From the IMG/VR virus record IMGVR_UViG_3300045988_104412: a stretch of 64,000 nucleotides of DNA; one strand, given 5' to 3'. The translations under genes were made by a program, and so were the position numbers. Within the stretch, counting starts at the first letter, position 1. Every line of letters starts with the position of its first letter. Under the pieces are notes generated by a model. It saw nothing but the letters and a program-made list of their open reading frames with translations, was not told the DNA's origin and did no database searches. The stretch comes from a virus. This document shows positions 1 through 64,000 of this stretch, piece after piece.

Positions 1-1
1 A

Positions 2-571
2 GGCTGTTCCGCTCTAACGAGCATAGACGTAAGCAAGTGGGACACACGCAACGTGACGGATATGGGCTCCTTGTTCAGCGGCTGTTCCGCTCTAACGAGC
101 ATAGACGTAAGCAAGTGGGACACACGCAACGTGACGGATATGAACGACATGTTCAATAGAATCGACTCCATGCAAAGCCTTAATATTTCAAATTTTGACA
201 CTCGAAAAGCGAAAGTCGGAGGTAACTATGGCTTTATGAGCAGCGATAACTTGCGTAGTCTTGATATGAGCGGCGATAACTTTACGCTGGAGAGCACAAC
301 CAACTGGAACCGTGGTATACAAACTCCAAATCTCAGAACGCTAAAACTTGGCAAAAACTTCTTTAAGACGCATGAGAGTATAAAGTCTTTGTCCTTCTCT
401 TATCAATATTGGACGGACAGTAGCGTGAGGCTGTCGCTTGTGACAAACCTTTACGACCGCAAGGCAAATGGTTTGCCAGACTTGACTTTATTGCTAAGTA
501 AGCAAACAAAGGCTGTACTGTCGGAAGACGACTTCGCAGCAATGACAGCAAAAGGATATATAATAGCATAA
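2..571 (+). CDS. BspA/DUF285-type 26-residue repeat protein, C-terminal part (5' end outside window); probable fibre/host-recognition protein
   Basis: Frame is open from nt 2, upstream of the listed ATG at 53; repeats GCSALTSIDVSKWDTRNVTDM..F recur every 26 aa. Confidence 0.7.
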   Translation, partial: GCSALTSIDVSKWDTRNVTDMGSLFSGCSALTSIDVSKWDTRNVTDMNDMFNRIDSMQSLNISNFDTRKAKVGGNYGFMSSDNLRSLDMSGDNFTLESTTNWNRGIQTPNLRTLKLGKNFFKTHESIKSLSFSYQYWTDSSVRLSLVTNLYDRKANGLPDLTLLLSKQTKAVLSEDDFAAMTAKGYIIA

Positions 572-575
572 AAAC

Positions 576-1169
576 ATGAAAATAGAAGAACTGAAAAAGA
601 AAGGCAACGTAACCGTTACGGAGGTGAAAAACGGTTGCGTGAAGGTGTCGGCAGACAAGGGTTTTATACTTAAAGGCAGCGACACTTATACGAGTGAGAT
701 ATACTGCGCCAAAGACGCGGAGTTGCAGGATTATGAGGTGGTTGCATACAGCGACTACCTCAGAGCCGAGAACAAAAAGAAGTATGAGGGCAAGACACTC
801 GAAGAGGCGAAGGAGATACTATTAGCAGAGATAGACGCCTACGACACCTCCTCTGCCGTCAACGGCTTTGTGCTGAACGGCGCAACGGTGTGGCTCGACA
901 AGGCGACACGCGTAGGTCTAATGAACTCCACAAGCATTACAAAGGCGATGGGACAGCCTACAACGACTTTATGGCTCGGCGAAAGCAAGATGGACGTGCC
1001 CTGCGACACTGCGATACAGCTACTCTCTGCGCTTGAAATGTATGCCTTAGAGTGTTTCAACGTGACGGCGGCACACAAGAAGGCAGTGAGCGAACTAACG
1101 ACCATCGAGGAAGTAGAGAAGTATGACATCACAGCAGGCTACCCTGCGCAGCTTAGAATGGAGGTGTAG
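576..1169 (+). CDS. hypothetical protein, C-terminal half resembles DUF4376 (fibre-associated domain)
   Basis: 197-aa ORF 4 nt after upstream stop; NGATVWLDKATRVGL...LSALEMYALECFNVTAAHKKAV pattern recalled from DUF4376; not searched. Confidence 0.6.
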   Translation: MKIEELKKKGNVTVTEVKNGCVKVSADKGFILKGSDTYTSEIYCAKDAELQDYEVVAYSDYLRAENKKKYEGKTLEEAKEILLAEIDAYDTSSAVNGFVLNGATVWLDKATRVGLMNSTSITKAMGQPTTTLWLGESKMDVPCDTAIQLLSALEMYALECFNVTAAHKKAVSELTTIEEVEKYDITAGYPAQLRMEV

Positions 1170-1170
1170 C

Positions 1171-1626
1171 ATGGCGGCATTGGCTATCATTATACTTATC
1201 GCCCTCGCTTTGTACGTCTTTAGCTGCTGCGTGACAACGCGAGTGCCCACCATGCTCTCGGAGGTGTACTATCTCGCAGACAAGGACTGGCTCTTCCCTG
1301 CGCTCATGGCGTCGCTCGGAGCGTCGTTCTTGCCGCTCATGCTTGAGGCAGGCGGTTTGGAGTGCATGGCGTTCCTCTCCTGCGTGGGCATCATATTCGT
1401 GGGCGCAGCTCCTGCGTATCTCGACGAGGGCGAGCGCACGGTACACAAGTGCGGAGCTATCACGGCGGCAATATCAAGCGTAGCATGGGCGTGCAGCATC
1501 AACGCTCTGCCCACCGTTCTGTTCGGGGTGCTTACTGCTGCGCTCTGCATCTGGAAGCGCCGCTATTGGCTGTTTATCGTGGAGTGCTGCGCGATACTCA
1601 ACATCGTAACAACATTATTCATCTAA
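1171..1626 (+). CDS. small multi-pass membrane protein (holin-like candidate)
   Basis: ATG 1171 lies 1 nt after the upstream TAG; several hydrophobic helices (ALAIIILIALALYVF, AFLSCVGIIFVGAAP, LPTVLFGVLTAALCIW). Confidence 0.55.
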   Translation: MAALAIIILIALALYVFSCCVTTRVPTMLSEVYYLADKDWLFPALMASLGASFLPLMLEAGGLECMAFLSCVGIIFVGAAPAYLDEGERTVHKCGAITAAISSVAWACSINALPTVLFGVLTAALCIWKRRYWLFIVECCAILNIVTTLFI

Positions 1627-1639
1627 ACATAAAAATATC

Positions 1640-2101
1640 ATGGAAATCAAAGTAAGAAGAATTGCAAGAAAGGGGACGTACACCGTTGGCAAGATGTACG
1701 TCGGTGGAGAATACGTCTGCGACACGCTCGAAGACAAAGACCGAGGACTGACCTCAAAGATGAGCGTGGCACAGATAAGCGGCATGAAGGTGCATGGAGC
1801 AACTGCCATACCTACGGGCAGATACCTCGTGGATATGAAGACTGTATCACCACGCTTCGGTGGCAGACCGCAGTACCAGTTCTGCAAGGGCAGACTACCA
1901 AGGTTGTGCAATACGCCCGGCTACCAAGGTGTGCTGATACACTGCGGCAACACAGCGATGGACACGGATGGCTGCATCCTTGTCGGAGAAAACAAGGCGG
2001 TCGGACAGGTACTGAACTCAACGGCAACGTTCCGCAAGCTCTACCCTATTCTGAAAGCTGCGGATGAGAGAGGAGAACAGATTTGGATAACAATCGAATA
2101 A
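1640..2101 (+). CDS. DUF5675-like protein; candidate cell-wall hydrolase
   Basis: GTYTVGKMYVGGEYVCDTLED ... GVLIHCGNTAMDTDGCILVG; His...Gly-Cys arrangement resembles YkuD-type L,D-peptidase active site; flanked by membrane proteins. Confidence 0.6.
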   Translation: MEIKVRRIARKGTYTVGKMYVGGEYVCDTLEDKDRGLTSKMSVAQISGMKVHGATAIPTGRYLVDMKTVSPRFGGRPQYQFCKGRLPRLCNTPGYQGVLIHCGNTAMDTDGCILVGENKAVGQVLNSTATFRKLYPILKAADERGEQIWITIE

Positions 2102-2111
2102 GGAGGTGCAG

Positions 2112-2447
2112 ATGGATGTAATGAAAATTCTGATGCTACTGAACTGCATCATTTTGGGAGCGACAACGCTCTTTATTTTCTACAAGGCAGCGCAGCTCGA
2201 TATGGTAGATGAAGGCTACGACGAGAACAAGCGAAACAGACAAGGCGCAATCGGTTGGTTTGTGGCTTCGGTGTTCGTAGGCGTTCTTGCACTGCCCGTA
2301 ATGGCACTGCGTGAGGTGTATCAATGGAAGCGTTATAAGCTACCGAGTATTGAGTGGGATGACATTTGCCGCTACGGCTTTACTATTGTCATCGGCTCTA
2401 TGCTGCACGTGCTCCTGCTTGTGGTGGTTACGCCGTCTTCTTGTTGA
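2112..2447 (+). CDS. small membrane protein
   Basis: ATG 2112 five nt after an AGGAGG (2101-2106); hydrophobic segments ILMLLNCIILGATTLFIF, WFVASVFVGVLALPVMAL, FTIVIGSMLHVLLLVVV. Confidence 0.55.
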   Translation: MDVMKILMLLNCIILGATTLFIFYKAAQLDMVDEGYDENKRNRQGAIGWFVASVFVGVLALPVMALREVYQWKRYKLPSIEWDDICRYGFTIVIGSMLHVLLLVVVTPSSC

Positions 2448-2605
2448 CAGCAAAAGTAAAAGAGCTAAATCAAAAAAACCGCTTCCATCCTCGCAGACAG
2501 AAGCGGCCCAACTTTTGTTATACTTTACAGAAGTATGGCTAAGAGCCATATTCGTGACTGCAAAGGTACAATATTTTTTTGTTTTTACATCGGATTTTGC
2601 AGATT

Positions 2606-3175
2606 TTAGTTCACTAACATAGGACCCGTGTCGCGGCCTGTAAACGATATATTGATATTGCGAGCATAGTCTCCGTTCTTTTCCGTCATTTCGTCAACGT
2701 GTAGCTTCACGCGGAACGTCTTTTTCCCATATTCGTCGCCCTTATCAAGAGTCCTTATCTCTACCCAGGCACCTTTTACGGGCTGATTGTTGTCCCATGT
2801 GCTTAGTTCGTTCTTCTTGTATTCGGGCTGCCATTGATCCTTCCATCCCCACACCGAACCGTCCGCTTGCTCCACCTCGTAACGACCGTCATACATATCG
2901 TCAGCAGGGGCATTGTAGACCGAAAAACAGACAACGTAGTAGTCGGTCTTGTAATTGCCCATCATCGGGTCGCTATAGAGGGCAAAGTACCCCTTGCCGT
3001 AGTTTTGGGAGTAAGACAACTGATGCACAGGCTTCTCTTTGAGAAGTTTTGAAAAAGCCGACTCCACCGGCACATACTCCGGCTCTGCATCGTCATTACT
3101 GCTACAACTGCCAATACTCACACATGCTGCTGTCATCATCGTCAACAGCAGCATCATTCTAAAGATTTTCTTCAT
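2606..3175 (-). CDS. lipoprotein (moron-like, opposite strand to neighbours)
   Basis: MKKIFRMMLLLTMMTAACVSIGSC lipobox-type signal; 189 aa. Confidence 0.75.
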   Translation of the reverse strand: MKKIFRMMLLLTMMTAACVSIGSCSSNDDAEPEYVPVESAFSKLLKEKPVHQLSYSQNYGKGYFALYSDPMMGNYKTDYYVVCFSVYNAPADDMYDGRYEVEQADGSVWGWKDQWQPEYKKNELSTWDNNQPVKGAWVEIRTLDKGDEYGKKTFRVKLHVDEMTEKNGDYARNINISFTGRDTGPMLVN

Positions 3176-3250
3176 ACATTAATATTTTTATACGTCAGTA
3201 CTTTCGTAGTTTTCTGATTTTGAAATAATAGATGTAGGGTCGGTCGTAGG

Positions 3251-3610
3251 CTATTCTTCGGGCAGCAGCACTACGCCGACACGGACTTTTGCGCCACAAT
3301 GAGGGCAGAAGGTGGAGGTATTGATAGTGAGTTGTGAGTGTTCTTGTGTATTATTTCCTTTCTCCTCTTTTTCTTCATTGAATGAAGGGTCGATATTCTC
3401 GGTATTGTCCGATTCATCTATTGGATAGAATAGGTCGGTGATGTCACAATCTAATTTCTCGCAAAGGTCTTCCAATCGCCTTATCGTAGGGTTTCCTTTG
3501 ATATAATTCTGAATGATGTTCTGTGTCTTTAGGTCGAATTTCTGACAGAAAGACGTAATGGTGTAACCGCGCTCCGTAATGGCGCGGCGAATGTCAATTT
3601 TTGTTCTCAT
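3251..3610 (-). CDS. XRE-family HTH regulator with C-terminal zinc-ribbon
   Basis: ITERGYTITSFCQKFDLKTQNIIQNYIKGNPTIRRLEDLCEKL HTH; CPHCGAK at C-terminus; start 3610 chosen because a minus-strand TAATTTTG box sits at 3635-3642. Confidence 0.75.
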   Translation of the reverse strand: MRTKIDIRRAITERGYTITSFCQKFDLKTQNIIQNYIKGNPTIRRLEDLCEKLDCDITDLFYPIDESDNTENIDPSFNEEKEEKGNNTQEHSQLTINTSTFCPHCGAKVRVGVVLLPEE

Positions 3611-3634
3611 ATATATGGTTGTATTGTTTGCCTG

Positions 3635-3642
3635 CAAAATTA
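3635..3642 (-). promoter_or_regulatory. Bacteroidota -7 promoter box TAATTTTG for the HTH gene
   Basis: Exact TAnnTTTG match 25 nt upstream of ATG 3610 on minus strand. Confidence 0.55.
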
Positions 3643-3829
3643 ATATATATATTTGTATTACGCAAGTTTTGCAAGAAATAATTATTGTATATATTTATTT
3701 TATTCGAGATTCATGGTTTTTATTAGTTTATATCGTTTTCTTGTACATTATTAGTGAAAAATACGAGAAGACAACTTATATTTCTTGTGTTTGAATTATT
3801 CATTCGCTCCTATAAATAGTTAATAATCA

Positions 3830-4115
3830 GCGTTTAATCCGCATATTACCATACGAAAGTCGCCCCAAAAGGGACACTTAAATAATTGATAATTAGAGCA
3901 ATCGCATCCCCGAACTCTGCCCTGAAACTTTAATCCAGAAGCGAGATTGCCCACCGCGCTGAGGAGCCTCGTGGCGTGCCTGCCTGGGATGGCGTTTGTA
4001 TATGCCACCGACCAGCAGCAGGGAGGCACCAGGCGCCGCCGCGCGCCCTCGATGGTCCACACCACCACCGACACCACCGACCAGTAGCAGGGAGGCCCCA
4101 GGCGCCTATATATAT
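3830..4115. other. GC-rich non-coding island (candidate structured RNA or protein-binding element)
   Basis: Visibly GC-rich block inside very AT-rich intergenic DNA; only implausible minus-strand ORFs; contains 33-nt direct repeats. Confidence 0.4.
4005..4106 (+). repeat. two 33-nt direct repeats separated by 36 nt
   Basis: CCACCGACCAG[C/T]AGCAGGGAGGC[A/C]CCAGGCGCC at 4005-4037 and 4074-4106. Confidence 0.9.
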
Positions 4116-4249
4116 ATAATAAGGAGAGCAATTGTATGTAATTGTAAACAAACGTAAAAAAAACTACTTGTATTTGTTTGCAAAGGTTAAAAGTAAATAT
4201 ATTTAATAATTAAACATCGGATAAATTTGGTTATATCAAATTTATATAA

Positions 4250-4257
4250 TACCTTTG
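4250..4257 (+). promoter_or_regulatory. -7 promoter box TACCTTTG
   Basis: Exact TAnnTTTG 40 nt upstream of ATG 4297; a second box TAAATTTG at 4222-4229. Confidence 0.55.
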
Positions 4258-4296
4258 CAAACGTAAACAATAAACAAATAAAATACTTTACAGATT

Positions 4297-4650
4297 ATGA
4301 ACAAAAAACAAACAGCGGTTTTAATCGCTCTCGCAACGTTAGCGATTAACAAAAAAGACGGTTTTACTGTAAACGCGGAAACTTTACAGCCTGTAACACG
4401 CGGTTACGCTGTAGCCATTGCAGACACTCAAGACTCGTTTGGTCTCGAAGGTCTTGCTAACGTTGTAAAATATGTTTCCGAACATCCGGAAATAAATGCT
4501 TTTGGCGGTTGGTACAATAGCAAAAATAATATGTATTATTTTGATGCTACCGTAATAGTTGAGGATTTACAAAAAGCCCTCGAACTTGGCCGCGCAAATA
4601 AACAACTTGCAATCTTCGATCTTGCAAACGGTTTAACTATCGACCTTTAG
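4297..4650 (+). CDS. hypothetical protein
   Basis: 117-aa ORF behind conserved leader ACTTTACAGATTATG; followed by hairpin 4657-4679. Confidence 0.6.
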   Translation: MNKKQTAVLIALATLAINKKDGFTVNAETLQPVTRGYAVAIADTQDSFGLEGLANVVKYVSEHPEINAFGGWYNSKNNMYYFDATVIVEDLQKALELGRANKQLAIFDLANGLTIDL

Positions 4651-4656
4651 AAAAAC

Positions 4657-4679
4657 AAGGACCGGCGGCGCCGGTCCTT
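4657..4679 (+). terminator. hairpin terminator candidate
   Basis: AAGGACCGG-cggcg-CCGGTCCTT, 9-bp stem. Confidence 0.55.
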
Positions 4680-4706
4680 ATATAGCAATAACAAAAACTT
4701 TATATT

Positions 4707-5057
4707 ATGATATATAACAAAGAAATCAACGGCGTTAAATTTACACTTGTTTGCGAGTCGTGGCAGACTCGAAATAGTTGGGGGCATAAAGTTTCGCTCT
4801 ATCGAAACGAATCTTTTTTTGTTGGTAGCGCAAAAATCCGCTATTATAATAGGACTTGGGAAAAATACCAGTATCAAAGTACTATTAAAAGCGTAATTTT
4901 CAACGCTATTCAAGGAATAAAAGCGGCGGCAAAGAAAGTTTTTTTAAGTGTGCATAACTATAAAGTTATGACAAAAAAGCGCGCCGTGGCCTTTCTTGAG
5001 TACCTGAAAAAAGATAATGAATATAATTTGTATAACGAACTTTTAAAAATGTTCTAA
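4707..5057 (+). CDS. hypothetical protein
   Basis: 116-aa ORF, followed by hairpin 5065-5088 plus T-run. Confidence 0.55.
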   Translation: MIYNKEINGVKFTLVCESWQTRNSWGHKVSLYRNESFFVGSAKIRYYNRTWEKYQYQSTIKSVIFNAIQGIKAAAKKVFLSVHNYKVMTKKRAVAFLEYLKKDNEYNLYNELLKMF

Positions 5058-5064
5058 CCGTTCA

Positions 5065-5088
5065 CGGGCTGCAATTACTTGCAGCCCG
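5065..5088 (+). terminator. intrinsic terminator
   Basis: CGGGCTGC-aattactt-GCAGCCCG followed by TTTTTATTTT. Confidence 0.7.
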
Positions 5089-5100
5089 TTTTTATTTTGT

Positions 5101-5330
5101 GGCTATCTGTGGCTACTCGTGGCTATCCGTGGCTACTCGTGGCTATCCGTGGCTACTCGTGGCTATCTGTGGCTACTCGTGGCTACTCGTGGCTATCTGT
5201 GGCTACTCGTGGCTATCTGTGGCTACTCGTGGCTATCCGTGGCTACTCGTGGCTATCTGTGGCTACTCGTGGCTACTCGTGGCTATCCGTGGCTATCTGT
5301 GGCTATCCGTGGCTATCTGTGGCTACTCGT
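5101..5330. repeat. 23 tandem 10-bp units GGCTAYYYGT (three variants)
   Basis: Counted directly: GGCTATCTGT x7, GGCTACTCGT x11, GGCTATCCGT x5, no spacer. Confidence 0.98.
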
Positions 5331-5483
5331 TATAAATCTTATAGAACATTACAGATAACAGGGAATTGCAAACAAATGTAAACAATACACATTACATATA
5401 TATATAATTATATACGAATGTTAAAATAAATATATATGATAATTTTTTTATTGAAAATATTTGGCCGTTTCAAATCTATATAG

Positions 5484-5491
5484 TAATTTTG
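5484..5491 (+). promoter_or_regulatory. -7 promoter box TAATTTTG
   Basis: Exact TAnnTTTG 38 nt upstream of ATG 5529; surrounding TTTGCAAACGTAAACAA is duplicated at 4254-4270. Confidence 0.55.
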
Positions 5492-5528
5492 CAAACGTAA
5501 ACAAGAAACAAATAAATACTTTATAATT

Positions 5529-5756
5529 ATGAGAACAATGTATCTAATTGAACATTATGCCATCAACCGAAAAAACGGTGTTTGGTCGCTAATAGGTTAT
5601 TCGCGTGTTGACTATCGCGTAAAAAACCTCGTTATGAAGTCTGTGAAAAAACAGGGCTACCAGTACAATAGAAGCGAGAAGGCTTATATCCTGGAAACAG
5701 ATCCTGTTGAGTTTTGCGCCGACAAGGCCATCACAGTGAAGTCTTATGCAATATAA
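5529..5756 (+). CDS. hypothetical protein
   Basis: 75-aa ORF behind promoter box and conserved leader. Confidence 0.5.
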   Translation: MRTMYLIEHYAINRKNGVWSLIGYSRVDYRVKNLVMKSVKKQGYQYNRSEKAYILETDPVEFCADKAITVKSYAI

Positions 5757-5784
5757 TTATAACAACTTTACTACTTTACAGATT

Positions 5785-6060
5785 ATGGCAAAAATCACTA
5801 AAAAACAGGAGTTTGACGAGCTTTTAAAGTTCGGCTGCGCTTTCCTTCAGACCAACAATTATGGCGGTTATTGCATCGTTATAGACGATGGCGGCGAGTC
5901 CGTATTGTGGCGCGACTGCACCAGTAGAAATGAGCATACGGCGCGACGTTGGCAGCGCATCAAATACACTTGTCCGCGTGATCCTGAAACCGAATCGCGT
6001 CCGTACCTTACTATATACGGCATCCGCTATTATCTGGACGACTTCATGCGCTGCGCCTAA
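5785..6060 (+). CDS. hypothetical protein
   Basis: ATG 5785 directly follows CTTTACAGATT leader; hairpin 6069-6086 downstream. Confidence 0.55.
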   Translation: MAKITKKQEFDELLKFGCAFLQTNNYGGYCIVIDDGGESVLWRDCTSRNEHTARRWQRIKYTCPRDPETESRPYLTIYGIRYYLDDFMRCA

Positions 6061-6068
6061 CCATACCA

Positions 6069-6086
6069 GGGAGGCTCCGGCCTCCC
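6069..6086 (+). terminator. hairpin terminator candidate
   Basis: GGGAGGC-tccg-GCCTCCC followed by TTATTATAGACA box. Confidence 0.55.
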
Positions 6087-6137
6087 TTATTATAGACAAC
6101 ATATAACATCACCAACTTTATAAATACTTTACAGATT

Positions 6138-6812
6138 ATGAGTACACCGAATTTTTCATTAATGAATGCTTCACGGTATTTCGTGTTAGGAATGCCTGTA
6201 TATTACACACAGGAAGAAATAGACGAGCGCGAACTCGACCAGGACCTTTTAGGCGAGTTTGACGAGATAGGCACAGAATTTAATTATGATGCCGTCAGAG
6301 GTAATGTAGCCTACGAACTGAAGGCGAAGGGATGGCACGATATAGCGGACTGTGACGGCGATCGCAATTATCCAACGTCTCTATTTTCAGAGAAAACGAT
6401 ATCTATTAAGTGCGGCGACAATTCGATCGACATCACCATTCAAGCCGGCTGCACGTCTGGTTATTACCAGGCAGCCAATTTTGATTGGTTTGTAAATATC
6501 AAGACCTACAGAAAGGCAGATTATTATTACGAAACGTGTGATTATGATTACAACGACCTGTCAGCCGACGACGTGATCCGCGACCACTGGTACGACAACA
6601 AAGGACTCAGCAAGATTCACGCTGCGCACATCATCCGCAAAATTGAGGCCGTTATAGACGACTTGAAAAACGAGGCTGAATGCGCATTCTCGAAGTATTG
6701 CGACGAAGAAATGTTTTGCGCCTGGCAGGTCTCCAATGGTGAAGCCGGCTACAGCACAGCGGGCAAGCGTCTCTGGAAAGAAGTGGAAGAACAGAATAAG
6801 AAAACCGCTTAA
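6138..6812 (+). CDS. hypothetical protein
   Basis: 224-aa ORF behind ACTTTACAGATTATG leader; no motif recognised. Confidence 0.6.
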   Translation: MSTPNFSLMNASRYFVLGMPVYYTQEEIDERELDQDLLGEFDEIGTEFNYDAVRGNVAYELKAKGWHDIADCDGDRNYPTSLFSEKTISIKCGDNSIDITIQAGCTSGYYQAANFDWFVNIKTYRKADYYYETCDYDYNDLSADDVIRDHWYDNKGLSKIHAAHIIRKIEAVIDDLKNEAECAFSKYCDEEMFCAWQVSNGEAGYSTAGKRLWKEVEEQNKKTA

Positions 6813-6825
6813 ACAATATATCATC

Positions 6826-7083
6826 ATGGCACAGAACATCACAATATCGCGCACAGCGAACGCTCGCGCCCTTCTGACGGCATTATTTGCCGTCGCCGTG
6901 TTACTCGTCACTCGCATGGCCAAGAACGCCTTAGAAGCCATTAAAACGGCCCACCAGTGGCTCCGGGCTCAGCACCGCTTTTATGGCCAGGATGGCGACC
7001 CTATCCAGTGCACTGGCTGGCAATTCATCGGCTACAACATCATGGCAGCAGTAGTGGCAATATTGCTCTGCATTAAGTATTAA
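6826..7083 (+). CDS. small membrane protein
   Basis: ATG 6826; two hydrophobic segments ALLTALFAVAVLLV and IMAAVVAILLCI. Confidence 0.5.
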   Translation: MAQNITISRTANARALLTALFAVAVLLVTRMAKNALEAIKTAHQWLRAQHRFYGQDGDPIQCTGWQFIGYNIMAAVVAILLCIKY

Positions 7084-7139
7084 TTAACGCTTTATTATAG
7101 GCATATAAAAACATCACCAACTTTTAAAATTTACAGATT

Positions 7140-7532
7140 ATGGCACAGATAGCATTATTCAACGTTACTAACGATACACAGTATTTACCGCAGCGTCGTG
7201 ACATGTTCAACGAGGCACGATGGAAGGAGGCAAAGCGCCTTATGGCTCAGGCCTTGAAACTGACAAGCAAGGAGGCGAGCCGCTATACTTCGCGCTTCCT
7301 CCAGGATAGAATGGTCGGTGGGGACTTTCCGGCACCAGCCGGAGGCTATCACAACGGCATCACGTGTATTGCCAACGGAGGCGAGCACAGCCAGCAGCGA
7401 GGCGAGTTCACAGTGTACGATATTATAGGCAGCTCGTATATTTACGAGGCTCCGACAGGCGATTTGTGTATTGCCAATATTCCAGAGGATGGCCAAACGG
7501 AATACTACCGTATAGCCGTATTGTCTTACTAA
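7140..7532 (+). CDS. hypothetical protein
   Basis: 130-aa ORF behind TTTACAGATTATG leader; hairpin 7544-7562 downstream. Confidence 0.55.
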   Translation: MAQIALFNVTNDTQYLPQRRDMFNEARWKEAKRLMAQALKLTSKEASRYTSRFLQDRMVGGDFPAPAGGYHNGITCIANGGEHSQQRGEFTVYDIIGSSYIYEAPTGDLCIANIPEDGQTEYYRIAVLSY

Positions 7533-7543
7533 TCATCATTCAC

Positions 7544-7562
7544 GGGCTGCGCCTGGCAGCCC
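7544..7562 (+). terminator. hairpin terminator candidate
   Basis: GGGCTGC-gcctg-GCAGCCC. Confidence 0.55.
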
Positions 7563-7593
7563 TATTATAGAACATCTAAAAAATTGAGAAATT

Positions 7594-8400
7594 ATGAATC
7601 AGATATTTGTTGAAGCAAAAAATCTTATTTGCAAAGATGGCTCGGTGTGGTTGTGGGAGTCTGAAAGCATGGAGACGGTGCGCTGCTTCGCATCCAACGA
7701 GGATGCACAGAAGTATATAGATTTGCATCATCAGTTTTGCCGTGAACGCGGCATGAAGGAAGAATCCTACAGCATCGGCACGGAGGCAGACTTTATGGCG
7801 GCTGCGAAAAAGTATGAAGCCGACAAGAAGGCCAACGAGGTGAAGGAGTATTGCAAGCACGTTGACGCATTGATAGAGCGCAGACAGCTCGAAATTAAGG
7901 CTCTGGACGGACTTGTTCAGGTGTGCCGAAAGTTTGATGGCAAGGTACTTAATAAACGCTTCCATGATGCAGTGAAGGAGGCGACGGGCTTTTATAGTTC
8001 GTTCGGTGAACGCCGCTTCGAGCTGAACTGCTACGACTATTACAACTTTATCGAGTATCGCCCTAATGTCTCAATGTCCGCCGACTGGAGCCACGGCATC
8101 AACCGCTACACCGGCAAGAAGAAGGAGATGAATCCGAACGACTGGCAGTGGGACACTGGCGACCGTCTGGATGCCGAAAAAGCGGTTGCCGTTATAGATT
8201 TTTACAAAAACGGCCTACTTGCCAAAATCGAGGAACTGAAGGCTTCAAAGAAGAAGTATGCAGCCTATCTGCGCCTGGCACGAAAAGCGGAGGCGATAAT
8301 GAAAGAAATGGAAGGCTACGACTACGAGATCCGCGAGTTCGCAAAGGAGAAAGCATTGAGCCAGTATAGCCATCATTCCTACTTCTGGAAGGGTTATTAA
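7594..8400 (+). CDS. hypothetical protein
   Basis: 268-aa ORF; hairpin 8413-8440 downstream. Confidence 0.6.
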   Translation: MNQIFVEAKNLICKDGSVWLWESESMETVRCFASNEDAQKYIDLHHQFCRERGMKEESYSIGTEADFMAAAKKYEADKKANEVKEYCKHVDALIERRQLEIKALDGLVQVCRKFDGKVLNKRFHDAVKEATGFYSSFGERRFELNCYDYYNFIEYRPNVSMSADWSHGINRYTGKKKEMNPNDWQWDTGDRLDAEKAVAVIDFYKNGLLAKIEELKASKKKYAAYLRLARKAEAIMKEMEGYDYEIREFAKEKALSQYSHHSYFWKGY

Positions 8401-8412
8401 TTCATTATTCAC

Positions 8413-8440
8413 GGGCTGCACCTGGCAGCAGGTGCAGCCC
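8413..8440 (+). terminator. hairpin terminator candidate
   Basis: GGGCTGCACC-tggcagca-GGTGCAGCCC, 10-bp stem. Confidence 0.6.
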
Positions 8441-8473
8441 TTATTATAGAACACATTAAAAATTGAGAAAATC

Positions 8474-9157
8474 ATGGATAAAAAGAAGTATATCGACGTG
8501 TTGACTGAACAGGCAAGTAAGCACGGCAGACCGCAGGAAATGGCCCTGAATGACTTCTGCGACTACCTTATAGAGTTCTTTAGCATTGACGCTTTTAAGG
8601 CTGGCACCGCTGAATATAGCCAGCACATTTTGAGCTGCACGAAGAAGAATCCTGACTTTGCAGGACTCACTTTTCAGTGGCTCGACGATGTGGCAACAGC
8701 AATGGAGCGTGGCGAGTGGCTGGACGTGTTCGGTATTTTGTATGAAGAAATGTATCTGAGCCGTGGCAAGGCATCGAAGACGGGGCAGTTCTTCACGCCT
8801 CAGAGTGTGTCGGACCTCATGGCACGGATTAGTGCCCTGGGAGCCGAAGACCATGGCAAGGTGAACGACTGCGCAGCAGGTAGCGGACGTTTGCTCCTGG
8901 CTCACTACATGGAGAAGAGCAAGCTGGACCATGCAGCCGGAAGGCGGTTCGAGTATGTGGCACAAGATAGCGATCCTATTGCTTGTAAGATGTGCGCCCT
9001 AAACTTCATGGTACATAGCATGTATGGCCGTGTGGAGTGTCGCGACACATTGCGCATGAGTGAGCCGACGGTGGTGTATTATATCAACGAGGTGAAATAT
9101 CCTTTTAACACGCCTTATTATAGCGTGAGAACGGTATTAGCGAAAAATCAGAAATAA
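8474..9157 (+). CDS. N6-adenine DNA methylase-like protein, short and with degenerate catalytic motif
   Basis: GQFFTPQSV and NDCAAGSGRLL (AdoMet motif I) present; KYPF stands where NPPF is expected and the ORF ends 13 aa later. Confidence 0.6.
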   Translation: MDKKKYIDVLTEQASKHGRPQEMALNDFCDYLIEFFSIDAFKAGTAEYSQHILSCTKKNPDFAGLTFQWLDDVATAMERGEWLDVFGILYEEMYLSRGKASKTGQFFTPQSVSDLMARISALGAEDHGKVNDCAAGSGRLLLAHYMEKSKLDHAAGRRFEYVAQDSDPIACKMCALNFMVHSMYGRVECRDTLRMSEPTVVYYINEVKYPFNTPYYSVRTVLAKNQK

Positions 9158-9165
9158 GGTATCAC

Positions 9166-9182
9166 GGGGGTGGAATACCCCC
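9166..9182 (+). terminator. hairpin terminator candidate
   Basis: GGGGGT-ggaat-ACCCCC. Confidence 0.5.
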
Positions 9183-9212
9183 TATTATGGAACATTAAAA
9201 ATACTAAGGATT

Positions 9213-9839
9213 ATGGCAAAGATATTTGTAAACGAAACTGTAGGTAAATTGCAAAGTTTTGTTGGTTTTTATGATTCAATTTGGAGTCCAAATGATGATA
9301 TATATTACGAGTGTGTAGAAGAAGATTTGGAGGAGGACGTTGATTTTACCTTCGACTATAAGCAATACCGGAATGACATCTGCAAAGCATATACGGAGGT
9401 GTGGGAATTGTGGATGCAGGAGTTTATCAGCGACGATATAGAACTGGAGTTCGTAGAGGTTCACAGTCCTTTATACTATAATTATGAAAATGATTCTTGT
9501 CGCGTGAAAATTCGCCTGACACAGGCTGCGGAGGATGCTATTATAGCCAAGATAGGAAAACACCGCAATCAGCTGGCTAAGTGGATAAAGGAAAACCACA
9601 CAAGCTATGATGGCTTCTTTTCTAATCTATCCAACGACATAGACCAGTGGCCAAGTCGTTTGTTTGACAACGATGAAACTTTTCAGCCTGCCTATCTCTT
9701 CTGTATGCTCTATTATATTGTCAAGGCAGAATATATGGCGACAGGCGAAACTGAAAGTCTTGAATACGAGGCATACGGTCGCATACGTGAAAATATTAGT
9801 GTAACATCATATATGAAGAATATAAAAAAAGTTGCTTGA
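9213..9839 (+). CDS. hypothetical protein
   Basis: 208-aa ORF, acidic N-terminal half. Confidence 0.6.
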   Translation: MAKIFVNETVGKLQSFVGFYDSIWSPNDDIYYECVEEDLEEDVDFTFDYKQYRNDICKAYTEVWELWMQEFISDDIELEFVEVHSPLYYNYENDSCRVKIRLTQAAEDAIIAKIGKHRNQLAKWIKENHTSYDGFFSNLSNDIDQWPSRLFDNDETFQPAYLFCMLYYIVKAEYMATGETESLEYEAYGRIRENISVTSYMKNIKKVA

Positions 9840-9843
9840 TTAT

Positions 9844-10209
9844 ATGAAGACATCAAGAACAATCCACTCCTTCCTGCTTAGTGAGCAGGAAGGACACACA
9901 CTCCTCACGGCTCAGGAATATCCCTGGAGTGTGTTGCAGGTGATACCTACCACTCCGGCAGACTTCGACCGCACATTGGCAGTTCTGGAGCAGCGAGGTT
10001 TTGTAGCCCATCACGACATCGACCGCACATTTTGCATCATCCATTTGACAAGCGGCGACCACGACGGACAACACCCTGAACGGTATATCACCATCACTCA
10101 GAACAACTACATGCAGTTCATTGAGGCATTGAAGGACACGATGGCGCAGGCAGCAGTGTGGTATGAGACGAATATTATTGAACCCTTAAAAAACGACAGA
10201 AGATTATGA
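9844..10209 (+). CDS. hypothetical protein
   Basis: First ATG of the ORF listed from TTG 9832; ends in ATGA overlap with next gene. Confidence 0.5.
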   Translation: MKTSRTIHSFLLSEQEGHTLLTAQEYPWSVLQVIPTTPADFDRTLAVLEQRGFVAHHDIDRTFCIIHLTSGDHDGQHPERYITITQNNYMQFIEALKDTMAQAAVWYETNIIEPLKNDRRL

Positions 10210-10457
10210 GAATACCGAAAGATATACCTAACGAATTGAAGCGTTTGATTAATGCTATTGTGAAACGTTTTGGCGATTGCGAAATTTGGCTTAATGGATA
10301 TAATAGAGATCCATGGGGATTCACCTGGTATGGCTCCAGTATGATTTGTGAACCTCTGTTTTGTAGTTATGGTTGCATAGGCTATAGCATCAATTATAAG
10401 GGGTACGAGCTTCATGTAGATAACGAATTGTCACGGATTGAGATTATTGATGAATAG
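10206..10457 (+). CDS. hypothetical protein
   Basis: 83-aa ORF, start overlaps upstream stop (ATGA). Confidence 0.5.
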   Translation: MRIPKDIPNELKRLINAIVKRFGDCEIWLNGYNRDPWGFTWYGSSMICEPLFCSYGCIGYSINYKGYELHVDNELSRIEIIDE

Positions 10458-10492
10458 TATATTATAATACCCTTAAAAAACGACAGAAAATT

Positions 10493-10717
10493 ATGAAATT
10501 CAAGACAGTAAAAACAATATTGACCGCTGCGCAGGAGAAGAAGCAGTACGGAGAAATCGACCTTAAAAGCGGCTCCTGCTGTAATTTTTGTTTCAATCTT
10601 GAGCCGGAGGAAATCATCGGCTACAACAGCGATACGGAGGTTATCTCGGTGTTAAAAGGCTCAACTGACGTATATATCGACTGTGAGGCGATAGAGAGCA
10701 TTACGGTGCATAAGTAA
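10493..10717 (+). CDS. hypothetical protein
   Basis: 74-aa ORF preceded by the same 28-nt element as the 10206 gene. Confidence 0.5.
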   Translation: MKFKTVKTILTAAQEKKQYGEIDLKSGSCCNFCFNLEPEEIIGYNSDTEVISVLKGSTDVYIDCEAIESITVHK

Positions 10718-10729
10718 CACTCTACCCCA

Positions 10730-10779
10730 TCCCGCGCCCGGCACGGCCTTTTGCGAAGGTTCGACCCCTTCGGCGGGAA
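10730..10779 (+). other. 50-nt tRNA top-half-like element (acceptor-like stem plus T-arm)
   Basis: TCCCGCG ... GAAGG-TTCGACC-CCTTC-GGCGGGA-A; canonical 5-bp/7-nt T-arm; only 18 nt where D and anticodon arms would be. Confidence 0.35.
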
Positions 10780-10890
10780 CGTTAAGTAATTATTAATTTT
10801 TAATTAGTAATTATTAATTGGCATTAATCATAATCAATAAAGTATTTTGTTTCCTGCTGCCGCGGTTCGTGAGGATAGCAGCAGCCACAA

Positions 10891-10940
10891 CGCCCACCAC
10901 GGCAAGGCGTGGCACCAGGTTCGAGCTCCTGGATGGGCGA
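10891..10940 (+). other. second 50-nt tRNA top-half-like element
   Basis: CGCCCAC ... CCAGG-TTCGAGCT-CCTGG-ATGGGCG-A; same architecture and similar 17-nt insert (CACGGCAAGGCGTGGCA vs CCCGGCACGGCCTTTTGC). Confidence 0.3.
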
Positions 10941-11011
10941 CTGAAAATAATAAAATACGCATAAATTATATATTAATGCGTCATTTATTTGGTAGTTATA
11001 AATATTATTGC

Positions 11012-11019
11012 TACCTTTG
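11012..11019 (+). promoter_or_regulatory. -7 promoter box TACCTTTG
   Basis: Exact TAnnTTTG 41 nt upstream of ATG 11060. Confidence 0.55.
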
Positions 11020-11059
11020 CAACAGACAAAAGAAACAACTAATTTAAACTTTAAACGAT

Positions 11060-11491
11060 ATGCGTAAATCAATAGACACTTACATTAAGGCGATAGCTCA
11101 CGACAACGAGCAGGAAATCCGCGAGAACTATATGACAGTAGCCGACTATATCATCAATGATGCAGAGAACTGCACCGGCTATTATGAGTATTTCGATGAC
11201 GAGGAGCTTGACGAGACAGGCGAACCTTCTGAGGCTCAAATCGAGGAGTTGAAGGCTTACCTCCGCGAGAACTATACAACGCCGATAGAACACCGCATCG
11301 AGGACATTGTGCTCACTAAGCACGGCAACGGTAGCGATAATCTACAGTATGTAGCCGACGGCAAGAACTTCGAGGTTGATGGCGAGTTCTATGTTGATAA
11401 AGAATACCGCCTTCACCACACCCACATCTTCGAGAACGGCGACGAGCAGGAGATAGTAATACCCTACGAGAATGGCGAACACAAGTTATAA
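11060..11491 (+). CDS. hypothetical acidic protein
   Basis: 143-aa ORF rich in D/E. Confidence 0.55.
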   Translation: MRKSIDTYIKAIAHDNEQEIRENYMTVADYIINDAENCTGYYEYFDDEELDETGEPSEAQIEELKAYLRENYTTPIEHRIEDIVLTKHGNGSDNLQYVADGKNFEVDGEFYVDKEYRLHHTHIFENGDEQEIVIPYENGEHKL

Positions 11492-11497
11492 CTCTTT

Positions 11498-11525
11498 CAG
11501 CCCTACCGCAAACACGGTTAAGCGG
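11498..11525 (+). promoter_or_regulatory. conserved pre-start element, copy 1 (CAGCCCT..ACGGTTAAGCGG)
   Basis: One of three copies; ACGGTTAAG ends 10-11 nt before the ATG in all three. Confidence 0.5.
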
Positions 11526-11531
11526 AACAAC

Positions 11532-11768
11532 ATGACAATCAAAAACATAAAGAAGATGACAGCTGACGCAGACAAGCAGTATCAGATTGTAAACGACCTC
11601 GTGAGCGAAGGTCTTGTACCTCTCATAGACATAGCCTATCCGCAGCATGATGGCGAGCAGGACGCAGAAGCGGTAGCAGATATGATGGCGTTGCGCCAGA
11701 GCGCTAATGCACTGGCAAAGGCTTGCAATATTCTTGTTGACAATCTTACAGACGTTATCGGGGATTAA
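11532..11768 (+). CDS. hypothetical protein
   Basis: ATG 11532 positioned by the conserved element; 78 aa. Confidence 0.5.
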   Translation: MTIKNIKKMTADADKQYQIVNDLVSEGLVPLIDIAYPQHDGEQDAEAVADMMALRQSANALAKACNILVDNLTDVIGD

Positions 11769-11778
11769 TTATCACATT

Positions 11779-11805
11779 CAGCCCTACGCATCACGGTTAA
11801 GCGGA
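11779..11805 (+). promoter_or_regulatory. conserved pre-start element, copy 2
   Basis: CAGCCCTACGCATCACGGTTAAGCGG, 10 nt before ATG 11811. Confidence 0.5.
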
Positions 11806-11810
11806 ATAAT

Positions 11811-12074
11811 ATGAAACAGTTTCTTTTACAATTGGGTAAGGAAAGTAAGGTATGTTCTAATATAGCAGAAGCCAAGGAATTTGTCTCTCGTTTTGGACAT
11901 CTGACGAGTGCAGGAGAAAAGAGAATTACCGGTTTGTTTGATGGCACAATAGGCATAAACCGAGACTTCGCCTGGATGATGCCCAAGCATATTCCAGAAT
12001 TAAAGAACTACCCTGAGCAGCATTGCAGAATGTGGATAAAACCATGTCCTGCGGACACCAACGAAGGAGAATAA
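11811..12074 (+). CDS. hypothetical protein
   Basis: 87-aa ORF. Confidence 0.5.
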   Translation: MKQFLLQLGKESKVCSNIAEAKEFVSRFGHLTSAGEKRITGLFDGTIGINRDFAWMMPKHIPELKNYPEQHCRMWIKPCPADTNEGE

Positions 12075-12084
12075 CCAGTACGCC

Positions 12085-12288
12085 ATGCACGAGATAATAG
12101 ACGTAATACACGACTATCTGTTTGTAACGCTCCGTCTGCGCAATGTGCAGACGGGCGCGACAAGAGACTGGAGGTATTGGGACGACCTGGAGGATTGGCT
12201 GTGCAAGGAGTACGGCGTGAAGGATCTGAAAGGTCTCGTTATAGACAAACTGCCTGATTATGGAGATTGGGTGGAATCAGGAACATAA
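12085..12288 (+). CDS. hypothetical protein
   Basis: 67-aa ORF. Confidence 0.5.
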   Translation: MHEIIDVIHDYLFVTLRLRNVQTGATRDWRYWDDLEDWLCKEYGVKDLKGLVIDKLPDYGDWVESGT

Positions 12289-12295
12289 AAATATT

Positions 12296-12321
12296 TAGCC
12301 CTCGACATAACGGTTAAGTCA
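12296..12321 (+). promoter_or_regulatory. conserved pre-start element, copy 3
   Basis: TAGCCCTCGACATAACGGTTAAGTCA, 11 nt before ATG 12328. Confidence 0.5.
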
Positions 12322-12327
12322 TAAGAT

Positions 12328-12906
12328 ATGTATATTGAATTGTCAGGAACTCATGCAAGTAATATGTTATTAAGAGTAAATTTACCAATCGACGATAGCA
12401 AGTATAAAAAGATTGGCGAAGACGTACTTGACGCTGAAGACGTAAATGAAAGTGTTTCAGAATGGTTTGTTCCTTATCTTTCAGACGGCAGAAACCATTC
12501 AGACGATTTCGCAGTGTGGTACAAGAAAAATGAAGAAAACACATGGTTTGACTTGCGTGAGGACGAGGAAGGGGTCTTCTATGCGGCTACTGGTGATACC
12601 GAAGGTATAAAGTTTTTAGACCGCCTTGATTTCTTCACTATTGATTATAACGGATTTGAGATAAATGTAGAAGGATTCAGTAAAGACGATTACACTCTTG
12701 GATTCTGGATCGACTCAGACGGCGGCATTCTTCGAGCTTCTGACGAAGAACGCGCTTTTGACTTTTATGATGACTTGGAAGATTCACATGAATATTATTC
12801 TAAGCAGGAATATACCTTGAAGTCCGCTCTCGATAATCTGATTGCTCACAGTGACGATTATCAGAACTCGGATAATGAGGATGAAGACATGGAAGAGGAG
12901 GAATAA
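12328..12906 (+). CDS. hypothetical, strongly acidic protein (DNA-mimic candidate)
   Basis: 192 aa, long D/E runs, ends NSDNEDEDMEEEE. Confidence 0.6.
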   Translation: MYIELSGTHASNMLLRVNLPIDDSKYKKIGEDVLDAEDVNESVSEWFVPYLSDGRNHSDDFAVWYKKNEENTWFDLREDEEGVFYAATGDTEGIKFLDRLDFFTIDYNGFEINVEGFSKDDYTLGFWIDSDGGILRASDEERAFDFYDDLEDSHEYYSKQEYTLKSALDNLIAHSDDYQNSDNEDEDMEEEE

Positions 12907-13150
12907 AAAAGCCCGACCTAAGCCGGGCTACGCAAGACTTTTACGTCTCGAATCTACGATAGTAGAAATTTGCTCTTTATGAGCGTTTAAATCCACAATT
13001 CCGAAGAATTGACTGTCAACGGGAGTTGTTATTTTCTTTCAATTCCATAAAGGTACAATTAAAAAGCCTTCCGAAGACAGGTGCAAATGTAGGAATTAAA
13101 ACGGTACGGACAAAGGATTTGGCTGTATTATTAACAAATATTTGGAAATT

Positions 13151-13354
13151 ATGAAGAAGGAACAATTAAAGGAACAGATAGAAAAAGCTGCTACGAAAGT
13201 ATGCCAGGCGTTGAATGCTCTGCAAGATATTGAGAGACAGTTTGACGACAATCTGGTAGACGAGAACGGCAAGAATGTGGAAGCCGAGTACTACGCCTTG
13301 CGCAATGCTATTGCGTCGGTAAAGTTGGCATACGAGGACATCAAGGATATTTAA
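13151..13354 (+). CDS. hypothetical coiled-coil protein
   Basis: First ATG of ORF listed from TTG 13142. Confidence 0.5.
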   Translation: MKKEQLKEQIEKAATKVCQALNALQDIERQFDDNLVDENGKNVEAEYYALRNAIASVKLAYEDIKDI

Positions 13355-13368
13355 TTAATATTACCATT

Positions 13369-14151
13369 ATGGCAGAACAGATTAGAGTATGGAAGTCGAA
13401 GAACTTGCACTCCACCTATATGCTTGTATATCGAGACGAGCTGACGGGGAGGCTGCGCGTCACTCGGATGGATGGCAGGAAGTGTGACAATGAAAAGGGC
13501 CTAATAAACAGTTATAACATGTTTGGTGGTGGTCTTTTGGCAGCTTGCAGGGACATGGGTAACGATGTTGCAGAGATACGCGCTGCCGTGGATCGTGAGA
13601 TAGCCGAGGAGACAGCACAGCGAGAACGTGAGGAGCTTCGACTGAAAGCGGAAGCAGAAGCTAAAGCGAAGGCTTTACAGGAGGCTCAGGAGATTAGGGC
13701 TGCGCTTGCCGGCACAAAGGACAGCGTATGTATCAAGCCTATTGAGGTGTTGCAGCGGTATGACCTCTTAGAGGAGCGTCTGGAACAACTGAAGTCTGGT
13801 GAGTATGCCGTTTGCATCAACTATAAGAAGAAGGGCGTTGTTGAGCTGCGCACGAAAGCACGAACGACCGACCATCTGAAGGTGTTGGCAAAGGTGACGA
13901 AGGAGGAAAGAAATAGTAAAGCCTCTTTACATCGTTTTGCCGTGAAGGTGCGCGAAGCGTATCAGTCGGGCATTGTTATCATCGGCAAGACTCACGCCCT
14001 TAAAGGCTTCGGCAAGCGCATTGTGGACGCTGCTCTCTGCGTCAAGGAGAGTCGGAACACATATTACTCATCGTCTGCGCCACGTCAGTATTACGACAAG
14101 AACACGCTTGTGTATATGAAACTGGAGCAAATAGAGAAAAATGACTTATAA
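13369..14151 (+). CDS. hypothetical protein
   Basis: 260-aa ORF with charged coiled-coil centre (EREELRLKAEAEAKAKALQEAQE). Confidence 0.6.
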   Translation: MAEQIRVWKSKNLHSTYMLVYRDELTGRLRVTRMDGRKCDNEKGLINSYNMFGGGLLAACRDMGNDVAEIRAAVDREIAEETAQREREELRLKAEAEAKAKALQEAQEIRAALAGTKDSVCIKPIEVLQRYDLLEERLEQLKSGEYAVCINYKKKGVVELRTKARTTDHLKVLAKVTKEERNSKASLHRFAVKVREAYQSGIVIIGKTHALKGFGKRIVDAALCVKESRNTYYSSSAPRQYYDKNTLVYMKLEQIEKNDL

Positions 14152-14162
14152 TGTTATAGACT

Positions 14163-14723
14163 ATGGCAGAAAACAGTAAAACTACGAGATCGGCAGGTAG
14201 GCCTGCCATCGGTGGCAAGAGACGACAATATGTAGTGACCGACGATGTGCACGAGTGGATAATGTCGCACGGTGGGGGAAAATACCTCACGGACACCATG
14301 CGCTGTGTGCGCGCTACGAGCGGAGGTAAAGGTGCCGTGACAGATTATGCGATGTGCATTCTTCGCGCTGCCACTTGCTTCGATTTTGAGGTAGACCTTA
14401 CCGAGCCTTATGCTGACTTGGGATTGAAAGCCCGCGACATGATATTGTCGGAGGTAAAAGAGCCTGAGACTTACCATGTTTATAAGGAGGGAACGTGGAA
14501 AGATGGTGTTTTCAGCAATAACATTGGCTCCCTTGCTATCAGTTCATCGTCAGAATGCCCTGAAGACGAAAGCAAGCGACGTTATTACAGACCGTCGGGA
14601 AACTTCGGGGATTATAAGCGTATTCCTTACAAGCGGGTGAAGGCAGGAGACTATTGCTTGGTTAATCGGTATATCGACGACAAAGCACGAGTCGTAGGAG
14701 TATTGGCACAAGTAGAGAAGTGA
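14163..14723 (+). CDS. hypothetical protein
   Basis: 186-aa ORF. Confidence 0.6.
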   Translation: MAENSKTTRSAGRPAIGGKRRQYVVTDDVHEWIMSHGGGKYLTDTMRCVRATSGGKGAVTDYAMCILRAATCFDFEVDLTEPYADLGLKARDMILSEVKEPETYHVYKEGTWKDGVFSNNIGSLAISSSSECPEDESKRRYYRPSGNFGDYKRIPYKRVKAGDYCLVNRYIDDKARVVGVLAQVEK

Positions 14724-14759
14724 AAATAAATAATAACAACAATAAAAAAACGAAATATT

Positions 14760-15071
14760 ATGGCAACAAAGAAAGTTTATCCGTTTATTAATGCAGAGAT
14801 GTTCGACCTTGAAGGCAACAACGACAGAAAGAACGTGACGTTTGACGCGCGAGAGGTCGAGAGCTACGAGTCATGGTCAAGTAAAGATGATGAAGATGAG
14901 AACGAGTGCGTACAAGTCAATTTCAAATCGGGACGGAAAATGTGTCTATACATGGAACTCGATCAAGAGCTTTACCCTGGCGACAATCTTATTACTGCAA
15001 TCGACATGGTGCATTACTCTCACTTCTGGCACGATAACGAAGACCCTACCCCGGACGAGGACGAGGAGTAA
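14760..15071 (+). CDS. hypothetical acidic protein
   Basis: 103-aa ORF, ends DPTPDEDEE. Confidence 0.55.
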   Translation: MATKKVYPFINAEMFDLEGNNDRKNVTFDAREVESYESWSSKDDEDENECVQVNFKSGRKMCLYMELDQELYPGDNLITAIDMVHYSHFWHDNEDPTPDEDEE

Positions 15072-15107
15072 CAACACACGAAAAACATTTTAAATACTTT
15101 ATAGAAT

Positions 15108-16703
15108 ATGACTAAGATTAAGAATTTTGACGATTATCGTGCGTTGGTAGACGTAGTGAAGATGCACGACTATAGATATTTCGGGCTGAACTGTCCGACC
15201 ATCAGCGACGAGGAATATGATGCTATGTACTTTGCTTTGCAGGAGTACGAAGAGCAGCACGCGGACGAGATATTGCCCGACTCACCTACTCAGCAGTGTT
15301 ACAGTGAGAATGGCAACGGCAAGCGTACCGTGGCACGTCGTACGGCTTGTCTGTCGATGAAGAAGCTGCATGATGCCAAATCGGTGGTGAAATACCTGAG
15401 AGCACAACAGAAAGCTGCCAACATCAACGGCAAGGGCACGGAGGTGGATGTAGAGTGGAAATTCGATGGCGAGACGGTGAGCCTTGTTTATCGTCGCGGG
15501 AGACTCTCGGAGGCCACTTACGGACATGGCAAAGAGCTGTTCGGTATCGACTGCCTGGATCACATGAAGTATGTGAATGGCGTTGAGGGATATGTGGAGC
15601 AATGGAAGGATGAGGACCGTGTGGAGCTGAGAGGCGAGGTGATTATCTCGCTTGAAGAGTTCGCTCGTTATAGCAAGGCAGGTAAGTCGCCAAGATCTAC
15701 AAGCAATGGCATTATGTCGAAGAAAGAGGCTGTGCCGTCGGAGTGCATCCATCTGGAGTTTCATCCCTTCCGCCTAATAGCCGACGGGGTAACATTGCAT
15801 TATTATGCTATGGACGAGTTGGCTTATAGAGGTTTTCTCACTTGTGGTTTCGTGGAGCAGATAGACCTGGGCAAGAGCGACGACGAGTTGACGCAGGACG
15901 TGGAGCGCATAGTATGCACGGCCGAGGTGGAGCGCGAGAAGATGCCCTACCCTACCGACGGACTCGTTTTCAAGTTTGACAATTACGATTATTACGATCG
16001 CTTCGGACAGACCGACCATGACGCAAAGTACAACTGTGCGTTTAAGTTTCGTCCGGTGTTTAAGGCCGTTACCACATATCGCGGTCATCATACCACGGTA
16101 GGCGAAAAGACTGGCAAGGTGACGTATGTTGCCGACTTTGACGAGGTGGAGATGAACGGACACCGTTTTGCACATGCCAACTGCGGAAGCGAGCGCACGT
16201 TCCTTCAGAAGTGTTTGACGCCTGGATGCAAGATTGAAGTCAGTCTGCACGGCGATGTTATTGTTTGCGTGGATAGAAAGATTGAAGACGAACCGGCTAT
16301 TGGTGAGAACCTTATCATTGAGGAAAAGCCTATCATCGAGGAAGAATCTATTGCTATTGACGAGGAGCCTCTTGTTATAGACGAATCGGGAATTGTTCTT
16401 CATCCGGAGCCTCACGTTATAGAGCAGGATATTAATCAGAGCCAGGAGCCGGAAGCAGAGTCGGAACCTACACCCCAGCCGAAGTCGAAGCGCAAGCGTA
16501 ACTATCCGCAGGTAGGTGAGCCGACGCTGCGAGAAGAACGTGAAGACAACACGGCAAGGGAATACAAGAACCTAAGCGTGAAGACGGTATTGGCGAGTGT
16601 ACTGGCAGTGCTGATGGCTGTGTCAACGGGAATGGTGATGTTGGCGTTTGCGGGTGCTGCGGTGTTCTTTATGCCGATGATCGGTGGATTAACGAAGGAA
16701 TAA
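15108..16703 (+). CDS. ligA: NAD-dependent DNA ligase (adenylation + OB core) with acidic linker and C-terminal membrane anchor
   Basis: Domain Ia-like YRYFGLNCPTISDEEYDAMYFALQEYE; KxDG (VEWKFDGETVS); ELRGEVIIS; DGLVFKFD; AFKF; no Zn-finger/HhH/BRCT; C-terminus VLASVLAVLMAVSTGMVMLAFAGAAVFFMPMIGG. Confidence 0.85.
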   Translation: MTKIKNFDDYRALVDVVKMHDYRYFGLNCPTISDEEYDAMYFALQEYEEQHADEILPDSPTQQCYSENGNGKRTVARRTACLSMKKLHDAKSVVKYLRAQQKAANINGKGTEVDVEWKFDGETVSLVYRRGRLSEATYGHGKELFGIDCLDHMKYVNGVEGYVEQWKDEDRVELRGEVIISLEEFARYSKAGKSPRSTSNGIMSKKEAVPSECIHLEFHPFRLIADGVTLHYYAMDELAYRGFLTCGFVEQIDLGKSDDELTQDVERIVCTAEVEREKMPYPTDGLVFKFDNYDYYDRFGQTDHDAKYNCAFKFRPVFKAVTTYRGHHTTVGEKTGKVTYVADFDEVEMNGHRFAHANCGSERTFLQKCLTPGCKIEVSLHGDVIVCVDRKIEDEPAIGENLIIEEKPIIEEESIAIDEEPLVIDESGIVLHPEPHVIEQDINQSQEPEAESEPTPQPKSKRKRNYPQVGEPTLREEREDNTAREYKNLSVKTVLASVLAVLMAVSTGMVMLAFAGAAVFFMPMIGGLTKE

Positions 16704-16742
16704 AATATCGAATGAAACGAATGAGAAGAACTGATTTATCGT

Positions 16743-16770
16743 CATCTGATAAAACAGATTGAACAGATGA
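16743..16770 (+). terminator. hairpin, copy 1 of a duplicated post-gene element
   Basis: TCATCTG-15 nt-CAGATGA; near-identical copy at 17141-17169. Confidence 0.5.
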
Positions 16771-16832
16771 CAGCCTTTCTCATTTGTTTCATTTGATGAC
16801 AATAAAAACCACAACTTTAAATATTAGATATT

Positions 16833-17114
16833 ATGACATACGAAGAAACAAAACAATATGGAGCACATTCCGTTATCTATACTACTTTTTATGGATGCGG
16901 TCATTATATTGTGAACGACCGTGAGAAGAACGACGTGACAGACAACGAGTTTTTCACTGAGCAAGAAGCTCAACAGCGTATTGAAATTTTGAAGCAGCAG
17001 GGATATATCTCTGATGAAGAATATCAGAAGTCTCCTCGTTCAAATACTAATACTTATGAGTTATGGTCGGATGCAGACGAGTATCTTGATGATTTGATTG
17101 CGGAAGAACACTAA
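16833..17114 (+). CDS. hypothetical acidic protein
   Basis: 93-aa ORF. Confidence 0.55.
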   Translation: MTYEETKQYGAHSVIYTTFYGCGHYIVNDREKNDVTDNEFFTEQEAQQRIEILKQQGYISDEEYQKSPRSNTNTYELWSDADEYLDDLIAEEH

Positions 17115-17140
17115 ACGGCGTATGAACTGTTTTATCATCA

Positions 17141-17169
17141 TCATCTGATGAAACGGATTGAACAGATGA
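17141..17169 (+). terminator. hairpin, copy 2 of the duplicated post-gene element
   Basis: TCATCTG-15 nt-CAGATGA. Confidence 0.5.
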
Positions 17170-17346
17170 CAGTCTGTTTCATTGTTTTCGTTCGACGGAA
17201 ACTAAAATCCGTTGAATCGGTTGAATCCGATGTCAAAGAAAGGTCGGGCTCATCCGTTTCTTCTGATGACTGGCGTGTGGACATAATTGTAAATGACGAA
17301 TGGGACTGATAACGAAGAGAGTGGTTTTACACAATTACACAAAAAA

Positions 17347-17476
17347 CATAAAGCCACAAACACATAAAACCACAAATCCACATTTGTGGTTTCTCATAAA
17401 CACACAAACACATCCACACATAAATGCACAAACGCATAAATTCATAAACGCATACATAAATCAATCAACACATAAA
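17347..17476 (+). repeat. eight CATAAA motifs in a nearly G-free A/C-rich tract (candidate centromere/parS-like site)
   Basis: CATAAA starts at 17347, 17363, 17395, 17419, 17435, 17443, 17455, 17471; inverted repeat CCACAAAT-ccac-ATTTGTGG at 17370-17389; immediately upstream of parA. Confidence 0.5.
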
Positions 17477-17576
17477 GCAATAAACAAATAAATCAATATA
17501 TATATAAATACATACATCAAGAAAGAAATCAACAAACAAACAAATCAATAAACAAACAAATAAATGTACATGGATG

Positions 17577-17612
17577 TTTGTTTATTTCAATTATAATTCT
17601 TAAATTTGCAAC
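17577..17612 (+). promoter_or_regulatory. conserved 36-nt promoter cassette, copy 1 (TTTG -33, TAAATTTG -7)
   Basis: TTTGTTTATTTCAATTATAATTCTTAAATTTGCAAC; near-identical copies at 23532-23566 and 50879-50913. Confidence 0.65.
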
Positions 17613-17676
17613 GTATTACAGATTATACGTGTTCTGTATACTTGGATAGTATCATCAATTTTTAACTTTACAGAAG

Positions 17677-18543
17677 ATGGAAAGACTTAGAGAAGTGCTT
17701 GCCTTTGTAAATCACAAAGGCGGCGTAGGAAAAACAACAACGGTGCAGAGTTTAGCGACTGGCTTGCGCCGTTTTGGTAAAGGAAAATTCGGAGTGGGTG
17801 CCGATGGACGCAAACGCTTGCCGCGTGTGCTCATTATCGACCTTGACCCGCAGGCGTGTGCCTCGTTCCTCTTCGGATGGAGCGAGATTCAGAACGTAGG
17901 CAAGCCTACCGTTTACGACGCATTGGTACAGCAAAGCAATTTGCCCATTTATCAGGTACGTGAGGGTATTTACCTCGCGCCAGCTGCTGCGCAGCTCATA
18001 TCCATTGAACCGTTCCTTAATCAGCGTGCTTTGCCTCGCAAAGCTCTTTGTAAATTGCTCGCCAAGCCACTGAACGAGCTGGCAGGCACCGAGCTGGCAG
18101 ACGAAGGCGTGAACACCGTCACGGATGCTTTCGACTACGTGCTTATAGATTGTCCTCCGGCTATGTCGCTGCTTACATATAATGCTCTCACAGCTGCTAC
18201 GAGTGTAGTGCTGCCCGTTCAACTCGAAGTGTTGGCAACAAAAGGTATTGCCGAAATCATCAACGCCATCAAGGAAACACGTGAGGATCTTAATCCCGAC
18301 CTTGACATTCGTGGCTTGCTGATGGTAATGAGCAACGACCAGACCAACGCCACAAAGGAGTTCAAGGAATACCTTGGCGAAAAGTATCAGGACTATATGT
18401 TTGACGCTTATACGCGCCGCGACACGAAGATGGTCGAAGCGCAGGCTATGCGAGAAGACATCTTTGCTTATGCACCGTATTGCAGGGTAGGGCAGGACTA
18501 TGAGCGTTTTACCAAGGAGATAATCAACAGTTTCACTTTTTAA
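17677..18543 (+). CDS. parA: ParA/Soj-type partition ATPase
   Basis: Deviant Walker A NHKGGVGKTTT, IIDLDPQ, LIDCPP motifs. Confidence 0.9.
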   Translation: MERLREVLAFVNHKGGVGKTTTVQSLATGLRRFGKGKFGVGADGRKRLPRVLIIDLDPQACASFLFGWSEIQNVGKPTVYDALVQQSNLPIYQVREGIYLAPAAAQLISIEPFLNQRALPRKALCKLLAKPLNELAGTELADEGVNTVTDAFDYVLIDCPPAMSLLTYNALTAATSVVLPVQLEVLATKGIAEIINAIKETREDLNPDLDIRGLLMVMSNDQTNATKEFKEYLGEKYQDYMFDAYTRRDTKMVEAQAMREDIFAYAPYCRVGQDYERFTKEIINSFTF

Positions 18544-18554
18544 TATTATAGGGT

Positions 18555-19010
18555 ATGGCAAGAGAAATGACGAAGAAGACGAGACGCTTCAGTCTTGAGG
18601 AGTCTGACGCTATCGAGGAGAACGAGCGCATATTGGAATCCGGCAGTAAGCAGCGTAAGGAGAACAGGGAAAACAAGGGGAGTGGAGAAGCGGCAGTAAG
18701 TGCTGCCACTGCTTCGTCCGCAGAAGTTCCGGCGACTGAAAAGCCGACTGTTTCTACAACAACGTCTGAGACTGAGACATCGACAACTACAACCCCTGTA
18801 GCAGATCAGCCGGCAACCATATCATTCAGCAACGATATTGCTGTGAACATGCGTAAGCCGAAGGGCAAGAAGACCGAGAATGGCATCACCATATACGTGC
18901 CGATGGAGTATTACGAGCGTATCGCCTTGATGAAAATGCGCACTGGCGTGCCTATCAAGGATTTGGCGCTACAGGCTGTGATTGAGTTCCTGGACAGAAA
19001 CAAAATGTAA
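18555..19010 (+). CDS. ribbon-helix-helix protein, ParG-like centromere-binding candidate
   Basis: Follows parA by 11 nt; disordered S/T-rich N-terminal part; C-terminus ITIYVPMEYYERIALMKMRTGVPIKDLALQAVIEFL fits strand-helix-helix. Confidence 0.55.
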   Translation: MAREMTKKTRRFSLEESDAIEENERILESGSKQRKENRENKGSGEAAVSAATASSAEVPATEKPTVSTTTSETETSTTTTPVADQPATISFSNDIAVNMRKPKGKKTENGITIYVPMEYYERIALMKMRTGVPIKDLALQAVIEFLDRNKM

Positions 19011-19024
19011 TAGACTAATTTCTT

Positions 19025-19582
19025 ATGAAGAAGATTATATCAGTTTTGTTTGCGCTCTGCCTGTGTATGGTAGCAAGCGCACAGCAGCATTTGAAGTTTA
19101 TGGGCATACCGTTAGACGGAACGGTGGACAACTTCGCCTTGAAGCTGAAGGCTAAGGGCGTTACATACGATGCAGCGAAGTCGAAGACAGCAGGACCAGG
19201 TAACAGGGTATTTAACGGTACGTTTGTAGGGGAGGATGCTGAGATTGTGGTGTTCTATAATAACAAAAGTAAAATAGTGTATGGTGCTGCTGTCGAATTA
19301 CAATATTCTACAGTCGAGACTGCTCATACTCCCTTTGTAAACTTAACTGAGCAGTTGCAGCAGAAATACCCTAATGCGAAATACAGAGCAAATAGAGATT
19401 CAGATGGTGACGCAAACGGAGTGGCATTTGATATTCCCGATAAAACAGGAACAAAAAGAATTGGCGTTATTCTCCAAACATTGAACGTGTCCGATTCAGG
19501 GTATGGCTGTTCTATATGGCTCATGTATACTGACATAGACAATTTTCAAAAAAATGACACTATAAATAACGAGGACTTGTAA
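19025..19582 (+). CDS. secreted protein (SPI signal)
   Basis: MKKIISVLFALCLCMVASAQQ signal peptide. Confidence 0.6.
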   Translation: MKKIISVLFALCLCMVASAQQHLKFMGIPLDGTVDNFALKLKAKGVTYDAAKSKTAGPGNRVFNGTFVGEDAEIVVFYNNKSKIVYGAAVELQYSTVETAHTPFVNLTEQLQQKYPNAKYRANRDSDGDANGVAFDIPDKTGTKRIGVILQTLNVSDSGYGCSIWLMYTDIDNFQKNDTINNEDL

Positions 19583-19618
19583 TGTGTAAGGTAAAATCCT
19601 ACTAAAGTTTTTTACCTT

Positions 19619-19689
19619 GGTGAAAAGGTCATAATGTTTTTTACCTTAAAAGGGATTAGGAGGTGAAAAGGTCATAATGTTTTTTACCT
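19619..19689 (+). repeat. two direct 28-bp iterons GGTGAAAAGGTCATAATGTTTTTTACCT
   Basis: Identical copies at 19619-19646 and 19662-19689. Confidence 0.9.
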
Positions 19690-19790
19690 ATTATTTAAAA
19701 TAAACATAATAAAATACTTTGTTTGTTTTATTTAGGGAAGACAAAAAATGCACTTATACTCCTATATATTAAGCAATTAGAAAGATTGCG

Positions 19791-19853
19791 AGGTAAAAAA
19801 CATTATGACCAAATACCCCTAAAAAGGGTGGTTGAGGTAAAAAACATTATGAC
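19791..19853 (-). repeat. two inverted-orientation copies of the iteron core (AGGTAAAAAACATTATGAC)
   Basis: 19791-19810 and 19835-19853; flank an AT-rich stretch just upstream of the rep-like gene. Confidence 0.9.
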
Positions 19854-19885
19854 TTCTTTACCAAAATCACGTAAAAGCATCTATT

Positions 19886-21097
19886 ATGGAAAGAGAAAAA
19901 CATCTACCGCAACAATATATCAGTACCCCTTTTGCTTACACAAAGTTCTCCAAGAACCTGTCATTGCTTCAGCAAACGGTATTGACTAAGGTCAGCGAAC
20001 ACCTACAGGGTTATGTGCGTCATTTCTTTGGAAGTAACTTACGAAATGACCCGAAGGTGCCGCGTCCTCTTTTTTCTGAAGCAGAAAAGAACAACGGTAT
20101 GCCGGAGTTTGTTATGTCGTATGCTGAGTTAGGTGTGGATATAGCCAACTATAATGTAGCGCGTGCAGCCGTCCAGGAAGTTCTAAACCTAACCGTTGAT
20201 GCTCCCAGTGAGGACAGCGACGGCAAGGCTTCCGTCAAGGCTTTTAATATCTTCACGCACGCCAATATTTCTTTTGAAGGTGGTACAGGCGTGTCTTTCA
20301 GGCTGAATCCCGAGGTCGTGGACTATGTGTTTGACATGAGTCAGGGGTATGTGCGCCATCCTGCTGATATAGCACGAATAGGACAGATTGAACGTATGCC
20401 CATGATGTATTATTATCTGCATAAGAAATCAGAGCACTGGAAGCATCGGAGTGTACGCTTGACGGTATTAGAAATAAAGACATATTTGGGTATGCTGGGC
20501 AATATTACCGAAGGCACAGACGAAAGGTCTGGACGACCACGAAAAGACGGAAAAGAGAAGAAAGAGGCTTATCCTAAGTTCTCTCAGTTTAAGAAGAATG
20601 TCATTGAGACAAGCATCAACGACATTAATCGCTTGCGAAAAGACGGATTGCTTGATGTTTGTGTGTCGTATGAACCTATCTATAACGGCAAGCGCAAAGT
20701 TGGTAATCCTGCATATATAGAGTTTACAATCTATGACACCATCGGGCAAATGCAACAAGCAGTACAAAAAAGACAACAGCTCAATCTCTTTGCTGATGTC
20801 GAGGAGTTGAAGCCGAAGCCAGGTGAAAAGGAGTGGCAGAAACTTTTGACCATGCTTGACGGCGAAGCAGGCGAGTGGCTGGGTAGTGAGATGTCGGACC
20901 TGTTGAAAAAAATGACGCTTGATAAATATGACGGCAAGACTGTCCGGATTATTGCGACTCAGAAACAGGTGGCAGACATGGAGAATTTGCTGGGTAATAA
21001 TGTACTAAAAAATAAATTTAGCCAATTACTTGGTCATTGTTTTAAAGGCGACAAACGTAAAAAGGTTTGTTTGGATTATAATAAAATTAATAAATAG
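19886..21097 (+). CDS. plasmid-type replication initiator (Rep_3/RepB-like)
   Basis: Iterons directly upstream; N-terminal FSKNLSLLQQTVLTKVSEHL, central LTVLEIKTYLGM, YPKFSQFKKNVIETSINDINR resemble Rep_3 winged-helix consensus as recalled; not searched. Confidence 0.6.
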   Translation: MEREKHLPQQYISTPFAYTKFSKNLSLLQQTVLTKVSEHLQGYVRHFFGSNLRNDPKVPRPLFSEAEKNNGMPEFVMSYAELGVDIANYNVARAAVQEVLNLTVDAPSEDSDGKASVKAFNIFTHANISFEGGTGVSFRLNPEVVDYVFDMSQGYVRHPADIARIGQIERMPMMYYYLHKKSEHWKHRSVRLTVLEIKTYLGMLGNITEGTDERSGRPRKDGKEKKEAYPKFSQFKKNVIETSINDINRLRKDGLLDVCVSYEPIYNGKRKVGNPAYIEFTIYDTIGQMQQAVQKRQQLNLFADVEELKPKPGEKEWQKLLTMLDGEAGEWLGSEMSDLLKKMTLDKYDGKTVRIIATQKQVADMENLLGNNVLKNKFSQLLGHCFKGDKRKKVCLDYNKINK

Positions 21098-21102
21098 TTT
21101 TA

Positions 21103-21134
21103 CACCGCTTACCCTTCCCATGGGGTAGGCGGTG
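21103..21134 (+). terminator. intrinsic terminator
   Basis: CACCGCTTACCC-ttcccatg-GGGTAGGCGGTG followed by TTTTT. Confidence 0.7.
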
Positions 21135-21204
21135 TTTTTAGTATGTCCTGGTGATGTCTGCGACTTTTTCTAATTTTGTAGGTAGAAACCAACAGAACAT
21201 ATAT

Positions 21205-21786
21205 ATGGGAAGAATCAGAAACATCATGTTATGGCTTATGACCGTAATCACGCTTTTTGGCTGTGCGGCTTCGCGTAAGACGATGACCGGCAGCCACGAA
21301 GAACGACGAGATAGCTCGGTGGTTGCTGTCACGGATAGTATGACAAAATCGGAGGTAGAGACGGACAGCACGGTACGTTTCGCCACGGACGAGAGTTATG
21401 CGTCCGGCTCTATGAGCGAGAAGGGTAGGGGAGAAGAGACCATTCAAGAACGAGTGACAGAGAGCACGGATGCTCAAGGTAACAAGACCACCACCACCAA
21501 TCGCACGATACACCGCAAGGGCGACTATGAGCGCAGCAGCTCGTATGAGCAACACTTAAAGCATCTTGAGGCGACTATATCACGGATGCAGCACACAATC
21601 GACAGTCTTGTGTTGAGTAATAAACTGAACGTTGGCACCCACTGGGCGAAGAAGGACAGCACGAATGTGGTGAAGGAGAAGAATACGAATGATATAAAGT
21701 CAACATCGACTTCTAATCTAATCACACTCTTTTTATTCTGGATAGCTGCTGTTGGAATTTGTTCATGGCTTTACAATAAACGATAG
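21205..21786 (+). CDS. lipoprotein with C-terminal membrane helix
   Basis: MGRIRNIMLWLMTVITLFGC lipobox; C-terminal LITLFLFWIAAVGICSWLY. Confidence 0.55.
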   Translation: MGRIRNIMLWLMTVITLFGCAASRKTMTGSHEERRDSSVVAVTDSMTKSEVETDSTVRFATDESYASGSMSEKGRGEETIQERVTESTDAQGNKTTTTNRTIHRKGDYERSSSYEQHLKHLEATISRMQHTIDSLVLSNKLNVGTHWAKKDSTNVVKEKNTNDIKSTSTSNLITLFLFWIAAVGICSWLYNKR

Positions 21787-21791
21787 AAGGT

Positions 21792-22085
21792 ATGAGTAGA
21801 AAGAAACAAGACCTAATAGAAGTCACAACGCAGCCGGAAGTAACGCTTCAGGACTTTGTTATTCCTGCTAAGATTCAGGCGTTCTGCGACAAATACAAAC
21901 CGCTGAGCCATTGGCGCGAAGACTGCGATGTGTTCACCGACTATCAGCTGCGCACGTACTTTAAGGCCGTAGTTTGTCCGCTTGGCGATCCGCTGGCTAT
22001 CTATCTGCAGGAGTTGTCGGAGAGAGGCTTTAAGATGAAGGATGACGAGTGTGGCGAGCCCGTCATTTACGCAGCGCTCCGATGA
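21792..22085 (+). CDS. hypothetical protein
   Basis: 97-aa ORF. Confidence 0.5.
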   Translation: MSRKKQDLIEVTTQPEVTLQDFVIPAKIQAFCDKYKPLSHWREDCDVFTDYQLRTYFKAVVCPLGDPLAIYLQELSERGFKMKDDECGEPVIYAALR

Positions 22086-22131
22086 GCGTTGTCAATTAAC
22101 AACTAATAATTAATAATTAAAAAATATAGGG

Positions 22132-22656
22132 ATGAAGAAACCGCATTATTTCTACAAGGTGTCGGCAACCTCAGATGTTGGCCGCGAAATTCAGAATTAC
22201 ATGAACAGATGTCAGGACGCCGAACAACAGGCTCTTGAATGGGCAAAAAAGCATGGCGCAGAACACTATTACGAGTCGCCTGACGGCATGGCGGGTGGAG
22301 TAGGCGCAGTGGAATTTGCCGACTCCTCCGAACGAGACGGGTGGGACAAGGAAGTTTCGCCCGATGGTCGCGTATTCTTTTTCCCGATGGCTGGAACCGA
22401 CTTAGAAAAAGAGATGAATGCGCTACCCGTTGTAAGTGAAGCCGAACTGATCAGCATCTTTAGTTTGCAGCCGAAGCGCACAAAAAACAACCTCCCCCTG
22501 CCGATGACCTTTGGTGATAGCACGCCCGTTGTTTTTCTCCATCAAGGTTTCTGGTATGCCGACGTGCCGTATGTGAGTGCAGATATGACGCTTACGCAGA
22601 TAGAAGAGAAGGAGTTTTATCGTCGTAGAATGGCGGCTATAAATGAACAGAAATAA
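22132..22656 (+). CDS. hypothetical protein
   Basis: 174-aa ORF. Confidence 0.55.
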   Translation: MKKPHYFYKVSATSDVGREIQNYMNRCQDAEQQALEWAKKHGAEHYYESPDGMAGGVGAVEFADSSERDGWDKEVSPDGRVFFFPMAGTDLEKEMNALPVVSEAELISIFSLQPKRTKNNLPLPMTFGDSTPVVFLHQGFWYADVPYVSADMTLTQIEEKEFYRRRMAAINEQK

Positions 22657-22729
22657 GCAGTAAGTAGTTTAATAGTTAATAGGTGGTTAATAACTTTAAG
22701 TTAGTTTTTTAGGTTTAAGTTAGTTTTGT

Positions 22730-22759
22730 GCGTTACCCGTCCGTGAGGATAGGTAACGC
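22730..22759. terminator. bidirectional hairpin with GTGA tetraloop between convergent genes
   Basis: GCGTTACC...TCC-GTGA-GGA...GGTAACGC followed by TTTT. Confidence 0.65.
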
Positions 22760-22773
22760 TTTTGTTTTCTACC

Positions 22774-23460
22774 TTAGTCATGTGTCGGATGTTCGGCAAC
22801 CATATATCCGTCGTTCGCACTCGTATTCTTATAGCGCCTTGCGTCGTTGAGTATACTCGTAAGGTTCGCTATCTGCTTTTGCTGTTCAGCAATGATGTCG
22901 AGTAGGCGTGCGCGTTCCTCGCTGTGCCGTTCGTCAGCTTCTATGCGTTTAGATTCGAGGTCGAGCAATGCTTTCATATTTCTATCACTTACATTGCCTA
23001 CTATTATCATTTTCCCTTGATCTGAGTCGGGAGCCTGAACACAGATAGGAGAGGCGTTGTCCGTATTTTTGTGCTCTTTTTCATCAGAAGATACAATACC
23101 TGGTACCACAGATGGAATTATCGTAACATCCAAAGGGTCGAGAAGCGCACGACTGCCAGCCTTACGCTCGGTAACATAGCCGCCGTCAGGAGCAAATATG
23201 TCGCCTTCTTGTGGCTGTACGTACATTGCACTCCGCGTTGGATCACTATCTTTATCATAAAAGAAAGCTGAGATAGGCACTTGGAAGGTGTTGCAAAAGC
23301 GCAATATACTTGATATCGGCATAGGACATCTGCCTTGTTCCCATAGACGCAGACTGTTGTTTGATGTAGAACCGATAGATTGCAGAATAGTGTTGATCTT
23401 TATCCTGCCGTTGACCTCCATCCACCTACCGAGGAAGGAATAATTGTATTGGTACTTCAT
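22774..23460 (-). CDS. HTH (XRE-like) regulator with coiled-coil C-terminal half; repressor candidate
   Basis: INTILQSIGSTSNNSLRLWEQGRCPMPISSILRFCNTFQVPISAFF; divergent from the 23589 gene. Confidence 0.6.
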   Translation of the reverse strand: MKYQYNYSFLGRWMEVNGRIKINTILQSIGSTSNNSLRLWEQGRCPMPISSILRFCNTFQVPISAFFYDKDSDPTRSAMYVQPQEGDIFAPDGGYVTERKAGSRALLDPLDVTIIPSVVPGIVSSDEKEHKNTDNASPICVQAPDSDQGKMIIVGNVSDRNMKALLDLESKRIEADERHSEERARLLDIIAEQQKQIANLTSILNDARRYKNTSANDGYMVAEHPTHD

Positions 23461-23531
23461 AACTGAATTGTTTTAAAACGACATTTGTATGTTAAAAATC
23501 GTAAATATTGAAAATAAACATAGGTTAGCTA

Positions 23532-23566
23532 TTGTTTATTTGTATTTTAATTCTTAAATTTGCAAC
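23532..23566 (+). promoter_or_regulatory. conserved promoter cassette, copy 2
   Basis: TTGTTTATTTGTATTTTAATTCTTAAATTTGCAAC; TAAATTTG at 23555-23562. Confidence 0.65.
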
Positions 23567-23588
23567 AAATATAGTGAATAACTGAAAA

Positions 23589-24080
23589 ATGACAAAGGAA
23601 AATCTCGAGAAAATAACCACACCATTGCAATCTTTGGACGTTAAAGATATTTCGGTGGAAGAAAAGAAATCGTTGTCTGATTTTATGCAGACAAAAGGCT
23701 TCTCTGTATCCACTTTTTATCTGCGTTTCTTTAAAAATGGCTTCTCTGTTTGGGAAATCATCGGCATTAATGAATGTAAAAAACAATTCTTAGCTATGCC
23801 AGAAGTAGCCGAGCTATTATTGTCGTATGTAGGAGACGAAGCGCAGGGAGACAAGGGTTATCTTTATACTTTGGCTAAGAGCGAAAAGGCTGGTGTTTTC
23901 TACAATTGCTTTAAACGTGCCAATACTGGACTTTGCAAAAAGTTCTTCGACTTTATGAACGAGCGCGGTATGAGCACAGGTACTGTTATTAAGCGTTTCA
24001 CCACCGACAACTGGAAAGAATGGGAGGCTAACGGTATCAAGAATTGTCTTTTGCAGTTTAACCTAAAACCTACTAAATAA
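23589..24080 (+). CDS. hypothetical protein with internal duplication (Cro/antirepressor position)
   Basis: KGFSVSTFYLRFFKNGFSVWEIIGINECKKQF and RGMSTGTVIKRFTTDNWKEWEANGIKNCLLQF are paralogous segments. Confidence 0.55.
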   Translation: MTKENLEKITTPLQSLDVKDISVEEKKSLSDFMQTKGFSVSTFYLRFFKNGFSVWEIIGINECKKQFLAMPEVAELLLSYVGDEAQGDKGYLYTLAKSEKAGVFYNCFKRANTGLCKKFFDFMNERGMSTGTVIKRFTTDNWKEWEANGIKNCLLQFNLKPTK

Positions 24081-24085
24081 AAAAA

Positions 24086-24754
24086 ATGATAGATATTACT
24101 TTAGATTTTGAGACTTGTGCGCTTGCGCCTACGGCCGCCGTGATGAGTGTCGGAGCAGTAGCTTGGAATCGTGATGGAGACAAATCGCCTTTCTTTAATG
24201 ACAATGGTGCCGTTAAATACCCTATATTCTCGGCTCATGTAGACCTTCGGGGAATGTTTATTGAGGGTTTTACTTTCGATGAAAAGACCGCCGAGTGGTG
24301 GAAGCAGAAGAGCGAAGGTGCGAAAGCAGCCGTTCTTGAAAGTGATGACGACGCTACGCCATGTTCGCCAATAAAGACTGTTGTAGCCAATCTTTTTGGA
24401 TGGATTAAGGAAATCAAAGAAGCATTGCACGATCAGGACGTCTGCCTTTGGGCGCAAGGTTCTGATTTTGACATAGCCATCTTACGTAACATCTGTTATA
24501 AGTTGGGCGTGGAAGTTCCAGCGCATCACGCCAACTTCCGCGACCATCGTACGTTTATCTACGAAGCAGCTCGTTTGATCTGTAATGCCCGTGGAGTATT
24601 CTATCATCCGAGCAAGGCGTATGACCTTGTGGATGATTATAAGAAGTTGGAGCAAGGTGCGGAGCACGACCCGGTATTCGACTGCAAGCGTAGTATATAT
24701 TCGACGTGGCAGATGATGAAACGTTTGAAACGGTTGAAGTACCCTGACGAGTAA
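24086..24754 (+). CDS. DEDD-family 3'-5' exonuclease
   Basis: ITLDFETCAL (ExoI), GSDFDIAILRN (ExoII), HDPVFDC (ExoIII H-x4-D). Confidence 0.7.
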   Translation: MIDITLDFETCALAPTAAVMSVGAVAWNRDGDKSPFFNDNGAVKYPIFSAHVDLRGMFIEGFTFDEKTAEWWKQKSEGAKAAVLESDDDATPCSPIKTVVANLFGWIKEIKEALHDQDVCLWAQGSDFDIAILRNICYKLGVEVPAHHANFRDHRTFIYEAARLICNARGVFYHPSKAYDLVDDYKKLEQGAEHDPVFDCKRSIYSTWQMMKRLKRLKYPDE

Positions 24755-25113
24755 TGAAACAGTCTATACATCGTAAGAATTTCCACCGCATTGCCTATAC
24801 CGAAGCCTTGCGTGATGACGACTGCAACCTTCGTGTACTGCTCTTTCACGCCCCCTTCGCCTTAGTGAAGGATGTGTGTCAAAAGATGTTCACAATGATG
24901 CGGGGCAATATAGGAAATATATTAGTGAAGAACGAACATTCTTGCCGCGTGAGAAACGGCAAATGCTATTGGCGCGTGGCGGTAGAGATAATAGGTCTCA
25001 ACGAGAATATCGTGTCGTTCACGGAGTTCGTGCTTATGATGATAAGTTGTATGCGAAGAACAGCCAACTGCACTATCCGTCACTATCGTACCGAGACGTT
25101 TCTGAACTTATAG
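24754..25113 (+). CDS. hypothetical protein
   Basis: 119-aa ORF, ATG overlaps upstream stop (TAATG); composition unremarkable. Confidence 0.35.
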   Translation: MKQSIHRKNFHRIAYTEALRDDDCNLRVLLFHAPFALVKDVCQKMFTMMRGNIGNILVKNEHSCRVRNGKCYWRVAVEIIGLNENIVSFTEFVLMMISCMRRTANCTIRHYRTETFLNL

Positions 25114-25141
25114 TGAATAAACAAATGTAAAATAAAAGAAC

Positions 25142-25265
25142 AAAGGACAGCATGGCGATGGAGGTAACGGCAACGTCCTCCTATAAGTAAGCCTTCCAGT
25201 GTGGACGTTAGAGCCTCGGAAACTGGTAACGCTGAAAAAGTTTGGCACATCGCCGGCTGTCCTTT
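25142..25265 (+). ncRNA. 124-nt multi-stem structured element upstream of the primase-helicase gene
   Basis: Closing helix AAAGGACAGC-at-GGCGATG ... CATCGCC-g-GCTGTCCTTT; inner AACGTCC/GGACGTT helix; followed by TTTTT. Confidence 0.4.
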
Positions 25266-25284
25266 TTAAACAATAACGGCAATC

Positions 25285-28200
25285 ATGTTCTTTCACCCGA
25301 TATTAAACCGCCTTGCCAACATCGACCTGCACCTTCTCGTGAAGCCTGCCAACGAGCAGCGCATCGAGGGTCAGACCGCGTGCTTCTGTCCTATCTGCAA
25401 GAATGGGCAGGACGCGGATGCCGATGTTAAGCAGACGCCTCATTTCATTATCTACGAGAATGAACGAGGTGGACTGTATGACGGCAATGGCGTTGACGGC
25501 AATCGGCTGTCTGAGCATGGTGCCGTAAGATGGAAATGCACCCGGACTGGCAAGACCGGCTACGGAGCTGTTGAATTGTATGCAGCGAAGATGGATCTCC
25601 CGATGCACGGATATAGTCTTCAGCGCATCTGTCAAAGACTTGTAAGGGATGTGTATGGCGATACCGACGAGGTGCGCCGTGCCTTCCCCGAAGTGTTTGC
25701 CAAGATGGACTACCGTACCCAGGCACAGCAGACCATCGAGACTTTCTCTTTCATGCCGAAGACCGACTTCTCGCCACAAGAGCTTGCAGCCCTTGGGTGT
25801 GAGGTGACGCTCGACAAAGGATTGCCTCGCTTCGGCTTTGGCAGCACGTTCACGCCCGACATGCTCAATAAGGACTTCCGTATCTATTCCCTTCTGAGCG
25901 TAACGCTGCCCGACGTGATACGCGACGGTCAGCATGTGAGCGAGATTATTCATGGCACGCCTTGGAATCCCTTGTTCGTATGCTTTGCCTCGCAGGAGAT
26001 AGGTCCGCAAAACTCATACGGATGTTTCTTCCGTCCGGCAATGGCTGGCAGTGAACCGATAGTGTTTTCTACCGCCGAGGAGCATGGCGTGAGGAAGGTG
26101 AGCAAGTGGCTCATGGGCGACAACGTGTTTGTTCATGCAATGGATAATCGCAAGAGCGACAATACAGCTGTTCATGCTGCCATCCAGAAGTTCGAACCGA
26201 CGGAGAAGTATACCGAAGAAAAAGAAATATGGGTAGAACGTGAAGACAAGAATGGCGTGGGGAAAGGAACTTTTAAGCAAGAGAAGAAGAAGATTCCTAC
26301 CGCTCAAATAAAGGCTCGCAATATCGTCTTTTGTCGTACTCCCGAAGACGCATTGAGCGTGTATTATGCCATGCGTTCCTTGCGCCTTGACAAGATGGAA
26401 GACCAGCACTTCCAAGACTTCTGTTGGTATCACGTGGCGTTCTCCATCGGACGGAGAAACTTCTGGTACATAGAGCGTGGCGAGTGGAAACGGGAGAATA
26501 TTGACTTTAGCGGTGTGCAATATCAGAAGATGAACCGTTTTGCCGAGCACGTCATTATTCTATACCCTAACGACATTGCCTCACAGCGCGACTGTGGAGC
26601 TATATGCACCAAGTTCAGCTCATTGTATTATGCAATGCTGCCAGAAGGTTTCCGATCGCGTTACTGCCGACGCTGGCAATGGCTGTATGGCTGCTCTCCC
26701 CGAAGCGTGCGCGACTATCTGCTGACGTACACCATGAATGCGGAAGAGAACTTCCAGTTCGACCATGACCTTCGCCTTCCACTCTACTCCCGATTGCGTG
26801 GAGCCAGGAACACGGAACCATTCGAGATCGAATATCTCCGTGACCCTCGAAGCGGAAAACCAAAGCCACCTACCTGCAAGGTGTCGCCTACGCGATTGTG
26901 GCTCTTTATGACCGCTCACGGATATTATCGCATGATAGACCCCGAGAGCACCGACCTTGTCGGACAGTATATCCACCTGAACAAATGCTTTGTGGAGTAT
27001 ATCGACGCAAAGAGTATCATCCAGGCAGCAAAGACAATGCTATTGGAATATATAGAACAGGCATGGCGGCATAGCGACAACGAGCGACGTTTAATGTCCG
27101 ACTGCGCTAATATGGTGGACAAGACCTTCACGGAGAAGTCTGCCGGAGGTTTGCAGAGCATGGTGATAAACTTTGCTGATGCCTTCAATGCCAAGACGGA
27201 GTATTTTTACTTCAACAATGTAGCATTGAAGATAACACCCGACAGCATCCGCACGGTGTCTTACGACGACATAAACTTCTTCATCCCCTCGCTTGCCAAG
27301 AAGCCGTATGACTTCACGATGCGAGTGTTCAAAACACCGTTCACCATCACCGAACGACAGGAATACCGCGACCGACTGGAAGCGATAGACAAGAAGGAGA
27401 AGATGCAGAATGAGGACGGGTCGCCAGTTTTCACCTACGACGAGATAAAGCAGATGCGTGGCGACCTTATGGAATGGGCTCAGACATACCGTTGGGATGT
27501 CAACTGGCAAGGACAGCAAGAAAAAGACCTTTGGCCTATTCTGCGCATAGTGCGCGGATTCTCAAACACCCTTTGGGAGCGAGAAAGAGACGTGCAACGT
27601 AGCAAAGAGAAGCTTACTGATGACGAGCGAGCCGTAATAAACGCCCATTTCGCCAATATGCTTTCGGGCATAGGCAGGCTTTGTTATCGTTCATGGGAAG
27701 GGATGCAGAACGTCTGCCCTTATCTTCTTGAGGATAATATCGCCGACGAGAAACAAGCCTCTGGTGGTAGTGGTAAGTCGGTATTGGTAAACCTCGTGGT
27801 TGGTTCGGCTGTCAATGTGTTCTGTGTTGATATGAAAGACTTCCTTACCGTTGTCGATGCAAAGTTCTGTCTTTCCGACTTGCTCATATATCCCGGCAAA
27901 TATCGGGTTGTACACTGGGAGGACAAGCAGAAGAACTTTCCGCTCAAATACTTCTACAACAAGATTACCAAAGGTACGAAGGTTGAAAAGAAATTTGGCG
28001 ACCCCGTTAGTCTGAAGATGGAAGACTCTCCGATGCACGTCATAACAAGCAATAGTCCGTTGAGCGACGACGACCCATCTACTATAGGTCGTTTTCCTCT
28101 GGTTAGTTTCTCCGACCGCTTCGCTCGCGAGAATCCTCAAAAGCGACAGCCGGCGCGATCACCATCCGACATTATGAAGCGTTTTGATACCGACCCCGCC

Positions 28201-28953
28201 AAACTGACTGACACCGACCGCAACCAAGCCATCTACATCTGCGCCTTGGCAGTGCAGTTCTTGATGCGCTATCACACCTTTGCCATTGCACCGCAAGGCA
28301 ATGTGCGTCGCCGTCAGATGGTGCAGAAGCTCACCGAGAGCATTGTCCGCTACTTCGAGTGGTTCTTCTCTCGCAACGAGGTTTACGGAGTGCCTATATG
28401 TACCGATGATATGTTCAACGAGTTCATGCGCGACTGGGCAGATGCCTCTGAGGGTAAGTCGAAGGAGTATAGTCGAGCCACCTTCAAGAAGAAGATATAC
28501 GACTATTGCGAAAATATGTCGATAACGTGCAATCCTAAGCATCTCTTCGAGAACGAGAGTGACAAGCAGCGCAAGTGTTTCAAGCTGCAGGCTTGGGTTA
28601 CGCAGGAATACTTCACTGGGCGCGAATGGGAGAACGACAATACCATCGAGCCGAAGTTTATCCGCTATATGCAGACTTCCAAGCACGTCTTCTTCTTCTT
28701 CCGTCCTGGCAAGGATGCGATACCGAAGGACTACCGCGAGCTCAAGCGCATAGCAAAAGCCTTTGCCGAGCAGCCTGACCCTCTGCCTGACCGCGATGAC
28801 GATGGTAACATCATCACGCTTACCGACGAGGAAAAAGAACGCTGGGAGAACAATAAGACACGCAAGCAGGGTAGGCGTATGGCGTCGCCTCCGGCAATTA
28901 CTACCGCCGCAGCTGTTACTTCGGACGTAAAGGAGGAGGATCTGCCGTTCTGA
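25285..28953 (+). CDS. primase-helicase: N-terminal zinc-finger region and C-terminal P4/D5-type SF3 NTPase
   Basis: CFCPICKNG zinc motif; Walker A ASGGSGKSVLV; VVHWEDK; HVITSNSPL...RFPLVSFSDRF typical of P4-alpha/D5 C-terminal domain; ends EEDLPF. Confidence 0.7.
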   Translation: MFFHPILNRLANIDLHLLVKPANEQRIEGQTACFCPICKNGQDADADVKQTPHFIIYENERGGLYDGNGVDGNRLSEHGAVRWKCTRTGKTGYGAVELYAAKMDLPMHGYSLQRICQRLVRDVYGDTDEVRRAFPEVFAKMDYRTQAQQTIETFSFMPKTDFSPQELAALGCEVTLDKGLPRFGFGSTFTPDMLNKDFRIYSLLSVTLPDVIRDGQHVSEIIHGTPWNPLFVCFASQEIGPQNSYGCFFRPAMAGSEPIVFSTAEEHGVRKVSKWLMGDNVFVHAMDNRKSDNTAVHAAIQKFEPTEKYTEEKEIWVEREDKNGVGKGTFKQEKKKIPTAQIKARNIVFCRTPEDALSVYYAMRSLRLDKMEDQHFQDFCWYHVAFSIGRRNFWYIERGEWKRENIDFSGVQYQKMNRFAEHVIILYPNDIASQRDCGAICTKFSSLYYAMLPEGFRSRYCRRWQWLYGCSPRSVRDYLLTYTMNAEENFQFDHDLRLPLYSRLRGARNTEPFEIEYLRDPRSGKPKPPTCKVSPTRLWLFMTAHGYYRMIDPESTDLVGQYIHLNKCFVEYIDAKSIIQAAKTMLLEYIEQAWRHSDNERRLMSDCANMVDKTFTEKSAGGLQSMVINFADAFNAKTEYFYFNNVALKITPDSIRTVSYDDINFFIPSLAKKPYDFTMRVFKTPFTITERQEYRDRLEAIDKKEKMQNEDGSPVFTYDEIKQMRGDLMEWAQTYRWDVNWQGQQEKDLWPILRIVRGFSNTLWERERDVQRSKEKLTDDERAVINAHFANMLSGIGRLCYRSWEGMQNVCPYLLEDNIADEKQASGGSGKSVLVNLVVGSAVNVFCVDMKDFLTVVDAKFCLSDLLIYPGKYRVVHWEDKQKNFPLKYFYNKITKGTKVEKKFGDPVSLKMEDSPMHVITSNSPLSDDDPSTIGRFPLVSFSDRFARENPQKRQPARSPSDIMKRFDTDPAKLTDTDRNQAIYICALAVQFLMRYHTFAIAPQGNVRRRQMVQKLTESIVRYFEWFFSRNEVYGVPICTDDMFNEFMRDWADASEGKSKEYSRATFKKKIYDYCENMSITCNPKHLFENESDKQRKCFKLQAWVTQEYFTGREWENDNTIEPKFIRYMQTSKHVFFFFRPGKDAIPKDYRELKRIAKAFAEQPDPLPDRDDDGNIITLTDEEKERWENNKTRKQGRRMASPPAITTAAAVTSDVKEEDLPF

Positions 28954-28987
28954 TTGGAAAAAGTCAAACTTAAAATATTTATAGAGT

Positions 28988-29452
28988 ATGAAGTTATACC
29001 GATATATGTCCGTCGACGAATGCAGTCAGTTGGTTCGTGGCGAGACATTAACAAACACAACTGATCACAGCTTGACTCGCGGCACGGCAAGCACGGCAAA
29101 AGGTTTCAGTTTCGGTATCGGAGATTCCGAGCAGGCAAAAAAGGACTTACGCAGGTTGCGTGGAATTATCCGTGCTGAAAGACTTCTGGTGTTCGAGCCA
29201 AAGGACATTTCTAAGTTCACGCCATGTCAGGGTCGGTATGTTGATTACGAAAAGATAGATTCCGAAGGTAAGTGCGTTGACGACTATCCTATAGACGGAA
29301 TGCCTTGCAGGATGTTCGACGAGTATTGCATTGAAAGTTATTCGTTGGACGACATTGAGTGCGTTGATTTGGTTTCCGAATGTTCAGTCGTTCCTTGCTA
29401 CCCTGAAGAGGTCTTAAGGGTGTATGCCTTTTTGAGGAGTTTTATAAGATAA
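28988..29452 (+). CDS. hypothetical protein
   Basis: 154-aa ORF, Cys-rich C-terminal half. Confidence 0.55.
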   Translation: MKLYRYMSVDECSQLVRGETLTNTTDHSLTRGTASTAKGFSFGIGDSEQAKKDLRRLRGIIRAERLLVFEPKDISKFTPCQGRYVDYEKIDSEGKCVDDYPIDGMPCRMFDEYCIESYSLDDIECVDLVSECSVVPCYPEEVLRVYAFLRSFIR

Positions 29453-29479
29453 TACAAATAACAAAAAACAATAAATAAT

Positions 29480-30085
29480 ATGGCAAGTTACAATGGTAAT
29501 ATCGACCTGCTTTCGCTCAATGGCGCGCAGGTGTTCAAGGGTATCGACTCGAAAAATCCTGAGCGTGTGTACGTCTGCATTCCGGCAGGCTTGAACGAAA
29601 TTAAAGTGGAGCAGGCTCCTAAAGACCCTGCTCGTACATTGGCTAAGTTGCGTGTAAACATCTGGCCACTCAACGAGCAGTACAAGGCTAAGGTGCGCCA
29701 GGCTGCTTTGGAGCGTGGCGACAGCAACGTGACCGTACCGACACACGAAATGCAGATGTCTTTCTCGGTTGACTATATCAAGGACATTGTACGGAAGTTT
29801 CCGAAGCTCGTAGAGCAAGTGAAGGAAGCCAACAAAGAACGCGACCCCGAGATTGTAAACCAAGACCCCACCGACGAGGAGACTCACCTCTTCAAGGCTA
29901 TCCGCCAGCGAATGAATAAGCGTCTGGCCATGCTCTATCAGCCACAGCCGGCGCAGCATCCGTCACCCTATACAACACCTAATGTGGGCGTAGCAGGTGC
30001 AGCCACTGGATATGTGGCACCAGCCGAGAGCACCGACCCACTCGCCGACTATACCGATGCCGACGTAGGTGATCTGCCGTTCTAA
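29480..30085 (+). CDS. candidate ssDNA-binding/replisome protein with SSB-type acidic C-terminal tip
   Basis: Pro/Gln-rich linker then ...DYTDADVGDLPF stop; sits between the primase-helicase gene and dnaN. Confidence 0.45.
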   Translation: MASYNGNIDLLSLNGAQVFKGIDSKNPERVYVCIPAGLNEIKVEQAPKDPARTLAKLRVNIWPLNEQYKAKVRQAALERGDSNVTVPTHEMQMSFSVDYIKDIVRKFPKLVEQVKEANKERDPEIVNQDPTDEETHLFKAIRQRMNKRLAMLYQPQPAQHPSPYTTPNVGVAGAATGYVAPAESTDPLADYTDADVGDLPF

Positions 30086-30139
30086 TTCAAATTGCGCAAT
30101 GCGCAACAATTCAAAATTCAAAATTCAAAACTCAAAAAT

Positions 30140-31330
30140 ATGAAACTTCAAGCCCAATCATCACGCGCTTTTCACGCAGCCCTTAACAAGTCGGCAAAGT
30201 GTATCGGCTCAAAAAATCCAATTGCCATTTTCGACAATGTGCTGCTGACCTGCAACGAAAGCGGTCTGTTCTTTCTTACGTCATCTACTGCAGAAGCACA
30301 GCTCACCATCCCGGCACCCCTTTCGTTGTGCGGTGGCAAGTTTGAAAAGCCGATAGTGCTGCCCATCAAAATGCTCAGTTCGCTGTTAGGCACGCTGCCC
30401 GACTGCGTTGTTACTCTGGATGTAGAGGAGGGTGGCTCGTCGTTCACCGTAGAGTATTGCACCGGCAGTGGCGACAACGTTAAGTCGGGCAAGGCTAAAA
30501 TGGCATATTTCTCGGGCGACGAATACCCCCAGATGTTGTTGCCCAAGAGTGAGGCATCGACAATCATTTGTCTGCCTTGTCAGTTGTTTCATTCTGTTAT
30601 AGATACTGCGGACAAGTTCGTTCAGATAGACGAGTATCGCCCCCAGCTTTCCAGCTTGTGCGTAGACATTGCTGACGACCGCTCAGAGGTGGTCTTTGCG
30701 GCTACGAACGGACACACGCTTGCGAAGATAGTACACAGCAATGATCCGCAGAAGGGCGGTAGTGATTTCTTCCGTAGTGGCGAGCCTCGCAAGACGCTTA
30801 TCCTTCGCAACTACTTCCGTACGTTGTCTGCCTTTGACGGCTGCGAGGAGATCAGTATCGAGAACGACGGAAACACCATTCGTTTTTCGTCGGGCGACAT
30901 CGAACTTATCTGCAAGCACATGGAGGGCAAATACCCTAACTACAACGGCGTAATTCCGAAGTCCCATCCTTACTTCGTCGTATTTGAAAAGAAGGAAATG
31001 ATTGACATCCTGCGCCGTGTCAGTCTTTTCTCAAATAGCGCAAGCAATCTTGTCAAGGTAGAGAAGAACGGCATCTTCATCAACGTTTCTGCGAGTGATA
31101 TGGATTTTGCTATGTCCGGCGAAGACCAGGTGCTCATATCTAACGCAGAGTGCCCCGACAATTTCCGTATCGGATTGAAGTCGTCGGCTTTTCAGACCTG
31201 CATCAACTCCATTCCTTCAGACACCATCCGTATGCAGTTGCACGACTCTATGCACGCCGTAGTGCTCACCGCCGACACACCTGCGCCTAAAGTGATGACG
31301 CTTGTGATGCCGATGGTGCTTGACGACTAA
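30140..31330 (+). CDS. dnaN: DNA polymerase III beta sliding clamp
   Basis: N-terminus ...IAIFDNVLLTCNESGLFFLTSSTAEAQLTI and ~400-aa three-domain length fit DnaN; ATG 30140 preferred over TTG 30092. Confidence 0.8.
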   Translation: MKLQAQSSRAFHAALNKSAKCIGSKNPIAIFDNVLLTCNESGLFFLTSSTAEAQLTIPAPLSLCGGKFEKPIVLPIKMLSSLLGTLPDCVVTLDVEEGGSSFTVEYCTGSGDNVKSGKAKMAYFSGDEYPQMLLPKSEASTIICLPCQLFHSVIDTADKFVQIDEYRPQLSSLCVDIADDRSEVVFAATNGHTLAKIVHSNDPQKGGSDFFRSGEPRKTLILRNYFRTLSAFDGCEEISIENDGNTIRFSSGDIELICKHMEGKYPNYNGVIPKSHPYFVVFEKKEMIDILRRVSLFSNSASNLVKVEKNGIFINVSASDMDFAMSGEDQVLISNAECPDNFRIGLKSSAFQTCINSIPSDTIRMQLHDSMHAVVLTADTPAPKVMTLVMPMVLDD

Positions 31331-31362
31331 TCGATAATTAATAACTAATAATTAATAATCAA

Positions 31363-31995
31363 ATGGACGATACTCTACTTTTCATTCCGCCTTGCTGCGT
31401 AGACACCAAGCTGCCCAAGGCGGTCAACCAGGCGCCCCACCGTCAGCTTACGTTTTACACACATGGCGACGTGACGGTAGAGAAATTCTATAAGGCAGTG
31501 AGCCATCTCGTGATAGACTCGCACGTGATGGTGCTCACCATGCCTTGCCCCAAACTGGAGACTTTCATGTTTCTGGCGCAGTGCTTTGAGCGGGGGTGGA
31601 TTACCCACCTCGTACTCTCCACTGTTTACTCATGCGATTCTTTGTTGAATAAGCACCTGGGCGAATATGCAGACCGCATCATCTATGCACAGAGCGATGA
31701 TGTGAGTTTTTTTAGCAGTCACATGGTGCTTTACAACAAAGACCGCGCCTTGACGCTCAGCGGACCGATGTTCGATCGTCCTCAAACCGACGCGGCTCTC
31801 GTGTCCTACTCTCTCGTGTTCTATCCCTCCCACCTGCTAAACTCCACAGCCGACTGGGGCAATTCTCTCCGCAATATCCTCTTCCCCGACGTTCTGCGTC
31901 AGCGCAAGAAGATGTTTGCAGGAGGCGTAAAACGAATTAAAGATAAGGAAATTGACCGATTTATACATCTTGAATTTCCGCCCATGCGGGAATAA
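31363..31995 (+). CDS. hypothetical protein
   Basis: 210-aa ORF. Confidence 0.55.
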   Translation: MDDTLLFIPPCCVDTKLPKAVNQAPHRQLTFYTHGDVTVEKFYKAVSHLVIDSHVMVLTMPCPKLETFMFLAQCFERGWITHLVLSTVYSCDSLLNKHLGEYADRIIYAQSDDVSFFSSHMVLYNKDRALTLSGPMFDRPQTDAALVSYSLVFYPSHLLNSTADWGNSLRNILFPDVLRQRKKMFAGGVKRIKDKEIDRFIHLEFPPMRE

Positions 31996-32007
31996 TGAAA
32001 TACCAAA

Positions 32008-32319
32008 ATGAGACCTTTAACCCAATCTTATACAGAGCTGCGTCGTTTCGTTGAAAAATGGCAATGGGACGACCCGCGTACGGGATGCCGTGTGACGGGA
32101 TTCAATCCTCCGCAGACGGCGATGAATGTGCAGCGAATGCCGTTCTACATCAGGTTTCTCACCAAGACCGGACACGTAGTTGCCGGCATGTGCATCTGCC
32201 TCGCCGTAAACACCGACCGTCATCAGCGCAAGGTGCAGTTCGTCGAGAGTGGGGAGATAAGAGTTGTGAACGACATACTCGTGCTTGAAGTGGACGGCAC
32301 GAGATTTATAACGCATTAA
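32008..32319 (+). CDS. hypothetical protein
   Basis: 103-aa ORF. Confidence 0.5.
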   Translation: MRPLTQSYTELRRFVEKWQWDDPRTGCRVTGFNPPQTAMNVQRMPFYIRFLTKTGHVVAGMCICLAVNTDRHQRKVQFVESGEIRVVNDILVLEVDGTRFITH

Positions 32320-32434
32320 TAATTGTTTTTTCGTAATATCATCTTGGTTGGGGAGAGCCCCGACATTTTTAAAGTTTGCGTAATAATTTACTCAAATTGT
32401 TGTAAAATTTAGTTTTTCAAGTCTTTTGTATTCT

Positions 32435-32506
32435 GTTCGCGAGAATAGATATAAAGTTAATTTAATAATAATAATTGTTTTTTCCCCTTCGGTTCGCGAG
32501 AATAGA
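32435..32506 (+). repeat. identical 15-mer GTTCGCGAGAATAGA twice, each forming a GCGA-tetraloop hairpin
   Basis: Copies at 32435-32449 and 32492-32506. Confidence 0.85.
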
Positions 32507-32521
32507 AGGTTTTTATTTGGA

Positions 32522-33106
32522 ATGTTCAATCAAAACAATATAGATATGTGGAATTTACTAAAAAATCAGAAAAAAAAGACGGAGAAGGAGCTGCGCGATT
32601 TGTCGGCGACTTTCTCCATACTCGACACGTTTGAGAAGTGCGAGGCGTTATATTGGCAACGCAAAGGTAAGGCATTGCTGGTAAGCGAAGTATTAGGCAG
32701 ACTGAAACTTGCCGAAGGCAGAGACGGATTTCTGCGCTTTCTTAATCAGGTGTCGATGTGGCAGAATTATCGTTTGCTGGCTGAAGCCTATGAATCTCTT
32801 CGTTTGAAGGTAGAGACCGAGGCTGTACGCAAGGCGCGGGCTCAGTTCGCTATGCTCACTAAAGCCGACATGCAGCGCATTCGTCAGAATGCACGTGAGA
32901 ATATGGAGATGATACCGCCAGAGCGGCTCGACTACATAAAGGAGTTCGACATCTTTATCCTTCGTGCCGGTGCTCCGTCTGCTGAGCTGGCTACAGAGGA
33001 GAACGGGCAGTTGCTCGCCATCGGCCATTTTGACGGAGAGAAGGTGGAGATGGCAATGTACGACGACGTTAAGTACAATCTGTTTAAACCGGAAGAGAAT
33101 GATTAA
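32522..33106 (+). CDS. hypothetical protein
   Basis: First ATG; the listed TTG 32426 start would read through the two hairpins. Confidence 0.55.
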   Translation: MFNQNNIDMWNLLKNQKKKTEKELRDLSATFSILDTFEKCEALYWQRKGKALLVSEVLGRLKLAEGRDGFLRFLNQVSMWQNYRLLAEAYESLRLKVETEAVRKARAQFAMLTKADMQRIRQNARENMEMIPPERLDYIKEFDIFILRAGAPSAELATEENGQLLAIGHFDGEKVEMAMYDDVKYNLFKPEEND

Positions 33107-33674
33107 ACTTTCATTAGACCGCCACGATTTTCTTTATGCCCTTGAAGGTTTCGCGTACGGATCTCATTTGAGGCAGCACGTTTGGAGGACTATGGTGTAT
33201 GCGTCGATACCGCAGATGTCGGTAGAGGACATGGACTACTTTTGGTTCTTCTTGCGGCGTGATTTTTTCGGGTCGTACTTTCGAGAAAAAGAAGATTCGG
33301 TGCAAACGCGTTTTGGCTATTACGACTTTATGCACGTTCTTGCGGTGCTGCATCGCGGCAACCGATATAAGGTGACACTTAGGACAAAGGAGGGAGAAGA
33401 AGCGCAGCGCTGCCTATGCTACAGATTTGACGGACACTACCGCCCGCTGCATAATTATCAGCGCAGCAAGAAACGGAGACGCTTACGTTTAGAAAAGAAG
33501 GTTGCGTTGTTTGACCTCTTTATTCCTGACGAGAATATAAGCGTTGCCGTAAAAGTCAAGAGTGGGGCAAACAAGTTCGTAGAGGAAAACAAGGAAGAAT
33601 GGTGGAAAGACCTTGACATTTATGATGACTTCCGTCGGAGATTCGGCCTAACGGTTGAGAAGTGCGACTATTGA
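33099..33674 (+). CDS. hypothetical protein
   Basis: ATG 33099 overlaps upstream stop by 8 nt; upstream part of listed ORF overlaps previous gene. Confidence 0.5.
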   Translation: MIKLSLDRHDFLYALEGFAYGSHLRQHVWRTMVYASIPQMSVEDMDYFWFFLRRDFFGSYFREKEDSVQTRFGYYDFMHVLAVLHRGNRYKVTLRTKEGEEAQRCLCYRFDGHYRPLHNYQRSKKRRRLRLEKKVALFDLFIPDENISVAVKVKSGANKFVEENKEEWWKDLDIYDDFRRRFGLTVEKCDY

Positions 33675-33738
33675 CAATTAAAGCAAAACGAATGATAACA
33701 AAGATATAAACAATATCCAATTACATAAAACAACAAAT

Positions 33739-34200
33739 ATGGAAACGAAAGAGATAAAAAAAGAAGTGTTAGACAAGGAGATAGCTGCATCTGTTCTTAA
33801 GACTATTGGTAGCTGCAAAAACGTTACTCCAGAAGAGGCTCAAGCGGCAGTAAAGAATGCTATTGACATCGTGGAGAGGGCTTTCGCTGCATTTGCGCAG
33901 GGTCAGAACAAAGACGAAGCGCAGCCGCAGGAGCCAGTCGGCGAGTCTTTGGAGACTCGCATTAATGATTTTACCCATGCGTTCGAGGCCTACAACCTCT
34001 TCACCGTGATACTTGCTAAGTACGAAGGTCGCGAGGTTACTGCCAAACACCTCACCAAAATGGCGAAGCGCTTCGTGCGTATATGTTTGAAGGGTGTGGA
34101 CGGTGTAGAACTTGACGACATCCTCACTGAGGTAAAAGTTGATAAGAACGGCAGAGGTCATCTGACCTTGTCTTTCCGCAAAATCGTAAAAGAGAAGTAG
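33739..34200 (+). CDS. hypothetical protein
   Basis: 153-aa ORF. Confidence 0.55.
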   Translation: METKEIKKEVLDKEIAASVLKTIGSCKNVTPEEAQAAVKNAIDIVERAFAAFAQGQNKDEAQPQEPVGESLETRINDFTHAFEAYNLFTVILAKYEGREVTAKHLTKMAKRFVRICLKGVDGVELDDILTEVKVDKNGRGHLTLSFRKIVKEK

Positions 34201-34203
34201 TCT

Positions 34204-34575
34204 ATGCCAACGAACAACGGATGTCATACCAAACTGGAAGGTTTGGCAAACGATAAAGAGGTAAGGAAGGTTGCGGTAACAATGTTCCGCAATTCCTGCA
34301 ATCGGCTTGCCGATTTGGTGAACGCAAAGCTATTTGACGGATCACGCAACTGGTATTGGATAGCTGATGAGATAGGAGGCACGTGCGACTTCGAAGAAGC
34401 CGACTCTTTATCTCCCGACGAGATGGTGCGTATTTTGGAGGCGGATATGAGTCACGAAGATTATGTTGAGTGGCGCGAAGCGAATTTGGCTAACGACCGA
34501 TACATCAATCTGAAGTCGTGGCTTTTGGGCGCACGGCACGATATGTTTAAAGAAGAAACTAAAACTTTTGAATAA
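34204..34575 (+). CDS. hypothetical protein
   Basis: 123-aa ORF. Confidence 0.55.
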   Translation: MPTNNGCHTKLEGLANDKEVRKVAVTMFRNSCNRLADLVNAKLFDGSRNWYWIADEIGGTCDFEEADSLSPDEMVRILEADMSHEDYVEWREANLANDRYINLKSWLLGARHDMFKEETKTFE

Positions 34576-34648
34576 TTCATCGGATAAAAACAATTTGTTC
34601 GTAATTTGTTTTTTTTCTTTTCTTAGCGAAGGAAAGTTTTAAAACATT

Positions 34649-34672
34649 GGCAGTCGCTGTGAAGCGGCTGCC
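34649..34672. terminator. bidirectional terminator between convergent operons
   Basis: GGCAGTCGC-tgtgaa-GCGGCTGCC followed by T7. Confidence 0.7.
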
Positions 34673-34677
34673 TTTTT

Positions 34678-36672
34678 TTACCTTCCACTCGGCATCACGA
34701 ACCAACCGCCGCCACTCCTGTAGTATTTGTAGCCAAGATATAGAGTGTCAAAAGCATCGGTAAAGTCGGTACGTTGCTGCAGTGGCAGCGTCTCCTCACT
34801 TTCCGGCTTCTTTTCGCCCGACTTATCCTTATGAAATCCCTTGTACGAAATCTGCACCTCGCACATCTGCATGGCGATGATAAGGTCGGGGTTGTTTATT
34901 TGGTTAATACGGATGGCGGGGTAGGAGAGGTGAGCAAGACCGTCGTTAATGATTTGATGTTTCACCTCGTGCTTTTCTGGAGCGCCCATGTCTATTGCTG
35001 TCACGTTCCAACCTCGTTTCTCCAGTTCTGCAATCACTATCATATAGAAGCGCTCGTCGCTCGAAGCGTATGAGGCTCCCTGCTTGGCAGTGGCATCATA
35101 GAAATACGTCACGTCGCGGTTGACGGCTCGCTTTGGAGCGTAGTAGTCTGAAAAATCGGCAATTAGTTCGCGTAGTTTGCGCTCGTTCTTTACGTAAAAA
35201 CTCTTTATCACATTCAGACACTCCATGCCGTCACGCGCGTAGCCTTGTCCCACAACGAGCGTATTGATGTTAGCATTATAGTCGAGAGCTATATATAAAG
35301 GCAGGGAGTTAATGCAGTCGGAATCCATTCGACAGTCGTTGCGCTCGGCGAGTTCCTGGAAGTCGGGTTGGTAACTCTCGCTTGTAATGCGCTTGCCACC
35401 GATGATGCCTGTAGATTTTTGCGTAGAAAACTTTGCGGAGCTGAGAGGGTCTATCTCGTCGGGGATATAGCCATGCACATGGTCGATGTCGAGATTTGAG
35501 TAAAAGCCGTCGTTCGACTTCTGCATCTTTATATTGAGAATTGATACGGCGAAGGTATATGGTGGCAGGTCACGCTTCATCTGACGAATATAGTCTTCAC
35601 CTAAAATATCCACATTGTCGAGAGATGAAGCACGACGCACACAGAAAGCCACTCGGCGCAGTTCACGTAGATAACCGTCCGTGAACTTCTTTGAGCGCAG
35701 AAACATCTGCATTTCGAAATCCTCTTCTGGCGTAATAAGGTATTCGTAATCGTAAACCAGTTCGGCATCCTTTAGTGGAATGAGTTTATAGTTTACCGCC
35801 ATATCCACCATTGCCTTTGTGACGTGTTTGCCATGATTGGGCATGATGCGGAACTGTCCTTCATGCTTCATCATCTTCAGAGCCACGGCACGGATCATCG
35901 TACGCAGCTCCTTTGGCACCACATGAACCCCGTGATCGGTCTTCTTTGCGTTATACAGCAGGTCGTTGTAGCGTATTACCTTGTTGGCGTAGTCCTCCAA
36001 CTGCTCCTGCACCCATCGGTAAGTCTTGCCCTTGAACGGCCCCGTCTCAACGGTTAAGTCCAATTTCTCCTCTTCCTTCTCCAGCCACGAACCTTTGGTT
36101 GTGAGCGAGGCATCCGAGAGGAAGCGCGTACTCTTATACATCGGGTTGTAGTCAGAGAAATTGATGTTGCCTAATGGGTGCGTCTGTCCCGAAAGCGCCG
36201 GCATCAACTCGTCCGTTACTTTCTTATACGGGAAGAATCTCGCCTCGTCGCCCACCATTGCCGAGAACGTGTAGGAGTTGGCAGAGGCAGTCTGCGAGAG
36301 AGATATAAGAACCCATCCGGCACCATTCGCCAGCCAAATATAGTTGTCGTAGTTCTTAGGTTTAAAGATACTCTCCCGAACGTGTTTAGGTGGCCGTCCC
36401 CATCCGAAATGGACTCCTTGCGTAAAACCGAACATACGCTCCATTGCCGCCATCGTACCCGGAATGGTCTTGCCGAAGCCTTGCTGACGCGACACAGCCA
36501 CCCATGCGCCGAGCATACCTGGCATTGAATTGCTTGCCGTCCAGACGTAAGGAGCCACCAGTCCGTCGGTCTTACCCACACGGCGGGCAGCAATCACTCG
36601 CTCATCCTTGGCTCCCATGTATAGCGACTGCTGCTGGAACTTAGTTAAATATATGTTATGTGCTTGTTGCAT
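34678..36672 (-). CDS. terL: terminase large subunit
   Basis: Walker A-like AARRVGKTDG near N-terminus, Walker B-like MVGDEARF, C-terminal RNaseH-like LYIALDYNANINTLVVGQ; 664 aa. Confidence 0.8.
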   Translation of the reverse strand: MQQAHNIYLTKFQQQSLYMGAKDERVIAARRVGKTDGLVAPYVWTASNSMPGMLGAWVAVSRQQGFGKTIPGTMAAMERMFGFTQGVHFGWGRPPKHVRESIFKPKNYDNYIWLANGAGWVLISLSQTASANSYTFSAMVGDEARFFPYKKVTDELMPALSGQTHPLGNINFSDYNPMYKSTRFLSDASLTTKGSWLEKEEEKLDLTVETGPFKGKTYRWVQEQLEDYANKVIRYNDLLYNAKKTDHGVHVVPKELRTMIRAVALKMMKHEGQFRIMPNHGKHVTKAMVDMAVNYKLIPLKDAELVYDYEYLITPEEDFEMQMFLRSKKFTDGYLRELRRVAFCVRRASSLDNVDILGEDYIRQMKRDLPPYTFAVSILNIKMQKSNDGFYSNLDIDHVHGYIPDEIDPLSSAKFSTQKSTGIIGGKRITSESYQPDFQELAERNDCRMDSDCINSLPLYIALDYNANINTLVVGQGYARDGMECLNVIKSFYVKNERKLRELIADFSDYYAPKRAVNRDVTYFYDATAKQGASYASSDERFYMIVIAELEKRGWNVTAIDMGAPEKHEVKHQIINDGLAHLSYPAIRINQINNPDLIIAMQMCEVQISYKGFHKDKSGEKKPESEETLPLQQRTDFTDAFDTLYLGYKYYRSGGGWFVMPSGR

Positions 36673-36674
36673 TG

Positions 36675-36902
36675 TTATCCCGATGTTTTATGTCCTATAT
36701 GCCATTTGTTGCAAGTCCTGCACCGATACACCGTATATCCCTGTGCCTTGATCTTCGGGTTCTCCTGCAAGAACTCCCAAGCATCATTCTCCGTTTCGTA
36801 TGATTCCTTCGCCTTCCATGAGTGCTGCTTGCGAGTGTAGTGTTCGGGGTCCGGCTTGAACGGCGGAACCTTGTTGAAGTATTTGTGTCGGTTGTTACTC
36901 AT
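36675..36902 (-). CDS. small protein with CxxC...H motif
   Basis: ATG 36902 preceded by A/C-rich leader; YRCRTCNKWHIGH. Confidence 0.5.
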   Translation of the reverse strand: MSNNRHKYFNKVPPFKPDPEHYTRKQHSWKAKESYETENDAWEFLQENPKIKAQGYTVYRCRTCNKWHIGHKTSG

Positions 36903-36934
36903 GTGTTGTTTTTGTGTTGTTGTCGGTTGTGTTG

Positions 36935-37719
36935 TCAGAAAAGAGTAGGCTGCGCCAGCTCCAGTTTGATGCGCTTGCAAGCCTTGTCGTAATACTCCTT
37001 GTTGAGCTCGAAGCCGATGAAGTTGCGCTTCTCGCGGATGGCTGCAATGGCGGTGGTGCCGCTGCCCATACAGTTGTCTAAGATAGTGTCGCCTTCGTTG
37101 GAGTAGGTGCGGATGAGATACTGAATAAGAGCTACTGGCTTTTGGGTGGGATGGATCTTCTCCTTATCCCGAATAAATTCGAGTAAATTTATAGGGAAAC
37201 GAGAACCATCACTTACTGTCACCGCTCCTCCATTTTGCGCTTGACATTTTCCTCGTACCATTGCAGCGTCTTTTCGTTGAATGCCATTTTTGCAGGCATA
37301 AGGCTTGCACCCCTTAATCATTTGAGGATGATACTCCATATACATTTTTTCTTGCTTTCAGTTGTTGCAGCCATTCCGAAAACACATATATCCTCTGTAA
37401 TCTTCAATGGTTGATGATGGGAATTTAAGTAATTAGTACCGCTCTCTTTTTTCCATATCCAATTATACTTATACATATCTATGTTCGACATGATAAGCGC
37501 AGACGTGAAAGGTTGCTGACTAAACAAGACTATAGCACCAGTATTCTTTATGATTCTCTTGTATTGCTCCCACAACTTATCAAATGGAAGCACGCTATCC
37601 CAAGCGCAAGCAGTAGTACCATACGGCAAATCGCACACGATGCAATCCACGCTCCCGTCCGGGATCCTTTTCATTCCTTCCAGACAGTCTTCATTATATA
37701 TCTTATTCAGTTCTATCAT
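36935..37719 (-). pseudogene. beta-class N6/N4 DNA methyltransferase interrupted by a frameshift at an A6 run
   Basis: ORF 37719-37318 has motif IV (CDLPYG); ORF 37345-36935 has HPTQKP and CMGSGTT (motif I); frames join if A6 (37345-37350) were A7. Confidence 0.75.
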
Positions 37720-37741
37720 GCTTTGTTACTTTGCAAATCTA

Positions 37742-38336
37742 TCAGTTAAACCATTTCACAGTTGTCTCGCCCTTATATCCCTTCTCCCACACGAACCATG
37801 CGTAGGCGGCAGCGCTGCCCTTTATTGCATCGAAATCGCCGTTGGGTGCGCATTTCAGTCTTGATGAGCTTACCCAAACACGAATGGGGGGGGGTAGAAC
37901 GGAACAGCGCGCGGCGTGCCTTGCCTTCGAGGAAAGTCAGCTTTAGGAACATCGCCACTTTCTTTCTTTCGGGAATGATGCTCAGAGCCTTCTCAACGAA
38001 CTGCTGCGCATATTTGTAGGGTGGATTGGTCACGATGTTTCCGTCCCACGCCAAGTTGTCTATTGCAAGGAAGTCAGCCACCTCGCCGTAACCTCTATCC
38101 ACAAGGTCGCGGCTCACCACCTCGTACCCTGCCGCCTTCAGCACCTCGCTTATGTGTCCTTCGCCACACGCAGGTTCCAATATTCTACCGTCGAATTGTT
38201 CCAACCGGCAAAGCCACTCCGTAGCTTTTGGCTCCGTAGCGTAATAGTCCTCACGCTGTCGTTCTCCGTCAGCATGATTACTCGCTCCTAATGTCTTGAA
38301 CACGGCAGCCGAGCCGCCCACCCAGTCCTTAGCCAT
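37742..38336 (-). pseudogene. gamma-class N6-adenine DNA methyltransferase interrupted at a C9 run (G9 on + strand)
   Basis: EPACGEGH (motif I) and TNPPY (motif IV) upstream; after 37886-37894 the +1 frame reads IRVWVSSSRLKCAPNGDFDAIKGSAAAYAWFVWEKGYKGETTVKWFN to TGA 37744-37742. Confidence 0.75.
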
Positions 38337-38378
38337 TGTGAACCTCCTTTCCGCATTTAATTGAATAGTTCATGTCTT

Positions 38379-38708
38379 TTACATTTTAAATTGTCTTTTC
38401 AAGAAAGGATTGCTCTTTATGAGTTCTATCATTTCTACCTCTGAGTGTAAACCCTCCCAAAATACTTCAGTATGTGAATATCTTCTTTCGTCGTCAATGG
38501 AGAACGGCACGGCATAGTTGGTATATATAACGCCGTGATGTTTTATCAAGTGGCGACCTGGATTCTCGTAGACATTATCGATCCACGTCTCGTTGTCACA
38601 TTCAGTCCATATTTTGTATTCTTCGTGGGTAAGGCCTTTGTCGATACCCATAGGGTAGTGACCAGCCTTGCCGTTTCCTTCTGTCCCGAAATAGATAATC
38701 TTTGCCAT
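38379..38708 (-). CDS. hypothetical protein
   Basis: 109-aa ORF inside the modification operon. Confidence 0.55.
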   Translation of the reverse strand: MAKIIYFGTEGNGKAGHYPMGIDKGLTHEEYKIWTECDNETWIDNVYENPGRHLIKHHGVIYTNYAVPFSIDDERRYSHTEVFWEGLHSEVEMIELIKSNPFLKRQFKM

Positions 38709-38730
38709 ATCGTGATTGTTTTATGTTGTT

Positions 38731-40000
38731 TTAAAATTCGCCAAAATCCAGTTTCATCTGTTGAAATTTCTCGGCATACCATTGTCTGGATGATTTGCCA
38801 GAAATCCACCAGTCGTAGATGTTCTCCGCTATTTCGTTTTCTTGCTCCTCTGTCAAGCGGTCAGAAGAGGAGCTGTCCGAAAACCCAATGCGGCGAGTCC
38901 ACACACCGGTGTTCCTTCGGACAGGTCTTCCAGTTACAGACTGTCCGCATCCACTGTTTACAAATGCGGAACGTCGGCATTGCCGCTTCTCGTATTTTAC
39001 CCCCCAGTCGGATTGTTTGTAGAATCGAGCTGGATCCAATGTTCCGGGTCGGGATGCTTGATGTAGCCGCCTGCGTCCTGAGCAATTCTCTGACGTTTCT
39101 GAGAGGCATCCAGTCCTTGTGGATGTTCCACCAGATGTATTCTTTTTTGAATACCCCCCCGTTTCGGATGGCCTTAATCGCCTTAATCCAGTTTCTCTTT
39201 ACATGTGGATAGCGTTCGTTTTCTATCATCTTTTGCTTATGCGAACTCATTGGACAGCCGATGCAACCTATGCGGTGCCATCCTTCGTCGTAGAGCGAGC
39301 AATGCGGAACTTTCACAACATCATTAAGAAATTCCCATACGTCTTGCTCGGTCCAATAGATAATGGGCGAAATCAGTAGACTCTCTTTGCCGTGGATGCA
39401 GCCTAACGTCTGCTCCTCGTCGGCATTGGTGATGTTCACTCCGTCCTCTCTTGACTTTCGCCTTATGCGTTTAGCCTTCTGCTCTTGTCTATACTCTTCA
39501 AGACCATCGAGGTCGCCGCTAAACTTTCGATTGTTTATCTCCACCTCGTTGCGCTTTGCCCGGCGCGAACTCTCTGCCTTACGTATGCCGATAAGCGTAA
39601 CCTTGCCAGCACCTGCCGTTTCCTTGTATTCAGCGCAGCACCAACGCACACGCATAGTTGGCAAAATCTGTCTTTCTACGGCACTTTGAAAGATGGATTT
39701 ACCAGGCTTGTTTAGTTCCACCTCGGGATAGTTTTTCTTCACGAAGCGTATCACTTCGGGCGGGTCAACGCTCGTAAGATTCATGTGACCTTGAAACCTT
39801 ACCCCCGCTAACTATGCGATATGGTAGAGAGCCTGAGAATCTTTGCCGCCGCTAAACGCCAAAAAATAACCTTGCTCGGCATCATAGTTGAGAGCAATCT
39901 TCTCCGCCTTTTGCAACAATTCCACCGAGTGAAGCATTTTCTTTCGCAATCGTGCCGAAGCACGGTTTAAGGCTTCGGCAAGCGTAATTTTGATATTCAT
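38731..40000 (-). pseudogene. PP-loop ATPase / PAPS-reductase-family gene with in-frame TAG and at least one frame change
   Basis: SGGKDS in ORF 40000-39812; TAG 39814-39812; same frame resumes 27 nt later (39784); C-terminal coding signal ends in another frame at 38731. Confidence 0.7.
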
Positions 40001-40120
40001 TTATTTATAAATTTGTATTATTATATTTTTACTATCAAAGTCGGCATTTAGACAAATAGGAGGCGGCGTGCCATGCCAAAGAACTCACGAAAAGTCATTG
40101 TTACTCGAACGTAATCCAAT

Positions 40121-40182
40121 CGGACGGCGAACGCAATCCGAGCGGACGGCGAACGCAATCTAATTGGGCGGCGAACGCAATC
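40121..40182. repeat. three tandem ~22-bp repeats (GGCGAACGCAATC core)
   Basis: CGGACGGCGAACGCAATCC 40121-40139; CGGACGGCGAACGCAATC 40143-40160; GGGCGGCGAACGCAATCC 40166-40182. Confidence 0.9.
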
Positions 40183-40198
40183 CGGAGAAACGAACCTT

Positions 40199-41209
40199 TT
40201 AGAAGGAAGCGTTTATTCCGTAATTCCTCAAATACTCCTCGCACCTGAAGTCCTTTCTTGGTGAGAAGTCCTTGAAATTGGTAGTACAGAAAATCATTCG
40301 CTTATTGCACCAGCGTGCCAGATCCTTTTGCCATTCCGGAACAACGTGATTAGGATTCACGGGGTCACGGTATGGCTGAGCGTAAGCATAAACCGCCCTA
40401 CCTTCGTGAGTCTTGCGAAACCGTTGTAGACGTTTCCACCAATAGTGTAGCCGATGATAGCATTCTTCAAAGTTGTTCTTGCCGCCTATCATGGTATAGA
40501 GAAAGTATTCGCCCCGGAATCCTGCCGCATTGATAAGTTGCATGGCTCGTTCACAATATGCTATCTGTGCCGTGGTGTCGCAACCAAAGCGGATGCGAGA
40601 GTCTATCCATTTCACTTTCCCTAACAGCTCGGCATATTCGGGAGTGACAAGCCGTGCATCCATCGCCTGATTGAAGTCGATATGCAGACCGAGGTCGATT
40701 ATCTTCTTGAGCTGCTCCTTTGCATAGTCGCCCGCCGCAAGAATGTTGTTGTCCATCAGCACAACATGCGTGCGCCCCTCTATGGCAATTTCTTCTATAT
40801 CCATGTAAGGACGTATGCGCCCCTCCTTTTTCGGAACAACACACCAGAAGCATTTGTTAGGGCACCCCTCGGTAAGTTTGCCTACGGCTTGATTTTTCGG
40901 TAGCCAAGGGTACATCGCGTAGAGAGGTTGGAGCTTGTCTATCTCGTCGGGCAGACGCTTATAGATGTCGTAGCCCGTGCCACCCTTCTCCAGTCGGTCG
41001 TAGGAGAACTGCCGAAAGTCGATGTCGGGCGAAAAGTTGAAAACCTTGCTGGCATACAGTATGTCGTAATGATGCCTGTCGAAAAGGTCGGTAGGCTGTG
41101 CCCATTCCACTTCATCGCCCTGCGTCGTGTGCCAACGGGCAATCTTGCCGAGATCCACGTTAGGGTATATCGTAGCTCCCCATTTCTTTTTGCCGTGTCG
41201 CCCATCCAC
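40199..41209 (-). CDS. radical SAM enzyme, unknown substrate
   Basis: CPNKCFWC (CxxxCxxC) cluster motif; 336 aa. Confidence 0.8.
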   Translation of the reverse strand: MDGRHGKKKWGATIYPNVDLGKIARWHTTQGDEVEWAQPTDLFDRHHYDILYASKVFNFSPDIDFRQFSYDRLEKGGTGYDIYKRLPDEIDKLQPLYAMYPWLPKNQAVGKLTEGCPNKCFWCVVPKKEGRIRPYMDIEEIAIEGRTHVVLMDNNILAAGDYAKEQLKKIIDLGLHIDFNQAMDARLVTPEYAELLGKVKWIDSRIRFGCDTTAQIAYCERAMQLINAAGFRGEYFLYTMIGGKNNFEECYHRLHYWWKRLQRFRKTHEGRAVYAYAQPYRDPVNPNHVVPEWQKDLARWCNKRMIFCTTNFKDFSPRKDFRCEEYLRNYGINASF

Positions 41210-41252
41210 GTCTATGAGTCCTATTTTTATCTCTATTTCTTATATTTTCCGT

Positions 41253-42056
41253 TTATTCCGTGTCGTCCGTTGGCTCAGGATTCGTCAATTCGCTCATTTC
41301 GTTGTTTCCGCGTCCGAGCGCATCCTCTTCGTCCTTCTTTTCCATATACTCGAAGTAATCCGGCTCCTCCGGCTTTCCACTACTGAGCAGTTCATCATCC
41401 TCGATTTCCTGGAGGTCTTTTGTGGTAAGACCGTATTTTCGAGCCATGCGCTGCTTCTCCTCCTCGGTGTAGTTTACGTGGTCGCGCTTGACGATGCTTA
41501 CGTCCTGCGTGATGGCAACGCGACTCATGTCCGGCATCTCGTCTGTAGCGTCCTTCTCCTCCTGAAAGTTGCCATACACGTTAGCCAGGGCCTGCATACC
41601 TTTATCTACTGCACGATCGTTATTCTGCTGCTTACCCGTGCGTATCAACCACTCGGCACTGCTCAGATACATAGCCTTGTGTCGCGGACTCTCGTCGGTT
41701 TGGAAGAAACGTATCAGGTGGTTGCATACCAGCACATCGTTGTTGAGCTCCGTAACGGTACGCGGACAAATATTGCCCTCGTCGTCGAGCGTAATTTTCA
41801 GCGCAAGCACATACTCTTGTGCTTCCTTGTTGCCCTGCGCCGCCTGGTTGAAGAACATCTCATAGTCACGTCGGGCGATATTGCGGCACACCGTCCGAGG
41901 GTCGATGTCGCGGTTCTGCACCCATCGCTTGTAGAATTCCGAGCATACCTGCATACGGTAGCGTTGCTCCAGCTTCGGGAAAGCCGTTTCTATGCTTGTG
42001 CCGTAGCTCAGCCATTTGTCAATGCGGGAGAGCGTGTTTTGTGTAAGTCCTGACAT
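41253..42056 (-). CDS. hypothetical protein with acidic tail (first gene of minus-strand operon)
   Basis: 267-aa ORF with natural composition; the 308-aa + strand ORF opposite is L/V/R/H-rich antisense noise. Confidence 0.55.
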   Translation of the reverse strand: MSGLTQNTLSRIDKWLSYGTSIETAFPKLEQRYRMQVCSEFYKRWVQNRDIDPRTVCRNIARRDYEMFFNQAAQGNKEAQEYVLALKITLDDEGNICPRTVTELNNDVLVCNHLIRFFQTDESPRHKAMYLSSAEWLIRTGKQQNNDRAVDKGMQALANVYGNFQEEKDATDEMPDMSRVAITQDVSIVKRDHVNYTEEEKQRMARKYGLTTKDLQEIEDDELLSSGKPEEPDYFEYMEKKDEEDALGRGNNEMSELTNPEPTDDTE

Positions 42057-42113
42057 ATCATCATTAGTTTTTTTGTGTTTCTTGCCTTAAAGTTACGATG
42101 TTATTTTTCCCCC

Positions 42114-42154
42114 ATACGGACATACTTAATCTCCCGTACCCACCATGTCCGTAT
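42114..42154. promoter_or_regulatory. 10-bp inverted repeat ATACGGACAT / ATGTCCGTAT with 21-nt spacer in divergent control region
   Basis: Perfect arms at 42114-42123 and 42145-42154. Confidence 0.5.
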
Positions 42155-42172
42155 TGCGTAGCATCTTATAAG

Positions 42173-42180
42173 TAACTTTG
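42173..42180 (+). promoter_or_regulatory. -7 promoter box TAACTTTG
   Basis: Exact TAnnTTTG 47 nt upstream of ATG 42227. Confidence 0.55.
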
Positions 42181-42226
42181 TGGTAGAAAGATTCAGGACA
42201 ACAACACAAAAACACAACACAGAAAC

Positions 42227-42742
42227 ATGAACAATCCATTCTACTTTTCGCGAGCTATTGCCGCAGTGCTCGGCTTGCTGTGGGTTCACATAGAGCCCTC
42301 GATCAATTTTATCACCGTGTGCTTCTTCGCTCTCATTATCGACTGCTATACGGCTTGGCGGTGCAACCGTCGCATCTACCAAAGATACCGTGAGGAGATA
42401 AAGCGCAACCCGAAGTGTAAGATGGACGGCAAGCTGCGCTCAAAGAAGATGGTGAAGATGGTGTGGACTTTCTCGGTGCTCATCATGTGCATCTGTCTCG
42501 CCTCGTATCTCGACCGCAACATCCTGGGCTATATGAACACCCACCTTGCCAATCAACTCACCGCCATGTACTGCCTTGTGCAGTTCGTTTCTATTCTCGA
42601 AAACGAGAGTACATGCAACGGCGCGGCATGGGCGAGAGTGCTGCAGAAGATTGTCGCAGACAAAACCGAGCGCCACTTCAATGTGAAATTGAAAGAGCTG
42701 ATGAAGGATAAGGAGGAAGCGGAGGAATCAGCGAAAGAATGA
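42227..42742 (+). CDS. holin-like membrane protein (toxin-secretion/phage-lysis holin family pattern)
   Basis: Membrane helices, FALIIDCYTAW and LVQFVSILENESTCNG motifs resemble TcdE/LL-H type holins. Confidence 0.6.
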   Translation: MNNPFYFSRAIAAVLGLLWVHIEPSINFITVCFFALIIDCYTAWRCNRRIYQRYREEIKRNPKCKMDGKLRSKKMVKMVWTFSVLIMCICLASYLDRNILGYMNTHLANQLTAMYCLVQFVSILENESTCNGAAWARVLQKIVADKTERHFNVKLKELMKDKEEAEESAKE

Positions 42743-42764
42743 CAAAACAAAACTAAGCAGCATT

Positions 42765-43355
42765 ATGACAATAAGCAATATCCTTGAGCATTGGGCTTCC
42801 ATCTATAAGCCCCTATCTCATAACCCCGGAAGCGAACGTCTCGAAGATCAGAGTTTTTTCCGCATCCGCTACATTGACAAAGAAAACGTATTTTCTCGCA
42901 ATGCCAACATCGTGCACTCGCCATGTATGCTGTATAGTATACTCGCTACTGGCGAATTGATTAACGCAAAGGAGGCTGTAATATCTCACCAGGTGTGGTT
43001 TCTCGCCAAGGTGAAGGACACGCCTCAGACTCTTGGCCGTTACGACGGCAACAAAATGGAACGTACGGCCCAAGACCTTGCCGAATGCTGCAAAGACCTC
43101 ATAGCTTGGCTTATCGAGGTAAAGCGCACCGGCACCTGCCCTGTCACTGGTCGTTCCTTTGCTGATGATGCTGTGGTGATGGCAGAGCTTCGGAGCATAG
43201 ACACAAGCAGTATATCCTTCGGCTTGGTAGGCGACATTTTTTCCGGCCAATGGTTCGTAATGGGCCTTGATTGGAAGAGCCTCCAACCCCTCTACAAATT
43301 CCATTGTGGCATGCAGGGCAAGTATATCGTGCCGAAGGACAACACGAAAGGATAG
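42765..43355 (+). CDS. hypothetical protein
   Basis: 196-aa ORF upstream of tape-measure gene. Confidence 0.55.
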   Translation: MTISNILEHWASIYKPLSHNPGSERLEDQSFFRIRYIDKENVFSRNANIVHSPCMLYSILATGELINAKEAVISHQVWFLAKVKDTPQTLGRYDGNKMERTAQDLAECCKDLIAWLIEVKRTGTCPVTGRSFADDAVVMAELRSIDTSSISFGLVGDIFSGQWFVMGLDWKSLQPLYKFHCGMQGKYIVPKDNTKG

Positions 43356-43366
43356 GAGGGTAGGGT

Positions 43367-43927
43367 ATGGCACGTTTTATCTCCCCCGTACAAAAACCGT
43401 TTGCTCCGCTCTCCCGCGTCGCTCCGTTGTATCTCGACCAAGCCTTGATGGATATTGAGGCGAACATGCAAGTGCAGCGCATTTATCCCACTGAGGTGTA
43501 TCGAGGCTACGAGGAGATTAACCAATACCGCAAGGAGCATGGCATGTGGTGGTCCACTGGCGAGGGAACTAAGTCGTTTGAGGGACATATTTATCAAGCC
43601 GACGACCAGAAGGGATTGCTTACGGTGGGTATTCGCTACAACGACTATTTGCGCTATGTGGATATTGGTGTGGGTCTGACTGGTGACATTCATATTCATG
43701 CAAGCGACGTGGATCGCACACGGTCGGCAAAGAACGCCAAGAGGTATATCCGCGGAAAATGGGACCGTAAGCAGGGTAAGTCGCACCGTCCTGCCATCAT
43801 GCGTACCATTCGCCGACTGCGCGACCGCTACCGCAACTATCTTGCTGATTTCTACGGCTATCAGGGTGGCATCGACATTATTCATGCCTTGGAAGGAATG
43901 GGCGAACACGCTAAGTCTGATTTCTAA
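43367..43927 (+). CDS. hypothetical protein
   Basis: 186-aa ORF, basic C-terminal half. Confidence 0.55.
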   Translation: MARFISPVQKPFAPLSRVAPLYLDQALMDIEANMQVQRIYPTEVYRGYEEINQYRKEHGMWWSTGEGTKSFEGHIYQADDQKGLLTVGIRYNDYLRYVDIGVGLTGDIHIHASDVDRTRSAKNAKRYIRGKWDRKQGKSHRPAIMRTIRRLRDRYRNYLADFYGYQGGIDIIHALEGMGEHAKSDF

Positions 43928-43951
43928 CTTTAATTCAACACAAAAACGAAT

Positions 43952-46900
43952 ATGGCAAATCTAAAGACAGAAGTAATCCTCTCGATGAACGGCAAGGCCG
44001 CCATTCAGGTGCTCGAAGCTCTGCGCGACAAGGCCAGGTCTGTGAGAGAGGAAATAGATCATCTCGACAAGGACGCTCCCGACTTCAAGGAGCGTAAGGC
44101 TGGACTCGAAAGCGTTTACAAGACTTTACAGAACTACCAAACGAATATCATCAAGGACACTGAGCGTCTCGACCATGCGCTTAAAAACCTTTCTACCACC
44201 TCGCTTCAAAACTTACGCAAGGCTTTGGGCGATGGTCGTCGTCAACTGCAAAAGTTATCTGAGGACGACTTGGCGCAAGCCGAGGAGGTACGTAAGAAGA
44301 TGAAGCAGGTGGGCGATGAGATACGCCTTATAGAGGGTCAGTATGTCAAGATAGCTGAAGGATTGAAGAATGTCGCCAACCAGTCTGACCAATGGCTCGA
44401 CAAGGCTATCAAGCAGCAGCGCGACCTTGTGGGTTCGCTGCAAAAATCGGATGCCGGCTATCAGCAGAACCTCGCTACATTGAAGCAGCTTGAAGCCGAG
44501 GAAGACAGACGCAAGGGCAAGATGAACGTGGCAGAGGCACGTCAAACGGTAAGTGATGACAATGCCTCTGCTTCTGATTTGCGTCGTGCTAAAGCAACAC
44601 TTACGGAAGCTCGTGACAAGACAGCCATCGGCAAGACTGGAGAGATTGATTCTTACAACCGTGACCTTCAAGAGATAGAGAGGCGATTGGAGGCTGTGTC
44701 GGGCAAGACTCAGAAAGCATCAATGAGTTGGAAACAGATGAAGCGAGTGTTGGCTGAACCCAACAAGGCTTCGGGCGAAGACATCAAACGTACGATGGAG
44801 GTGATACAGCAGAAGATACAGCAACTCCCTGCCGGCAGCAAGTATGTAGCCGACCTCCGTCGCCAATACTCCATGCTCGAACAAACTCTTAAGGGCACAC
44901 GTATGTCGCAGAGTGCTCTCAACGACATCCTCTCGCGTAGCAAGCAGGGTAAGGCTTCCCTCGACGAACTGCGCCGTGCCTACAAGCAGCTTGAGGAGGA
45001 AATGAACCAAGTCAACACCACGAGCAAGGAGTTTGCCGACAAGCAGAAGTCGATGAAAGAACTGAAGAAGAATATCGACGAGGTGACGGGCGCGACCAAT
45101 AAGCAGGGTGGGGCATGGCATACGGCGTTGAAGAACCTCACGGCATACGTCGGATTGTTTTCCGTATTCAATCATATAAAAGACCTTGTGACGGGTGCCA
45201 TTAAGAAGAACTTTGAATATTCGGGTTCGTTGACCGACATCCGCAAGGTTTCTGGCTTGACAATGGAACAGGTAAAACAACTCTCTACTGAGTTGGCTAA
45301 AATTGACACCAGAACTTCTGTGGATGGACTGGCACAGCTCGCGTATCAGGGCGCGAAGCTCGGCATGGGCAAGTATGGTGTTGAAGGTATGGCCCAGTTC
45401 GTAAGAGCCGCGGATCAAATCAATGTAGCCATTGGTGAGGAGATGGGCGAGGAAGCTCTTCCGGCACTTTCTAAGATGGTGGAAGTTATGGGACTTATTC
45501 CAAAAATGGGTATCGAGAAGGCAATGGAGGCTACAGGCTCTGCCATGTTTAAGTTGTCTTCTACGAGCACATCTACTTCCAACGACATCGTGGAATTTTC
45601 AAAGCGACTGACGGGTGTTGCTCGTACCGCGGGTATCACCACCGACCAGTTGCTTGCCCTCGGTTCGGCAAGTTCTTCGATGATGCTTATGCCGGAGGTG
45701 GCTTCTACCGCTATGGGTAAGTTTATAGTAGCTTTGCAGAAAAACCACAACCTTATTGCAAAGGAACTTGGCATACCCGATGAGACCATTAAGAACCTCT
45801 ATGCGTCGGGTCACGCTATGGATGCCATCGTGCTTGTACTTGAGAAGATGCGCGACAAGGGTAATATGAACACCTTGGGTGGCATTTTCAAAGACCTCGG
45901 CTCCGACGGTCAGCGACTCGTTACCGCTATGGTTACGATGTCGAAGAACGTGGATATTCTGAAGGATCATCTCTACGAGTCGGAAGAGGCGTTCCGTGAA
46001 GCCACTGCTGTAGGCAAGGAATACTCGATGCAGCAGCTGTCGGCCATCGGTATTCTCGAAAGAGCCAATAACCTTTGGGAAAAGGCGTTTGTCAATCCTG
46101 ATGGTGTGGACGCTGTAAAGGGCATGGCAGAATGGTGGTATGAAATGTCGGCAACGATGACAAACAGCCCGTTGTTGAAAGGTACGTTGCAGATTGCTTT
46201 ACAGATGGTACTTATAACATTGAAAGCCGTAGCGACCCTTTTGCCGGTAATCATTGGATATATGGCTTCACAGGGTCTTTATTCTGGATTGAGACTTCTG
46301 TGGCAATACTTGACAGCACTGGGTGTAGCGGTAAAGAGTATGTTTCAATATGCAAGAGCTCTCTTCACGGCCAATGCAGCGCAAAGCACGTTGAACAAGA
46401 CTACGAAACTAAACCCTTGGATAGCTTTCGCGAGTGTTATTATCGGCGTGGCAGGAGCTATATATGGATATACACAACGTGCAAGGGAAGCTGCTGAAGC
46501 TGCGAAAGAAGCTGAGAGACAGGCAAACGCATGGAAGTCCACCCTCGGTCAGGCAGCGATAGAAACGGAAAACTTGAAGGATAAGCTCAAGAACTATAAG
46601 CGAATGTTGAGCGAGGCAAACCTTTCACAAAAGGACCGTCAAGGTCTTATCTCAAGATTTAACAGAGATTTCCGCTCGTACATCAATAATCTCGGCATTG
46701 AGATAAAGAACGTCAAGGATTTGCGCGACCATTATGCAGATTTGGCGCAGGAGGCCGAAAGAGCTACCTATTATCGTATGCGTGAGCAAGCAAAGCAGCA
46801 GGCTTTGCCTAAGCTGGACAATGACGTAAACACTGCTTCCAATGCAGTTATGGAGAATATAACGAAGTTGGGATTAGACAAACTCGGTGTGAAGTTTAAG

Positions 46901-49900
46901 GATATATACCGGTGGGTGAAAGCAGGAATGAGTGCCAAAGACATCACTCTGAAACTGGCAAAAATGTTACCGAGGGAAAAGACAGGATTGGCTGATGGAT
47001 TTAACTGGAAGATAGGCAAGCAGGGTTACATCTACCGTGATACCTATGATAAAGACCATAAAGCTACCCCCGCTACTGATTTTCAAACTCAGACTGAACT
47101 CGCCGATATGTATCGCGACAACCTCTGGTTTGTCAATGCTTACAAAAGGAAGGGAAAGAAATTAAAGCAGATTAACAAGGCTTTTAGCAACTGGGTGGAT
47201 GAAAACTATCAACCAACTCCTCCTGAGACACCAGGAACTCTTGACAACAATGCTAAGGATAAAGACGCAATAGCAGAAGAGAAGCGAAGAGAGAACGACC
47301 AGAAGCGTGCTTGGCGTGAGGAACTGAAGCAGAAGCAGGATCAGGCGAAGGCCATCATGGATGACGTGAGCAACTACTACGACCGTCAGATTAACGCTAA
47401 GTTGGCTCAAGCCATATCTCTCAATATGGACAAGACCGAGCAGGAGCAGTTTGTTCTTCCTTTGAGGCAAAACAAAGAAATAGCTCGTTCGCAGGTGCGT
47501 CTTGCTGTTGCAGGTAAACCGAATAAGTGGGAGGATGCGAAGAAGATGATGGCTGCTGATATGGTGGAGCAAAAGGACGAGACGGGCATAAACCTTTCAA
47601 AAGATTTGCTTGACGGTATATTGAACAACAACATCGACAATCTACGCAAACTCATGGAGCAGTTGGGTAAAAATCTCGGTTTGTCCATGAACTCCATCAC
47701 GGCAGAGATTTTTGCAAAAGCCACTCGTAGCGAGCAGGAAATTCTGAAAATGGAGCTCAAGCAGATGGAGGCTCGCCGTAAGATTGTTATGGAGCATGAC
47801 TACACGGGTATTGTTCAGCAGAACTCGTATGACAACTTCAACGAAATGGGTTATGCCGCGCCTACGAAGGAAGAGACTACCGTCACAAAGAAAATGGTTG
47901 ACGGAAAGGAGGTTCTTGATACGTCTGCTTTTGATAAGCGCAGAAAAGCTATCAAGGATATGTACGAGACAGCTCGCAAGGAACTCGCCCAGCTATATGC
48001 CATTGATGTATCAACAACGGATGGTAAGGGAGTGTTGATGAAGATACTCTTTGGCGACGATCCCGACGGTATGGCTGCTCGAATAAAAGCATCATTGGGC
48101 GAAAGCGAGGAAAGCTGGAAGTCGTTTTACTTGAATCTTATCCAGTACTCTGATAATTATGCGGAAGCTGAAAAGAAAAAGTACGACTCGGCAAAGAAAA
48201 TCGTTGATTTCTGGTGGTCATCCAATAAGCGCAATCTTGCCCAGCAGGACAAATTGCGCAAGATGCAAAACGAGAGTAACCTTTTCGGTAAACGTACAAA
48301 CCTTCTCTCTAATCTCGGTCTCGCCAACCTCACAGCCGACCCTGAGATAGAACTAATGAAGGCGCGTATGCAAGCTGCTGAAGACTATTACGCCTTTGTA
48401 GAACGTAACACGAAGAACAAGCAGCTTATTGACGAAGCCGAACGTGCTCGCCAGGAAGCAGAACTTGCCTATGCCAATCAGATGGCAACAGCTATGAAGT
48501 CGCGCCTCTCGCAGATGAAGGAACTCGTGCAGCCTATCGAGGACTTCGGCGCAGCCGTAGGACAGGCTCTTGCCGAAATGCGCTATGATGCCGAGAGTGC
48601 AAATGACGCTATAAAGTCTGCTCTCAAGTCTATGCTTGAATCCTGGGCGAAGATGGCTCTTAATGATGTCAACACGCAGATGTGGAAAGCAATCAACGAT
48701 GCAGGTGCCAAGCGAGGTAAGAAGAAAGCACAACCCGACATCGACGCAGCGCGTGCCAATGCAAAAGCGAATTATACCGATCTAAACGGCATTGATTGGC
48801 GTAACTTTGGTACGGAGTCAAATCCTTTGTGGGTGCGCTGGGCGGGCGACCATTACGAAAACAAATCTGGCGATGCTGTTTATACAAAAGAGGATGGTAC
48901 GCCTTTGCCTAATCCGAATGGCAGCGTTCCCCAATCTAACGAACCTCCATCAGCGTGGAAGAAACGCCACCCGGACGGAACTATTGACGACTACAACAAG
49001 GAAGTTAAGAGTCTTGGTGGTCAGGTGGGTACGTCGATGGTTGGGCAGACAGGCGCTTCTGTAGCTGGTGCAGTTACAGGCAGCAGTAGTTTTGGCGACG
49101 CTGCTACTGGCATTGCTATGAGTGGTGCGGATGCTCTTCTTAACGCTCAGATTAAAAAAACTTCAAAGAGTGAGAAGGAGAGGGAGAAGCAGCTCAAGAA
49201 GGAGAAGAAACATCAAAAAGACCTTACCAAGGAAACGAAAAAAGGTCTCTCTGATCGTGAAAAGGCTACCGGTAAGGGAGTCAAGAACATAACTTCTACG
49301 ACGGAACAAGGTAATAAAGAGCAAAGCAAAGGTACTGTTGTAGCACAGCAGACAATCACGAACGCTACCGAGGCGGGCCTTAACGCAACTCTTACTGCCA
49401 AGCAGAAGAACAATGACGAAACTCTAAAGTCGGATGCGAATCGCACCCAAGGCGAGGTTACGTTCTCTATTGCTGGTGCAATGGCTAAGTGCTTTGAGTT
49501 CTTAGGTCCGATTGCTGGTCCGATTGCCGCTGCCGTAGTTATGTCTACCCTTATGGGACTTCTTCAGTGGGCTTTAAATTCAGCTCTTGGTGGAGGAAAG
49601 AAGAAAAACTCAACCAAGGGTCCTAATACTAAGGTTGTATCTGGTATGCTTACCTATGACTCCGGCAACGTACAAGATCTCCGTCCGTTTGTCGGTAACG
49701 ATGGTAGCCTTTACTGGGCGGCAGAGGACAGCAATCCTCACAATGGCGTATCACTCCTTACACGGCCTACGGCGACCTCTATCAACGGACATCCGTCGCT
49801 GGTGGCCGAGAAAGGTCCAGAACTTGTAATCGGACGCGAGACTACGCAAGCCATGATGATGAACAATCCACAACTGCTGAAAGCTCTCGTCAATTATGAC

Positions 49901-50152
49901 CGCAACTATTCCGGTCGCCACGCCTACGACACTGGCAATATCTCCGAGACAAGCCCCACGATCGCCGCAGAGTCTTCCATAAGCGACGAAATGGTGTCTA
50001 ACCAAGCCACTACCAATATCGCCCTCCTGCAAGCCGTAAACACGCTCCTGCAACGTCTGGAGCAACCTATCGAGGCAAAGATAGATATGTATGGCCGTGG
50101 CAAGCTCTACGACAGCATGACAAAAGCTAATCAGTTTATGAAGAACAAATAG
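43952..50152 (+). CDS. tail tape-measure protein
   Basis: 2066 aa; long coiled coils; TP901-type core (GSLTDIRKVSGLTMEQVKQLS...DGLAQLAYQGAKLGMG...AADQINVAIGEEMGEEALPALSKM); internal hydrophobic helices; stops at TAG before a nested hairpin. Confidence 0.85.
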   Translation: MANLKTEVILSMNGKAAIQVLEALRDKARSVREEIDHLDKDAPDFKERKAGLESVYKTLQNYQTNIIKDTERLDHALKNLSTTSLQNLRKALGDGRRQLQKLSEDDLAQAEEVRKKMKQVGDEIRLIEGQYVKIAEGLKNVANQSDQWLDKAIKQQRDLVGSLQKSDAGYQQNLATLKQLEAEEDRRKGKMNVAEARQTVSDDNASASDLRRAKATLTEARDKTAIGKTGEIDSYNRDLQEIERRLEAVSGKTQKASMSWKQMKRVLAEPNKASGEDIKRTMEVIQQKIQQLPAGSKYVADLRRQYSMLEQTLKGTRMSQSALNDILSRSKQGKASLDELRRAYKQLEEEMNQVNTTSKEFADKQKSMKELKKNIDEVTGATNKQGGAWHTALKNLTAYVGLFSVFNHIKDLVTGAIKKNFEYSGSLTDIRKVSGLTMEQVKQLSTELAKIDTRTSVDGLAQLAYQGAKLGMGKYGVEGMAQFVRAADQINVAIGEEMGEEALPALSKMVEVMGLIPKMGIEKAMEATGSAMFKLSSTSTSTSNDIVEFSKRLTGVARTAGITTDQLLALGSASSSMMLMPEVASTAMGKFIVALQKNHNLIAKELGIPDETIKNLYASGHAMDAIVLVLEKMRDKGNMNTLGGIFKDLGSDGQRLVTAMVTMSKNVDILKDHLYESEEAFREATAVGKEYSMQQLSAIGILERANNLWEKAFVNPDGVDAVKGMAEWWYEMSATMTNSPLLKGTLQIALQMVLITLKAVATLLPVIIGYMASQGLYSGLRLLWQYLTALGVAVKSMFQYARALFTANAAQSTLNKTTKLNPWIAFASVIIGVAGAIYGYTQRAREAAEAAKEAERQANAWKSTLGQAAIETENLKDKLKNYKRMLSEANLSQKDRQGLISRFNRDFRSYINNLGIEIKNVKDLRDHYADLAQEAERATYYRMREQAKQQALPKLDNDVNTASNAVMENITKLGLDKLGVKFKDIYRWVKAGMSAKDITLKLAKMLPREKTGLADGFNWKIGKQGYIYRDTYDKDHKATPATDFQTQTELADMYRDNLWFVNAYKRKGKKLKQINKAFSNWVDENYQPTPPETPGTLDNNAKDKDAIAEEKRRENDQKRAWREELKQKQDQAKAIMDDVSNYYDRQINAKLAQAISLNMDKTEQEQFVLPLRQNKEIARSQVRLAVAGKPNKWEDAKKMMAADMVEQKDETGINLSKDLLDGILNNNIDNLRKLMEQLGKNLGLSMNSITAEIFAKATRSEQEILKMELKQMEARRKIVMEHDYTGIVQQNSYDNFNEMGYAAPTKEETTVTKKMVDGKEVLDTSAFDKRRKAIKDMYETARKELAQLYAIDVSTTDGKGVLMKILFGDDPDGMAARIKASLGESEESWKSFYLNLIQYSDNYAEAEKKKYDSAKKIVDFWWSSNKRNLAQQDKLRKMQNESNLFGKRTNLLSNLGLANLTADPEIELMKARMQAAEDYYAFVERNTKNKQLIDEAERARQEAELAYANQMATAMKSRLSQMKELVQPIEDFGAAVGQALAEMRYDAESANDAIKSALKSMLESWAKMALNDVNTQMWKAINDAGAKRGKKKAQPDIDAARANAKANYTDLNGIDWRNFGTESNPLWVRWAGDHYENKSGDAVYTKEDGTPLPNPNGSVPQSNEPPSAWKKRHPDGTIDDYNKEVKSLGGQVGTSMVGQTGASVAGAVTGSSSFGDAATGIAMSGADALLNAQIKKTSKSEKEREKQLKKEKKHQKDLTKETKKGLSDREKATGKGVKNITSTTEQGNKEQSKGTVVAQQTITNATEAGLNATLTAKQKNNDETLKSDANRTQGEVTFSIAGAMAKCFEFLGPIAGPIAAAVVMSTLMGLLQWALNSALGGGKKKNSTKGPNTKVVSGMLTYDSGNVQDLRPFVGNDGSLYWAAEDSNPHNGVSLLTRPTATSINGHPSLVAEKGPELVIGRETTQAMMMNNPQLLKALVNYDRNYSGRHAYDTGNISETSPTIAAESSISDEMVSNQATTNIALLQAVNTLLQRLEQPIEAKIDMYGRGKLYDSMTKANQFMKNK

Positions 50153-50311
50153 CCTTCCGTAAGCTGCAAAGCATTTGTCTTGCGCTACTTTTCGCAATTA
50201 GTGAAGCATTTATCAGGTCGTCGCGCCGTTAGGCGAGGCGACCTTTTCGTTTGCGCTTCACTCGCTTTTCTTCCGTTTTCTCACTTATTCAAGAATAAAA
50301 CTTCTGCCCCC

Positions 50312-50845
50312 AAAGTCCAAAACTATATACTCTTATAACTCCTTAATAATCATGGATATTACATATAATCTACTCGTTAAAAGTCCAAAAATCTACTCAA
50401 TAACGCTACTACTATATATAAATTTCGCCAATTTTCTTTCTCTCCCATTTTCAAAACTCCCCAACCTTAACAATATAGTTAGTAGCATTAACGCCTATGG
50501 CGTAAATAATTGACATTTAATAAATTATAGGAGATGGGGAAAGGCAAATAAGCGCTGAAAACGCTATAAAAAGTCATATTTCTACTATTTTTATATATTT
50601 TTTTTGTTCTTTGCGCTCGTATAGATATATAAAAAATCCCCTATTTTTAAACTTTTAATAGATAAGTAACGGAAAATCAGAAAGTTAAATCACTTTTTGA
50701 AAAATTCATTGGGTAGTCACGAGGTGGATTCTGAGTGGACAGTGGAGGTGTTTTTCAAAATCATGGACTTTTCATTTTTCGGCATTTCTTTGAAAAATGA
50801 ACTCTAAAACTAAAAACTGGACTTTTGAAGGCTTAAAAGTCTAAA
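50312..50845. repeat. dispersed AAAGTCCA boxes in a 0.8-kb non-coding region
   Basis: AAAGTCCAAAA at 50312-50322 and 50380-50390; inverted TGGACTTTT at 50764-50772 and 50818-50826; variant AAAGTCTAAA at 50836-50845. Confidence 0.8.
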
Positions 50846-50878
50846 CATAACTAACATAAGAAAAAAATAGCCGAACTA

Positions 50879-50913
50879 TTGTTTATTTCAGTTTTAATTA
50901 TTAAATTTGCAAC
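50879..50913 (+). promoter_or_regulatory. conserved promoter cassette, copy 3
   Basis: TTGTTTATTTCAGTTTTAATTATTAAATTTGCAAC; TAAATTTG at 50902-50909. Confidence 0.65.
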
Positions 50914-50948
50914 TGATATAGTAACCCAGTTATTTCTACTTATAAAAT

Positions 50949-52055
50949 ATGTTTGACGAGATTTGCTCAGTATATAAAGAGTCAACCGATGCCGAGGGCC
51001 GTTTTGTTGATCGTGAGACGGGCGAGTGCATCCAGCAGATGACTATCCGTGAGTTCTGTTTAACGGATAGATGGAAGCCGTATGTGCAGCGACTGCGTGC
51101 AATGCGTCAAGAGCTGGGCAGTAAGGCAAAGAAGATGCCGGAGTACATCGAAACGAAGAAGATGCTACCCGGTGCTACGCTTAGTGGGCTGTTTGCTCTC
51201 TACGAAGATGATAGTCTTACCCATCCTGGGCAGCGCGTCATGGTTAGCCGACGCGAAAGTCATCTCAAGCAGCATACTGGTTGGCTCGCCATTGACATTG
51301 ATTTGGCAGACAACTGCCGCTTGAGCAACTTTGAAAACATCCTCATGGTATTGCGTCATCGCCCCGAAGTGGGATTGCTTATGCGTTCATGTTCGGGTAG
51401 CGGCTATTTTGGTTTGGTACGCTTGGCATACCCCGACCGCCATAAGCAGCAGTTTAGAGCATTACTGCAGGAGTATGCTGCCATCGGTATCAGTCTTGAC
51501 AAAGCATGTAGCAACATCGGCCGCGTGCGTTTCGCCTCGTGGGATGATCCCGAGCATATATATATAAATGAACGCGTGGTGCCATACAAGGGCGTTGATG
51601 ATTTGGTTGCCATATCACCATTGCCGAAGCGAGTGTTTGACAATCAAAAGCAATATGGAGATTCTTCTTTAGAATGCCAGCCGAGGCAATCTGGAGGATG
51701 GAAGGATGACACACCTGACATTGTGCTGCGCAAGGCGCGCGTGCTTGTCCGTAAAATAGAGGAGAGAGGAGTGAATATCTGTGGAGGGCATGGCGACTAT
51801 ATTGTTTGGCTCAAATGCGGAATGTCGCTTTACTGCATTGATTCTGTTGAAGGCTACGACATGTGGAAGCGTGTTTCTCGATTTCGCCCGCTCGATGTAA
51901 ACCACGGACACCGAGAATCGGACTTCGTTTCGCCTTGGCGCTCGTTTGGTAGCTATAAAGGAGATAATCCTGTAACCGCGAACTCGTTTTTCAAACTTTG
52001 CAAAGTTAATAATGTAACACTTTCGCGGGATGATATGCGAGAGATTTATGGATAA
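50949..52055 (+). CDS. archaeo-eukaryotic primase-like protein (VirE/BT4734 N-terminal type)
   Basis: KKMLPGATLSGLF ... HTGWLAIDIDLAD (DxD) ... SCSGSGYFGLVRL. Confidence 0.6.
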   Translation: MFDEICSVYKESTDAEGRFVDRETGECIQQMTIREFCLTDRWKPYVQRLRAMRQELGSKAKKMPEYIETKKMLPGATLSGLFALYEDDSLTHPGQRVMVSRRESHLKQHTGWLAIDIDLADNCRLSNFENILMVLRHRPEVGLLMRSCSGSGYFGLVRLAYPDRHKQQFRALLQEYAAIGISLDKACSNIGRVRFASWDDPEHIYINERVVPYKGVDDLVAISPLPKRVFDNQKQYGDSSLECQPRQSGGWKDDTPDIVLRKARVLVRKIEERGVNICGGHGDYIVWLKCGMSLYCIDSVEGYDMWKRVSRFRPLDVNHGHRESDFVSPWRSFGSYKGDNPVTANSFFKLCKVNNVTLSRDDMREIYG

Positions 52056-52128
52056 TTCTCTTTGCTGCGTATTTGTGAAATATTCGATTTTGTAATGTAA
52101 AATCTAAATAAAACGAAAAAGTTCTATT

Positions 52129-53097
52129 ATGATTAAAGAATTTAAAACTCGTACAGGAGCGATTTTTAGTGATACTAAGAATTGTCTTGAGTATTTGTAT
52201 GTTGGCGACTATGGCAAGGAAGCCAACATCAAGGCAGACTTTCTTGGCTTGACCAAGGAGATTAATGGTGTAACCCACAAGAAGGTTGACCTTGAGGATA
52301 AGATGGTCGTTACTATTTCTACTCAAAAAGGATGCCCAATGAAATGTAAGTTCTGCGATTGTCCTAAAGTCGGTTTCCACGGCAATGCCAATGTTAGTGA
52401 CCTACGAGCAGAAGTAATGTCGGCTATCGTTCGTTCAGGGTGTCAGCATACAAAGCGCTTCAACCTTCACCTGGCTCGTATGGGTGAACCGTCTTTCAAT
52501 TGGGATAACATCAAGATCTATTTGCTTTGTTATCTTAAGGATGATGTTAGTGTGTTCATGGATGCAGATGTTATTCATCCTGTATTTACGACCATGCTTC
52601 CGCGTACTTTGGGACGTAATACGCTTAAACGTATTCTCGGCGAGTTTTGTCAAGTTAAGAATTGCGAGTTTAGAGGTGAAGCCGGATTGCAGTTGTCTAT
52701 AAACTCTACAGATGAAGAGCAACGTAATGATTTGTTCCGCGGGCTATCTTTGTCTTTGCAGGAAATTTCAGAGATTTGTCAGGACTTGCCCATGCCGGTT
52801 GGCAGAAAATATACGCTAAACTTTCCCGTTACCAGGAATACGATATTGGACCCTGTTGTCTTGGATAAACTTTTTGATAAGGAAAAATTCATTGTGAAGA
52901 TAACCCCTATTCACGAGACGAAAGAGGCTATAAGCAATGGCATCCAGACAGAGGAGGGATATTACACATACGACGTCTATAAACAGTTTGAGAAACCGCT
53001 TGTCAAAGCAGGTTGGGATGTGATCGTTTTTGTTCCTTCAGTGGAAGAAGACGAGGACAGAATAACTTGTGGCAACGCCATTTTGAGTGAACATTAA
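52129..53097 (+). CDS. RlmN/Cfr-like radical SAM methyl-transfer enzyme, short form
   Basis: [30 protein letters not shown] vs RlmN [54 protein letters not shown]; C-terminal TCGNAIL vs AACGQLA. Confidence 0.7.
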   Translation: [322 protein letters not shown]

Positions 53098-53107
53098 GAG
53101 TAATAAT

Positions 53108-53605
53108 ATGAAACTGATAACGATTACTGGCCCGAGTGGTGCAGGAAAAGATACAGTTGCTCGGATGCTGTCCGATTTGGGCGATTATAAAGTGATATGT
53201 TCTTATACCACACGTCCGAAGCGTGAAGGCGAGATTGACGGCGTGGAGCATCACTTTGTAGAGAAGTGCGATGTGCCGCATGACAATATGCTGGCTTATA
53301 CGCAATATGGCGGTTATGAATATTGGACCACCGTAGAGCAGGTGGGCGATAAGGTTATTTATGTTATCGACGAAGATGGACTGAAGTCGCTTTGCGAGAA
53401 GTTTCCTGATATAGAACTGTTCAAAATTTGCGTGTCGGCAAAGGAACGCACCCGGCTTCGCCGAGGTGTTACCCCTGAACGCATGGCACGCGACAAGCGG
53501 CGCAAACGTCTACCTTTGTCATTCTACGATGCTGTGATCTTTAACAACGATTCGCCTGGTGATCTGCGTGACGAAGTGTTGCGCGTAAGATACATGATTC
53601 AATAA
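53108..53605 (+). CDS. guanylate-kinase-like nucleoside monophosphate kinase
   Basis: ITGPSGAGKDT P-loop; SYTTRPKREGEIDGVEHHFV; ATG 53108 preferred over GTG 53087. Confidence 0.8.
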   Translation: MKLITITGPSGAGKDTVARMLSDLGDYKVICSYTTRPKREGEIDGVEHHFVEKCDVPHDNMLAYTQYGGYEYWTTVEQVGDKVIYVIDEDGLKSLCEKFPDIELFKICVSAKERTRLRRGVTPERMARDKRRKRLPLSFYDAVIFNNDSPGDLRDEVLRVRYMIQ

Positions 53606-53665
53606 AAACGATTGTGGCAATGAGAATGCACTATCTATTAAATAACAAATTAAGATTCGTAAGCA

Positions 53666-54562
53666 ATGAAATTGATAAGCAGTTCAGTGGAATGGTGGCA
53701 GCAGCAGAATCTGTCGCAGCACATCGCACGAGTAGGCAGGGTGTGTTACAAGTCAAAGGGTAAGCAGCCCGACGAGAATATGTCGGCAGAGGAAGCGGAA
53801 GCCTTCATTCAGAAGCGTGACGAAGAACGCTGCAAGGGCTTCTGGGAAAGCGGACACCGTTCGATGTACCGACATGGCACAAGATACTTCTTTCTGCCCA
53901 ACGAGAAAGGATTTCCAAACTACGTCTGGGCATACCTAAACGCTTCTCCCTATATCGACTATGCCACGAAGGAACACAAGGTTTGGATTAGTGCTAATCT
54001 GCAGGTCTTGCTTGAGAACGGCGATATGTTTGAGTCATTAAAGCAATACTCTGTAACCGAAGACGAGTTTATCGAGAAGGCAATGAAGTATAAATGCGAG
54101 TCGGCTTTTGCCATTTTACGTATGACATTTGCTGTCACTACGCAGATAAGCACGTCGCGTGAGCTGAATCGCAAGTCGCCCAACAGCATTGCTGAGCAGA
54201 GCACGCGCTATTGTAACCTTGAAAAGAAAGGTGGCGTACAGATAGCGCGTCCACATTGGTATCTTTACGGCACACGTCTGCAGTGCATGGTATATAGCTT
54301 TGTATGCCGAGTTTGTGAGTGGGGATATAACCGACTTCTAAAGCTGGGCTTAAAGCCGGAAGATGCACGTGGTGTATTGCCTCTTGATACCTACACGGTG
54401 GCGGTGTATACATACACCATCGCCGAGTGGAAAGAGATTATAGACCTTCGCTATCATGGCAAAACCGGCAAGCCACATCCTAATGCGCATTTTGTAGCGG
54501 AGCGCATACGCAACATTATCCTGCGGCGTATGCGTGAGTATTTACCTGAGTTTGAGATTTAA
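53666..54562 (+). CDS. ThyX-like (flavin-dependent thymidylate synthase fold) protein with divergent signature
   Basis: IARVGRVCYKS, ESGHRSMYRHGTRYFF, SRELNRKSPNSIAEQSTRY (SxRY kept, RHR replaced by NRK), ARGVLPLDTYT...IIDLRYH. Confidence 0.6.
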   Translation: MKLISSSVEWWQQQNLSQHIARVGRVCYKSKGKQPDENMSAEEAEAFIQKRDEERCKGFWESGHRSMYRHGTRYFFLPNEKGFPNYVWAYLNASPYIDYATKEHKVWISANLQVLLENGDMFESLKQYSVTEDEFIEKAMKYKCESAFAILRMTFAVTTQISTSRELNRKSPNSIAEQSTRYCNLEKKGGVQIARPHWYLYGTRLQCMVYSFVCRVCEWGYNRLLKLGLKPEDARGVLPLDTYTVAVYTYTIAEWKEIIDLRYHGKTGKPHPNAHFVAERIRNIILRRMREYLPEFEI

Positions 54563-54649
54563 ACAAAATACTACATTATGACAAATGAGCGTTAGACTTT
54601 ACGTGTTTGTTTATATCAATAACCGACCTTATGATAAATAGCATGAATT

Positions 54650-55606
54650 ATGGCTAAATCCAACCCTATCAAAGCAAGAGAGCAGTTTGTGCGCAATCAG
54701 CCCACAATCTACTCTTTCGATTTCAAAGATGTACCTTCGGGCAAGTATGCTGAAACATTGGATGTTCTCTTTCATAACCCCGACTATAGTGAAGCTGTTG
54801 AGAAGCGCAACCGTCTTGTGAAGTCTGCAGAACGGTTGCGTCCAGGTTCAAGCGAGATGATTAACCTCGTGAGAACTATTCAGCAGCACGATCGCAAATT
54901 GGCAGACATCATGTATTCTTCAATCGTTCAGACCAACCTGCACTCTGATGTCGGCTACGATTTTCTTTCGTTTAGCACTCTGCTGAAGTATTATGTTGAC
55001 TACAAGAAAGACGGTATGCGTGAACGTGCCAACCGCATGGCTGCCAATCTCGACAAGGTTACGTTTCTCGCCGATATGCTCGAAAGCATCGTTACCGATG
55101 TGAAAGCTGATATGCGTGAGGTGTTCGACGGCAGCATTGAGTTCAATCAGTTTGACGCCGTATTGAAGGTTCTTACCCAATTGAGAGGATTCTTCAAGTC
55201 GGCTCGCCGTGGTGATGCCGACTCACTTGAAGCGAAGCTCTATTTTGATTACTCTGATTCCATAAACGAGTATATAGAGAAACGACTGAAGACGTACACC
55301 GCAAAGTATCGCAAGATACACCCTGCTGAAAAGACCTATACTGAAGCAGACCTCATTGAAGGCCTTAACCAGTTCTTTGGTTGTCATGCTAAGTTCGACT
55401 TGAGTTTTATTGCTCACACCGAGTCGGGAGGTTGCTATATTGACATTGCGAAGCTCTGCCAGAATCTCAATCGCAACGAAATGGAGATATTTGAGAAAGT
55501 CTCCGGCAAAATGAAGTCGAACAACGTAACCAACGACGCTCTGCGCAATTGTTTCAACGCCACTGATTTAATAATGAGCCGCTATAAGCGACCGAAACTA
55601 AAGTAA
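54650..55606 (+). CDS. hypothetical protein
   Basis: 318-aa ORF. Confidence 0.55.
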   Translation: MAKSNPIKAREQFVRNQPTIYSFDFKDVPSGKYAETLDVLFHNPDYSEAVEKRNRLVKSAERLRPGSSEMINLVRTIQQHDRKLADIMYSSIVQTNLHSDVGYDFLSFSTLLKYYVDYKKDGMRERANRMAANLDKVTFLADMLESIVTDVKADMREVFDGSIEFNQFDAVLKVLTQLRGFFKSARRGDADSLEAKLYFDYSDSINEYIEKRLKTYTAKYRKIHPAEKTYTEADLIEGLNQFFGCHAKFDLSFIAHTESGGCYIDIAKLCQNLNRNEMEIFEKVSGKMKSNNVTNDALRNCFNATDLIMSRYKRPKLK

Positions 55607-55612
55607 TAAGCC

Positions 55613-56347
55613 ATGCCTAATATCTACCTTCGTCTACCCTCCAGTCGTTGCCAGTTCTTTCGCAACCGCGACCCGAAGCACGTACTTGCAAAGGACGAGC
55701 CGTTGGTGTTCAGCCCGTATATGCCTCACCACTTTGTCTTGCGCAAGCATATAACCAATATTCCTGCCGTTACGCAAAAAGTGAATCCGCAATGTTTCTC
55801 ACACCAGCAGTGGCGCAACATGATGCAGGGCAAACATCCCAATGGTGGCGAAGTTGTTACAAAGCGCGATCCGCATGAATACTTGTCTTTTGGCGAGGTT
55901 CAGCGGCTTAGTGGAAGGCAAGATTACGCTAAGAGTGACAATGAAGACTATCTGTGCATAAAGTTGCCTTCGGAGGTAGAGGTGGTTGACGTGGTTCGCC
56001 AGGTTACGCCGGCATGGAATTTGAGCACACGCGGCATCCGTCAGTTGCTTATCATGCTAAATGATGATTTTAAGCGTAGCGTTGTGGAATGGGCTTTAGC
56101 TACATTCGATTATTGCACATCAAACAAGCGTATCATTTGCCGACGTCAAACAGCCATGCTTGAGCGTTTCTTGATGCGCTACGGCATAGATCAGAACGAG
56201 AACGAAAAAGACACCCTGCGTCGTATCATCAACCGATGGTTGACCTCAGACCATAGCAATTTTAAAGCTTACTCGTGTGCTGATATGCAGTATATAGACG
56301 ACAGCGAGAAGGTTTACTTCGTAGATGATGTATTGTTTGACGATTAA
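55613..56347 (+). CDS. hypothetical protein
   Basis: 244-aa ORF. Confidence 0.55.
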   Translation: MPNIYLRLPSSRCQFFRNRDPKHVLAKDEPLVFSPYMPHHFVLRKHITNIPAVTQKVNPQCFSHQQWRNMMQGKHPNGGEVVTKRDPHEYLSFGEVQRLSGRQDYAKSDNEDYLCIKLPSEVEVVDVVRQVTPAWNLSTRGIRQLLIMLNDDFKRSVVEWALATFDYCTSNKRIICRRQTAMLERFLMRYGIDQNENEKDTLRRIINRWLTSDHSNFKAYSCADMQYIDDSEKVYFVDDVLFDD

Positions 56348-56416
56348 AGTTGTGTAAACAAGAGTTAATTTAAAGTTTAAAACAAGTTAAAAAACAACCC
56401 TTTTAAGTGTACAAAA

Positions 56417-56908
56417 ATGCGGACTACCAATAAATGTAGAGAATTGTTCCTTGACGGCATCACTGATGTGATGTTTTACCCAAAGGACTCTTGCGTTTTC
56501 CCCATACCATTCAGCATGGCGCAAGTTTTATATATTAACGATTGCAAATTGCCCGACGAGCCCACCTTGCGACTGGCTACGAGTGGCGAGGACTTCGTTG
56601 TTGTTGAGAATCTCAGCGTAAAGGTGACGTTTCCCAAGCAGGGTAATGACACCATATACACCTATGATATTAGTACAAATGTGGTAGATGGAGGCGAAAA
56701 TGTGCGTGAAGCTTACCGAAGTATGCGCGGAAAAGACTATTATGTTGTATTGCGAAAGGAAGATGGCTCACTGCAGTTGTGCTACTCTTTGCCTCACACC
56801 TTTGGTATGGGTGGCACTCTGACCAACAGCCAGACGGAGTTGGCACGAACCTTCACCGCCACTACGCAAGCCCTTTCGGAGCCAATACCTATCACACTTC
56901 GAGAATAA
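56417..56908 (+). CDS. hypothetical protein
   Basis: 163-aa ORF. Confidence 0.55.
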   Translation: MRTTNKCRELFLDGITDVMFYPKDSCVFPIPFSMAQVLYINDCKLPDEPTLRLATSGEDFVVVENLSVKVTFPKQGNDTIYTYDISTNVVDGGENVREAYRSMRGKDYYVVLRKEDGSLQLCYSLPHTFGMGGTLTNSQTELARTFTATTQALSEPIPITLRE

Positions 56909-56951
56909 CAAGAGAATGGTTCATTTTTTAAACCTTATAGTATTACGTTAG

Positions 56952-56977
56952 AGCCGCTGTTCGTGAGAATGGCGGCT
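56952..56977 (+). terminator. intrinsic terminator with GTGA tetraloop
   Basis: AGCCGC-tgTTC-GTGA-GAAtg-GCGGCT followed by TTTTT. Confidence 0.7.
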
Positions 56978-57033
56978 TTTTTGTCCTTACACTAAAAACT
57001 TCGGTCTTTAATTTTGCATACGGATAACAACAC

Positions 57034-57107
57034 AGCGGAGTGGTAGCAGCTGGCAGCTCACTTGGCTCATAACCAAGAGGTCGATGGTTCGAGTCCATCC
57101 TCCGCAA
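57034..57107 (+). tRNA. tRNA with CAU anticodon (Met, or Ile2 if lysidinylated)
   Basis: 74 nt: acceptor AGCGGAG/CTCCGCA (6 bp, A1/A72 mismatch), anticodon arm CTTGG-CTCATAA-CCAAG (CAT 57068-57070), T-arm GATGG-TTCGAGT-CCATC; D-stem only 3 clean bp; no encoded CCA. Confidence 0.75.
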
Positions 57108-57171
57108 CTTTTAACAACCAGGTAAAAAGGTTGTATTCAGGATAACACAACACAAAACACAGATTTTACTA

Positions 57172-58830
57172 ATGAAAGGCTTATTTGAAATACTTACCGA
57201 AAAGAAGTGGATGGTTAGTCCCGACTTTGTGCATGGTATTCGCAAGTCGCTTGAGCACAATCTAAACACTCATGCGGTCTTCATCAAGCCGGAGAAGAAC
57301 TGCGGATATGTCACAGCAAATGATGCCGAGGGCAAGACCTACTATCCAGAGGAATATCAGATTTCAGAGGATGGTAAGCAGGTGAGAGGCAACTGGTGTC
57401 TGGACCTTCCTGCTGATGACGAGTATGCGCAGACGTTTCCTTTCGTTTCGGTTCTTACTGTTGACGGCCCTATCACTCGCAACGGCGGCTATTGTTCGTA
57501 TGGTTCTATAGACCATCGCGACATGATGATGCGAGCAGCCGATCATCCTCTTTGTCGCGGTCACGTTTTCATCATCAACACTCCTGGCGGTTCTGCTTGG
57601 GCAAAGAACGATTATGCTCTTGCCATAGACTATGCCCACTCAAAGGGTCAGAAAGTTATAGCCTTGGTTGATGGTCTTTGCGCTTCGGCTGGAATGTACC
57701 TCGCTTCGCTTTGCGACGAGCGCTATTACATGAACCCGAAAGACCAGATTGGTTGTATCGGTGTAATGGCAGCGTTCTATACTTTGCCGGATGGCGCAAA
57801 AGCCAAGTATAGCGATGAGACCTATCACGAAATCTACGATCCTAAGTCATTTGACAAGAACAAGGCTTACCGCGACATCGCTAATAAGGATGATGACAAG
57901 GAACTTATCAAGGAACTTGCCGATCTTGGCGTTGAGTTCCGTGCCGATGTTAAGAAGGCTTGCCCTAATGCTACCGACGAGAACCTGCATGGTAAGGTGT
58001 TCAATGCCGAGGACGTGAAGGGCATTTTGATGGATGGTCAGTCATCATTTATGGGAGTGGTGCAACACGCCTTTGAGCTTTATGATGGCAGAGCTGAACT
58101 TATCAATCGTGAGCAGACGATTGAGCCACAAGATGAGCCGGAGAATGAGCCAGAATCAGAGAAGCCGGAGGAAGCAACCAACACAAACACAAATATAAAT
58201 ATGGAGAATTACCCATTGATTTGTTCTGCTTGCGGATTGCAGGCTGGCGAGATAGCCGTTACGGAAGAGGGCGCGTACATGAACGCCTCGCTTCTTGACT
58301 CTCTCGAAGCCCACATGAAGGAAGCTGAGCAGAAGGTGACTGACGCAGAGCAGAAAGTCACTACAGCGGAGAACGCTCTCGCGGAATTGCAGGGCAAGTT
58401 CGATGAACTCTCCGCCCAGGTAAACGCAGCCAACGAAGCAAAGGCAGTCGCGGAGAACGCACTTGTCCAGGCTAAGGAGGCTCACAGTAAAGAACTAAAC
58501 GACCTTAACGCGCAGCACACTGAAGCCATTGCCAAGAAGGACGACGAGTTGAAAGCTCTCACCGAGGCAAAGGAGAAGGCCGAAATCGAATTTCAGGGCG
58601 CTAAGGACGCACTCGCCACAGCCGAGCAGACCATTGCTGACAAGCAGGCTCAGCTTGCTGCCCTCACCAATGAGGCCGGCGAAGAGATGAACAGCGGCGA
58701 GGCTCCTGAGAACAATGGCGAGGGAGTAAAGGTCAAATCCTTGCGTACCTTTGATGGTAGCAAGTACAAGACCAACGTTGAGCGAAAGGCTGCTTTCCAG
58801 CGCTTCCTGCATGGCGAGGAAGAGAAGTAA
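57172..58830 (+). CDS. S49 (SppA/ClpP-fold) prohead protease fused to coiled-coil scaffold region
   Basis: HVFIINTPGGSAWA, LVDGLCASAGMYLASLCD; C-terminal 200 aa of A/E/K coiled coil. Confidence 0.8.
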   Translation: MKGLFEILTEKKWMVSPDFVHGIRKSLEHNLNTHAVFIKPEKNCGYVTANDAEGKTYYPEEYQISEDGKQVRGNWCLDLPADDEYAQTFPFVSVLTVDGPITRNGGYCSYGSIDHRDMMMRAADHPLCRGHVFIINTPGGSAWAKNDYALAIDYAHSKGQKVIALVDGLCASAGMYLASLCDERYYMNPKDQIGCIGVMAAFYTLPDGAKAKYSDETYHEIYDPKSFDKNKAYRDIANKDDDKELIKELADLGVEFRADVKKACPNATDENLHGKVFNAEDVKGILMDGQSSFMGVVQHAFELYDGRAELINREQTIEPQDEPENEPESEKPEEATNTNTNINMENYPLICSACGLQAGEIAVTEEGAYMNASLLDSLEAHMKEAEQKVTDAEQKVTTAENALAELQGKFDELSAQVNAANEAKAVAENALVQAKEAHSKELNDLNAQHTEAIAKKDDELKALTEAKEKAEIEFQGAKDALATAEQTIADKQAQLAALTNEAGEEMNSGEAPENNGEGVKVKSLRTFDGSKYKTNVERKAAFQRFLHGEEEK

Positions 58831-58889
58831 AAACTCTCAACCAACACAAACAACAAAAACATTAACAAAGACACAAAAACACAACAATT

Positions 58890-60182
58890 ATGGCAAATTT
58901 ACCTAAAGATTTTATCGGCCTTGACGCGCTTCAGCACGTAGCCGAGGAGGTTTCTAAGGAAATTGTAATGGGTCCGGGTTATTCGGATGCAGAAGAGATG
59001 GACCGCCTTGGTATTGACATTGTCACTGGTGTTCAGTTCAAGCGCACTTTCCACTTGTTCATTCGCAAGGGTGGCACCACACGTCGTAAGGACGTTCACC
59101 GCGAGATTAACAGCGAGGCTGGTTTCTTGAAAGAGCGCACCCTTGTTGCCAAGCTCTCTTGGGATAAGTTTCCTGGCAACATCGACGACTTCTGTGAGAC
59201 AGTATTCGGAACAGACGCTCAGGGTCAGTTCCCTCTCTCCTCGCAGGCAGTAGAGGCAATCCTAAAGGACTACGCCGACAACCTCGCAGCTAACCTTTGG
59301 TTTGGCGACATTTCGCTCGACAATGGCGACGACAGTGTTCCTGCCCATGATCAGGCAATGGCGCTCTACGACGGTTTCCACACCTGCATCAAGCACGACA
59401 TCGAGGATGGCCTTATTTCAGAGGCTAACGGCAACCTCGTTCCTTGTGAGGCTATCTCCGCTCCAGCTAACAACGACGACTCTTCGCCTTACGACAACTT
59501 CTTGGCTTGGCACATGAAGTGGGATGAGCGTCTGCGCAAGGTTCCTACACGTGTCTACATGAACGAGACCACAGCTATGAACATCGCTGCCGGTTATGCC
59601 AATAAGTTCCACGGCAACTTCCGGGTAGACTACAATCAGGGCGACAACTTCAAGTTGCCTGGACTCTCAAAGGTTACTATCTGTCCTATCTCTGGCTTCG
59701 GCGAGGGCGACCGTATGTACGCTACCATCGACAAGAACTTTGTTTATGGCGTTGACACCTTGAGTAACCAGCAGTATGTAAGTGTTCGCCTCGGTTCTGA
59801 CCGAGACCACAGAGACCTGTCTTTCCAGATTCAGAGTATTCAGGGTTGCGGTACGAGATCTTTCTTGCGTAGCGCTCTATGCGTCAGCGACGGTTCGCTC
59901 GTTGCTCCTGAGTATGTAGCAGGCGACTACGACAACACTAAGCTCGTTGTCACACTCGCAGGCACCGACGGCCAGAAGCCAGACGGCACTGTTAAGGTGA
60001 ACGGTTCTGCTTACACCAAGCCTCTCGACACCACACCTAACCAGATTCTCACTCTTGAGGCAACCGACGGCACCAACTATAAGTTTGATAGCTGGAGCAA
60101 CGGCAAGAAGGACAAGAAAATCCAGCTCACTGCCACTGGCATGAACATGGGCTTGACAGCCTTCTTCAAGAAAGGCAGCTAA
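58890..60182 (+). CDS. major capsid protein candidate with C-terminal beta-sandwich (Listeria-Bacteroides repeat-like) extension
   Basis: Position directly after protease/scaffold; 430 aa; tail ...ILTLEATDGTNYKFDSWSNGKKDKKIQLTATGMNMGLTAFF. Confidence 0.6.
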   Translation: MANLPKDFIGLDALQHVAEEVSKEIVMGPGYSDAEEMDRLGIDIVTGVQFKRTFHLFIRKGGTTRRKDVHREINSEAGFLKERTLVAKLSWDKFPGNIDDFCETVFGTDAQGQFPLSSQAVEAILKDYADNLAANLWFGDISLDNGDDSVPAHDQAMALYDGFHTCIKHDIEDGLISEANGNLVPCEAISAPANNDDSSPYDNFLAWHMKWDERLRKVPTRVYMNETTAMNIAAGYANKFHGNFRVDYNQGDNFKLPGLSKVTICPISGFGEGDRMYATIDKNFVYGVDTLSNQQYVSVRLGSDRDHRDLSFQIQSIQGCGTRSFLRSALCVSDGSLVAPEYVAGDYDNTKLVVTLAGTDGQKPDGTVKVNGSAYTKPLDTTPNQILTLEATDGTNYKFDSWSNGKKDKKIQLTATGMNMGLTAFFKKGS

Positions 60183-60308
60183 CTTCACGAGGCGGTTTTC
60201 TAATGTCTCTATAAATCCCGGCGGCGGTCGCTTGACCTGACGGAATATAGCGTACCGTCGCCATTCTTTTTGAAAACACAACACAACAACACAAAAACTT
60301 ATAAGAAT

Positions 60309-60872
60309 ATGGCAGTACAAGCAACATGTCCTGAACTCAAGGACATCCTCGCAGCTAATGAATGCTTGGAGAACTTTGGCGGTCTTGGTATCAATGTCTA
60401 TGCTTTCAACAAGGCCGACCTTAAGGCTCCGTTGAAGGCAGAAAAGAACATCTACCCTGCCCTGACCTCTGAATCGTTCAACACAGGCAAGGGTCTCTAC
60501 AAATTCGAGTGCAAGGAAAGTAGTCAGGGACACACTTTCGAGAGCCTTGGCCGCAGAAAAGGTTTCAAGCAGCAGCTCGACTACGTGCTTGAGAGCGTAG
60601 ACGCAGAATCGGCAGTAGTAGCTCGCGCCATGAACAACCTCGACCTTGGTTACATCATTCAGGATGGCGCGAAGAGCATCATCGTGTACGACTCTCAGCA
60701 CAAGTTTGAGTATGCTTCGGGTGGCATTAAGGGTGACACGGGCAAGAAGCCCGACGACGACCGTCAGGTGGAACTGAGCGGAACCCTGCAGCCCACAATG
60801 TACGGACGCTACGAGATTACAGAGCCTGAGACCGGCGGCTGGGACTCGCTTCTTGCGTCAAAAAACGCGTAA
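60309..60872 (+). CDS. hypothetical virion-module protein
   Basis: ATG 60309 after A/C-rich leader; 187 aa; hairpin GCGATATTG...CAATATCGC downstream. Confidence 0.55.
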   Translation: MAVQATCPELKDILAANECLENFGGLGINVYAFNKADLKAPLKAEKNIYPALTSESFNTGKGLYKFECKESSQGHTFESLGRRKGFKQQLDYVLESVDAESAVVARAMNNLDLGYIIQDGAKSIIVYDSQHKFEYASGGIKGDTGKKPDDDRQVELSGTLQPTMYGRYEITEPETGGWDSLLASKNA

Positions 60873-61164
60873 GCGATATTGAAACTCAGAGCGAAAGCAA
60901 TATCGCTACACAGGCTCTTGATGACGCCGATTCTTCTTTCTTCAGCGTAAACGATGGAGAAGATGAAACTTCGGCAAATAAGAGTAAGAAGTAATCGCTC
61001 ATACAAGATATACTACTCTTGTCATACGATAATCTCCGTATCAATCCTTTATATAAAAGGAAAGATACGGGGATTTTTTATTCTATAAACATTAGTGTTC
61101 TTATGTGTTTATCTTATAATTAGTGTTTTTAATACCAAACTGAAACAAATAGAACAAATATGCT

Positions 61165-61172
61165 TAAATTTG
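61165..61172 (+). promoter_or_regulatory. -7 promoter box TAAATTTG
   Basis: Exact TAnnTTTG 66 nt upstream of the LysR ATG. Confidence 0.5.
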
Positions 61173-61237
61173 CAATTAGAAACTCTTTTTTTGTTTGCAT
61201 TGTTACAAACATCGAATAACTAAAAATTATAGGATTT

Positions 61238-62167
61238 ATGGAACTAAGACATTTACGTTCATTTGTATTCGTTGCCGAAACGAAGTCGTTTAGCACGGCT
61301 GCAACACGCTGCTGTGTAACCCAGTCGGCGGTAAGTCAGCATATACGTGCCCTGGAGGACGAATTAGGTTGCAAGCTGCTTATTCGAACCTCTCACGATA
61401 TTATGCTCACGGAAAGCGGGACGACGCTATTGCCTCGCGCCAAAGAAATATTGAAGCAGACCGAGGACTGTAAAGAACAAATCAACGCCCTCAACAACTG
61501 TATGACGGGCGAATTGCGTATCGGTGTTGGCTCGTTTATCGCGCCGTATATCCGTATGGCGGCTTTGATTTTCATGGATCGATACCCTAATGTGCGCATC
61601 AACGCCGACTTTACCAAAGCGCACCTTCTCAACCAATCGTTAAGGGCACACATGTTAGACCTTGCATTCACTATGAATATGGCTTATAGTCACGAAGGGA
61701 TAGAGTCGAGACCTTGTATACCCTTCAACGTCTACGCCATCATGCGTGACACCCATCCACTTGCCGCTCTCCCGAAAGTTTCGTACGAAGACCTTAAGAA
61801 GCATCCCATCATCATGCCCGACGTTGGCGAGCGTGTATTTGAAACCTGCCAGCAGTACATTCAGCGCGATTTGCATAAGCTCAATATCAAATGTATTATC
61901 AGTGATCCCGACGAAGCTCTTGCCTCGGTTGAAGAGACCAAATACGTGACATTTATGCCCAAACTCTACTTGCGCAACCACCCCACCCTTGTAGCACGCC
62001 CCATTGTTGGACTTGAGCAGCAGTTGATGAGCAACGCGCATTGGATGCAAGATGTGCCCAAGAAGCGAGCCGCCCAACTCTTTCTGGATATAATCAGAGA
62101 TGAAGTTGTGCCATATATTGCTGTAGCGGAAGATTCGCGAGGGCAGTTCGTACCTCCACCTCGATAA
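61238..62167 (+). CDS. LysR-family transcriptional regulator
   Basis: MELRHLRSFVFVAETKSFSTAATRCCVTQSAVSQHIRALEDELGCKLLIRT HTH plus ~200-aa substrate-binding region. Confidence 0.9.
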   Translation: MELRHLRSFVFVAETKSFSTAATRCCVTQSAVSQHIRALEDELGCKLLIRTSHDIMLTESGTTLLPRAKEILKQTEDCKEQINALNNCMTGELRIGVGSFIAPYIRMAALIFMDRYPNVRINADFTKAHLLNQSLRAHMLDLAFTMNMAYSHEGIESRPCIPFNVYAIMRDTHPLAALPKVSYEDLKKHPIIMPDVGERVFETCQQYIQRDLHKLNIKCIISDPDEALASVEETKYVTFMPKLYLRNHPTLVARPIVGLEQQLMSNAHWMQDVPKKRAAQLFLDIIRDEVVPYIAVAEDSRGQFVPPPR

Positions 62168-62306
62168 ACATTAGAATCTCTTATAAAAAGCTAAGCCTCA
62201 CGTTAGCAGCGTGGGGCTTTTTTATGCTGTCATTAGCCGAAATTATACCTTATTTCACAGCAAAAACACTTAATGAGAAACACTTCACGTTCTCTACTTT
62301 CTACCC

Positions 62307-62314
62307 TACCTTTG
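62307..62314 (+). promoter_or_regulatory. -7 promoter box TACCTTTG
   Basis: Exact TAnnTTTG 15 nt upstream of ATG 62329 (44 nt upstream of alternative ATG 62359). Confidence 0.5.
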
Positions 62315-62328
62315 CATCAAGTTCAATA

Positions 62329-62874
62329 ATGAACGAAACAACCAAAACACAAAACACTATGCAGATTAAAACTAATGACGGCAACTATGATGTTGCCAGC
62401 AAGGGACTTGGCAACACAGCCCTGGGTCTCGGCATCGCAGGCTTGGCAACGAGTCTGCTGGGAGGCAGCGCCTCGCTTTTGGGCATCGGAAGAAACAACG
62501 GTATGACCGCCAACCCTGCCGACCCCGACGCACGTTTCGTAACCAAGAGTGAGACTAACCTTATTCAGGAGAACAGCACTCTGAAGACCGAACTCGCCAT
62601 TCAGAAGAGTGAAAACTACACCGACAAGAAACTTGTGGAAGTGACACAGTATCTCGACACGAAGCTGCGCCGCGTGGAAGACAAGGTAGACGCAAACAAG
62701 GATGCACAGCAGGCTGTCAACGCACAGCAGATGGCATACAATGCGGCAGCCAACGCCAGCATCGACGTGCTCAAGTCGCAGGTAGCATCTTTGTCGAGTG
62801 TAACCAAACTGTTCATTCCTTCTTCGAACGTATGCCAGACCGGCTGCGGTTGCGGTTGCGGATGCAATCAGTAA
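62329..62874 (+). CDS. membrane-anchored coiled-coil protein ending in a (Gly-Cys)4 tail
   Basis: Start moved inside the listed ORF because the promoter box lies at 62307-62314; GLGIAGLATSLLGGSASLLGIG helix; ...CQTGCGCGCGCNQ stop. Confidence 0.5.
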   Translation: MNETTKTQNTMQIKTNDGNYDVASKGLGNTALGLGIAGLATSLLGGSASLLGIGRNNGMTANPADPDARFVTKSETNLIQENSTLKTELAIQKSENYTDKKLVEVTQYLDTKLRRVEDKVDANKDAQQAVNAQQMAYNAAANASIDVLKSQVASLSSVTKLFIPSSNVCQTGCGCGCGCNQ

Positions 62875-63327
62875 GTGAATGAGGTAATCCAGTTAAATAT
62901 AAATATGGAATACAAGAACTCACAAATCTTGGCGGCGGTTGTGTCCGAGTGGGCACGCCCCGCCATTTCGCAGATTGCTGCGGGCAACCTTATGCGCCTG
63001 CCTATGCTTCAGTCGTTACAAGCCACCATTGGCTCGTTAGGCATCGTCAGCGGCAACTATGCCCTACAGAAAGACATCGAACCGCTCATTCTGCCCATCG
63101 TCAACTCGCTCATCACTCCGATGCTTGCCCGATATTTCGGTCAGATACCCGAAGAGAGCATACCGCAGATGGCGCATGATATTGTGGAGAAGATGCGCGA
63201 CAACGGGTCGATGTCGGTGCTCGAAGGCATGGTGACGTTTGAGGAAGAAGACCTTGCGGAACTTGCCGACCTTCTCGACAAGAACCTTCCCGTAGGGCAG
63301 ACACAAGACTATCAGGTGAAACATTAA
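62875..63327 (+). CDS. hypothetical protein
   Basis: GTG 62875 abuts upstream TAA; alternative ATG at 62905. Confidence 0.5.
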   Translation: MNEVIQLNINMEYKNSQILAAVVSEWARPAISQIAAGNLMRLPMLQSLQATIGSLGIVSGNYALQKDIEPLILPIVNSLITPMLARYFGQIPEESIPQMAHDIVEKMRDNGSMSVLEGMVTFEEEDLAELADLLDKNLPVGQTQDYQVKH

Positions 63328-63387
63328 ACAGAGTAACAAACCCAGCGGCGGCAAGCATCGTCGCTATAATAAAACAGAAAAAAGATT

Positions 63388-63816
63388 ATGAACAAACGTA
63401 CTATTCCGGCTATAATCGTAGCCACTCTTGCGGCAGGTGCTACCGCCGCCGCACCTTATTATGATGTCAATATCACACAGCAGCTCTGCACGCCGGCTTG
63501 CGTAGACGAGACACCCGTGTTCGCTCCGAAGTTCTCCGTCAAGAGCATTGCCAACGTAGGCACATCGCAGTATATCATCGTCATTCACGTCGAAGGTGTA
63601 ATAAGCTACATCCCTTGCAACTGCGGCTCGTGCTGCACACGCTCACAAGTGGTGTCGCAAGACTTCACCATCCCCGTGTTCAGCGCTACCGCCATCAACT
63701 CAGCAAACATAGCAGTTGGAACCGTACAGAACGGCATCGCACGCGTTTCGTGCTGTAGTTGCTCCAAGACCTTCGTCTCCGACTGCCCCGTAACACTTAC
63801 CCTTGCAACAACATAA
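63388..63816 (+). CDS. Cys-rich exported protein
   Basis: N-terminal IPAIIVATLAAGATAAA hydrophobic signal/anchor; motifs CNCGSCC and CCSCS. Confidence 0.55.
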   Translation: MNKRTIPAIIVATLAAGATAAAPYYDVNITQQLCTPACVDETPVFAPKFSVKSIANVGTSQYIIVIHVEGVISYIPCNCGSCCTRSQVVSQDFTIPVFSATAINSANIAVGTVQNGIARVSCCSCSKTFVSDCPVTLTLATT

Positions 63817-63820
63817 AACC

Positions 63821-64000
63821 ATGATAGTTCTGATAGCTATAGCCACTATGATAGCCGCCACGCTTGCCCAGCATCTCGGACTTGCCGAAGCCATGGCCCG
63901 TGTTGTAGACAAGGTCGCATCGTGTCCTCAGTGTTTCACTTTCTGGACTACAATGACGACATTGCTCTACCTCGGCTATGATGTCTATGTATCTGCTTTG
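63821..64000 (+). CDS. membrane protein, 3' end outside window
   Basis: ATG 63821; MIVLIAIATMIAATLAQHL...; frame open to window end. Confidence 0.35.
   Translation, partial: MIVLIAIATMIAATLAQHLGLAEAMARVVDKVASCPQCFTFWTTMTTLLYLGYDVYVSAL

Follow-up and report, generated by a model that had tools for sequence, protein, structure and literature searches.

Hypervariable tandem repeats in a fixed non-coding slot of the early control region in a Bacteroidota phage-plasmid family

The phage-plasmid and its early control region

The window, by which we mean the whole 64-kb stretch of viral DNA analyzed (IMG/VR record IMGVR_UViG_3300045988_104412), encodes ParA (17677-18543) followed by a 151-aa protein (18555) whose C-terminus is weakly RHH-like (E = 0.18), a Rep3-like initiator (19886-21097), an NAD-dependent ligase, a sliding clamp, a large terminase, a 2066-aa tape-measure protein, a holin, DNA methylases, and nucleotide-metabolism genes. 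Because Par and Rep genes are combined with a terminase, tape-measure, and holin set, the window represents a phage-plasmid; the element is a ~90-kb phage-plasmid of Bacteroidota (Prevotella/Segatella-like). Its promoters are of the TAnnTTTG type, and the nearest ParA proteins in PLSDB are those of Segatella copri and Bacteroides plasmids (34-40 % identity). In IMG/VR, we found 188 ParA relatives on contigs of about 85-105 kb, and the protein encoded by gene 4297 falls into 901 clusters in metagenomes. The relatives originate from human-gut metagenomes, including Hadza and Nepali samples. Megablast with positions 3000-9000 gave zero matches among INPHARED phages and PLSDB plasmids, and GTDB species representatives contained only distant homologues of 4297 (42-48 %) without arrays and no near relative. 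We found no published description of this phage-plasmid family or its arrays.

The region of interest begins with a conserved non-coding block (3830-3990), which carries an invariant 25-mer, GATTGCTCTAATTATCAATTATTTA, on the minus strand. This block is conserved even beside a different allele of the neighboring repressor-like gene. It had no Rfam match, and RNAalifold energies were weak, with almost no compensatory changes on either strand. To its right lies a repeat slot, R1 (3995-4106, minus strand), which is located upstream of the gene 4297 promoter and consists in the window of two 69-bp-spaced copies containing CCTGGTGCC; its plus strand is T-poor. The promoter/5'UTR module of gene 4297 (4216-4282, plus strand) precedes a two-gene cassette (4297-5057, plus strand) composed of 4297-4650 (117 aa) and 4707-5057 (116 aa), neither with a known family. 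The cassette has its own promoter and its own terminator. The intrinsic terminator of gene 4707-5057 occupies 5064-5099 on the plus strand, with a hairpin at 5064-5089 (11-pair stem, 7 G-C) and a T-run.

The array under study fills a second slot, R2 (5101-5330, plus strand), and starts 2 nt past the terminator T-run, a junction that is the same in the relatives inspected (L004-L017). It is followed by an operator-like remnant of box B2 (5331-5364, plus strand; TTATAAATCTTATAGAACATTACAGATAACAGGG), which was recognized by flank alignment, and by an AT-rich stretch that leads to a Bacteroidota-type early promoter/5'UTR module (5450-5516, plus strand), in which a TAnnTTTG-type -7 element is followed by TTTGCAAACGTAAACAA at 5488-5504. 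The first gene of the downstream early operon (5529-5756, plus strand) encodes 75 aa of no known family. An earlier reading of this DNA from its letters (the sequence-only reading) had placed the array between the terminator and the promoter region of gene 5529, and this placement was confirmed by the hairpin and the module described above. The window contains two exact copies of TTTGCAAACGTAAACAA; the modules at 5450-5516 and 4216-4282 are paralogous (81 % identity), and R1 and R2 are each followed by one member of this pair. In addition, a single-copy G/T-rich island (10853-10935, minus strand; CCTGGTGCC and GTGGCTGCTGCTATCC) upstream of the gene 11060 promoter may be related to the R1/R2 seeds without having been amplified.

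Genes 4297, 4707, 5529, 5746, and 6138 matched no Pfam or PHROG function, and the structural model of 4297 was confident (pLDDT 94.9), yet it had no fold neighbor in the PDB (best E = 0.58). An array-binding protein encoded by one of these adjacent genes was considered and rejected; none of the five had a function match, and contig 100224, which is as close to the window as contig 110351 (see below), has lost most of gene 4707 and keeps 30 units.

The array itself consists of 23 exact GGCTAYYYGT 10-mers arranged head-to-tail with zero spacers. When the window sequence was split into 10-mers, the number of units, their coordinates, the three variants with their counts (A, GGCTATCTGT, 7 copies; B, GGCTACTCGT, 11 copies; C, GGCTATCCGT, 5 copies), and their order (ABCBCBABBABABCBABBCACAB) were all found to be as the sequence-only reading had given them. 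Tandem Repeats Finder reported a period of 10 (22.8 copies) and a higher score for a period of 20; this score agrees with the order of the variants, in which a B generally follows or precedes an A or a C, so that the array is for the most part built of 20-bp dimers. On the plus strand, G and T predominate and A is scarce (A 0.10, C 0.26, G 0.30, T 0.33), and the array contains no A-tracts. Outside the array, an exact GGCTAYYYGT occurs once in the 64 kb (50145-50154, minus strand). Allowing up to one mismatch, we counted 52 matches in the window versus 19.4 +/- 5.1 in shuffled sequences, and the excess came entirely from the array itself. A metagenome scan for the unit returned 13 unrelated contigs with 3-10 copies, where, on a rough estimate, chance alone would give about 26 such hits from all the 10-bp arrays of a collection this large. 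A DnaA-box likeness of the minus strand (ATAGCCACA versus TTATCCACA, 7/9) was within chance, given the registers and variants tried.

Plus-strand ORFs at 5079-5381, 5099-5335, and 5119-5358 span the array in all three frames. These frames are open because the single A of each unit never falls in a stop triplet, which bears out the earlier remark that they are open only through the repeat. Since the period is not divisible by 3 and all three frames terminate no more than 51 bp past the array, the array is non-coding.

Arrays of the relatives and the sister slot R1

We compared arrays at 32 loci. All 14 IMG/VR relatives found with gene 4707-5057 carry a tandem array from the terminator T-run onward, and the units differ. 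Besides GGCTA-type units (five copies in L004), R2 is built of CTTGTACGTG/CTTGGATGCT (about 50 copies), of CTGTATGGTG/CTGTATCTCG (3 to >35 copies), or of long units of 57-60 bp (1-6 copies), each of which has an imperfect inverted repeat, CCTGGTGCC N6 GGCATCAGG. The inverted repeat has the usual look of a dimer-binding site and may be a sign of protein binding. The R2 periods in the relatives are 9-11, 20, 29-31, and 57-60 bp; the 10-bp period is not conserved, and the helical phasing emphasized in the sequence-only reading is therefore not shared across the family.

Copy number changes as well. GGCTA-type arrays have 5, 17+, 23, 30, 45+, and 60 units depending on the genome, and in eight places with an identical 4297 protein, R2 ranges from about 17 to >45 units and R1 from 1.5 to 8.3 copies. 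Frequent unit shuffling, which the sequence-only reading had suggested from the irregular variant order, was supported by this variation between genomes with identical neighboring proteins (5 to about 60 copies of one unit type in eight related genomes). L129 and L130, whose flanking proteins are 97-100 % identical, have R1 periods of 12 and 15 bp, respectively, and the array is absent or nearly so (0-3 units) in L116, L120, L126, and L128. Across both slots, the period varies from 9 to 69 bp and the copy number from 0 to 60, and the orientation is sometimes changed, even at 98-100 % identity elsewhere. The slots keep arrays across lineages in which flanking proteins are just 66-75 % identical, and identity to the window falls left of the array in L123 and L117, marking a mosaic junction. 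The array is head-to-tail, non-coding, and polymorphic in copy number among close relatives, as are non-coding VNTRs and minisatellites. That it is a fast-evolving non-coding minisatellite in a fixed slot, R2, of the early control region is well supported.

The sister slot R1 has, in relatives, units of 9, 12, 15, 22, 23, 31, 48, 62, or 69 bp in up to 59 copies. The 59 copies were found in contig 110351 and consist of GCACCCACAA/GCAGCCACGA, the reverse complement of which, TCGTGGCTGC, is near the R2 unit of the window. Within the window, R1 and R2 units are different. The GGCTA unit type occupies both slots of L183, in inverted orientation, and both slots of L186, in direct orientation, and L189 has it at R1, also direct; its presence in both slots may, like the inverted repeat of the long units, hint at protein binding. 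R1 arrays contain 0-6 % T on the C/A-rich strand, and the plus strand of 10-bp R2 arrays contains 7-12 % A and 62-74 % G+T. The usual plus-strand composition, seen in most genomes, is thus C/A-rich for R1 and G/T-rich for R2, with the G/T-rich strands pointing outward from the 4297-4707 cassette; exceptions are R1 of L121/L122 and L186/L189, which is flipped, and the long-unit R2 of L132, which is inverted. No short word is common to all arrays, the best-shared 5-mer (TGGTG) being present in 15 of 19 and missing from that of the window.

Between the array and the promoter, the relatives have conserved boxes A1 ((CC)TGGTGCCCCACTCC), B1 (TTATAnnATATCACAGATATTAGAG), A2 (GTGCCCACTCCTGGCGGCTCG), and B2 (TTATAGATCTTATAGAGCATCACAGATATTAGGG). 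An inverted repeat of 5 bp gives the B boxes an operator-like appearance. According to the flank alignment, the window is without boxes A1, B1, and A2, and the last unit in its lineage abuts B2 at the place where relatives show GGCGGCTCG. Box A reads GTGCCYACTC, and the window unit in the matching register is GTGGCTACTC, one base apart from the box A1 sequence GTGCCTACTC. In L123, L168, and L183, the GGCTA array ends in ...GGCTATCTGTGCCTACTC and runs straight into box A1, and the long units of other relatives open with box A as one arm of their inverted repeat. The resemblance of CTTGTA- and CTGTAT-type arrays to box A is weak, and the rest of the window shows no enrichment of box A (10 matches versus 10.2 expected). 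In a set of 216 ten-mers drawn from eight genomes, the unit is invariant at positions 1-5 and 9 and almost only C/T at positions 6-8, the variants TCT, CTC, TCC, and CTT making up nearly all of them. Recent common descent of these four variants, instead of selection, could explain the invariance at positions 1-5 and 9.

The arrays also leave their mark on assemblies. Many IMG/VR contigs end in R1 or R2, contig 104445 both begins and ends in R2, and scaffold N-gaps fall inside arrays. A physical genome end at the arrays was considered and ruled out; arrays are internal in many contigs, breaks occur at R1 too, and the N-gaps lie inside. Genes 4297/4707 are the sole content of a very large number of ~1-kb short-read contigs, which indicates that both flanks of the cassette are unassemblable repeats.

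Partition and replication functions of the element

The sequence-only reading had offered a segrosome-like (centromere) site and an origin accessory as possible functions. The usual place of a type Ib centromere is directly upstream of parA. Just upstream of parA, the window has a centromere-like block of CATAAA-type repeats (17330-17570, 240 bp), and directly upstream of rep it has the Rep iterons GGTCATAATGTTTTTTACCT (19618-19855, two direct and two inverted). Neither set resembles the 10-bp GGCTAYYYGT unit. The array is 12.3 kb from parA (17677) and hence not adjacent to the par operon. ParM, TubZ, and ParB-type genes were not found in a scan that covered most ORFs of at least 100 aa (all but several in 32-34 and 60-64 kb).

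If an encoded protein bound the array, its alleles might follow the array type. We compared those proteins encoded at 2.6-44 kb for which genomes of known array type supplied enough homologues, and none of them tracked the type. For nearly every protein compared, some pair of genomes with different arrays was 96-100 % identical. The ParA partner 18555 is 100 % identical between CTGTAT-array and CTTGTA-array genomes and shows 85 % identity to that of the window in a GGCTA genome and in non-GGCTA genomes alike. For ParA, identity between GGCTA-array and CTGTAT-array genomes is 99.7 %, HTH 22774 and the terminase reach 100 and 99.8 %, respectively, in some pair with different array types, and HTH 3251 is 98-99 % identical between L123 (GGCTA) and L121/L122 (CTGTAT). 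Rep is 95 % identical to that of the window in contig 110987 (GGCTA) and 94 % in contig 111880 (CTTGGA type). Only 4297 and 4707, which are array-linked and fast-evolving, were without such high-identity pairs, and they do not cluster by array type; the window and L123 (81 %) are no nearer to each other than to other types.

In ParA, 18555, 19025, Rep, and HTH 22774, contig 110351 matches the window at 98-100 % identity. It is missing gene 4707 together with its terminator, the operator boxes and promoter, and the array; here gene 5529 comes directly after the terminator of 4297. Because parA and rep have their own repeat blocks, none of the proteins compared co-varies with the array, and the module is absent from 110351, the centromere and iteron readings are contradicted for the window's own Par and Rep. 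The segrosome proposal did not survive the parA-upstream block, the identity of the partner protein across array types, and the loss of the module in 110351, and the origin-accessory proposal failed on the unrelated iterons of Rep and on a repeat type that does not follow the Rep allele. To judge from these genome comparisons, the array is likely neither a partition site nor the Rep iterons of the element, and it appears to be dispensable for maintenance.

Comparison with known repeats and possible roles of the array

Among known repeats, the array is most like the VNTRs or contingency-type repeats of non-coding control regions. Like mycobacterial MIRU-VNTR loci and the TAAA repeat upstream of Neisseria nadA, it has spacer-free units, differs in copy number between near-identical strains, is situated upstream of a promoter, and shows higher-order variant patterns typical of unequal exchange; unlike them, it resides on a phage-plasmid, is paired with a second slot around a cassette, and has its unit and period replaced between lineages. 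RHH-bound centromeres (parC of pSK41 and R1, and the pSM19035 omega heptads) share with it direct repeats of about one helical turn that are partly 20-bp dimers and promoter-adjacent, and the window has ParA and a possible RHH partner, whereas the array is 12.3 kb from par, shows no partner co-variation, is dispensable to all appearances, and has up to 60 copies versus 4-10. Rep3-/P1-type iterons (oriR/incA) are likewise multiple direct repeats able to titrate a protein, and incA is also a dispensable sink, but the iterons of the window are unrelated to the array in sequence, length, and spacing. F-plasmid sopC (a tandem of 12 units of 43 bp that have one inverted repeat apiece) is similar to the 57-60-bp units of the relatives and not to the 10-bp units of the window, and no HTH-type ParB/SopB was found among the ORFs scanned. 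At the mraZ promoter, natural MraZ operators have 3-4 direct repeats of the GTGG type, spaced by 10 bp, around which a ring-shaped protein of the AbrB fold binds and wraps the DNA. The window units likewise give GTGG every 10 bp in one orientation, and R1 of 110351 gives GTGGG/GTGGC every 10 bp; however, GTGG is missing in other array types (CTTGTA, long-unit), and no MraZ/AbrB-like gene was found in the window. The array shares its form with centromeres, iterons, sopC, and, in part of the array types, MraZ operators; it departs from the first three, and may depart from the last, in location, co-variation, and conservation within the family.

A minisatellite without any function, in which slippage-prone G/T-rich direct repeats beside a hairpin change neutrally in dispensable non-coding DNA, is the main rival to the reading that we prefer (below), and we rate it as possible and somewhat less likely than that reading. 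Presence/absence and huge copy-number differences between near-identical genomes, changes of unit period at 97-100 % flank identity (12 bp in L129, 15 bp in L130), and the failure to find a co-varying protein or a motif common to all arrays are what such a repeat would give. Neutral repeats are normally lost from compact phage genomes, and arrays persist here at both slots across lineages with 66-75 % identical flanking proteins, with a strong and consistent strand asymmetry (0-6 % T in R1, 7-12 % A in 10-bp R2), invariant unit positions in eight genomes, and a dyad-symmetric box in long units. A functionless repeat fits presence/absence equally well, but slot persistence, asymmetry, invariant positions, and dyads less well. 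The outward polarity of the G/T-rich strands could also reflect a polar, composition-coded barrier, an alternative that we consider unlikely. In it, Chi-like arrays would act on the host AddAB helicase-nuclease, so that the DNA between the slots is protected or recombined, or C-rich complementary transcripts would serve as Rho-loading sites and keep transcription out of the cassette. The E. coli Chi sequence is GCTGGTGG, which the dense GGTG/GTGG/CTGGTG words of R1 resemble, and R1 in plus sense has 41-52 % C, 15-25 % G, and about 0 T, like Rho-loading sites; the opposite composition of the two slots in most genomes and the mosaic junction in L123 and L117 agree with a barrier as well. Its orientation is not fixed, however, given the exceptions at R1 (L121/L122, L186/L189) and R2 (L132), the minus-sense strand of R2 has C>G just weakly, and the R2 array of the window is without GGTG and CTTGTA types are without GTGG, so that, with no universal word, one host enzyme is hard to reconcile with the arrays. 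A Chi-like or host-factor word common to all arrays in fixed polarity was sought and rejected (TGGTG in 15/19, with polarity exceptions). For the AddAB enzyme of Bacteroides, no Chi sequence is known (PMC2887965) against which the arrays could be matched. In a broader form of this idea, the paired A-less/T-less arrays would be a new cis-element whose signal lies in composition and polarity, forming directional barriers that bracket the cassette; such a signal would explain how the slot and the asymmetry are kept while units, periods, and copies turn over, and we regard it as improbable.

It is very unlikely that the array is a centromere-like site bound by an RHH/ParR-type protein or that it adds accessory iterons to the origin. 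The head-to-tail units of about one turn, largely 20-bp dimers, resemble parC of pSK41 or R1, the window has ParA followed by the weakly RHH-like 18555, and in N15-type phage-plasmids, too, centromere sites are far from the sop genes. On the other side stand the separate repeats of parA and rep, which are unlike the unit, a partner protein that is 100 % identical across array types, Rep proteins at 94-95 % in 110987 and 111880 despite differing arrays, the missing module of 110351, and the lack of ParM/TubZ/ParB-type genes among the ORFs scanned. A structural element is likewise very unlikely, whether in the DNA, through curvature or phasing, or as a long hairpin of G·U-rich plus-strand RNA. 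The period in the window is exactly 10 bp, and the plus-strand RNA was calculated to fold at -76.8 kcal/mol (z = -9.1 versus shuffles), with the minus strand unstructured; but arrays of position-permuted units folded equally well in 11-39 % of trials. A structured RNA was rejected, as there was no Rfam match and the permuted-unit null identified the z value as an artefact of tandem repetition and G/U-rich composition. The array is, moreover, probably not transcribed, since a strong terminator lies just upstream and the promoter downstream. As for curvature, the sequence-only reading had also suggested a strongly phased or curved DNA element, and this idea found no backing in an array without A-tracts; since the relatives do not keep the helical period, curvature is an unlikely function.

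We tentatively prefer to read the array as an amplified box A whose many same-sense copies would form a putative factor sink or roadblock upstream of the early promoter, a plausible interpretation that we would not yet call probable. Slippage would have amplified the adjoining G/T-rich box A into a tandem array. The array grows, shrinks, and reshuffles by 10 or 20 bp at a time, for which slipped-strand replication or unequal recombination is the presumed cause, and R1 behaves likewise. Many copies of the box in one orientation would be presented to a putative host or phage-plasmid factor, and early gene control would be modulated by a sink or roadblock, tunable through its copy number, that lies immediately before the early promoter. 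In favor of this reading are the fixed slot with rapidly replaced content, the apparent dispensability, the continuity with box A, the constraint on unit positions, and the inverted repeats of the long units. Several observations speak against such a landing pad: no co-varying protein emerged at 2.6-44 kb, matches to box A in the window do not exceed expectation, the R1 and R2 units of the window differ, CTTGTA and CTGTAT arrays are only weakly box-A-like, and absence of the array from some genomes fits no function equally well.

Whatever their role, the two slots form a hypervariable locus pair that was previously undescribed, and this finding is robust. Human-gut metagenomes contain the family widely, whereas we found it in none of the curated phage and plasmid collections searched. 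Short-read assemblies routinely break at its two slots and leave the cassette orphaned on ~1-kb contigs, which matters for assembly and binning, and the arrays offer a ready strain-level VNTR marker for following these elements between people. To our knowledge, almost nothing is known of the cis-regulatory biology of Bacteroidota mobile elements. Should early control prove to be tuned by the arrays, or should these be polar barriers, they would provide an accessible case of repeat-number regulation in a Bacteroidota mobile element.

The sister repeat slot, protein 4297 and an island near gene 11060

Upstream of gene 4297 lies a second hypervariable repeat slot, R1, which occupies 3995-4106 in the window and 2725-3313 in the related contig L117. 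Just two R1 copies are present in the window, whereas a near-identical genome carries up to 59 copies of 10 bp, and on the C/A-rich strand of the slot T is almost absent. Between R1 and the GGCTAYYYGT array (R2), gene 4297 (4297-4650) encodes a protein of 117 aa, for which structure prediction gave a confident model (pLDDT 94.9) and comparison of this model with the PDB returned no structural neighbour. Several Bacteroidota genomes that are devoid of the arrays carry distant homologues of the protein (42-48 % identity) within regions resembling prophages. On the minus strand at 10853-10935, a G/T-rich island present in one copy contains CCTGGTGCC and GTGGCTGCTGCTATCC and looks like an unamplified cousin of R1 and R2. 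It is adjoined by a leader-like sequence whose sole ORF has 5 codons, and the promoter of gene 11060 lies downstream.

Tandem copies of GGCTAYYYGT (3-10 per array) were also detected in 13 metagenome contigs unrelated to the window (among L169-L188; GC content 32-70 %), often placed between the end of one gene and the start of another, and two of the retrieved contigs, L170 and L181, additionally contain numerous dispersed GTGGCTAT boxes. Because the count of 13 is close to the chance expectation by a rough estimate, we drew no link between these contigs and the array in the window.

The conserved non-coding block and other repeats

The non-coding block at 3830-3990 is conserved in all relatives and is kept even beside a different allele of the adjacent repressor-like gene (24-31 % identity). 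On its minus strand is an invariant 25-mer, GATTGCTCTAATTATCAATTATTTA, whose first 11 bases are identical to the start of the phage P1 C1 operator consensus, ATTGCTCTAATAAATTT; since the 25-mer occurs only once in the whole window, this likeness may be a coincidence. An Rfam search with the block gave no match, and no RNA covariation was found in it.

An A/C-rich block of CATAAA-type repeats (240 bp, 17330-17570) immediately 5' of parA probably serves as partition site for the system formed by ParA and its partner protein 18555, and four copies of GGTCATAATGTTTTTTACCT, two direct and two inverted, at 19618-19855 upstream of the Rep3-like gene are probably plasmid origin iterons. A 78-bp unit repeated twice with a 93 % match (2-155) lies inside ORF 53-571, at the extreme start of the window among tail-fibre-like genes, and is probably a coding repeat. 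In an intergenic gap within a minus-strand gene block, the 22-bp unit CGAACGCAATCCAATCGGACGG is repeated 3.5 times (40106-40183). A related repeat occurs in the relatives L004 (11114-11192) and L006 (7544-7617), but its genomic neighbourhood there differs from that in the window, which indicates rearrangement.

Cargo and a cluster of possible DNA-modification and nucleotide genes

A full-length LysR-type regulator with HTH_1 and substrate-binding domains (61238-62167) is an unusual cargo for a phage-plasmid. A tRNA-Met gene (57034-57108) is flanked by structural and nucleotide-metabolism genes. The regions 36935-41209 and 52129-54562 contain a cluster of possible DNA-modification and nucleotide genes, encoding two DNA methylase fragments, a PAPS-reductase-like protein, two radical-SAM proteins, guanylate kinase, and ThyX. 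This cluster, together with an N6-methylase gene at 8474-9157, may be a sign of modified phage DNA.

Follow-up and report, generated by a model that had tools for sequence, protein, structure and literature searches.

A plasmid-type partition and replication cassette with a type Ib-like par module in a tailed phage of gut Prevotella

The partition systems of phages P1 and N15 are of type Ia, and the par and rep alleles of P1 and P7 set incompatibility among relatives. In type Ib systems, such as ParF-ParG-parH of TP228 and delta-omega of pSM19035, ParA is a small Walker-type protein without an HTH, and the centromere-binding protein is a small dimeric RHH protein with a flexible basic N-terminal tail. 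The centromere/operator of these systems consists of many short repeats with a 7–8 nt period, located upstream of, and overlapping, the par promoter. Origins composed of an initiator and iterons drive lytic replication too, as, for example, lambda O at ori-lambda. Among gut phages, Carjivirus communis (prototypic crAssphage) is proposed to be a phage-plasmid (PMC10983915). Possible P1-like persistence of the "Flandersviridae", which encode polA and dnaG and in which partition genes were not identifiable, was already raised by Benler et al. 2021 (PMC8008677). Isolates of the S. copri complex, too, have yielded plasmids as well as large elements outside the chromosome (Blanco-Miguez et al. 2023, PMC10635906).

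The DNA analyzed here is a 64-kb stretch (the window) from a tailed phage of ~91 kb, whose host is gut Prevotella/Segatella (Bacteroidota), in agreement with the Bacteroidota-type host suggested in a preliminary description. The ~28.8 kb remainder of the genome was covered via a relative that is 93–97% identical. The end of the window is joined to its start in contig 100224. One retrieved terminal stretch of ENA contig k119_64029 (90,805 bp) matches window positions 3207–5275 exactly, and the second terminal stretch matches the window exactly beyond a tandem array, up to about position 8812. Both ends of this contig break off inside the array, while the window reads through it. With its length of about 91 kb, the genome is either circular or circularly permuted.

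Profile searches of the window identified a tape measure protein (43952–50152, 2066 aa) and a head maturation protease (57172–58830), and genes for a tail fibre, sliding clamp, NAD-ligase and exonuclease are also present. These searches thus bear out the tape measure and protease among the tailed-phage genes described earlier; however, TerL gave a weak match (PHROG 2, E = 8e-4), and none of TerL, portal or capsid was securely identified among the window ORFs. At least 138 contigs share a co-linear block of about 55 kb that holds structural, tail and DNA-metabolism genes, with protein identities as low as 67%, and virion structural proteins are also among the genes conserved in relatives. These contigs are listed in IMG/VR as viral genomes. 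A Cro/CI-type HTH gene in a divergent arrangement is compatible with a lysogeny switch; neither a toxin-antitoxin module nor a clear repressor was identified in the searches. In agreement with the integrase-free window noted previously, PHROGs and Pfam searches found no integrase or recombinase in the window, and, when extended to the rest of the genome, none in the other ~28.8 kb of the relative (ORFs of about 150 aa or more were covered).

The cassette spans window positions 17339–21135 and consists of a repeat tract, a promoter, parA, an RHH-like gene, a gene for a secreted protein, iterons with a spacer, rep and a terminator. Every element that the preliminary description had listed for an island at 17341–21134 was recovered at, or within a few bases of, its place; the periodic repeat tract, the ParA with a deviant Walker A motif and the Rep_3-like initiator were all substantiated, while the identity of the RHH protein and the count of iterons required qualification. 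The cassette lies inside the replication gene block, with the ligase on one side and the exonuclease, helicase and clamp on the other, and would be closed by a strong predicted intrinsic terminator, a hairpin at 21102–21135 (+) with a 14-bp stem, 8 G-C pairs and a T run. Between the par genes and the origin stands an ORF of 185 aa (19025–19582, +) with a signal-peptide-like N-terminus, resembling a secreted protein or lipoprotein, for which Pfam, PHROG and NCBIfam returned zero family matches. It lies outside the cassette core, since it is absent, single or duplicated across relatives. The island is a real, bounded and evolutionarily maintained partition-plus-replication cassette in a tailed-phage genome.

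The candidate centromere/operator tract (17339–17566) contains 56% A and 5% G, and its autocorrelation peaks at lags of 8 (z = 5.6) and 16 (z = 6.8) against 1000 first-order Markov shuffles. The unit is CAyAAAnn, present in about 26 degenerate 8-nt copies, in which CATAAA alternates with CACAAA, giving a 16-nt super-period; a palindrome, AAACCACAAATCCACATTTGTGGTTT, is found inside the tract at 17366–17393. Almost all relatives have a tract with a period of 8, 16 or 24 nt upstream of parA, the motif of which varies with the type of RHH-like protein. Between the tract and parA is a predicted Bacteroidota-type promoter of the par operon (17575–17608, +), assigned by consensus match, in which the -33 region contains TTTG and the -7 motif TAnnTTTG is represented by TAAATTTG at 17601–17608. 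The TAAATTTGCA block is kept in relatives of every par type.

ParA (17677–18543, +, 288 aa) carries the deviant Walker A motif KGGVGKT at residues 14–20, without an N-terminal HTH extension. It matches the Pfam families AAA_31 (1.5e-36) and CbiA (6e-12) and PHROG 164, "ParA-like partition protein" (1.6e-46). Two ParA/RepA partition models of NCBIfam also match, at 3e-20 and 3e-19, each under its curated cut-off. By its sequence, this small Walker-type protein without an HTH has the type Ib architecture. The 151-aa protein encoded directly 3′ of parA (18555–19010, +) has a basic N-terminus and, after an S/T/E linker of low complexity, a C-terminal (β)-α-α domain that is conserved (residues ~108–150, NGITIYVPMEYYERIALMKMRTGVPIKDLALQAVIEFLDRNK). 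It has zero Pfam or NCBIfam matches, and ORF56 of pRN1, an RHH protein, is its top PDB sequence match (E = 0.18). In the AF2 model, residues 110–150 (pLDDT 83–89) form an extended GITIYVP segment and then two helices. A Foldseek search with this model gave nothing significant (E≥1.9), with the top of the list mostly RHH folds (MatP, PutA, CopG, NikA and Arc among them). The ORF and the RHH folds at the top of the list agree with the RHH protein described previously, although at these E-values the assignment is only probable. Together, these signals suggest that the protein is probably a centromere-binding protein with an RHH C-terminus, analogous to ParG and omega.

The origin is built around the 20-mer GGTCATAATGTTTTTTACCT, which is unique to this region within the 64 kb, the chance expectation being 0 matches. 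The direct iterons (19598–19689, +) comprise two exact copies at 19627–19646 and 19670–19689, with a spacing of 43 nt, and a degenerate fifth copy at 19598–19617. Two inverted copies lie at 19791–19810 (-, exact) and 19835–19854 (-, 1 mismatch), 32–95 nt upstream of the rep ATG; this region (19791–19854) is a candidate operator for Rep autorepression. Other Rep types also have inverted copies immediately 5′ of rep. The spacer between the two groups (19690–19790) is 101 nt long and 78% AT, and its position is conserved across all Rep types; it is a candidate DNA-unwinding region. The iterons and AT-rich stretch noted earlier are thus present, but as three direct and two inverted copies instead of four iterons. 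No DnaA box (≤1 mismatch) was found in the origin.

Rep (19886–21097, +, 403 aa) scores 23.7 bits with Pfam Rep3_C (WH2), for which the cut-off is 21.1. It also matches PHROG 4402, "replication initiation protein" (4.3e-5). Rep3_N (WH1) is undetected in this Rep, while an S. hominis plasmid homologue exceeds the Rep3_N cut-off. A PDB sequence search with Rep gave no relative. The AF2 model is poor overall (mean pLDDT 46.8), except for a confidently modelled C-terminal domain (residues ~312–403) that resembles DnaA domain I. Rep is a divergent initiator of the Rep_3 family (WH1-WH2).

The trio of parA, the RHH-like gene and rep is found in the same order in all 58 related phage contigs that have enough upstream sequence for assessment, and the RHH-like gene is directly 3′ of parA in 62 of 62 loci. 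The iteron layout is common to relatives, while the iteron sequence differs per Rep type: these loci contain 14 Rep types, and every type has an iteron 12-mer of its own, in many cases spaced at 22 bp. They also contain 15 RHH types, every one nested within one ParA type, and the upstream 8-nt repeat motif follows the RHH β-strand residues. There are 19 ParA × Rep combinations, with an identical Rep found beside two ParA types. On a single phage backbone, the par and rep modules reassort, as would be expected if selection acted through plasmid incompatibility. The exact Rep was recovered from 221 metagenome sample blocks, and 49 contain a 90% variant; in none of these (about 270 in total) is Rep on a contig >200 kb, so no case of linkage to a chromosome was seen.

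Judged by its gene content, the comparison with related genomes and the lack of contigs that link it to a chromosome, this is probably a phage-plasmid that combines an iteron replicon with partition of type Ib. The plasmid persistence proposed earlier is retained as the best reading, but as an inferred state; no isolate or closed host genome carrying the phage was found. The cassette would keep the phage genome as a low-copy extrachromosomal replicon in Prevotella/Segatella. Rep monomers on the three direct iterons would melt the adjoining AT-rich region, leading to theta replication, while Rep on the inverted pair at the rep promoter region would repress rep and limit the copy number; the DnaA-domain-I-like module of Rep may directly recruit a helicase. 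RHH-like dimers could coat the 8-nt-periodic tract abutting the par promoter, forming the partition complex and autoregulating the operon, and the basic N-terminal tail could stimulate the small Walker ParA, which would separate sister copies across the nucleoid in a type Ib manner. DNA binding, autoregulation, helicase recruitment and the plasmid state are deduced here from the directly observed sequence features, homology, family-wide conservation and covariation of proteins with repeats.

A possible, though rather unlikely, alternative is that the phage is virulent or pseudolysogenic, with Rep and the iterons serving as its (only) lytic origin, and that ParA and the RHH-like protein place or segregate genomes as they replicate in a carrier state or prolonged infection, without true plasmid lysogeny. 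The cassette has its place among the replication genes and, like a core replication function, occurs throughout the family, and no securely identified repressor was found; however, dedicated ParA/centromere systems typify stably inherited replicons, and both ParA and Rep are nearest to genes of resident S. copri plasmids. The missing host-linked long contigs do not discriminate, as non-integrated contigs are equally expected of a purely lytic phage, and related abundant circular gut Bacteroidota phages have been considered possibly lytic (PMC8008677). On the other hand, the way in which par and rep specificities have diversified cassette by cassette and reassorted is hard to explain without selection through incompatibility or co-residence, the inverted iterons at the rep promoter suggest that copy number is controlled, and a Cro/CI-type HTH gene is present. 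The absence of a second initiator, also in line with a lytic origin, bears on the two replication modes deduced earlier from a separate replisome. The clamp, ligase and AEP-like primase of this replisome are present, but the helicase is weakly supported, and no DNA polymerase was found. These genes are replisome parts and do not amount to a second initiator or origin, and two modes are unsupported because Rep and the iterons inside the replication gene block could serve both.

We give little credence to an integrating temperate phage with an overlooked integrase or transposase and a cassette that is merely auxiliary or a relic. Many ORFs lack a family assignment, and one S. copri genome (L049) has a distant Rep homologue within a 3.1-Mb contig, but sensitive PHROGs/Pfam integrase models found no match among ORFs of ~150 aa or more over the whole ~91 kb, and the phage Rep was on no contig >200 kb in the sample blocks above. 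The cassette is not a relic, because all 58 of 58 relatives have kept it, its ORFs are intact and its sites covary. It is also very improbable that the element is a non-infectious plasmid with captured structural genes of a defective phage or GTA-like origin. Although such a plasmid could account for the lack of a securely identified TerL, portal or capsid, and the replicon type is common to host plasmids, the co-linear block of about 55 kb in at least 138 contigs, the conserved virion structural proteins, tail fibres, tape measure and protease of the head, and the IMG/VR classification of these contigs as viral genomes argue against it, as does a prevalence across hundreds of samples that suggests horizontal spread.

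The cassette is of a plasmid-maintenance kind already known, found here in a Prevotella phage without an integrase. As a probable phage-plasmid, this phage would resemble P1 in its circular extrachromosomal prophage (~90 kb in P1), iteron-controlled Rep, active partition operon and lack of integration. In P1, however, ParA is large and bears an N-terminal HTH, ParB is an HTH protein and parS lies downstream, whereas here a small ParA is combined with an RHH-like protein and short upstream repeats. The separate lytic replicon RepL/oriL, Cre-lox and phd-doc of P1 were not found in this phage, and the host phyla differ. The P1/N15 kind assigned in the preliminary description is thus not upheld: the par module is type Ib-like instead of type Ia, and N15 is linear, while the genome here is circular or circularly permuted. 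The module resembles those of TP228 and pSM19035 in its ParA, basic-tailed RHH-like protein (with weak signals for the RHH fold) and upstream repeats. The RHH-like protein is twice the length of ParG or omega, with a long S/T/E-rich linker, and is a probable analogue of these proteins. Rep and the origin recall F RepE, R6K pi and pPS10 RepA in the WH2 domain, direct iterons beside AT-rich DNA and repeats in inverted orientation at the rep promoter, but differ in the undetected WH1, the absence of a DnaA box and the extra DnaA-domain-I-like C-terminus. The iteron spacing is 43–44 nt, compared to 22 nt in several sister Rep types.

Like this phage, crAssphage is prevalent in the gut, infects Bacteroidota, lacks an integrase and is proposed to persist extrachromosomally (PMC10983915). 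It is reported to have RepL-type initiators and a toxin-antitoxin system, with no ParA partition operon reported in the available text of that source, and belongs to an unrelated virion lineage. The "Flandersviridae" are similar in their circular contigs of about 85–95 kb from whole-community gut metagenomes and their Bacteroidota hosts (Benler et al. 2021, PMC8008677), but the phage here differs in a ParA operon that is universal among relatives and in the DNA polymerase, which was not found.

The nearest annotated relatives of both ParA and Rep are on circular S. copri-complex plasmids and extrachromosomal elements from isolates of the same host clade (for example, NZ_CP085934 unnamed2 of DSM 18205, CP152353, CP146521 and CP146525). 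ParA is 40% identical (2e-73) to that of S. copri DSM 18205 plasmid unnamed2, which shares the order ParA, small ORF, RepB; the small ORF aligns poorly with the RHH-like domain (13% identity). Rep is 27–30% identical over 78–85% of its length to RepB of Segatella/Prevotella plasmids, a similarity that extends into the C-terminal domain. By comparison, GenBank phages yielded no Rep homologue and ParA matches of at most 34% identity. Unlike the phage, the S. copri replicons carry metabolic and other cargo, without virion genes. Given the low identity, the phage cassette is a sister lineage of the S. copri plasmid modules, and not a recent capture.

What stands out most in this analysis is that replication and partition specificities have diversified across the whole phage family, cassette by cassette, and that the replicon is akin to host plasmids. 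In the window, the cassette is a single compact unit of 3.8 kb, laid out on the + strand. The preliminary description had placed a plasmid-style maintenance island at 17341–21134 of a tailed-phage genome; the island is borne out, and its borders agree with the natural ones at 17339–21135. A terminator hairpin with a 14-bp stem (21102–21135, + strand) closes the unit.

The repeat tract at the 5' end of the cassette (17339–17566) consists of about 26 degenerate 8-nt units, CAyAAAnn, and is A/C-rich (56% A, 5% G). CATAAA units alternate with CACAAA, resulting in a super-period of 16 nt, and the self-similarity of the tract was scored against 1000 Markov shuffles (z = 5.6 at lag 8 and 6.8 at lag 16). 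A Bacteroidota-type promoter match abuts the tract and precedes parA; it consists of a -33-region TTTG and, at 17601, the element TAAATTTG. Promoters were scanned with TAnnTTTG; a sigma-70 scan was set aside as uninformative in Bacteroidota. ParA (17677–18543, + strand; 288 aa) matches AAA_31 (1.5e-36, starting at residue 6) and PHROG 164, "ParA-like partition protein" (1.6e-46). It has a deviant Walker A motif, KGGVGKT, at residues 14–20 and no N-terminal HTH, as in type Ib systems (ParA of about 200–300 aa, KGGxxK[ST], no N-terminal HTH). A further type Ib trait, an upstream short-repeat centromere located at the promoter, is present here as a sequence feature, and the tract is a candidate centromere.

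The next gene (18555–19010, + strand), starting twelve bases past parA, encodes a 151-aa protein with no family match in Pfam or NCBIfam. Three regions can be distinguished: a basic N-terminus, an S/T/E-rich linker that is disordered in the model, and a conserved C-terminal region of about 45 residues, NGITIYVPMEYYERIALMKMRTGVPIKDLALQAVIEFLDRNK. The C-terminus is modeled by AF2 as an extended strand followed by two helices (pLDDT 83–89). The best PDB sequence match is a weak one to the ribbon-helix-helix (RHH) protein ORF56 of pRN1 (E = 0.18), a profile search against the PDB was negative, and Foldseek returned five RHH folds (MatP, PutA, CopG, NikA and Arc) among its top matches, all non-significant (E ≥ 1.9). 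An RHH fold is therefore probable, not established. The gene lies directly 3' of parA in all 62 loci compared. In some relatives, as in L013 (8955–9632) and L316 (2210–2887), parA is followed by two tandem RHH-like genes, of 137 aa and 82 aa, that are similar to different RHH types; these could represent a cassette-exchange intermediate or a dual-specificity partition module.

A secreted-protein-like ORF (19025–19582, + strand) lies between the RHH-like gene and the origin-like region, and is absent, single or duplicated among relatives. Just past the cassette is a second secreted or lipoprotein-like ORF (21151–21786), whose product has a lipobox, LFGC, and ends in a TM segment at the C-terminus. 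Both are candidates for genes of the carried state, e.g. with exclusion or conversion functions.

The origin-like region contains direct copies of a 20-mer, GGTCATAATGTTTTTTACCT, at 19598 (degenerate), 19627 and 19670 (exact), a 101-nt spacer that is 78% AT, and two inverted copies at 19791 and 19835. Altogether there are four near-exact copies and one degenerate copy; the 20-mer is absent elsewhere in the window and no copies are expected by chance. The arrangement is that of an iteron replicon: at least three iterons beside an AT-rich region, next to rep and with a Rep-specific sequence. DnaA boxes are common in iteron origins and not universal. With up to one mismatch allowed, 19500–19900 contains no TTATCCACA-like site, and the sole such site within 17200–21200 is at 20134, inside rep.

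The rep gene (19886–21097, + strand) begins 32 nt past the last iteron. Its product matches Pfam Rep3_C (WH2, PF21205; 23.7 bits, cut-off 21.1) and PHROG 4402, "replication initiation protein". The WH1 domain (Rep3_N, PF01051) was not detected in the window Rep; it exceeds its cut-off of 22.4 only in an S. hominis plasmid homologue, at 26.8, and falls short of it in the Rep of a sister phage. Since WH1 passes the cut-off in the plasmid homologue and not in the window protein, we classify Rep, on sequence grounds, as a divergent member of the Rep_3 family. No relative in the PDB was detectable by sequence. The AF2 model (mean pLDDT 46.8) is unreliable in the N-terminal two-thirds and too poor to assess a WH1-WH2 fold, and only the last ~90 residues are interpretable. 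This C-terminal domain (residues ~312–403, window 20819–21097; pLDDT about 90) resembles DnaA domain I. The top match was 4tps both in Foldseek (chains B/D, probability 0.93, E = 0.25) and in a PDB profile search (4tps_B, E = 0.49), and hhalign against the N-terminus of B. subtilis DnaA, using an approximate query sequence, gave a probability of 59%. Reps of S. copri plasmids align across the same region. The domain might recruit helicase independently of DnaA.

Annotated relatives of Rep were found only on Segatella/Prevotella plasmids, as RepB or "replication initiation" proteins that align end to end with 27–30% identity over ~80% of the length. ParA is 40% identical (2e-73) to ParA of plasmid unnamed2 of S. 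copri DSM 18205, and this plasmid has the gene order ParA, small ORF, RepB, as in the phage cassette. Among GenBank phages the best ParA matches are at 34% identity or lower, and tblastn with Rep found none. Blastn with the island gave no matches in GenBank phages or PLSDB plasmids, and no relative at the DNA level was found among cultured phages or those in GenBank. A distant plasmid-type Rep homologue (27% identity) is present in S. copri H-2632 (NZ_JAVSCC010000001.1), at 2,615,263–2,636,366 of a 3.14-Mb contig, where it could reflect a join made in assembly or the integration of a plasmid or extrachromosomal element.

Relatives were gathered through a conserved 1222-aa protein, independently of the cassette. 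IMG/VR contains at least 138 related contigs of about 50–108 kb, and ParA, RHH-like protein and Rep occur in that order in each of the 58 contigs with at least 8.5 kb of upstream sequence. A chimeric assembly as the origin of the cassette was rejected on their presence in 58 of 58 independent contigs. The Reps of 62 loci form 14 clusters at 80% identity, each with its own repeated 12-mer 5' of rep: TAAAAAACATTA in the Rep type of the window, and GGATTTGTTTAC, ATCTGACTTTTC, AACTATACCCTT, CTTTTGTAGTGA and TTGGTACATAAA among others. The origin layout is constant across Rep types, with direct copies, an AT-rich stretch and inverted copies ahead of the ATG, and copies are often spaced 22 bp apart.

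The partition side is similarly diversified. ParA sequences form 6 clusters and RHH sequences 15, each RHH cluster falling within a single ParA cluster. Nearly all loci have a tract upstream of parA with a period of 8 nt (or 16/24 nt), and its motif tracks the RHH beta-strand: CATAAA or AATAAA accompanies GITIYVP, TACGTT or TAGATA accompanies GIVVNVP and GIVIDVP, TTTGTT accompanies GITIAVP, and AGTACT accompanies the xLPM types. RHH proteins read bases with the beta-strand, so such covariation is expected of a cognate protein-site pair. The specificities in the family would number at least 14 for Rep/iteron and at least 15 for RHH/centromere. The par and rep modules reassort freely, in 19 observed combinations; one ParA type is paired with eight Rep types, and the exact Rep of the window is found with both a 288-aa and a 280-aa ParA. 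Selection by incompatibility gives rise to swaps of specificity cassettes on a conserved backbone in plasmids and in plasmid prophages such as P1 and P7, and by analogy we infer that it explains the reassortment seen here.

The cassette is embedded in a phage genome. On the same replicon, PHROGs and Pfam matches mark a tape measure of 2066 aa, a tail fibre, a head maturation protease and virion structural proteins, along with a sliding clamp, NAD-ligase, exonuclease, several DNA methyltransferases, a Met-tRNA and an AEP-like primase (BT4734-like_N, above cut-off). DNA methyltransferase genes number at least five: three lie in the window, and close relatives have two more in the part beyond it. 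TerL (E = 8e-4) and a helicase assignment of the 1222-aa protein (DUF5906, sub-threshold) are weakly supported; both proteins gave nothing usable against the PDB, and the latter has only remote matches, e.g. in a Polaribacter phage. No capsid or portal gene was assigned by PHROGs or Pfam. Auxiliary genes unusual at this phage size (38861–41209, 52129–53097 and 53666–54562) encode PAPS-reductase-like, two radical-SAM-type and thymidylate-synthase-like proteins, one of the radical-SAM-type proteins sharing 50% identity with a Bacteroides phage Versailles protein. Between the minus-strand PAPS-reductase-like (38861–39784) and radical SAM (40199–41209) genes, a 22-nt unit, CGAACGCAATCCAATCGGACGG, is repeated 3.5 times (40106–40183); given its iteron-like spacing, it may be a regulatory site or a second origin. 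An RtcB RNA ligase (7e-125), which like the set of methyltransferases is unusual at this phage size, is encoded outside the window, in relative L062 (14008–15183).

Two contigs suggest how the genome closes. IMG/VR contig 100224 (92,227 bp, 93–97% identical) contains the end of the window, then 28.8 kb, then the start of the window. The ENA contig ERZ27229691:k119_64029 is 90,805 bp long, and its two retrieved ends match the window exactly (3207–5275, and past the array described next to about 8812). A 10-nt tandem array (5098–5330, ~23 units of GTGGCTAyCy) follows a terminator-like hairpin (5066–5092); the window reads through it, and both ends of k119_64029 stop inside it. Because 100224 joins the window ends and k119_64029 ends in the array, the assemblies indicate a unit that is circular or circularly permuted and about 91 kb long; the window represents ~70% of it. 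IMG/VR contig 085320 also appears, from coordinate mapping, to break near the array, and with the ends of k119_64029 this implies that the array is probably longer in reality than in the window. The array was rejected as the par-specific centromere, since its motif is also found in a relative whose ParA/RHH type differs, while the tract upstream of parA covaries with RHH type. The array might serve as a pac site, as a second origin or as a binding array for a protein.

The preliminary description had noted that no integrase is in the window. This extends beyond the window: no integrase, recombinase, transposase or protelomerase matched among ORFs of about 150 aa or more in the window and in the remaining 28.8 kb of the 93–97% identical relative. 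Of the metagenome sample blocks, 221 contain the exact Rep and 49 a variant with 90% identity, with the longest contigs at 90–105 kb; in these ~270 blocks, no contig above 200 kb carries Rep, and Rep was never seen joined to chromosomal sequence. We infer a Prevotella/Segatella host from the plasmid homologies, from "uncultured Prevotella sp." labels at NCBI and MAG bins, and from the promoter type. No isolate or closed genome with this phage was found.

Two regions are candidate switches. A Cro/CI-type HTH gene (3251–3637, - strand; HTH_26 3.1e-6, above cut-off) sits in a minus-strand trio (2606–4131) that is divergent from the + strand genes beginning at 4297. The other region, 23460–23600, contains divergent Bacteroidota-type promoter matches at 23555 (+) and 23573 (-), which flank a highly variable, family-specific 228-aa ORF (22774–23460, - strand). 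As a candidate repressor this ORF was set aside and given no weight as evidence: it has no Pfam or NCBIfam match, its homologues are unannotated, and an HTH match to C.BclI is weak (E = 0.12). No toxin-antitoxin or addiction genes were found among 20 small or medium ORFs.

A phage-plasmid is reportedly, after Pfeifer et al. 2021, a single replicon with phage core genes and plasmid replication/partition genes that is carried extrachromosomally. Virion and tail genes, plasmid-type replication and partition genes and no detectable integration machinery (ORFs of ~150 aa or more) occur together here, a combination that could also be read as a plasmid carrying a defective phage, which we regard as highly improbable. 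The lack of integration machinery, the circular genome, the kinship with S. copri plasmids and the divergent Cro/CI-type HTH gene argue for a phage-plasmid, a known kind of element, and from the sequence we consider this reading reasonably probable. The preliminary interpretation is upheld in part, and this element of it stands as the best reading. On stable extrachromosomal carriage the signs are indirect, namely the circular or permuted genome and the lack of any contig above 200 kb in the ~270 sample blocks. Small or very divergent enzymes could escape the searches, and an integrase present in these genomes and missed in this way would nevertheless be quite surprising.

Rep and the iterons might instead be the general origin of the phage, with ParA and the RHH-like protein acting in the carrier state. 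Contigs without host flanks suit a lytic phage equally well, the cassette lies within the replication gene block, a second initiator was not found, and initiator-plus-iteron origins also drive lytic replication, as with lambda O. We judge this reading unlikely, and it deserves more weight than the defective phage or the missed integrase. The same observations bear on the earlier proposal of two replication modes. The clamp, ligase, primase and helicase belong to the replisome and could all serve the same origin, and thus two modes are not implied; the 22-nt array at 40106–40183 and the 10-nt array at 5098–5330 are candidate extra sites.

For the phage-plasmid reading, a mechanism can be proposed on the model of iteron plasmids and of the TP228 ParFG/parH and pSM19035 delta/omega systems. 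Rep bound to the direct iterons would melt the AT-rich spacer to start theta replication, and Rep bound to the inverted iterons would repress its own promoter. RHH dimers would coat the 8-nt array at the par promoter, forming both partition complex and operator, and the basic N-terminal tail of the RHH-like protein would activate the small ParA, which would then separate sister copies over the nucleoid, as in type Ib systems.

The phages of Prevotella/Segatella copri, a dominant and poorly tractable gut lineage, have hardly been cultured, and the persistence of abundant gut Bacteroidota phages that lack an integrase is a standing question on which the cassette bears. Tentatively, and with somewhat less confidence than the phage-plasmid reading itself, we propose that these are large, globally prevalent Prevotella/Segatella phage-plasmids that swap plasmid-incompatibility determinants as cassettes on one virion backbone and share a replicon type with the large extrachromosomal elements of the host. 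The plasmid state, with compatibility towards resident S. copri plasmids and sibling phages as one part of it, would be one of the main arenas of selection on an abundant gut phage, and Rep may recruit helicase without DnaA through its DnaA-domain-I-like module. Such a family would account for stable carriage and for frequent circular assembly from bulk metagenomes, and lifestyle predictors keyed to integrases would misclassify a prevalent phage group as virulent. Its host-adapted 3.8-kb replicon-plus-partition cassette, with many distinct specificities, could then be used for compatible Segatella shuttle vectors. The covarying protein/site pairs constitute a natural dataset for the recognition codes of RHH-DNA and Rep-iteron pairs.

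In a literature search of limited extent, no Prevotella/Segatella phage family with a universal ParA-RHH-Rep_3 cassette was found described. Prototypic crAssphage has been proposed to be a phage-plasmid on differing gene content, RepL and toxin-antitoxin (PMC10983915), and in "Flandersviridae" partition genes were explicitly not found (PMC8008677). The P1/N15 lifestyle invoked in the preliminary description holds in part. The N15 side, a linear prophage, is not upheld, as no scan gave a protelomerase-like match and the assemblies are circularly permuted. By parts, the par system here is type Ib-like while those of P1 and N15 are type Ia, and no equivalents of Cre-lox, RepL or phd-doc of P1 were found. 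The likeness to P1 is one of function, that of a plasmid prophage of about 90 kb that is circular, partitioned and under iteron control. The cassette parts have their nearest kin among the maintenance genes carried by S. copri-complex plasmids and by large extrachromosomal elements (PMC10635906).

Follow-up and report, generated by a model that had tools for sequence, protein, structure and literature searches.

An RlmN/Cfr-like radical SAM protein encoded beside kinase and ThyX genes in a gut phage

RlmN and Cfr are class A radical SAM methyltransferases. In their reactions a methylene radical adds to adenine at C2 and C8, and Cys118 is needed for the turnover of both enzymes. RlmN produces m2A2503 in 23S rRNA and m2A37 in tRNA (PDB 3rfa, 4pl1, 5hr7 and 6fz6), and Cfr produces m8A2503 in 23S rRNA (PDB 9p0p). 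Here we describe a relative of these enzymes (rSAM) encoded by a gut phage, in a 64,000-nucleotide stretch of DNA (the window; IMG/VR record IMGVR_UViG_3300045988_104412), together with a guanylate-kinase-like protein and a homologue of flavin-dependent thymidylate synthase (ThyX).

All six plus-strand open reading frames named in a preliminary description of this region are present at the coordinates given there. They are separated from a 2066-aa tape-measure-like gene by an AT-rich non-coding spacer (50153..50948, no strand assigned; GC approximately 0.425 in the 50–52 kb bin), which is presumed to be the promoter region of the block. The spacer contains no credible ORF in the ORF list, a repeat search revealed only short direct repeats with two copies each, and sigma-70-like matches in this region did not exceed the shuffle expectation. 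The first gene (50949..52055, plus strand) encodes a 368-aa primase-like protein with a BT4734-like N-terminal AEP-type domain and PriCT-2. The AEP primase-like assignment made previously is upheld by Pfam, with PF08800 (BT4734-like_N) at 29.4 bits, above its GA of 22.4; PF08707 (PriCT_2) scored 20.7 bits, slightly below its GA of 22, and matches to PHROG DNA primase families were weak. Synteny of this gene is limited to five phages of one lineage (L010–L014). It is followed on the plus strand by rSAM (52129..53097, 322 aa; assigned from profiles, fold and residue mapping), the kinase (53087..53605, 172 aa; PF00625) and a crAss-type ThyX homologue (53666..54562, 298 aa; PF02511).

The block continues on the plus strand with three lineage-specific genes. 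The products of the first two, of 318 aa (54650..55606; 52–74% conserved in L011–L014) and 244 aa (55613..56347; 64–92% conserved in L011–L014), were listed previously as unknowns, and neither matched a family in Pfam, PHROGs, NCBIfam or PADLOC. Profile searches of the PDB gave no match with E < 0.1 for the 318-aa protein and no match for the 244-aa protein, whose single-sequence AF2 model was unusable (pLDDT 33). A seventh co-oriented ORF (56417..56908, 163 aa; syntenic in L010–L014, 37–96%), with no family in Pfam, PHROGs or NCBIfam, ends the block together with a terminator-like hairpin at 56950–56979 and a following T-run (feature 56950..56989, plus strand). The hairpin has a 13-bp stem with six GC pairs and only matches a consensus; the region holds no excess of terminator-like sites (3 found, 6.7 expected from shuffles). 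A tRNA-Met gene with anticodon CAT (57034..57108, plus strand; ARAGORN, Rfam tRNA 43 bits) lies beyond it, at a position conserved in L010–L014.

The resemblance of rSAM to RlmN and Cfr proposed in the preliminary description is statistically real, as phmmer, profile search and Foldseek agree. A phmmer search of the PDB matched rSAM to RlmN at E 5e-7. The rSAM family profile matched RlmN 6fz6 at 1.3e-15 (residues 53–264), E. coli RlmN at about 5e-14 and Cfr at 5e-11, and the next radical SAM enzyme at only 8e-4. With the AF2 model (pLDDT 85.5), Foldseek ranked RlmN first (4e-11, TM 0.65); Cfr scored 3e-5, and lipoyl synthase, TYW1 and spore photoproduct lyase (SPL) scored worse than 5e-4. The barrel is of the RlmN type, including the beta extension. 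The RlmN/Cfr N-terminal domain of about 95 aa is absent from rSAM in the alignment, and the N-terminal segment 29–50 is highly conserved, yet is predicted to be disordered. The pI of rSAM (5.9, versus 6.6–7.0 for RlmN/Cfr) is not discriminating. The rSAM family stands as a sister to RlmN and Cfr; it is uncharacterised and very large, comprising no fewer than 7385 clusters at 90% identity.

The rSAM motifs quoted previously (28 protein letters, not shown here, and ITCGN) are present in the sequence. The cluster cysteines are Cys69/73/76 (CxxxCxxC), and the SAM-binding GEP motif is at 119–121. Residues invariant in the alignment of rSAM with E. coli RlmN and Cfr are C125/C129/C132, G179-E180, N184, S233, R242 and C355-G356 (RlmN numbering). 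The comparison of the C-terminal TCGN with the RlmN motif was correct, since in two alignments Cys314-Gly315 of rSAM aligns with Cys355-Gly356 of RlmN. Cysteine occupies this position in 120/120 proteins of the phage clade and 119/119 of a cellular clade. It is replaced by Ser, Asp or Asn in 12 of 56 fusion proteins, and is therefore not universally required. Three independent alignments placed Thr62 at the position of the resolving Cys118, in agreement with the earlier reading, and none of 352 family members has cysteine there. The missing Cys118 could mean a chemistry different from that of RlmN and Cfr.

The phage rSAM clade is almost exclusively viral, and searching 185,579 species genomes yielded only 13 matches, each of them in a MAG bin. 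The phage contigs carrying rSAM span 26–410 kb. Homologues in gut and rumen phage contigs are 46–80% identical to rSAM, and those in cultured distant phages 23–30%. The gene has no conserved neighbour, the best one being common to 12 of 48 loci, and approximately 10 of 32 independent phage contexts, the window included, have tRNA genes no more than 10 kb away. Identities within the L010–L014 lineage are 75–93% for rSAM, 53–81% for the kinase, 52–77% for ThyX and 69–75% for the capsid protein; the higher conservation of rSAM would fit an independently constrained or exchanged gene.

The kinase gene starts with a GTG, and its first 11 nt overlap the end of the rSAM gene; four of the lineage's five phages show an overlap. 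From this arrangement, rSAM may be co-translated locally with the kinase. Its description as guanylate-kinase-like holds, as PF00625 scored 47.2 bits (GA 25.2) and both quoted motifs, GPSGAGKDT and TTRPKREGE, are present. PDB guanylate kinases matched at 4e-15, and TIGR03263 gave 59.5 bits, below its cutoff of 160. The N-terminal MNIK... is conserved in L011–L013. An Ala, invariant within the lineage, replaces the Glu of 'fiEYaeY' in the S. aureus enzyme. The ThyX homologue matched PF02511 at 79.8 bits, with the alignment confined to residues 129–265, and TIGR02170 at 56.8 bits, below the cutoff of 87.9. Aligned to PDB 4p5a, its RHR signature is changed to R-K-S, which is kept in L010–L014. 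The protein had been called a divergent ThyX; the signature is indeed altered, but this is a normal crAss-type ThyX, and the same motif is found in Carjivirus communis gp28. The kinase/ThyX pair stands beside the primase-like gene and the three lineage-specific genes.

The preliminary description combined these genes into one nucleotide-modification module, in which rSAM, the kinase, the divergent ThyX and the two unknowns would make a C-methylated purine or another unusual base at the nucleotide or DNA level. The genes are co-oriented and tightly packed, with the kinase start overlapping the rSAM stop, and both the Ala at the guanine-contacting Glu position of the kinase and the altered RHR would suit an unusual substrate pathway. 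In a second phage lineage (L056), moreover, ThyX is again directly downstream of rSAM. However, the arrangement of rSAM, kinase and ThyX is limited to L010–L014, and even there L014 has an unrelated 301-aa ORF between rSAM and the kinase. ThyX adjoins rSAM in one of 28 further non-redundant phage contexts, and no Guanylate_kin match is among the families listed for their 137 neighbouring proteins; tblastn with the window kinase found nothing outside L010–L014. The L056 ThyX has a canonical RHR and is just 27% identical to that of the window, and the altered motif is the normal crAss-type state, present without rSAM in the crAssphage stretch examined. To our knowledge, hypermodification has established markers in ThyA-like hydroxymethylases but not in ThyX-fold enzymes. 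A single module therefore does not hold up as described, and we regard it as highly improbable.

Relatives of rSAM have other partners. An FMN_red gene abuts or overlaps the rSAM 3′ end in six phage contexts (L004, L020, L022, L033, L035 and L038). In MAGs of Pseudomonadota, Myxococcota, Brocadiia and Thermoplasmata, the gene is part of a cassette in the order isochorismatase-like cysteine hydrolase, TrxR-like flavoprotein, rSAM, of which a literature search found no published description. From 80 metagenome loci taken, the flavoprotein gene ends at most 150 nt upstream of the cellular rSAM in 53/55 loci, and in 45/50 the hydrolase gene is no more than 2.2 kb away. No Cys is conserved in the flavoprotein, which thus lacks a CxxC. 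Fusions are of the types Pyr_redox_2-rSAM, rSAM-isochorismatase and QueT-like-rSAM-MTAN, the last joining, in Firmicutes, a QueT-like membrane domain, rSAM and an MTA/SAH nucleosidase (224 bits, cutoff 169). The isochorismatase beside phage rSAMs resembles a PncA that has PncB as its partner; its identity to the hydrolase of the cellular cassette is only 24%. Neither the cassette hydrolase nor the TrxR-like flavoprotein is encoded within the window. By analogy, these partner types (flavoprotein, hydrolase, and MTAN/ECF-S-type fusion) weakly favour a soluble small-molecule or nucleotide-type substrate, and so mildly favour the non-rRNA, possibly nucleotide-level substrate suggested earlier. A small-molecule reading is guilt by association, and a reductase and an MTAN would aid any radical SAM enzyme.

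The explanation we prefer, and to which we give about an even chance, divides the block into two parts rather than one pathway: a mobile, stand-alone accessory rSAM of the RlmN/Cfr sister family, and an ordinary kinase/ThyX precursor pair. The kinase and the crAss-type ThyX would be a dTMP-synthesis plus NMP-kinase supply pair, as in crAss-like Bacteroides phages. On homology to RlmN at 17–23% identity, the most likely activity of rSAM is Cys-mediated C-methylation of the class A type, on a substrate that is probably not rRNA. A first SAM would methylate Cys314, and a second, cleaved at the reduced [4Fe-4S] cluster, would yield a 5′-dA radical. This would take a hydrogen from the S-methyl group, leaving a methylene radical to add to an electron-poor sp2 carbon in an N-heteroaromatic ring. 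As the family lacks both Cys118 and the RlmN N-terminal domain, resolving the adduct would have to fall to another base or partner, and A2503 or A37, recognised in the manner of RlmN, is probably not the substrate. Electrons would be supplied in relatives by the NAD(P)H flavoprotein; the window phage encodes no such partner, so a host flavodoxin or ferredoxin would reduce the cluster.

Two other readings of rSAM were considered. It might be an RNA adenine C-methyltransferase like RlmN and Cfr, whose targets during infection would be tRNA or rRNA of the host or the phage, perhaps to tune decoding or to protect RNA from a host nuclease, with recognition elements other than the RlmN N-terminal domain. 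RlmN and Cfr are by far its nearest characterised relatives in sequence and fold, the phage clade keeps the Cys355 equivalent without exception, segment 29–50 would suit a macromolecular binding loop, and some phage contexts have nearby tRNA genes. Two thirds of them do not, however, and rSAM lacks the domain that modelling and mutagenesis predict to bind substrate RNA (PMC2836569), as well as Cys118. The fusion of close cellular relatives with a membrane ECF-S-like domain, and the place of more distant relatives in an amidohydrolase cassette, would be odd for an rRNA/tRNA enzyme, and rSAM scores 7- to 20-fold under the cutoff with every NCBIfam model for RlmN or Cfr. We consider RNA methylation possible but doubtful. 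Alternatively, the RlmN scaffold could serve non-methylating radical chemistry, in which the C-terminal Cys would be a hydrogen-atom donor, as in SPL, or a covalent catalyst, and a heterocycle would be cleaved, isomerised or reduced together with the amidohydrolase. The absence of Cys118, the substitutions of the Cys355 equivalent in fusion proteins, and weaker fold matches to SPL, lipoyl synthase and TYW1 are consistent with this, and the strictly coupled NAD(P)H flavoprotein could mean net reductive chemistry beyond cluster priming. The Cys-Gly-(Gln/Asn) motif, however, is at the same position as in RlmN and Cfr, and the Firmicutes-fused MTAN, which clears SAH and 5′-dA, fits a two-SAM enzyme without proving one. 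Non-methylating chemistry is the less likely of these two, and we think it unlikely.

Compared with known systems, rSAM shares with RlmN the barrel, including the beta extension that precedes the cluster loop, the motifs S-x-Q-x-G-C-x3-C-x2-C, GEP and S...R (S233/R242), and the C-terminal Cys-Gly. It differs in its identity (17–23%), in lacking the N-terminal domain and Cys118, in its genomic partners and viral distribution, and in its scores of 40–50 bits against NCBIfam RlmN models with cutoffs of 290–633 (39.9 bits, cutoff 290, for TIGR00048). Cfr has the same class A architecture and conserved residues, but is the weaker match and keeps the N-terminal domain and the Cys118 equivalent; in contrast to Cfr, rSAM shows no sign of a link to antibiotic resistance. 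The kinase shares with guanylate kinase (PF00625; PDB 4qrh, 2j41) the P-loop, the S-x-TTR-x2-R-x-GE NMP-binding motif and the overall alignment, but is shorter, and has Ala for Glu and His for Tyr at positions that we take to contact GMP, as in the yeast guanylate kinase structure. Carjivirus communis gp28, a 'putative flavin-dependent thymidylate synthase', is 39% identical to the window ThyX over 94% of the length and shares the motifs 'TQISTSRELNRxSPN.IAE.STRY' and 'GH.SM.RHGT'. CrAssphage likewise has a dNMP kinase near ThyX, although this kinase (gp26) belongs to another P-loop family, alignable with the window kinase only in the P-loop, and the 6.8-kb crAssphage stretch examined contains no rSAM. 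Over its full length rSAM matches phrog_24834 (1e-97; annotated as function unknown). This family includes WAK79139.1 of Bacteroides phage Versailles (50% identity), where the gene lies between ParB-like and Holliday-junction resolvase genes, with no kinase or ThyX nearby. The cellular cassette rSAMs are approximately 27–30% identical to the window protein, may act on a different substrate, and lack the GDYGK..KADFLG insertion of the phage clade. They have in common with it the Cys355 equivalent ('IGSNCGQ') and the absence of Cys118 and of the RlmN N-terminal domain, and are paired with a flavoprotein reductase, as are several phage versions.

The radical SAM gene of the window (52129-53097, +), whose 322-aa product is referred to here as rSAM, is the second member of a co-oriented block. 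The block opens with a primase-like gene (50949-52055, +) and continues downstream of the radical SAM gene with a guanylate-kinase-like gene (53087-53605, +), a ThyX gene (53666-54562, +) and three terminal genes without family assignment (54650-55606, 55613-56347 and 56417-56908, all +). Upstream, an AT-rich spacer of about 800 nt separates the block from the gene for a 2066-aa tape-measure-like protein. Downstream, a terminator-like hairpin (56950-56979) with a T-run is followed by tRNA-Met(CAT) (57034-57108, +) and then by head protease and capsid-like genes. This tRNA gene, between the hairpin and the head-protease gene, is kept in 5/5 phages of the syntenic lineage that carries the block (loci L010-L014; equivalent position in L011-L014). 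All the motifs quoted in the preliminary description, which had proposed rSAM, kinase and ThyX as a modified-nucleotide module, were found in the block. At the nucleotide level the block matched none of 50,697 phage records. Profiles of the 54650-55606 and 55613-56347 products (orf318 and orf244) found nothing below E 0.1 in the PDB, and a single-sequence AlphaFold model of orf244 had a pLDDT of 33. PADLOC defence models gave nothing significant with rSAM, its cellular partners, the kinase, ThyX or these two products, and an Rfam scan of the window detected only tRNAs, with no riboswitch or other family.

Elsewhere in the window are genes for an NAD-dependent DNA ligase (15108-16703), a ParA-like ATPase (17677-18543), a protein with a Rep-like initiator domain (19886-21097), an exonuclease (24086-24754) and a DNA polymerase III beta clamp (30092-31330), together with a 1222-aa ORF (25285-28953) that had no Pfam or NCBIfam match. 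Two short overlapping ORFs (36935-37345, - and 37318-37719, -) correspond to the C-terminal and N-terminal parts, respectively, of CcrM-like N6/N4 DNA methyltransferases, and have the appearance of a single methylase gene broken by a frameshift or a sequencing error. The window has another radical-SAM-like ORF, unrelated to rSAM and 336 aa long (40199-41209, -); it contains the cluster motif CPNKCFWC and scored 20 bits with PF04055, with weak MiaB/RimO-like matches. Two ORFs away is a PAPS-reductase-like ORF (38861-39784, -; PF01507, 52.5 bits), and this pairing might reflect a DNA or sulfur-related modification function.

Relationships of rSAM were examined with curated models, profiles and a predicted structure. 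All the curated RlmN/Cfr thresholds lay above its scores: the best NCBIfam model, RlmN TIGR00048, reached 39.9 bits (cutoff 290) over aa 53-137 only, NF008396 gave 30.1 against 633 bits, and the Cfr models gave 15-18 against 468-550 bits. The general Pfam Radical_SAM model scored 24.4 bits, below its threshold of 29.5. When a profile of 12 family sequences was compared with all PDB sequences, the best match was RlmN 6fz6 (1.3e-15, aa 53-264), followed by E. coli RlmN (~5e-14) and Cfr (5e-11), with the next radical SAM enzyme at 8e-4. An AlphaFold model of rSAM built from 36 homologues (pLDDT 85.5, pTM 0.86) is predicted to have an RlmN-type fold. Foldseek ranked 6fz6 at the top of the PDB (E 4e-11, TM 0.65/0.62), then all other E. 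coli RlmN entries (E. coli RlmN at ~2e-9), and after these Cfr. Far lower came sactisynthase, lipoyl synthase, TYW1 and spore photoproduct lyase.

Catalytic residues were compared in an alignment of E. coli rlmN, plasmid cfr and 17 family members. Invariant throughout (RlmN numbering) were S120, G124, C125, C129, C132, G179, E180, N184, S233, R242, C355 and G356; rSAM C69, C73 and C76 align with the cluster cysteines C125, C129 and C132, and G119-E120 with G179-E180. In an HMM alignment of 352 family proteins, the cluster motif CxxxCxxC (within S-x-Q-x-G-C) and the GEP motif were kept in at least 347. Cys314-Gly315 of rSAM aligns with RlmN Cys355-Gly356, and Cys314 would thus be the counterpart of the methyl-carrying cysteine. 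A cysteine occupies this position in 120/120 proteins of the phage clade, 119/119 of the cellular clade and 44/56 of a clade of Firmicutes fusion proteins, the residue having been lost in the other 12 fusions. The resolving cysteine, RlmN Cys118, seven residues before the cluster, was found in 0/352 family members and is Thr62 in the window. The alignment with RlmN and Cfr previously made by eye, including Thr for Cys118, was correct. The first ~95 residues of RlmN and Cfr likewise have no counterpart in the family. This N-terminal accessory domain, unique to RlmN/Cfr, has been predicted to bind substrate RNA (PMC2836569). Judged by alignment and predicted fold, rSAM is RlmN/Cfr-like, yet neither RlmN nor Cfr. 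Some family members carry the JGI protein name '23S rRNA (adenine2503-C2)-methyltransferase'; since comparison with RlmN/Cfr does not back this label, it is a mislabelling and is not justified by the evidence.

The family is very large, and the clade to which the window rSAM belongs is viral and mobile. rSAM matched at least 7,385 phage-type clusters, the best 120 of these at 69-93% identity, and the cellular clade comprises at least 5,394 clusters from Pseudomonadota, Myxococcota, Brocadiia and Thermoplasmata; both counts are of clusters at 90% identity that passed E-value cutoffs in candidate-limited searches. rSAM matches phrog_24834, a PHROG of unknown function, over its full length (1e-97). 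The IMG/VR record IMGVR_UViG_3300045988_110351 encodes a protein 100% identical over all 322 residues. Relatives in IMG/VR with 46-93% identity are carried on contigs of 26 kb to 410 kb, among them megaphage-like ones encoding IF3, a sigma factor, TyrRS and SSB. Among cultured phages, Bacteroides phage Versailles has a relative with 50% identity, and distant relatives (23-30%) occur in Ounavirinae, in Vibrio, Salmonella, Stenotrophomonas and Moorella phages, and in a crAss-like Kehishuvirus. A single-protein query of one genome per species for 185,579 prokaryotic species yielded only 13 rSAM loci, all in MAG bins, and one of these is a 410,106-bp contig also listed as viral in IMG/VR. A literature search found no paper describing either this family or the cellular hydrolase-flavoprotein-rSAM cassette described below.

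Variant forms were also seen. In the IMG/VR locus L035 the frame is split into two ORFs (10001-10597 and 10607-10987), which would fit a pseudogene, recoding of a stop codon or a fault in the assembly. Distant, shorter homologues of 262-291 aa, in Kehishuvirus sp. 'tikkala' (L003, 4296-5513) and Stenotrophomonas phage BUCTxx99, have no C-terminal Cys segment, and either adjoin genes for SPFH/band-7 (prohibitin-like) proteins or bear that annotation themselves.

To follow the proposed module through the family, all proteins of the window block were searched by tblastn against the first 49 loci. The kinase, ThyX, the primase and the three unknowns were found in L010-L014 only. These phages also have tape-measure, protease and capsid genes in common and thus represent one phage lineage, within which identities are 75-93% for rSAM, 53-81% for the kinase, 52-77% for ThyX and 69-75% for the capsid protein; in L014 a 301-aa ORF lies between rSAM and the kinase. 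A later blastp search added one weak ThyX match outside the lineage, in locus L056. When ORFs within 5 kb of rSAM were clustered all-against-all, the best neighbour was common to at most 12/48 loci. The loci reduced to 39 non-redundant contexts, and a Pfam scan covered 137 proteins that flank rSAM in 28 phage contexts beyond the lineage. Among these proteins were FMN_red (5), N6_N4 DNA methylase (4), DUF5131 (3), NAD synthase (3), NAPRTase (2), isochorismatase (2) and ThyX (1), and Guanylate_kin was absent from the 25 most frequent families listed. The sole ThyX neighbour, that of L056, is a canonical RHR enzyme with 27% identity to the window ThyX. The combination of rSAM, kinase and ThyX claimed as a modified-base module is therefore not conserved: it was co-inherited in the five syntenic genomes only and in 0/28 other non-redundant contexts. 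Nothing in the analysis shows an unusual base, and the kinase and ThyX beside rSAM should not be annotated as a hypermodification pathway.

The kinase and ThyX themselves belong to their expected families at the domain level. In ThyX, PF02511 scored 79.8 bits (GA 24.8), aligned over aa 129-265 only, and the NCBIfam equivalog TIGR02170 scored 56.8 against 87.9. In place of the signature RHRxxSxxxxSxRY the window has R-K-S-P-N-S-I-A-E-Q-S-T-R-Y, in which His and the second Arg are replaced, and 'RH' stands where 'EH' is expected. The altered signature is kept in L010-L014 and in gp28 of Carjivirus communis (prototypical crAssphage). The window ThyX is 39% identical to gp28 over 94% of its length; gp28 shares both motif changes with it and is encoded two genes downstream of a dNMP kinase. 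This type of ThyX occurs in 80 phage records, nearly all of them Bacteroides or crAss-like. The divergence remarked on in the preliminary description is thus real in the signature and the subthreshold score, and ordinary for Bacteroides phages. The kinase scored 47.2 bits with PF00625 (GA 25.2), contains the P-loop and TTRxxRxGE, and matched PDB guanylate kinases at 4e-15; its TIGR03263 score was 59.5 against 160.45. Ala and His, invariant in the lineage, are found at the Glu and Tyr positions of the aligned guanylate kinase 4qrh. From the yeast guanylate kinase structure we take these to be guanine-contacting residues, and base specificity may therefore differ. The two genes probably form a dTMP-synthesis plus NMP-kinase supply unit of a kind ordinary for Bacteroides phages.

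Three independent associations of rSAM recur among its relatives: with a flavoprotein, with an isochorismatase-like hydrolase, and within a Firmicutes fusion protein. None of these partners (FMN reductase, thioredoxin-reductase (TrxR)-like protein, hydrolase or MTA/SAH nucleosidase fusion) was found when looked for in the window. In six phage contexts (L004, L020, L022, L033, L035 and L038) the 3' end of rSAM touches or overlaps a gene for an SsuE-like FMN reductase; these reductases show 36-71% identity to that of L004. In the cellular clade a TrxR-like gene ends at the rSAM start in 4/4 contexts inspected. Among 80 metagenome loci (L080-L159), such a gene ended within 150 nt upstream of rSAM in 53 of the 55 with enough upstream DNA, and within a stricter 60 nt in 43/55. 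A Pyr_redox_2-rSAM fusion also exists. The TrxR-like flavoprotein has no conserved cysteine and no CxxC; it is therefore not a disulfide reductase, and the idea that this partner supplies a resolving thiol in trans was rejected. It resembles TrxR-type ferredoxin/flavodoxin reductases and looks like an FNR-type electron donor.

In 45/50 loci the cellular cassette opens with a gene for an isochorismatase-like cysteine hydrolase. Among NCBIfam models, those for RutB, biuret amidohydrolase and YecD-like proteins match this hydrolase best, with nicotinamidase weaker, and it is fused to rSAM in proteins P0242 and P0262. The cassette (for example L058 4449-6912, L059 4624-6897 and L060 4516-6933) has variable surroundings in Pseudomonadota, Myxococcota, Planctomycetota and Thermoplasmata, and no fourth conserved gene was found in it; in L059 it adjoins HsdR, a PIF1-WYL helicase and HipA. 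In phage loci L016 (11268-13061) and L039 (10986-14171) rSAM is followed by an isochorismatase 24% identical to the cassette hydrolase and then by NAPRTase, so the isochorismatase is probably PncA. Other NAD-salvage genes follow rSAM in large phages: FMN_red and then NAD synthase in L004 (10972-12557), L020 (8113-9698) and L038 (10972-12553). In L007 a glutamine-dependent NadE (1408-3414) lies 6.6 kb upstream of rSAM. Such neighbourhoods might mark an anti-NADase island or a working connection with rSAM.

The Firmicutes MAG fusion, of ~815 aa, joins a QueT-like ECF-S membrane domain, rSAM and an MTA/SAH nucleosidase. Its genes (L050 8001-10445, L051 2680-5130 and L052 8001-10433) stand alone in housekeeping surroundings. 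Aligned at full length, the rSAM part and the window protein are 40% identical, and both have the KADFLG insertion; the nucleosidase is genuine (224 bits, cutoff 169). Rfam detected only tRNAs, and no riboswitch or other family, upstream of the fusion genes and in 16 cellular cassette loci. Because of the QueT-like domain, rSAM was considered as an analogue of queuine lyase (QueL). This was rejected: QueL 6p78 was only at Foldseek rank 45 (E 0.02), and there were no queuosine genes among the 25 most frequent Pfam families of the 137 phage neighbours.

The mechanism of RlmN and Cfr depends on two cysteines. If rSAM follows RlmN-type chemistry, an S-methyl-Cys314 intermediate would form first, a 5'-dA radical would abstract hydrogen, and the resulting methylene radical would add to an N-heteroaromatic ring at an sp2 carbon. 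A flavoprotein would be the electron source. The by-products would be SAH and 5'-dA, consistent with fusion to an MTA/SAH nucleosidase. We put the chances of class-A-type C-methyl transfer to a substrate other than that of RlmN as evenly balanced. In RlmN, loss of Cys118 traps the covalent enzyme-RNA adduct (C118A structures 4pl1 and 5hr7), and the rSAM family must therefore resolve the adduct otherwise or do something else. Non-methylating chemistry would answer to the second of these; with the C-terminal Cys-Gly motif in the same position as in RlmN/Cfr, we regard it as improbable. RNA methylation, the activity of the closest structural relatives, is somewhat more plausible, and still unlikely: the domain predicted to hold the RNA is missing. 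Two further clues were uninformative: tRNAs lie near rSAM in about one-third of contexts, and pI and net charge gave no discrimination as indicators of RNA binding. The originally proposed three-enzyme pathway of rSAM, kinase and ThyX draws on their adjacency in the window; with that arrangement confined to one lineage, it is very unlikely.

The missing RNA-binding domain, the fusion to a membrane S-component and the amidohydrolase partner tilt the evidence, by association, towards a soluble small molecule or nucleotide as the substrate of rSAM. A more specific form of this small-molecule reading, which we advance as a long shot, is that a virus-borne sister family of RlmN/Cfr modifies a nucleotide-type small molecule, not rRNA, by C-methylation or covalent capture. 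It would serve phages in counter-defence or metabolic takeover, and would form a self-contained hydrolase-flavoprotein-rSAM cassette in bacteria and archaea. Candidate substrates are then metabolites with an adenine or pyridine ring, such as NAD+/nicotinamide; an immune signalling nucleotide built on adenine; or a free purine, which would become 2- or 8-methyladenine. The recurring NAD-salvage neighbours in several large phages (NadE, PncA and PncB) are the sole hint towards NAD.

Gut and rumen phages carry rSAM extremely often, and its substrate, once known, would explain one of the most widespread genes of unknown function in these phages, megaphages included. The function is testable because Bacteroides phage Versailles, grown on B. 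caecimuris, offers a cultured model. To our knowledge, RlmN and Cfr are the only class A radical SAM methylases described, and both have A2503 or A37 of RNA as their target; the substrate of rSAM would extend cysteine-mediated radical methyl transfer beyond rRNA and tRNA. With these enzymes rSAM shares the cluster site, the SAM motif, the predicted fold and Cys355, whereas it differs from them in Cys118, the N-terminal domain and the curated-threshold score. Beside RlmN/Cfr there thus stands a family of comparable size, with one of the two cysteines, no RNA-binding N-terminal domain and partners of its own.
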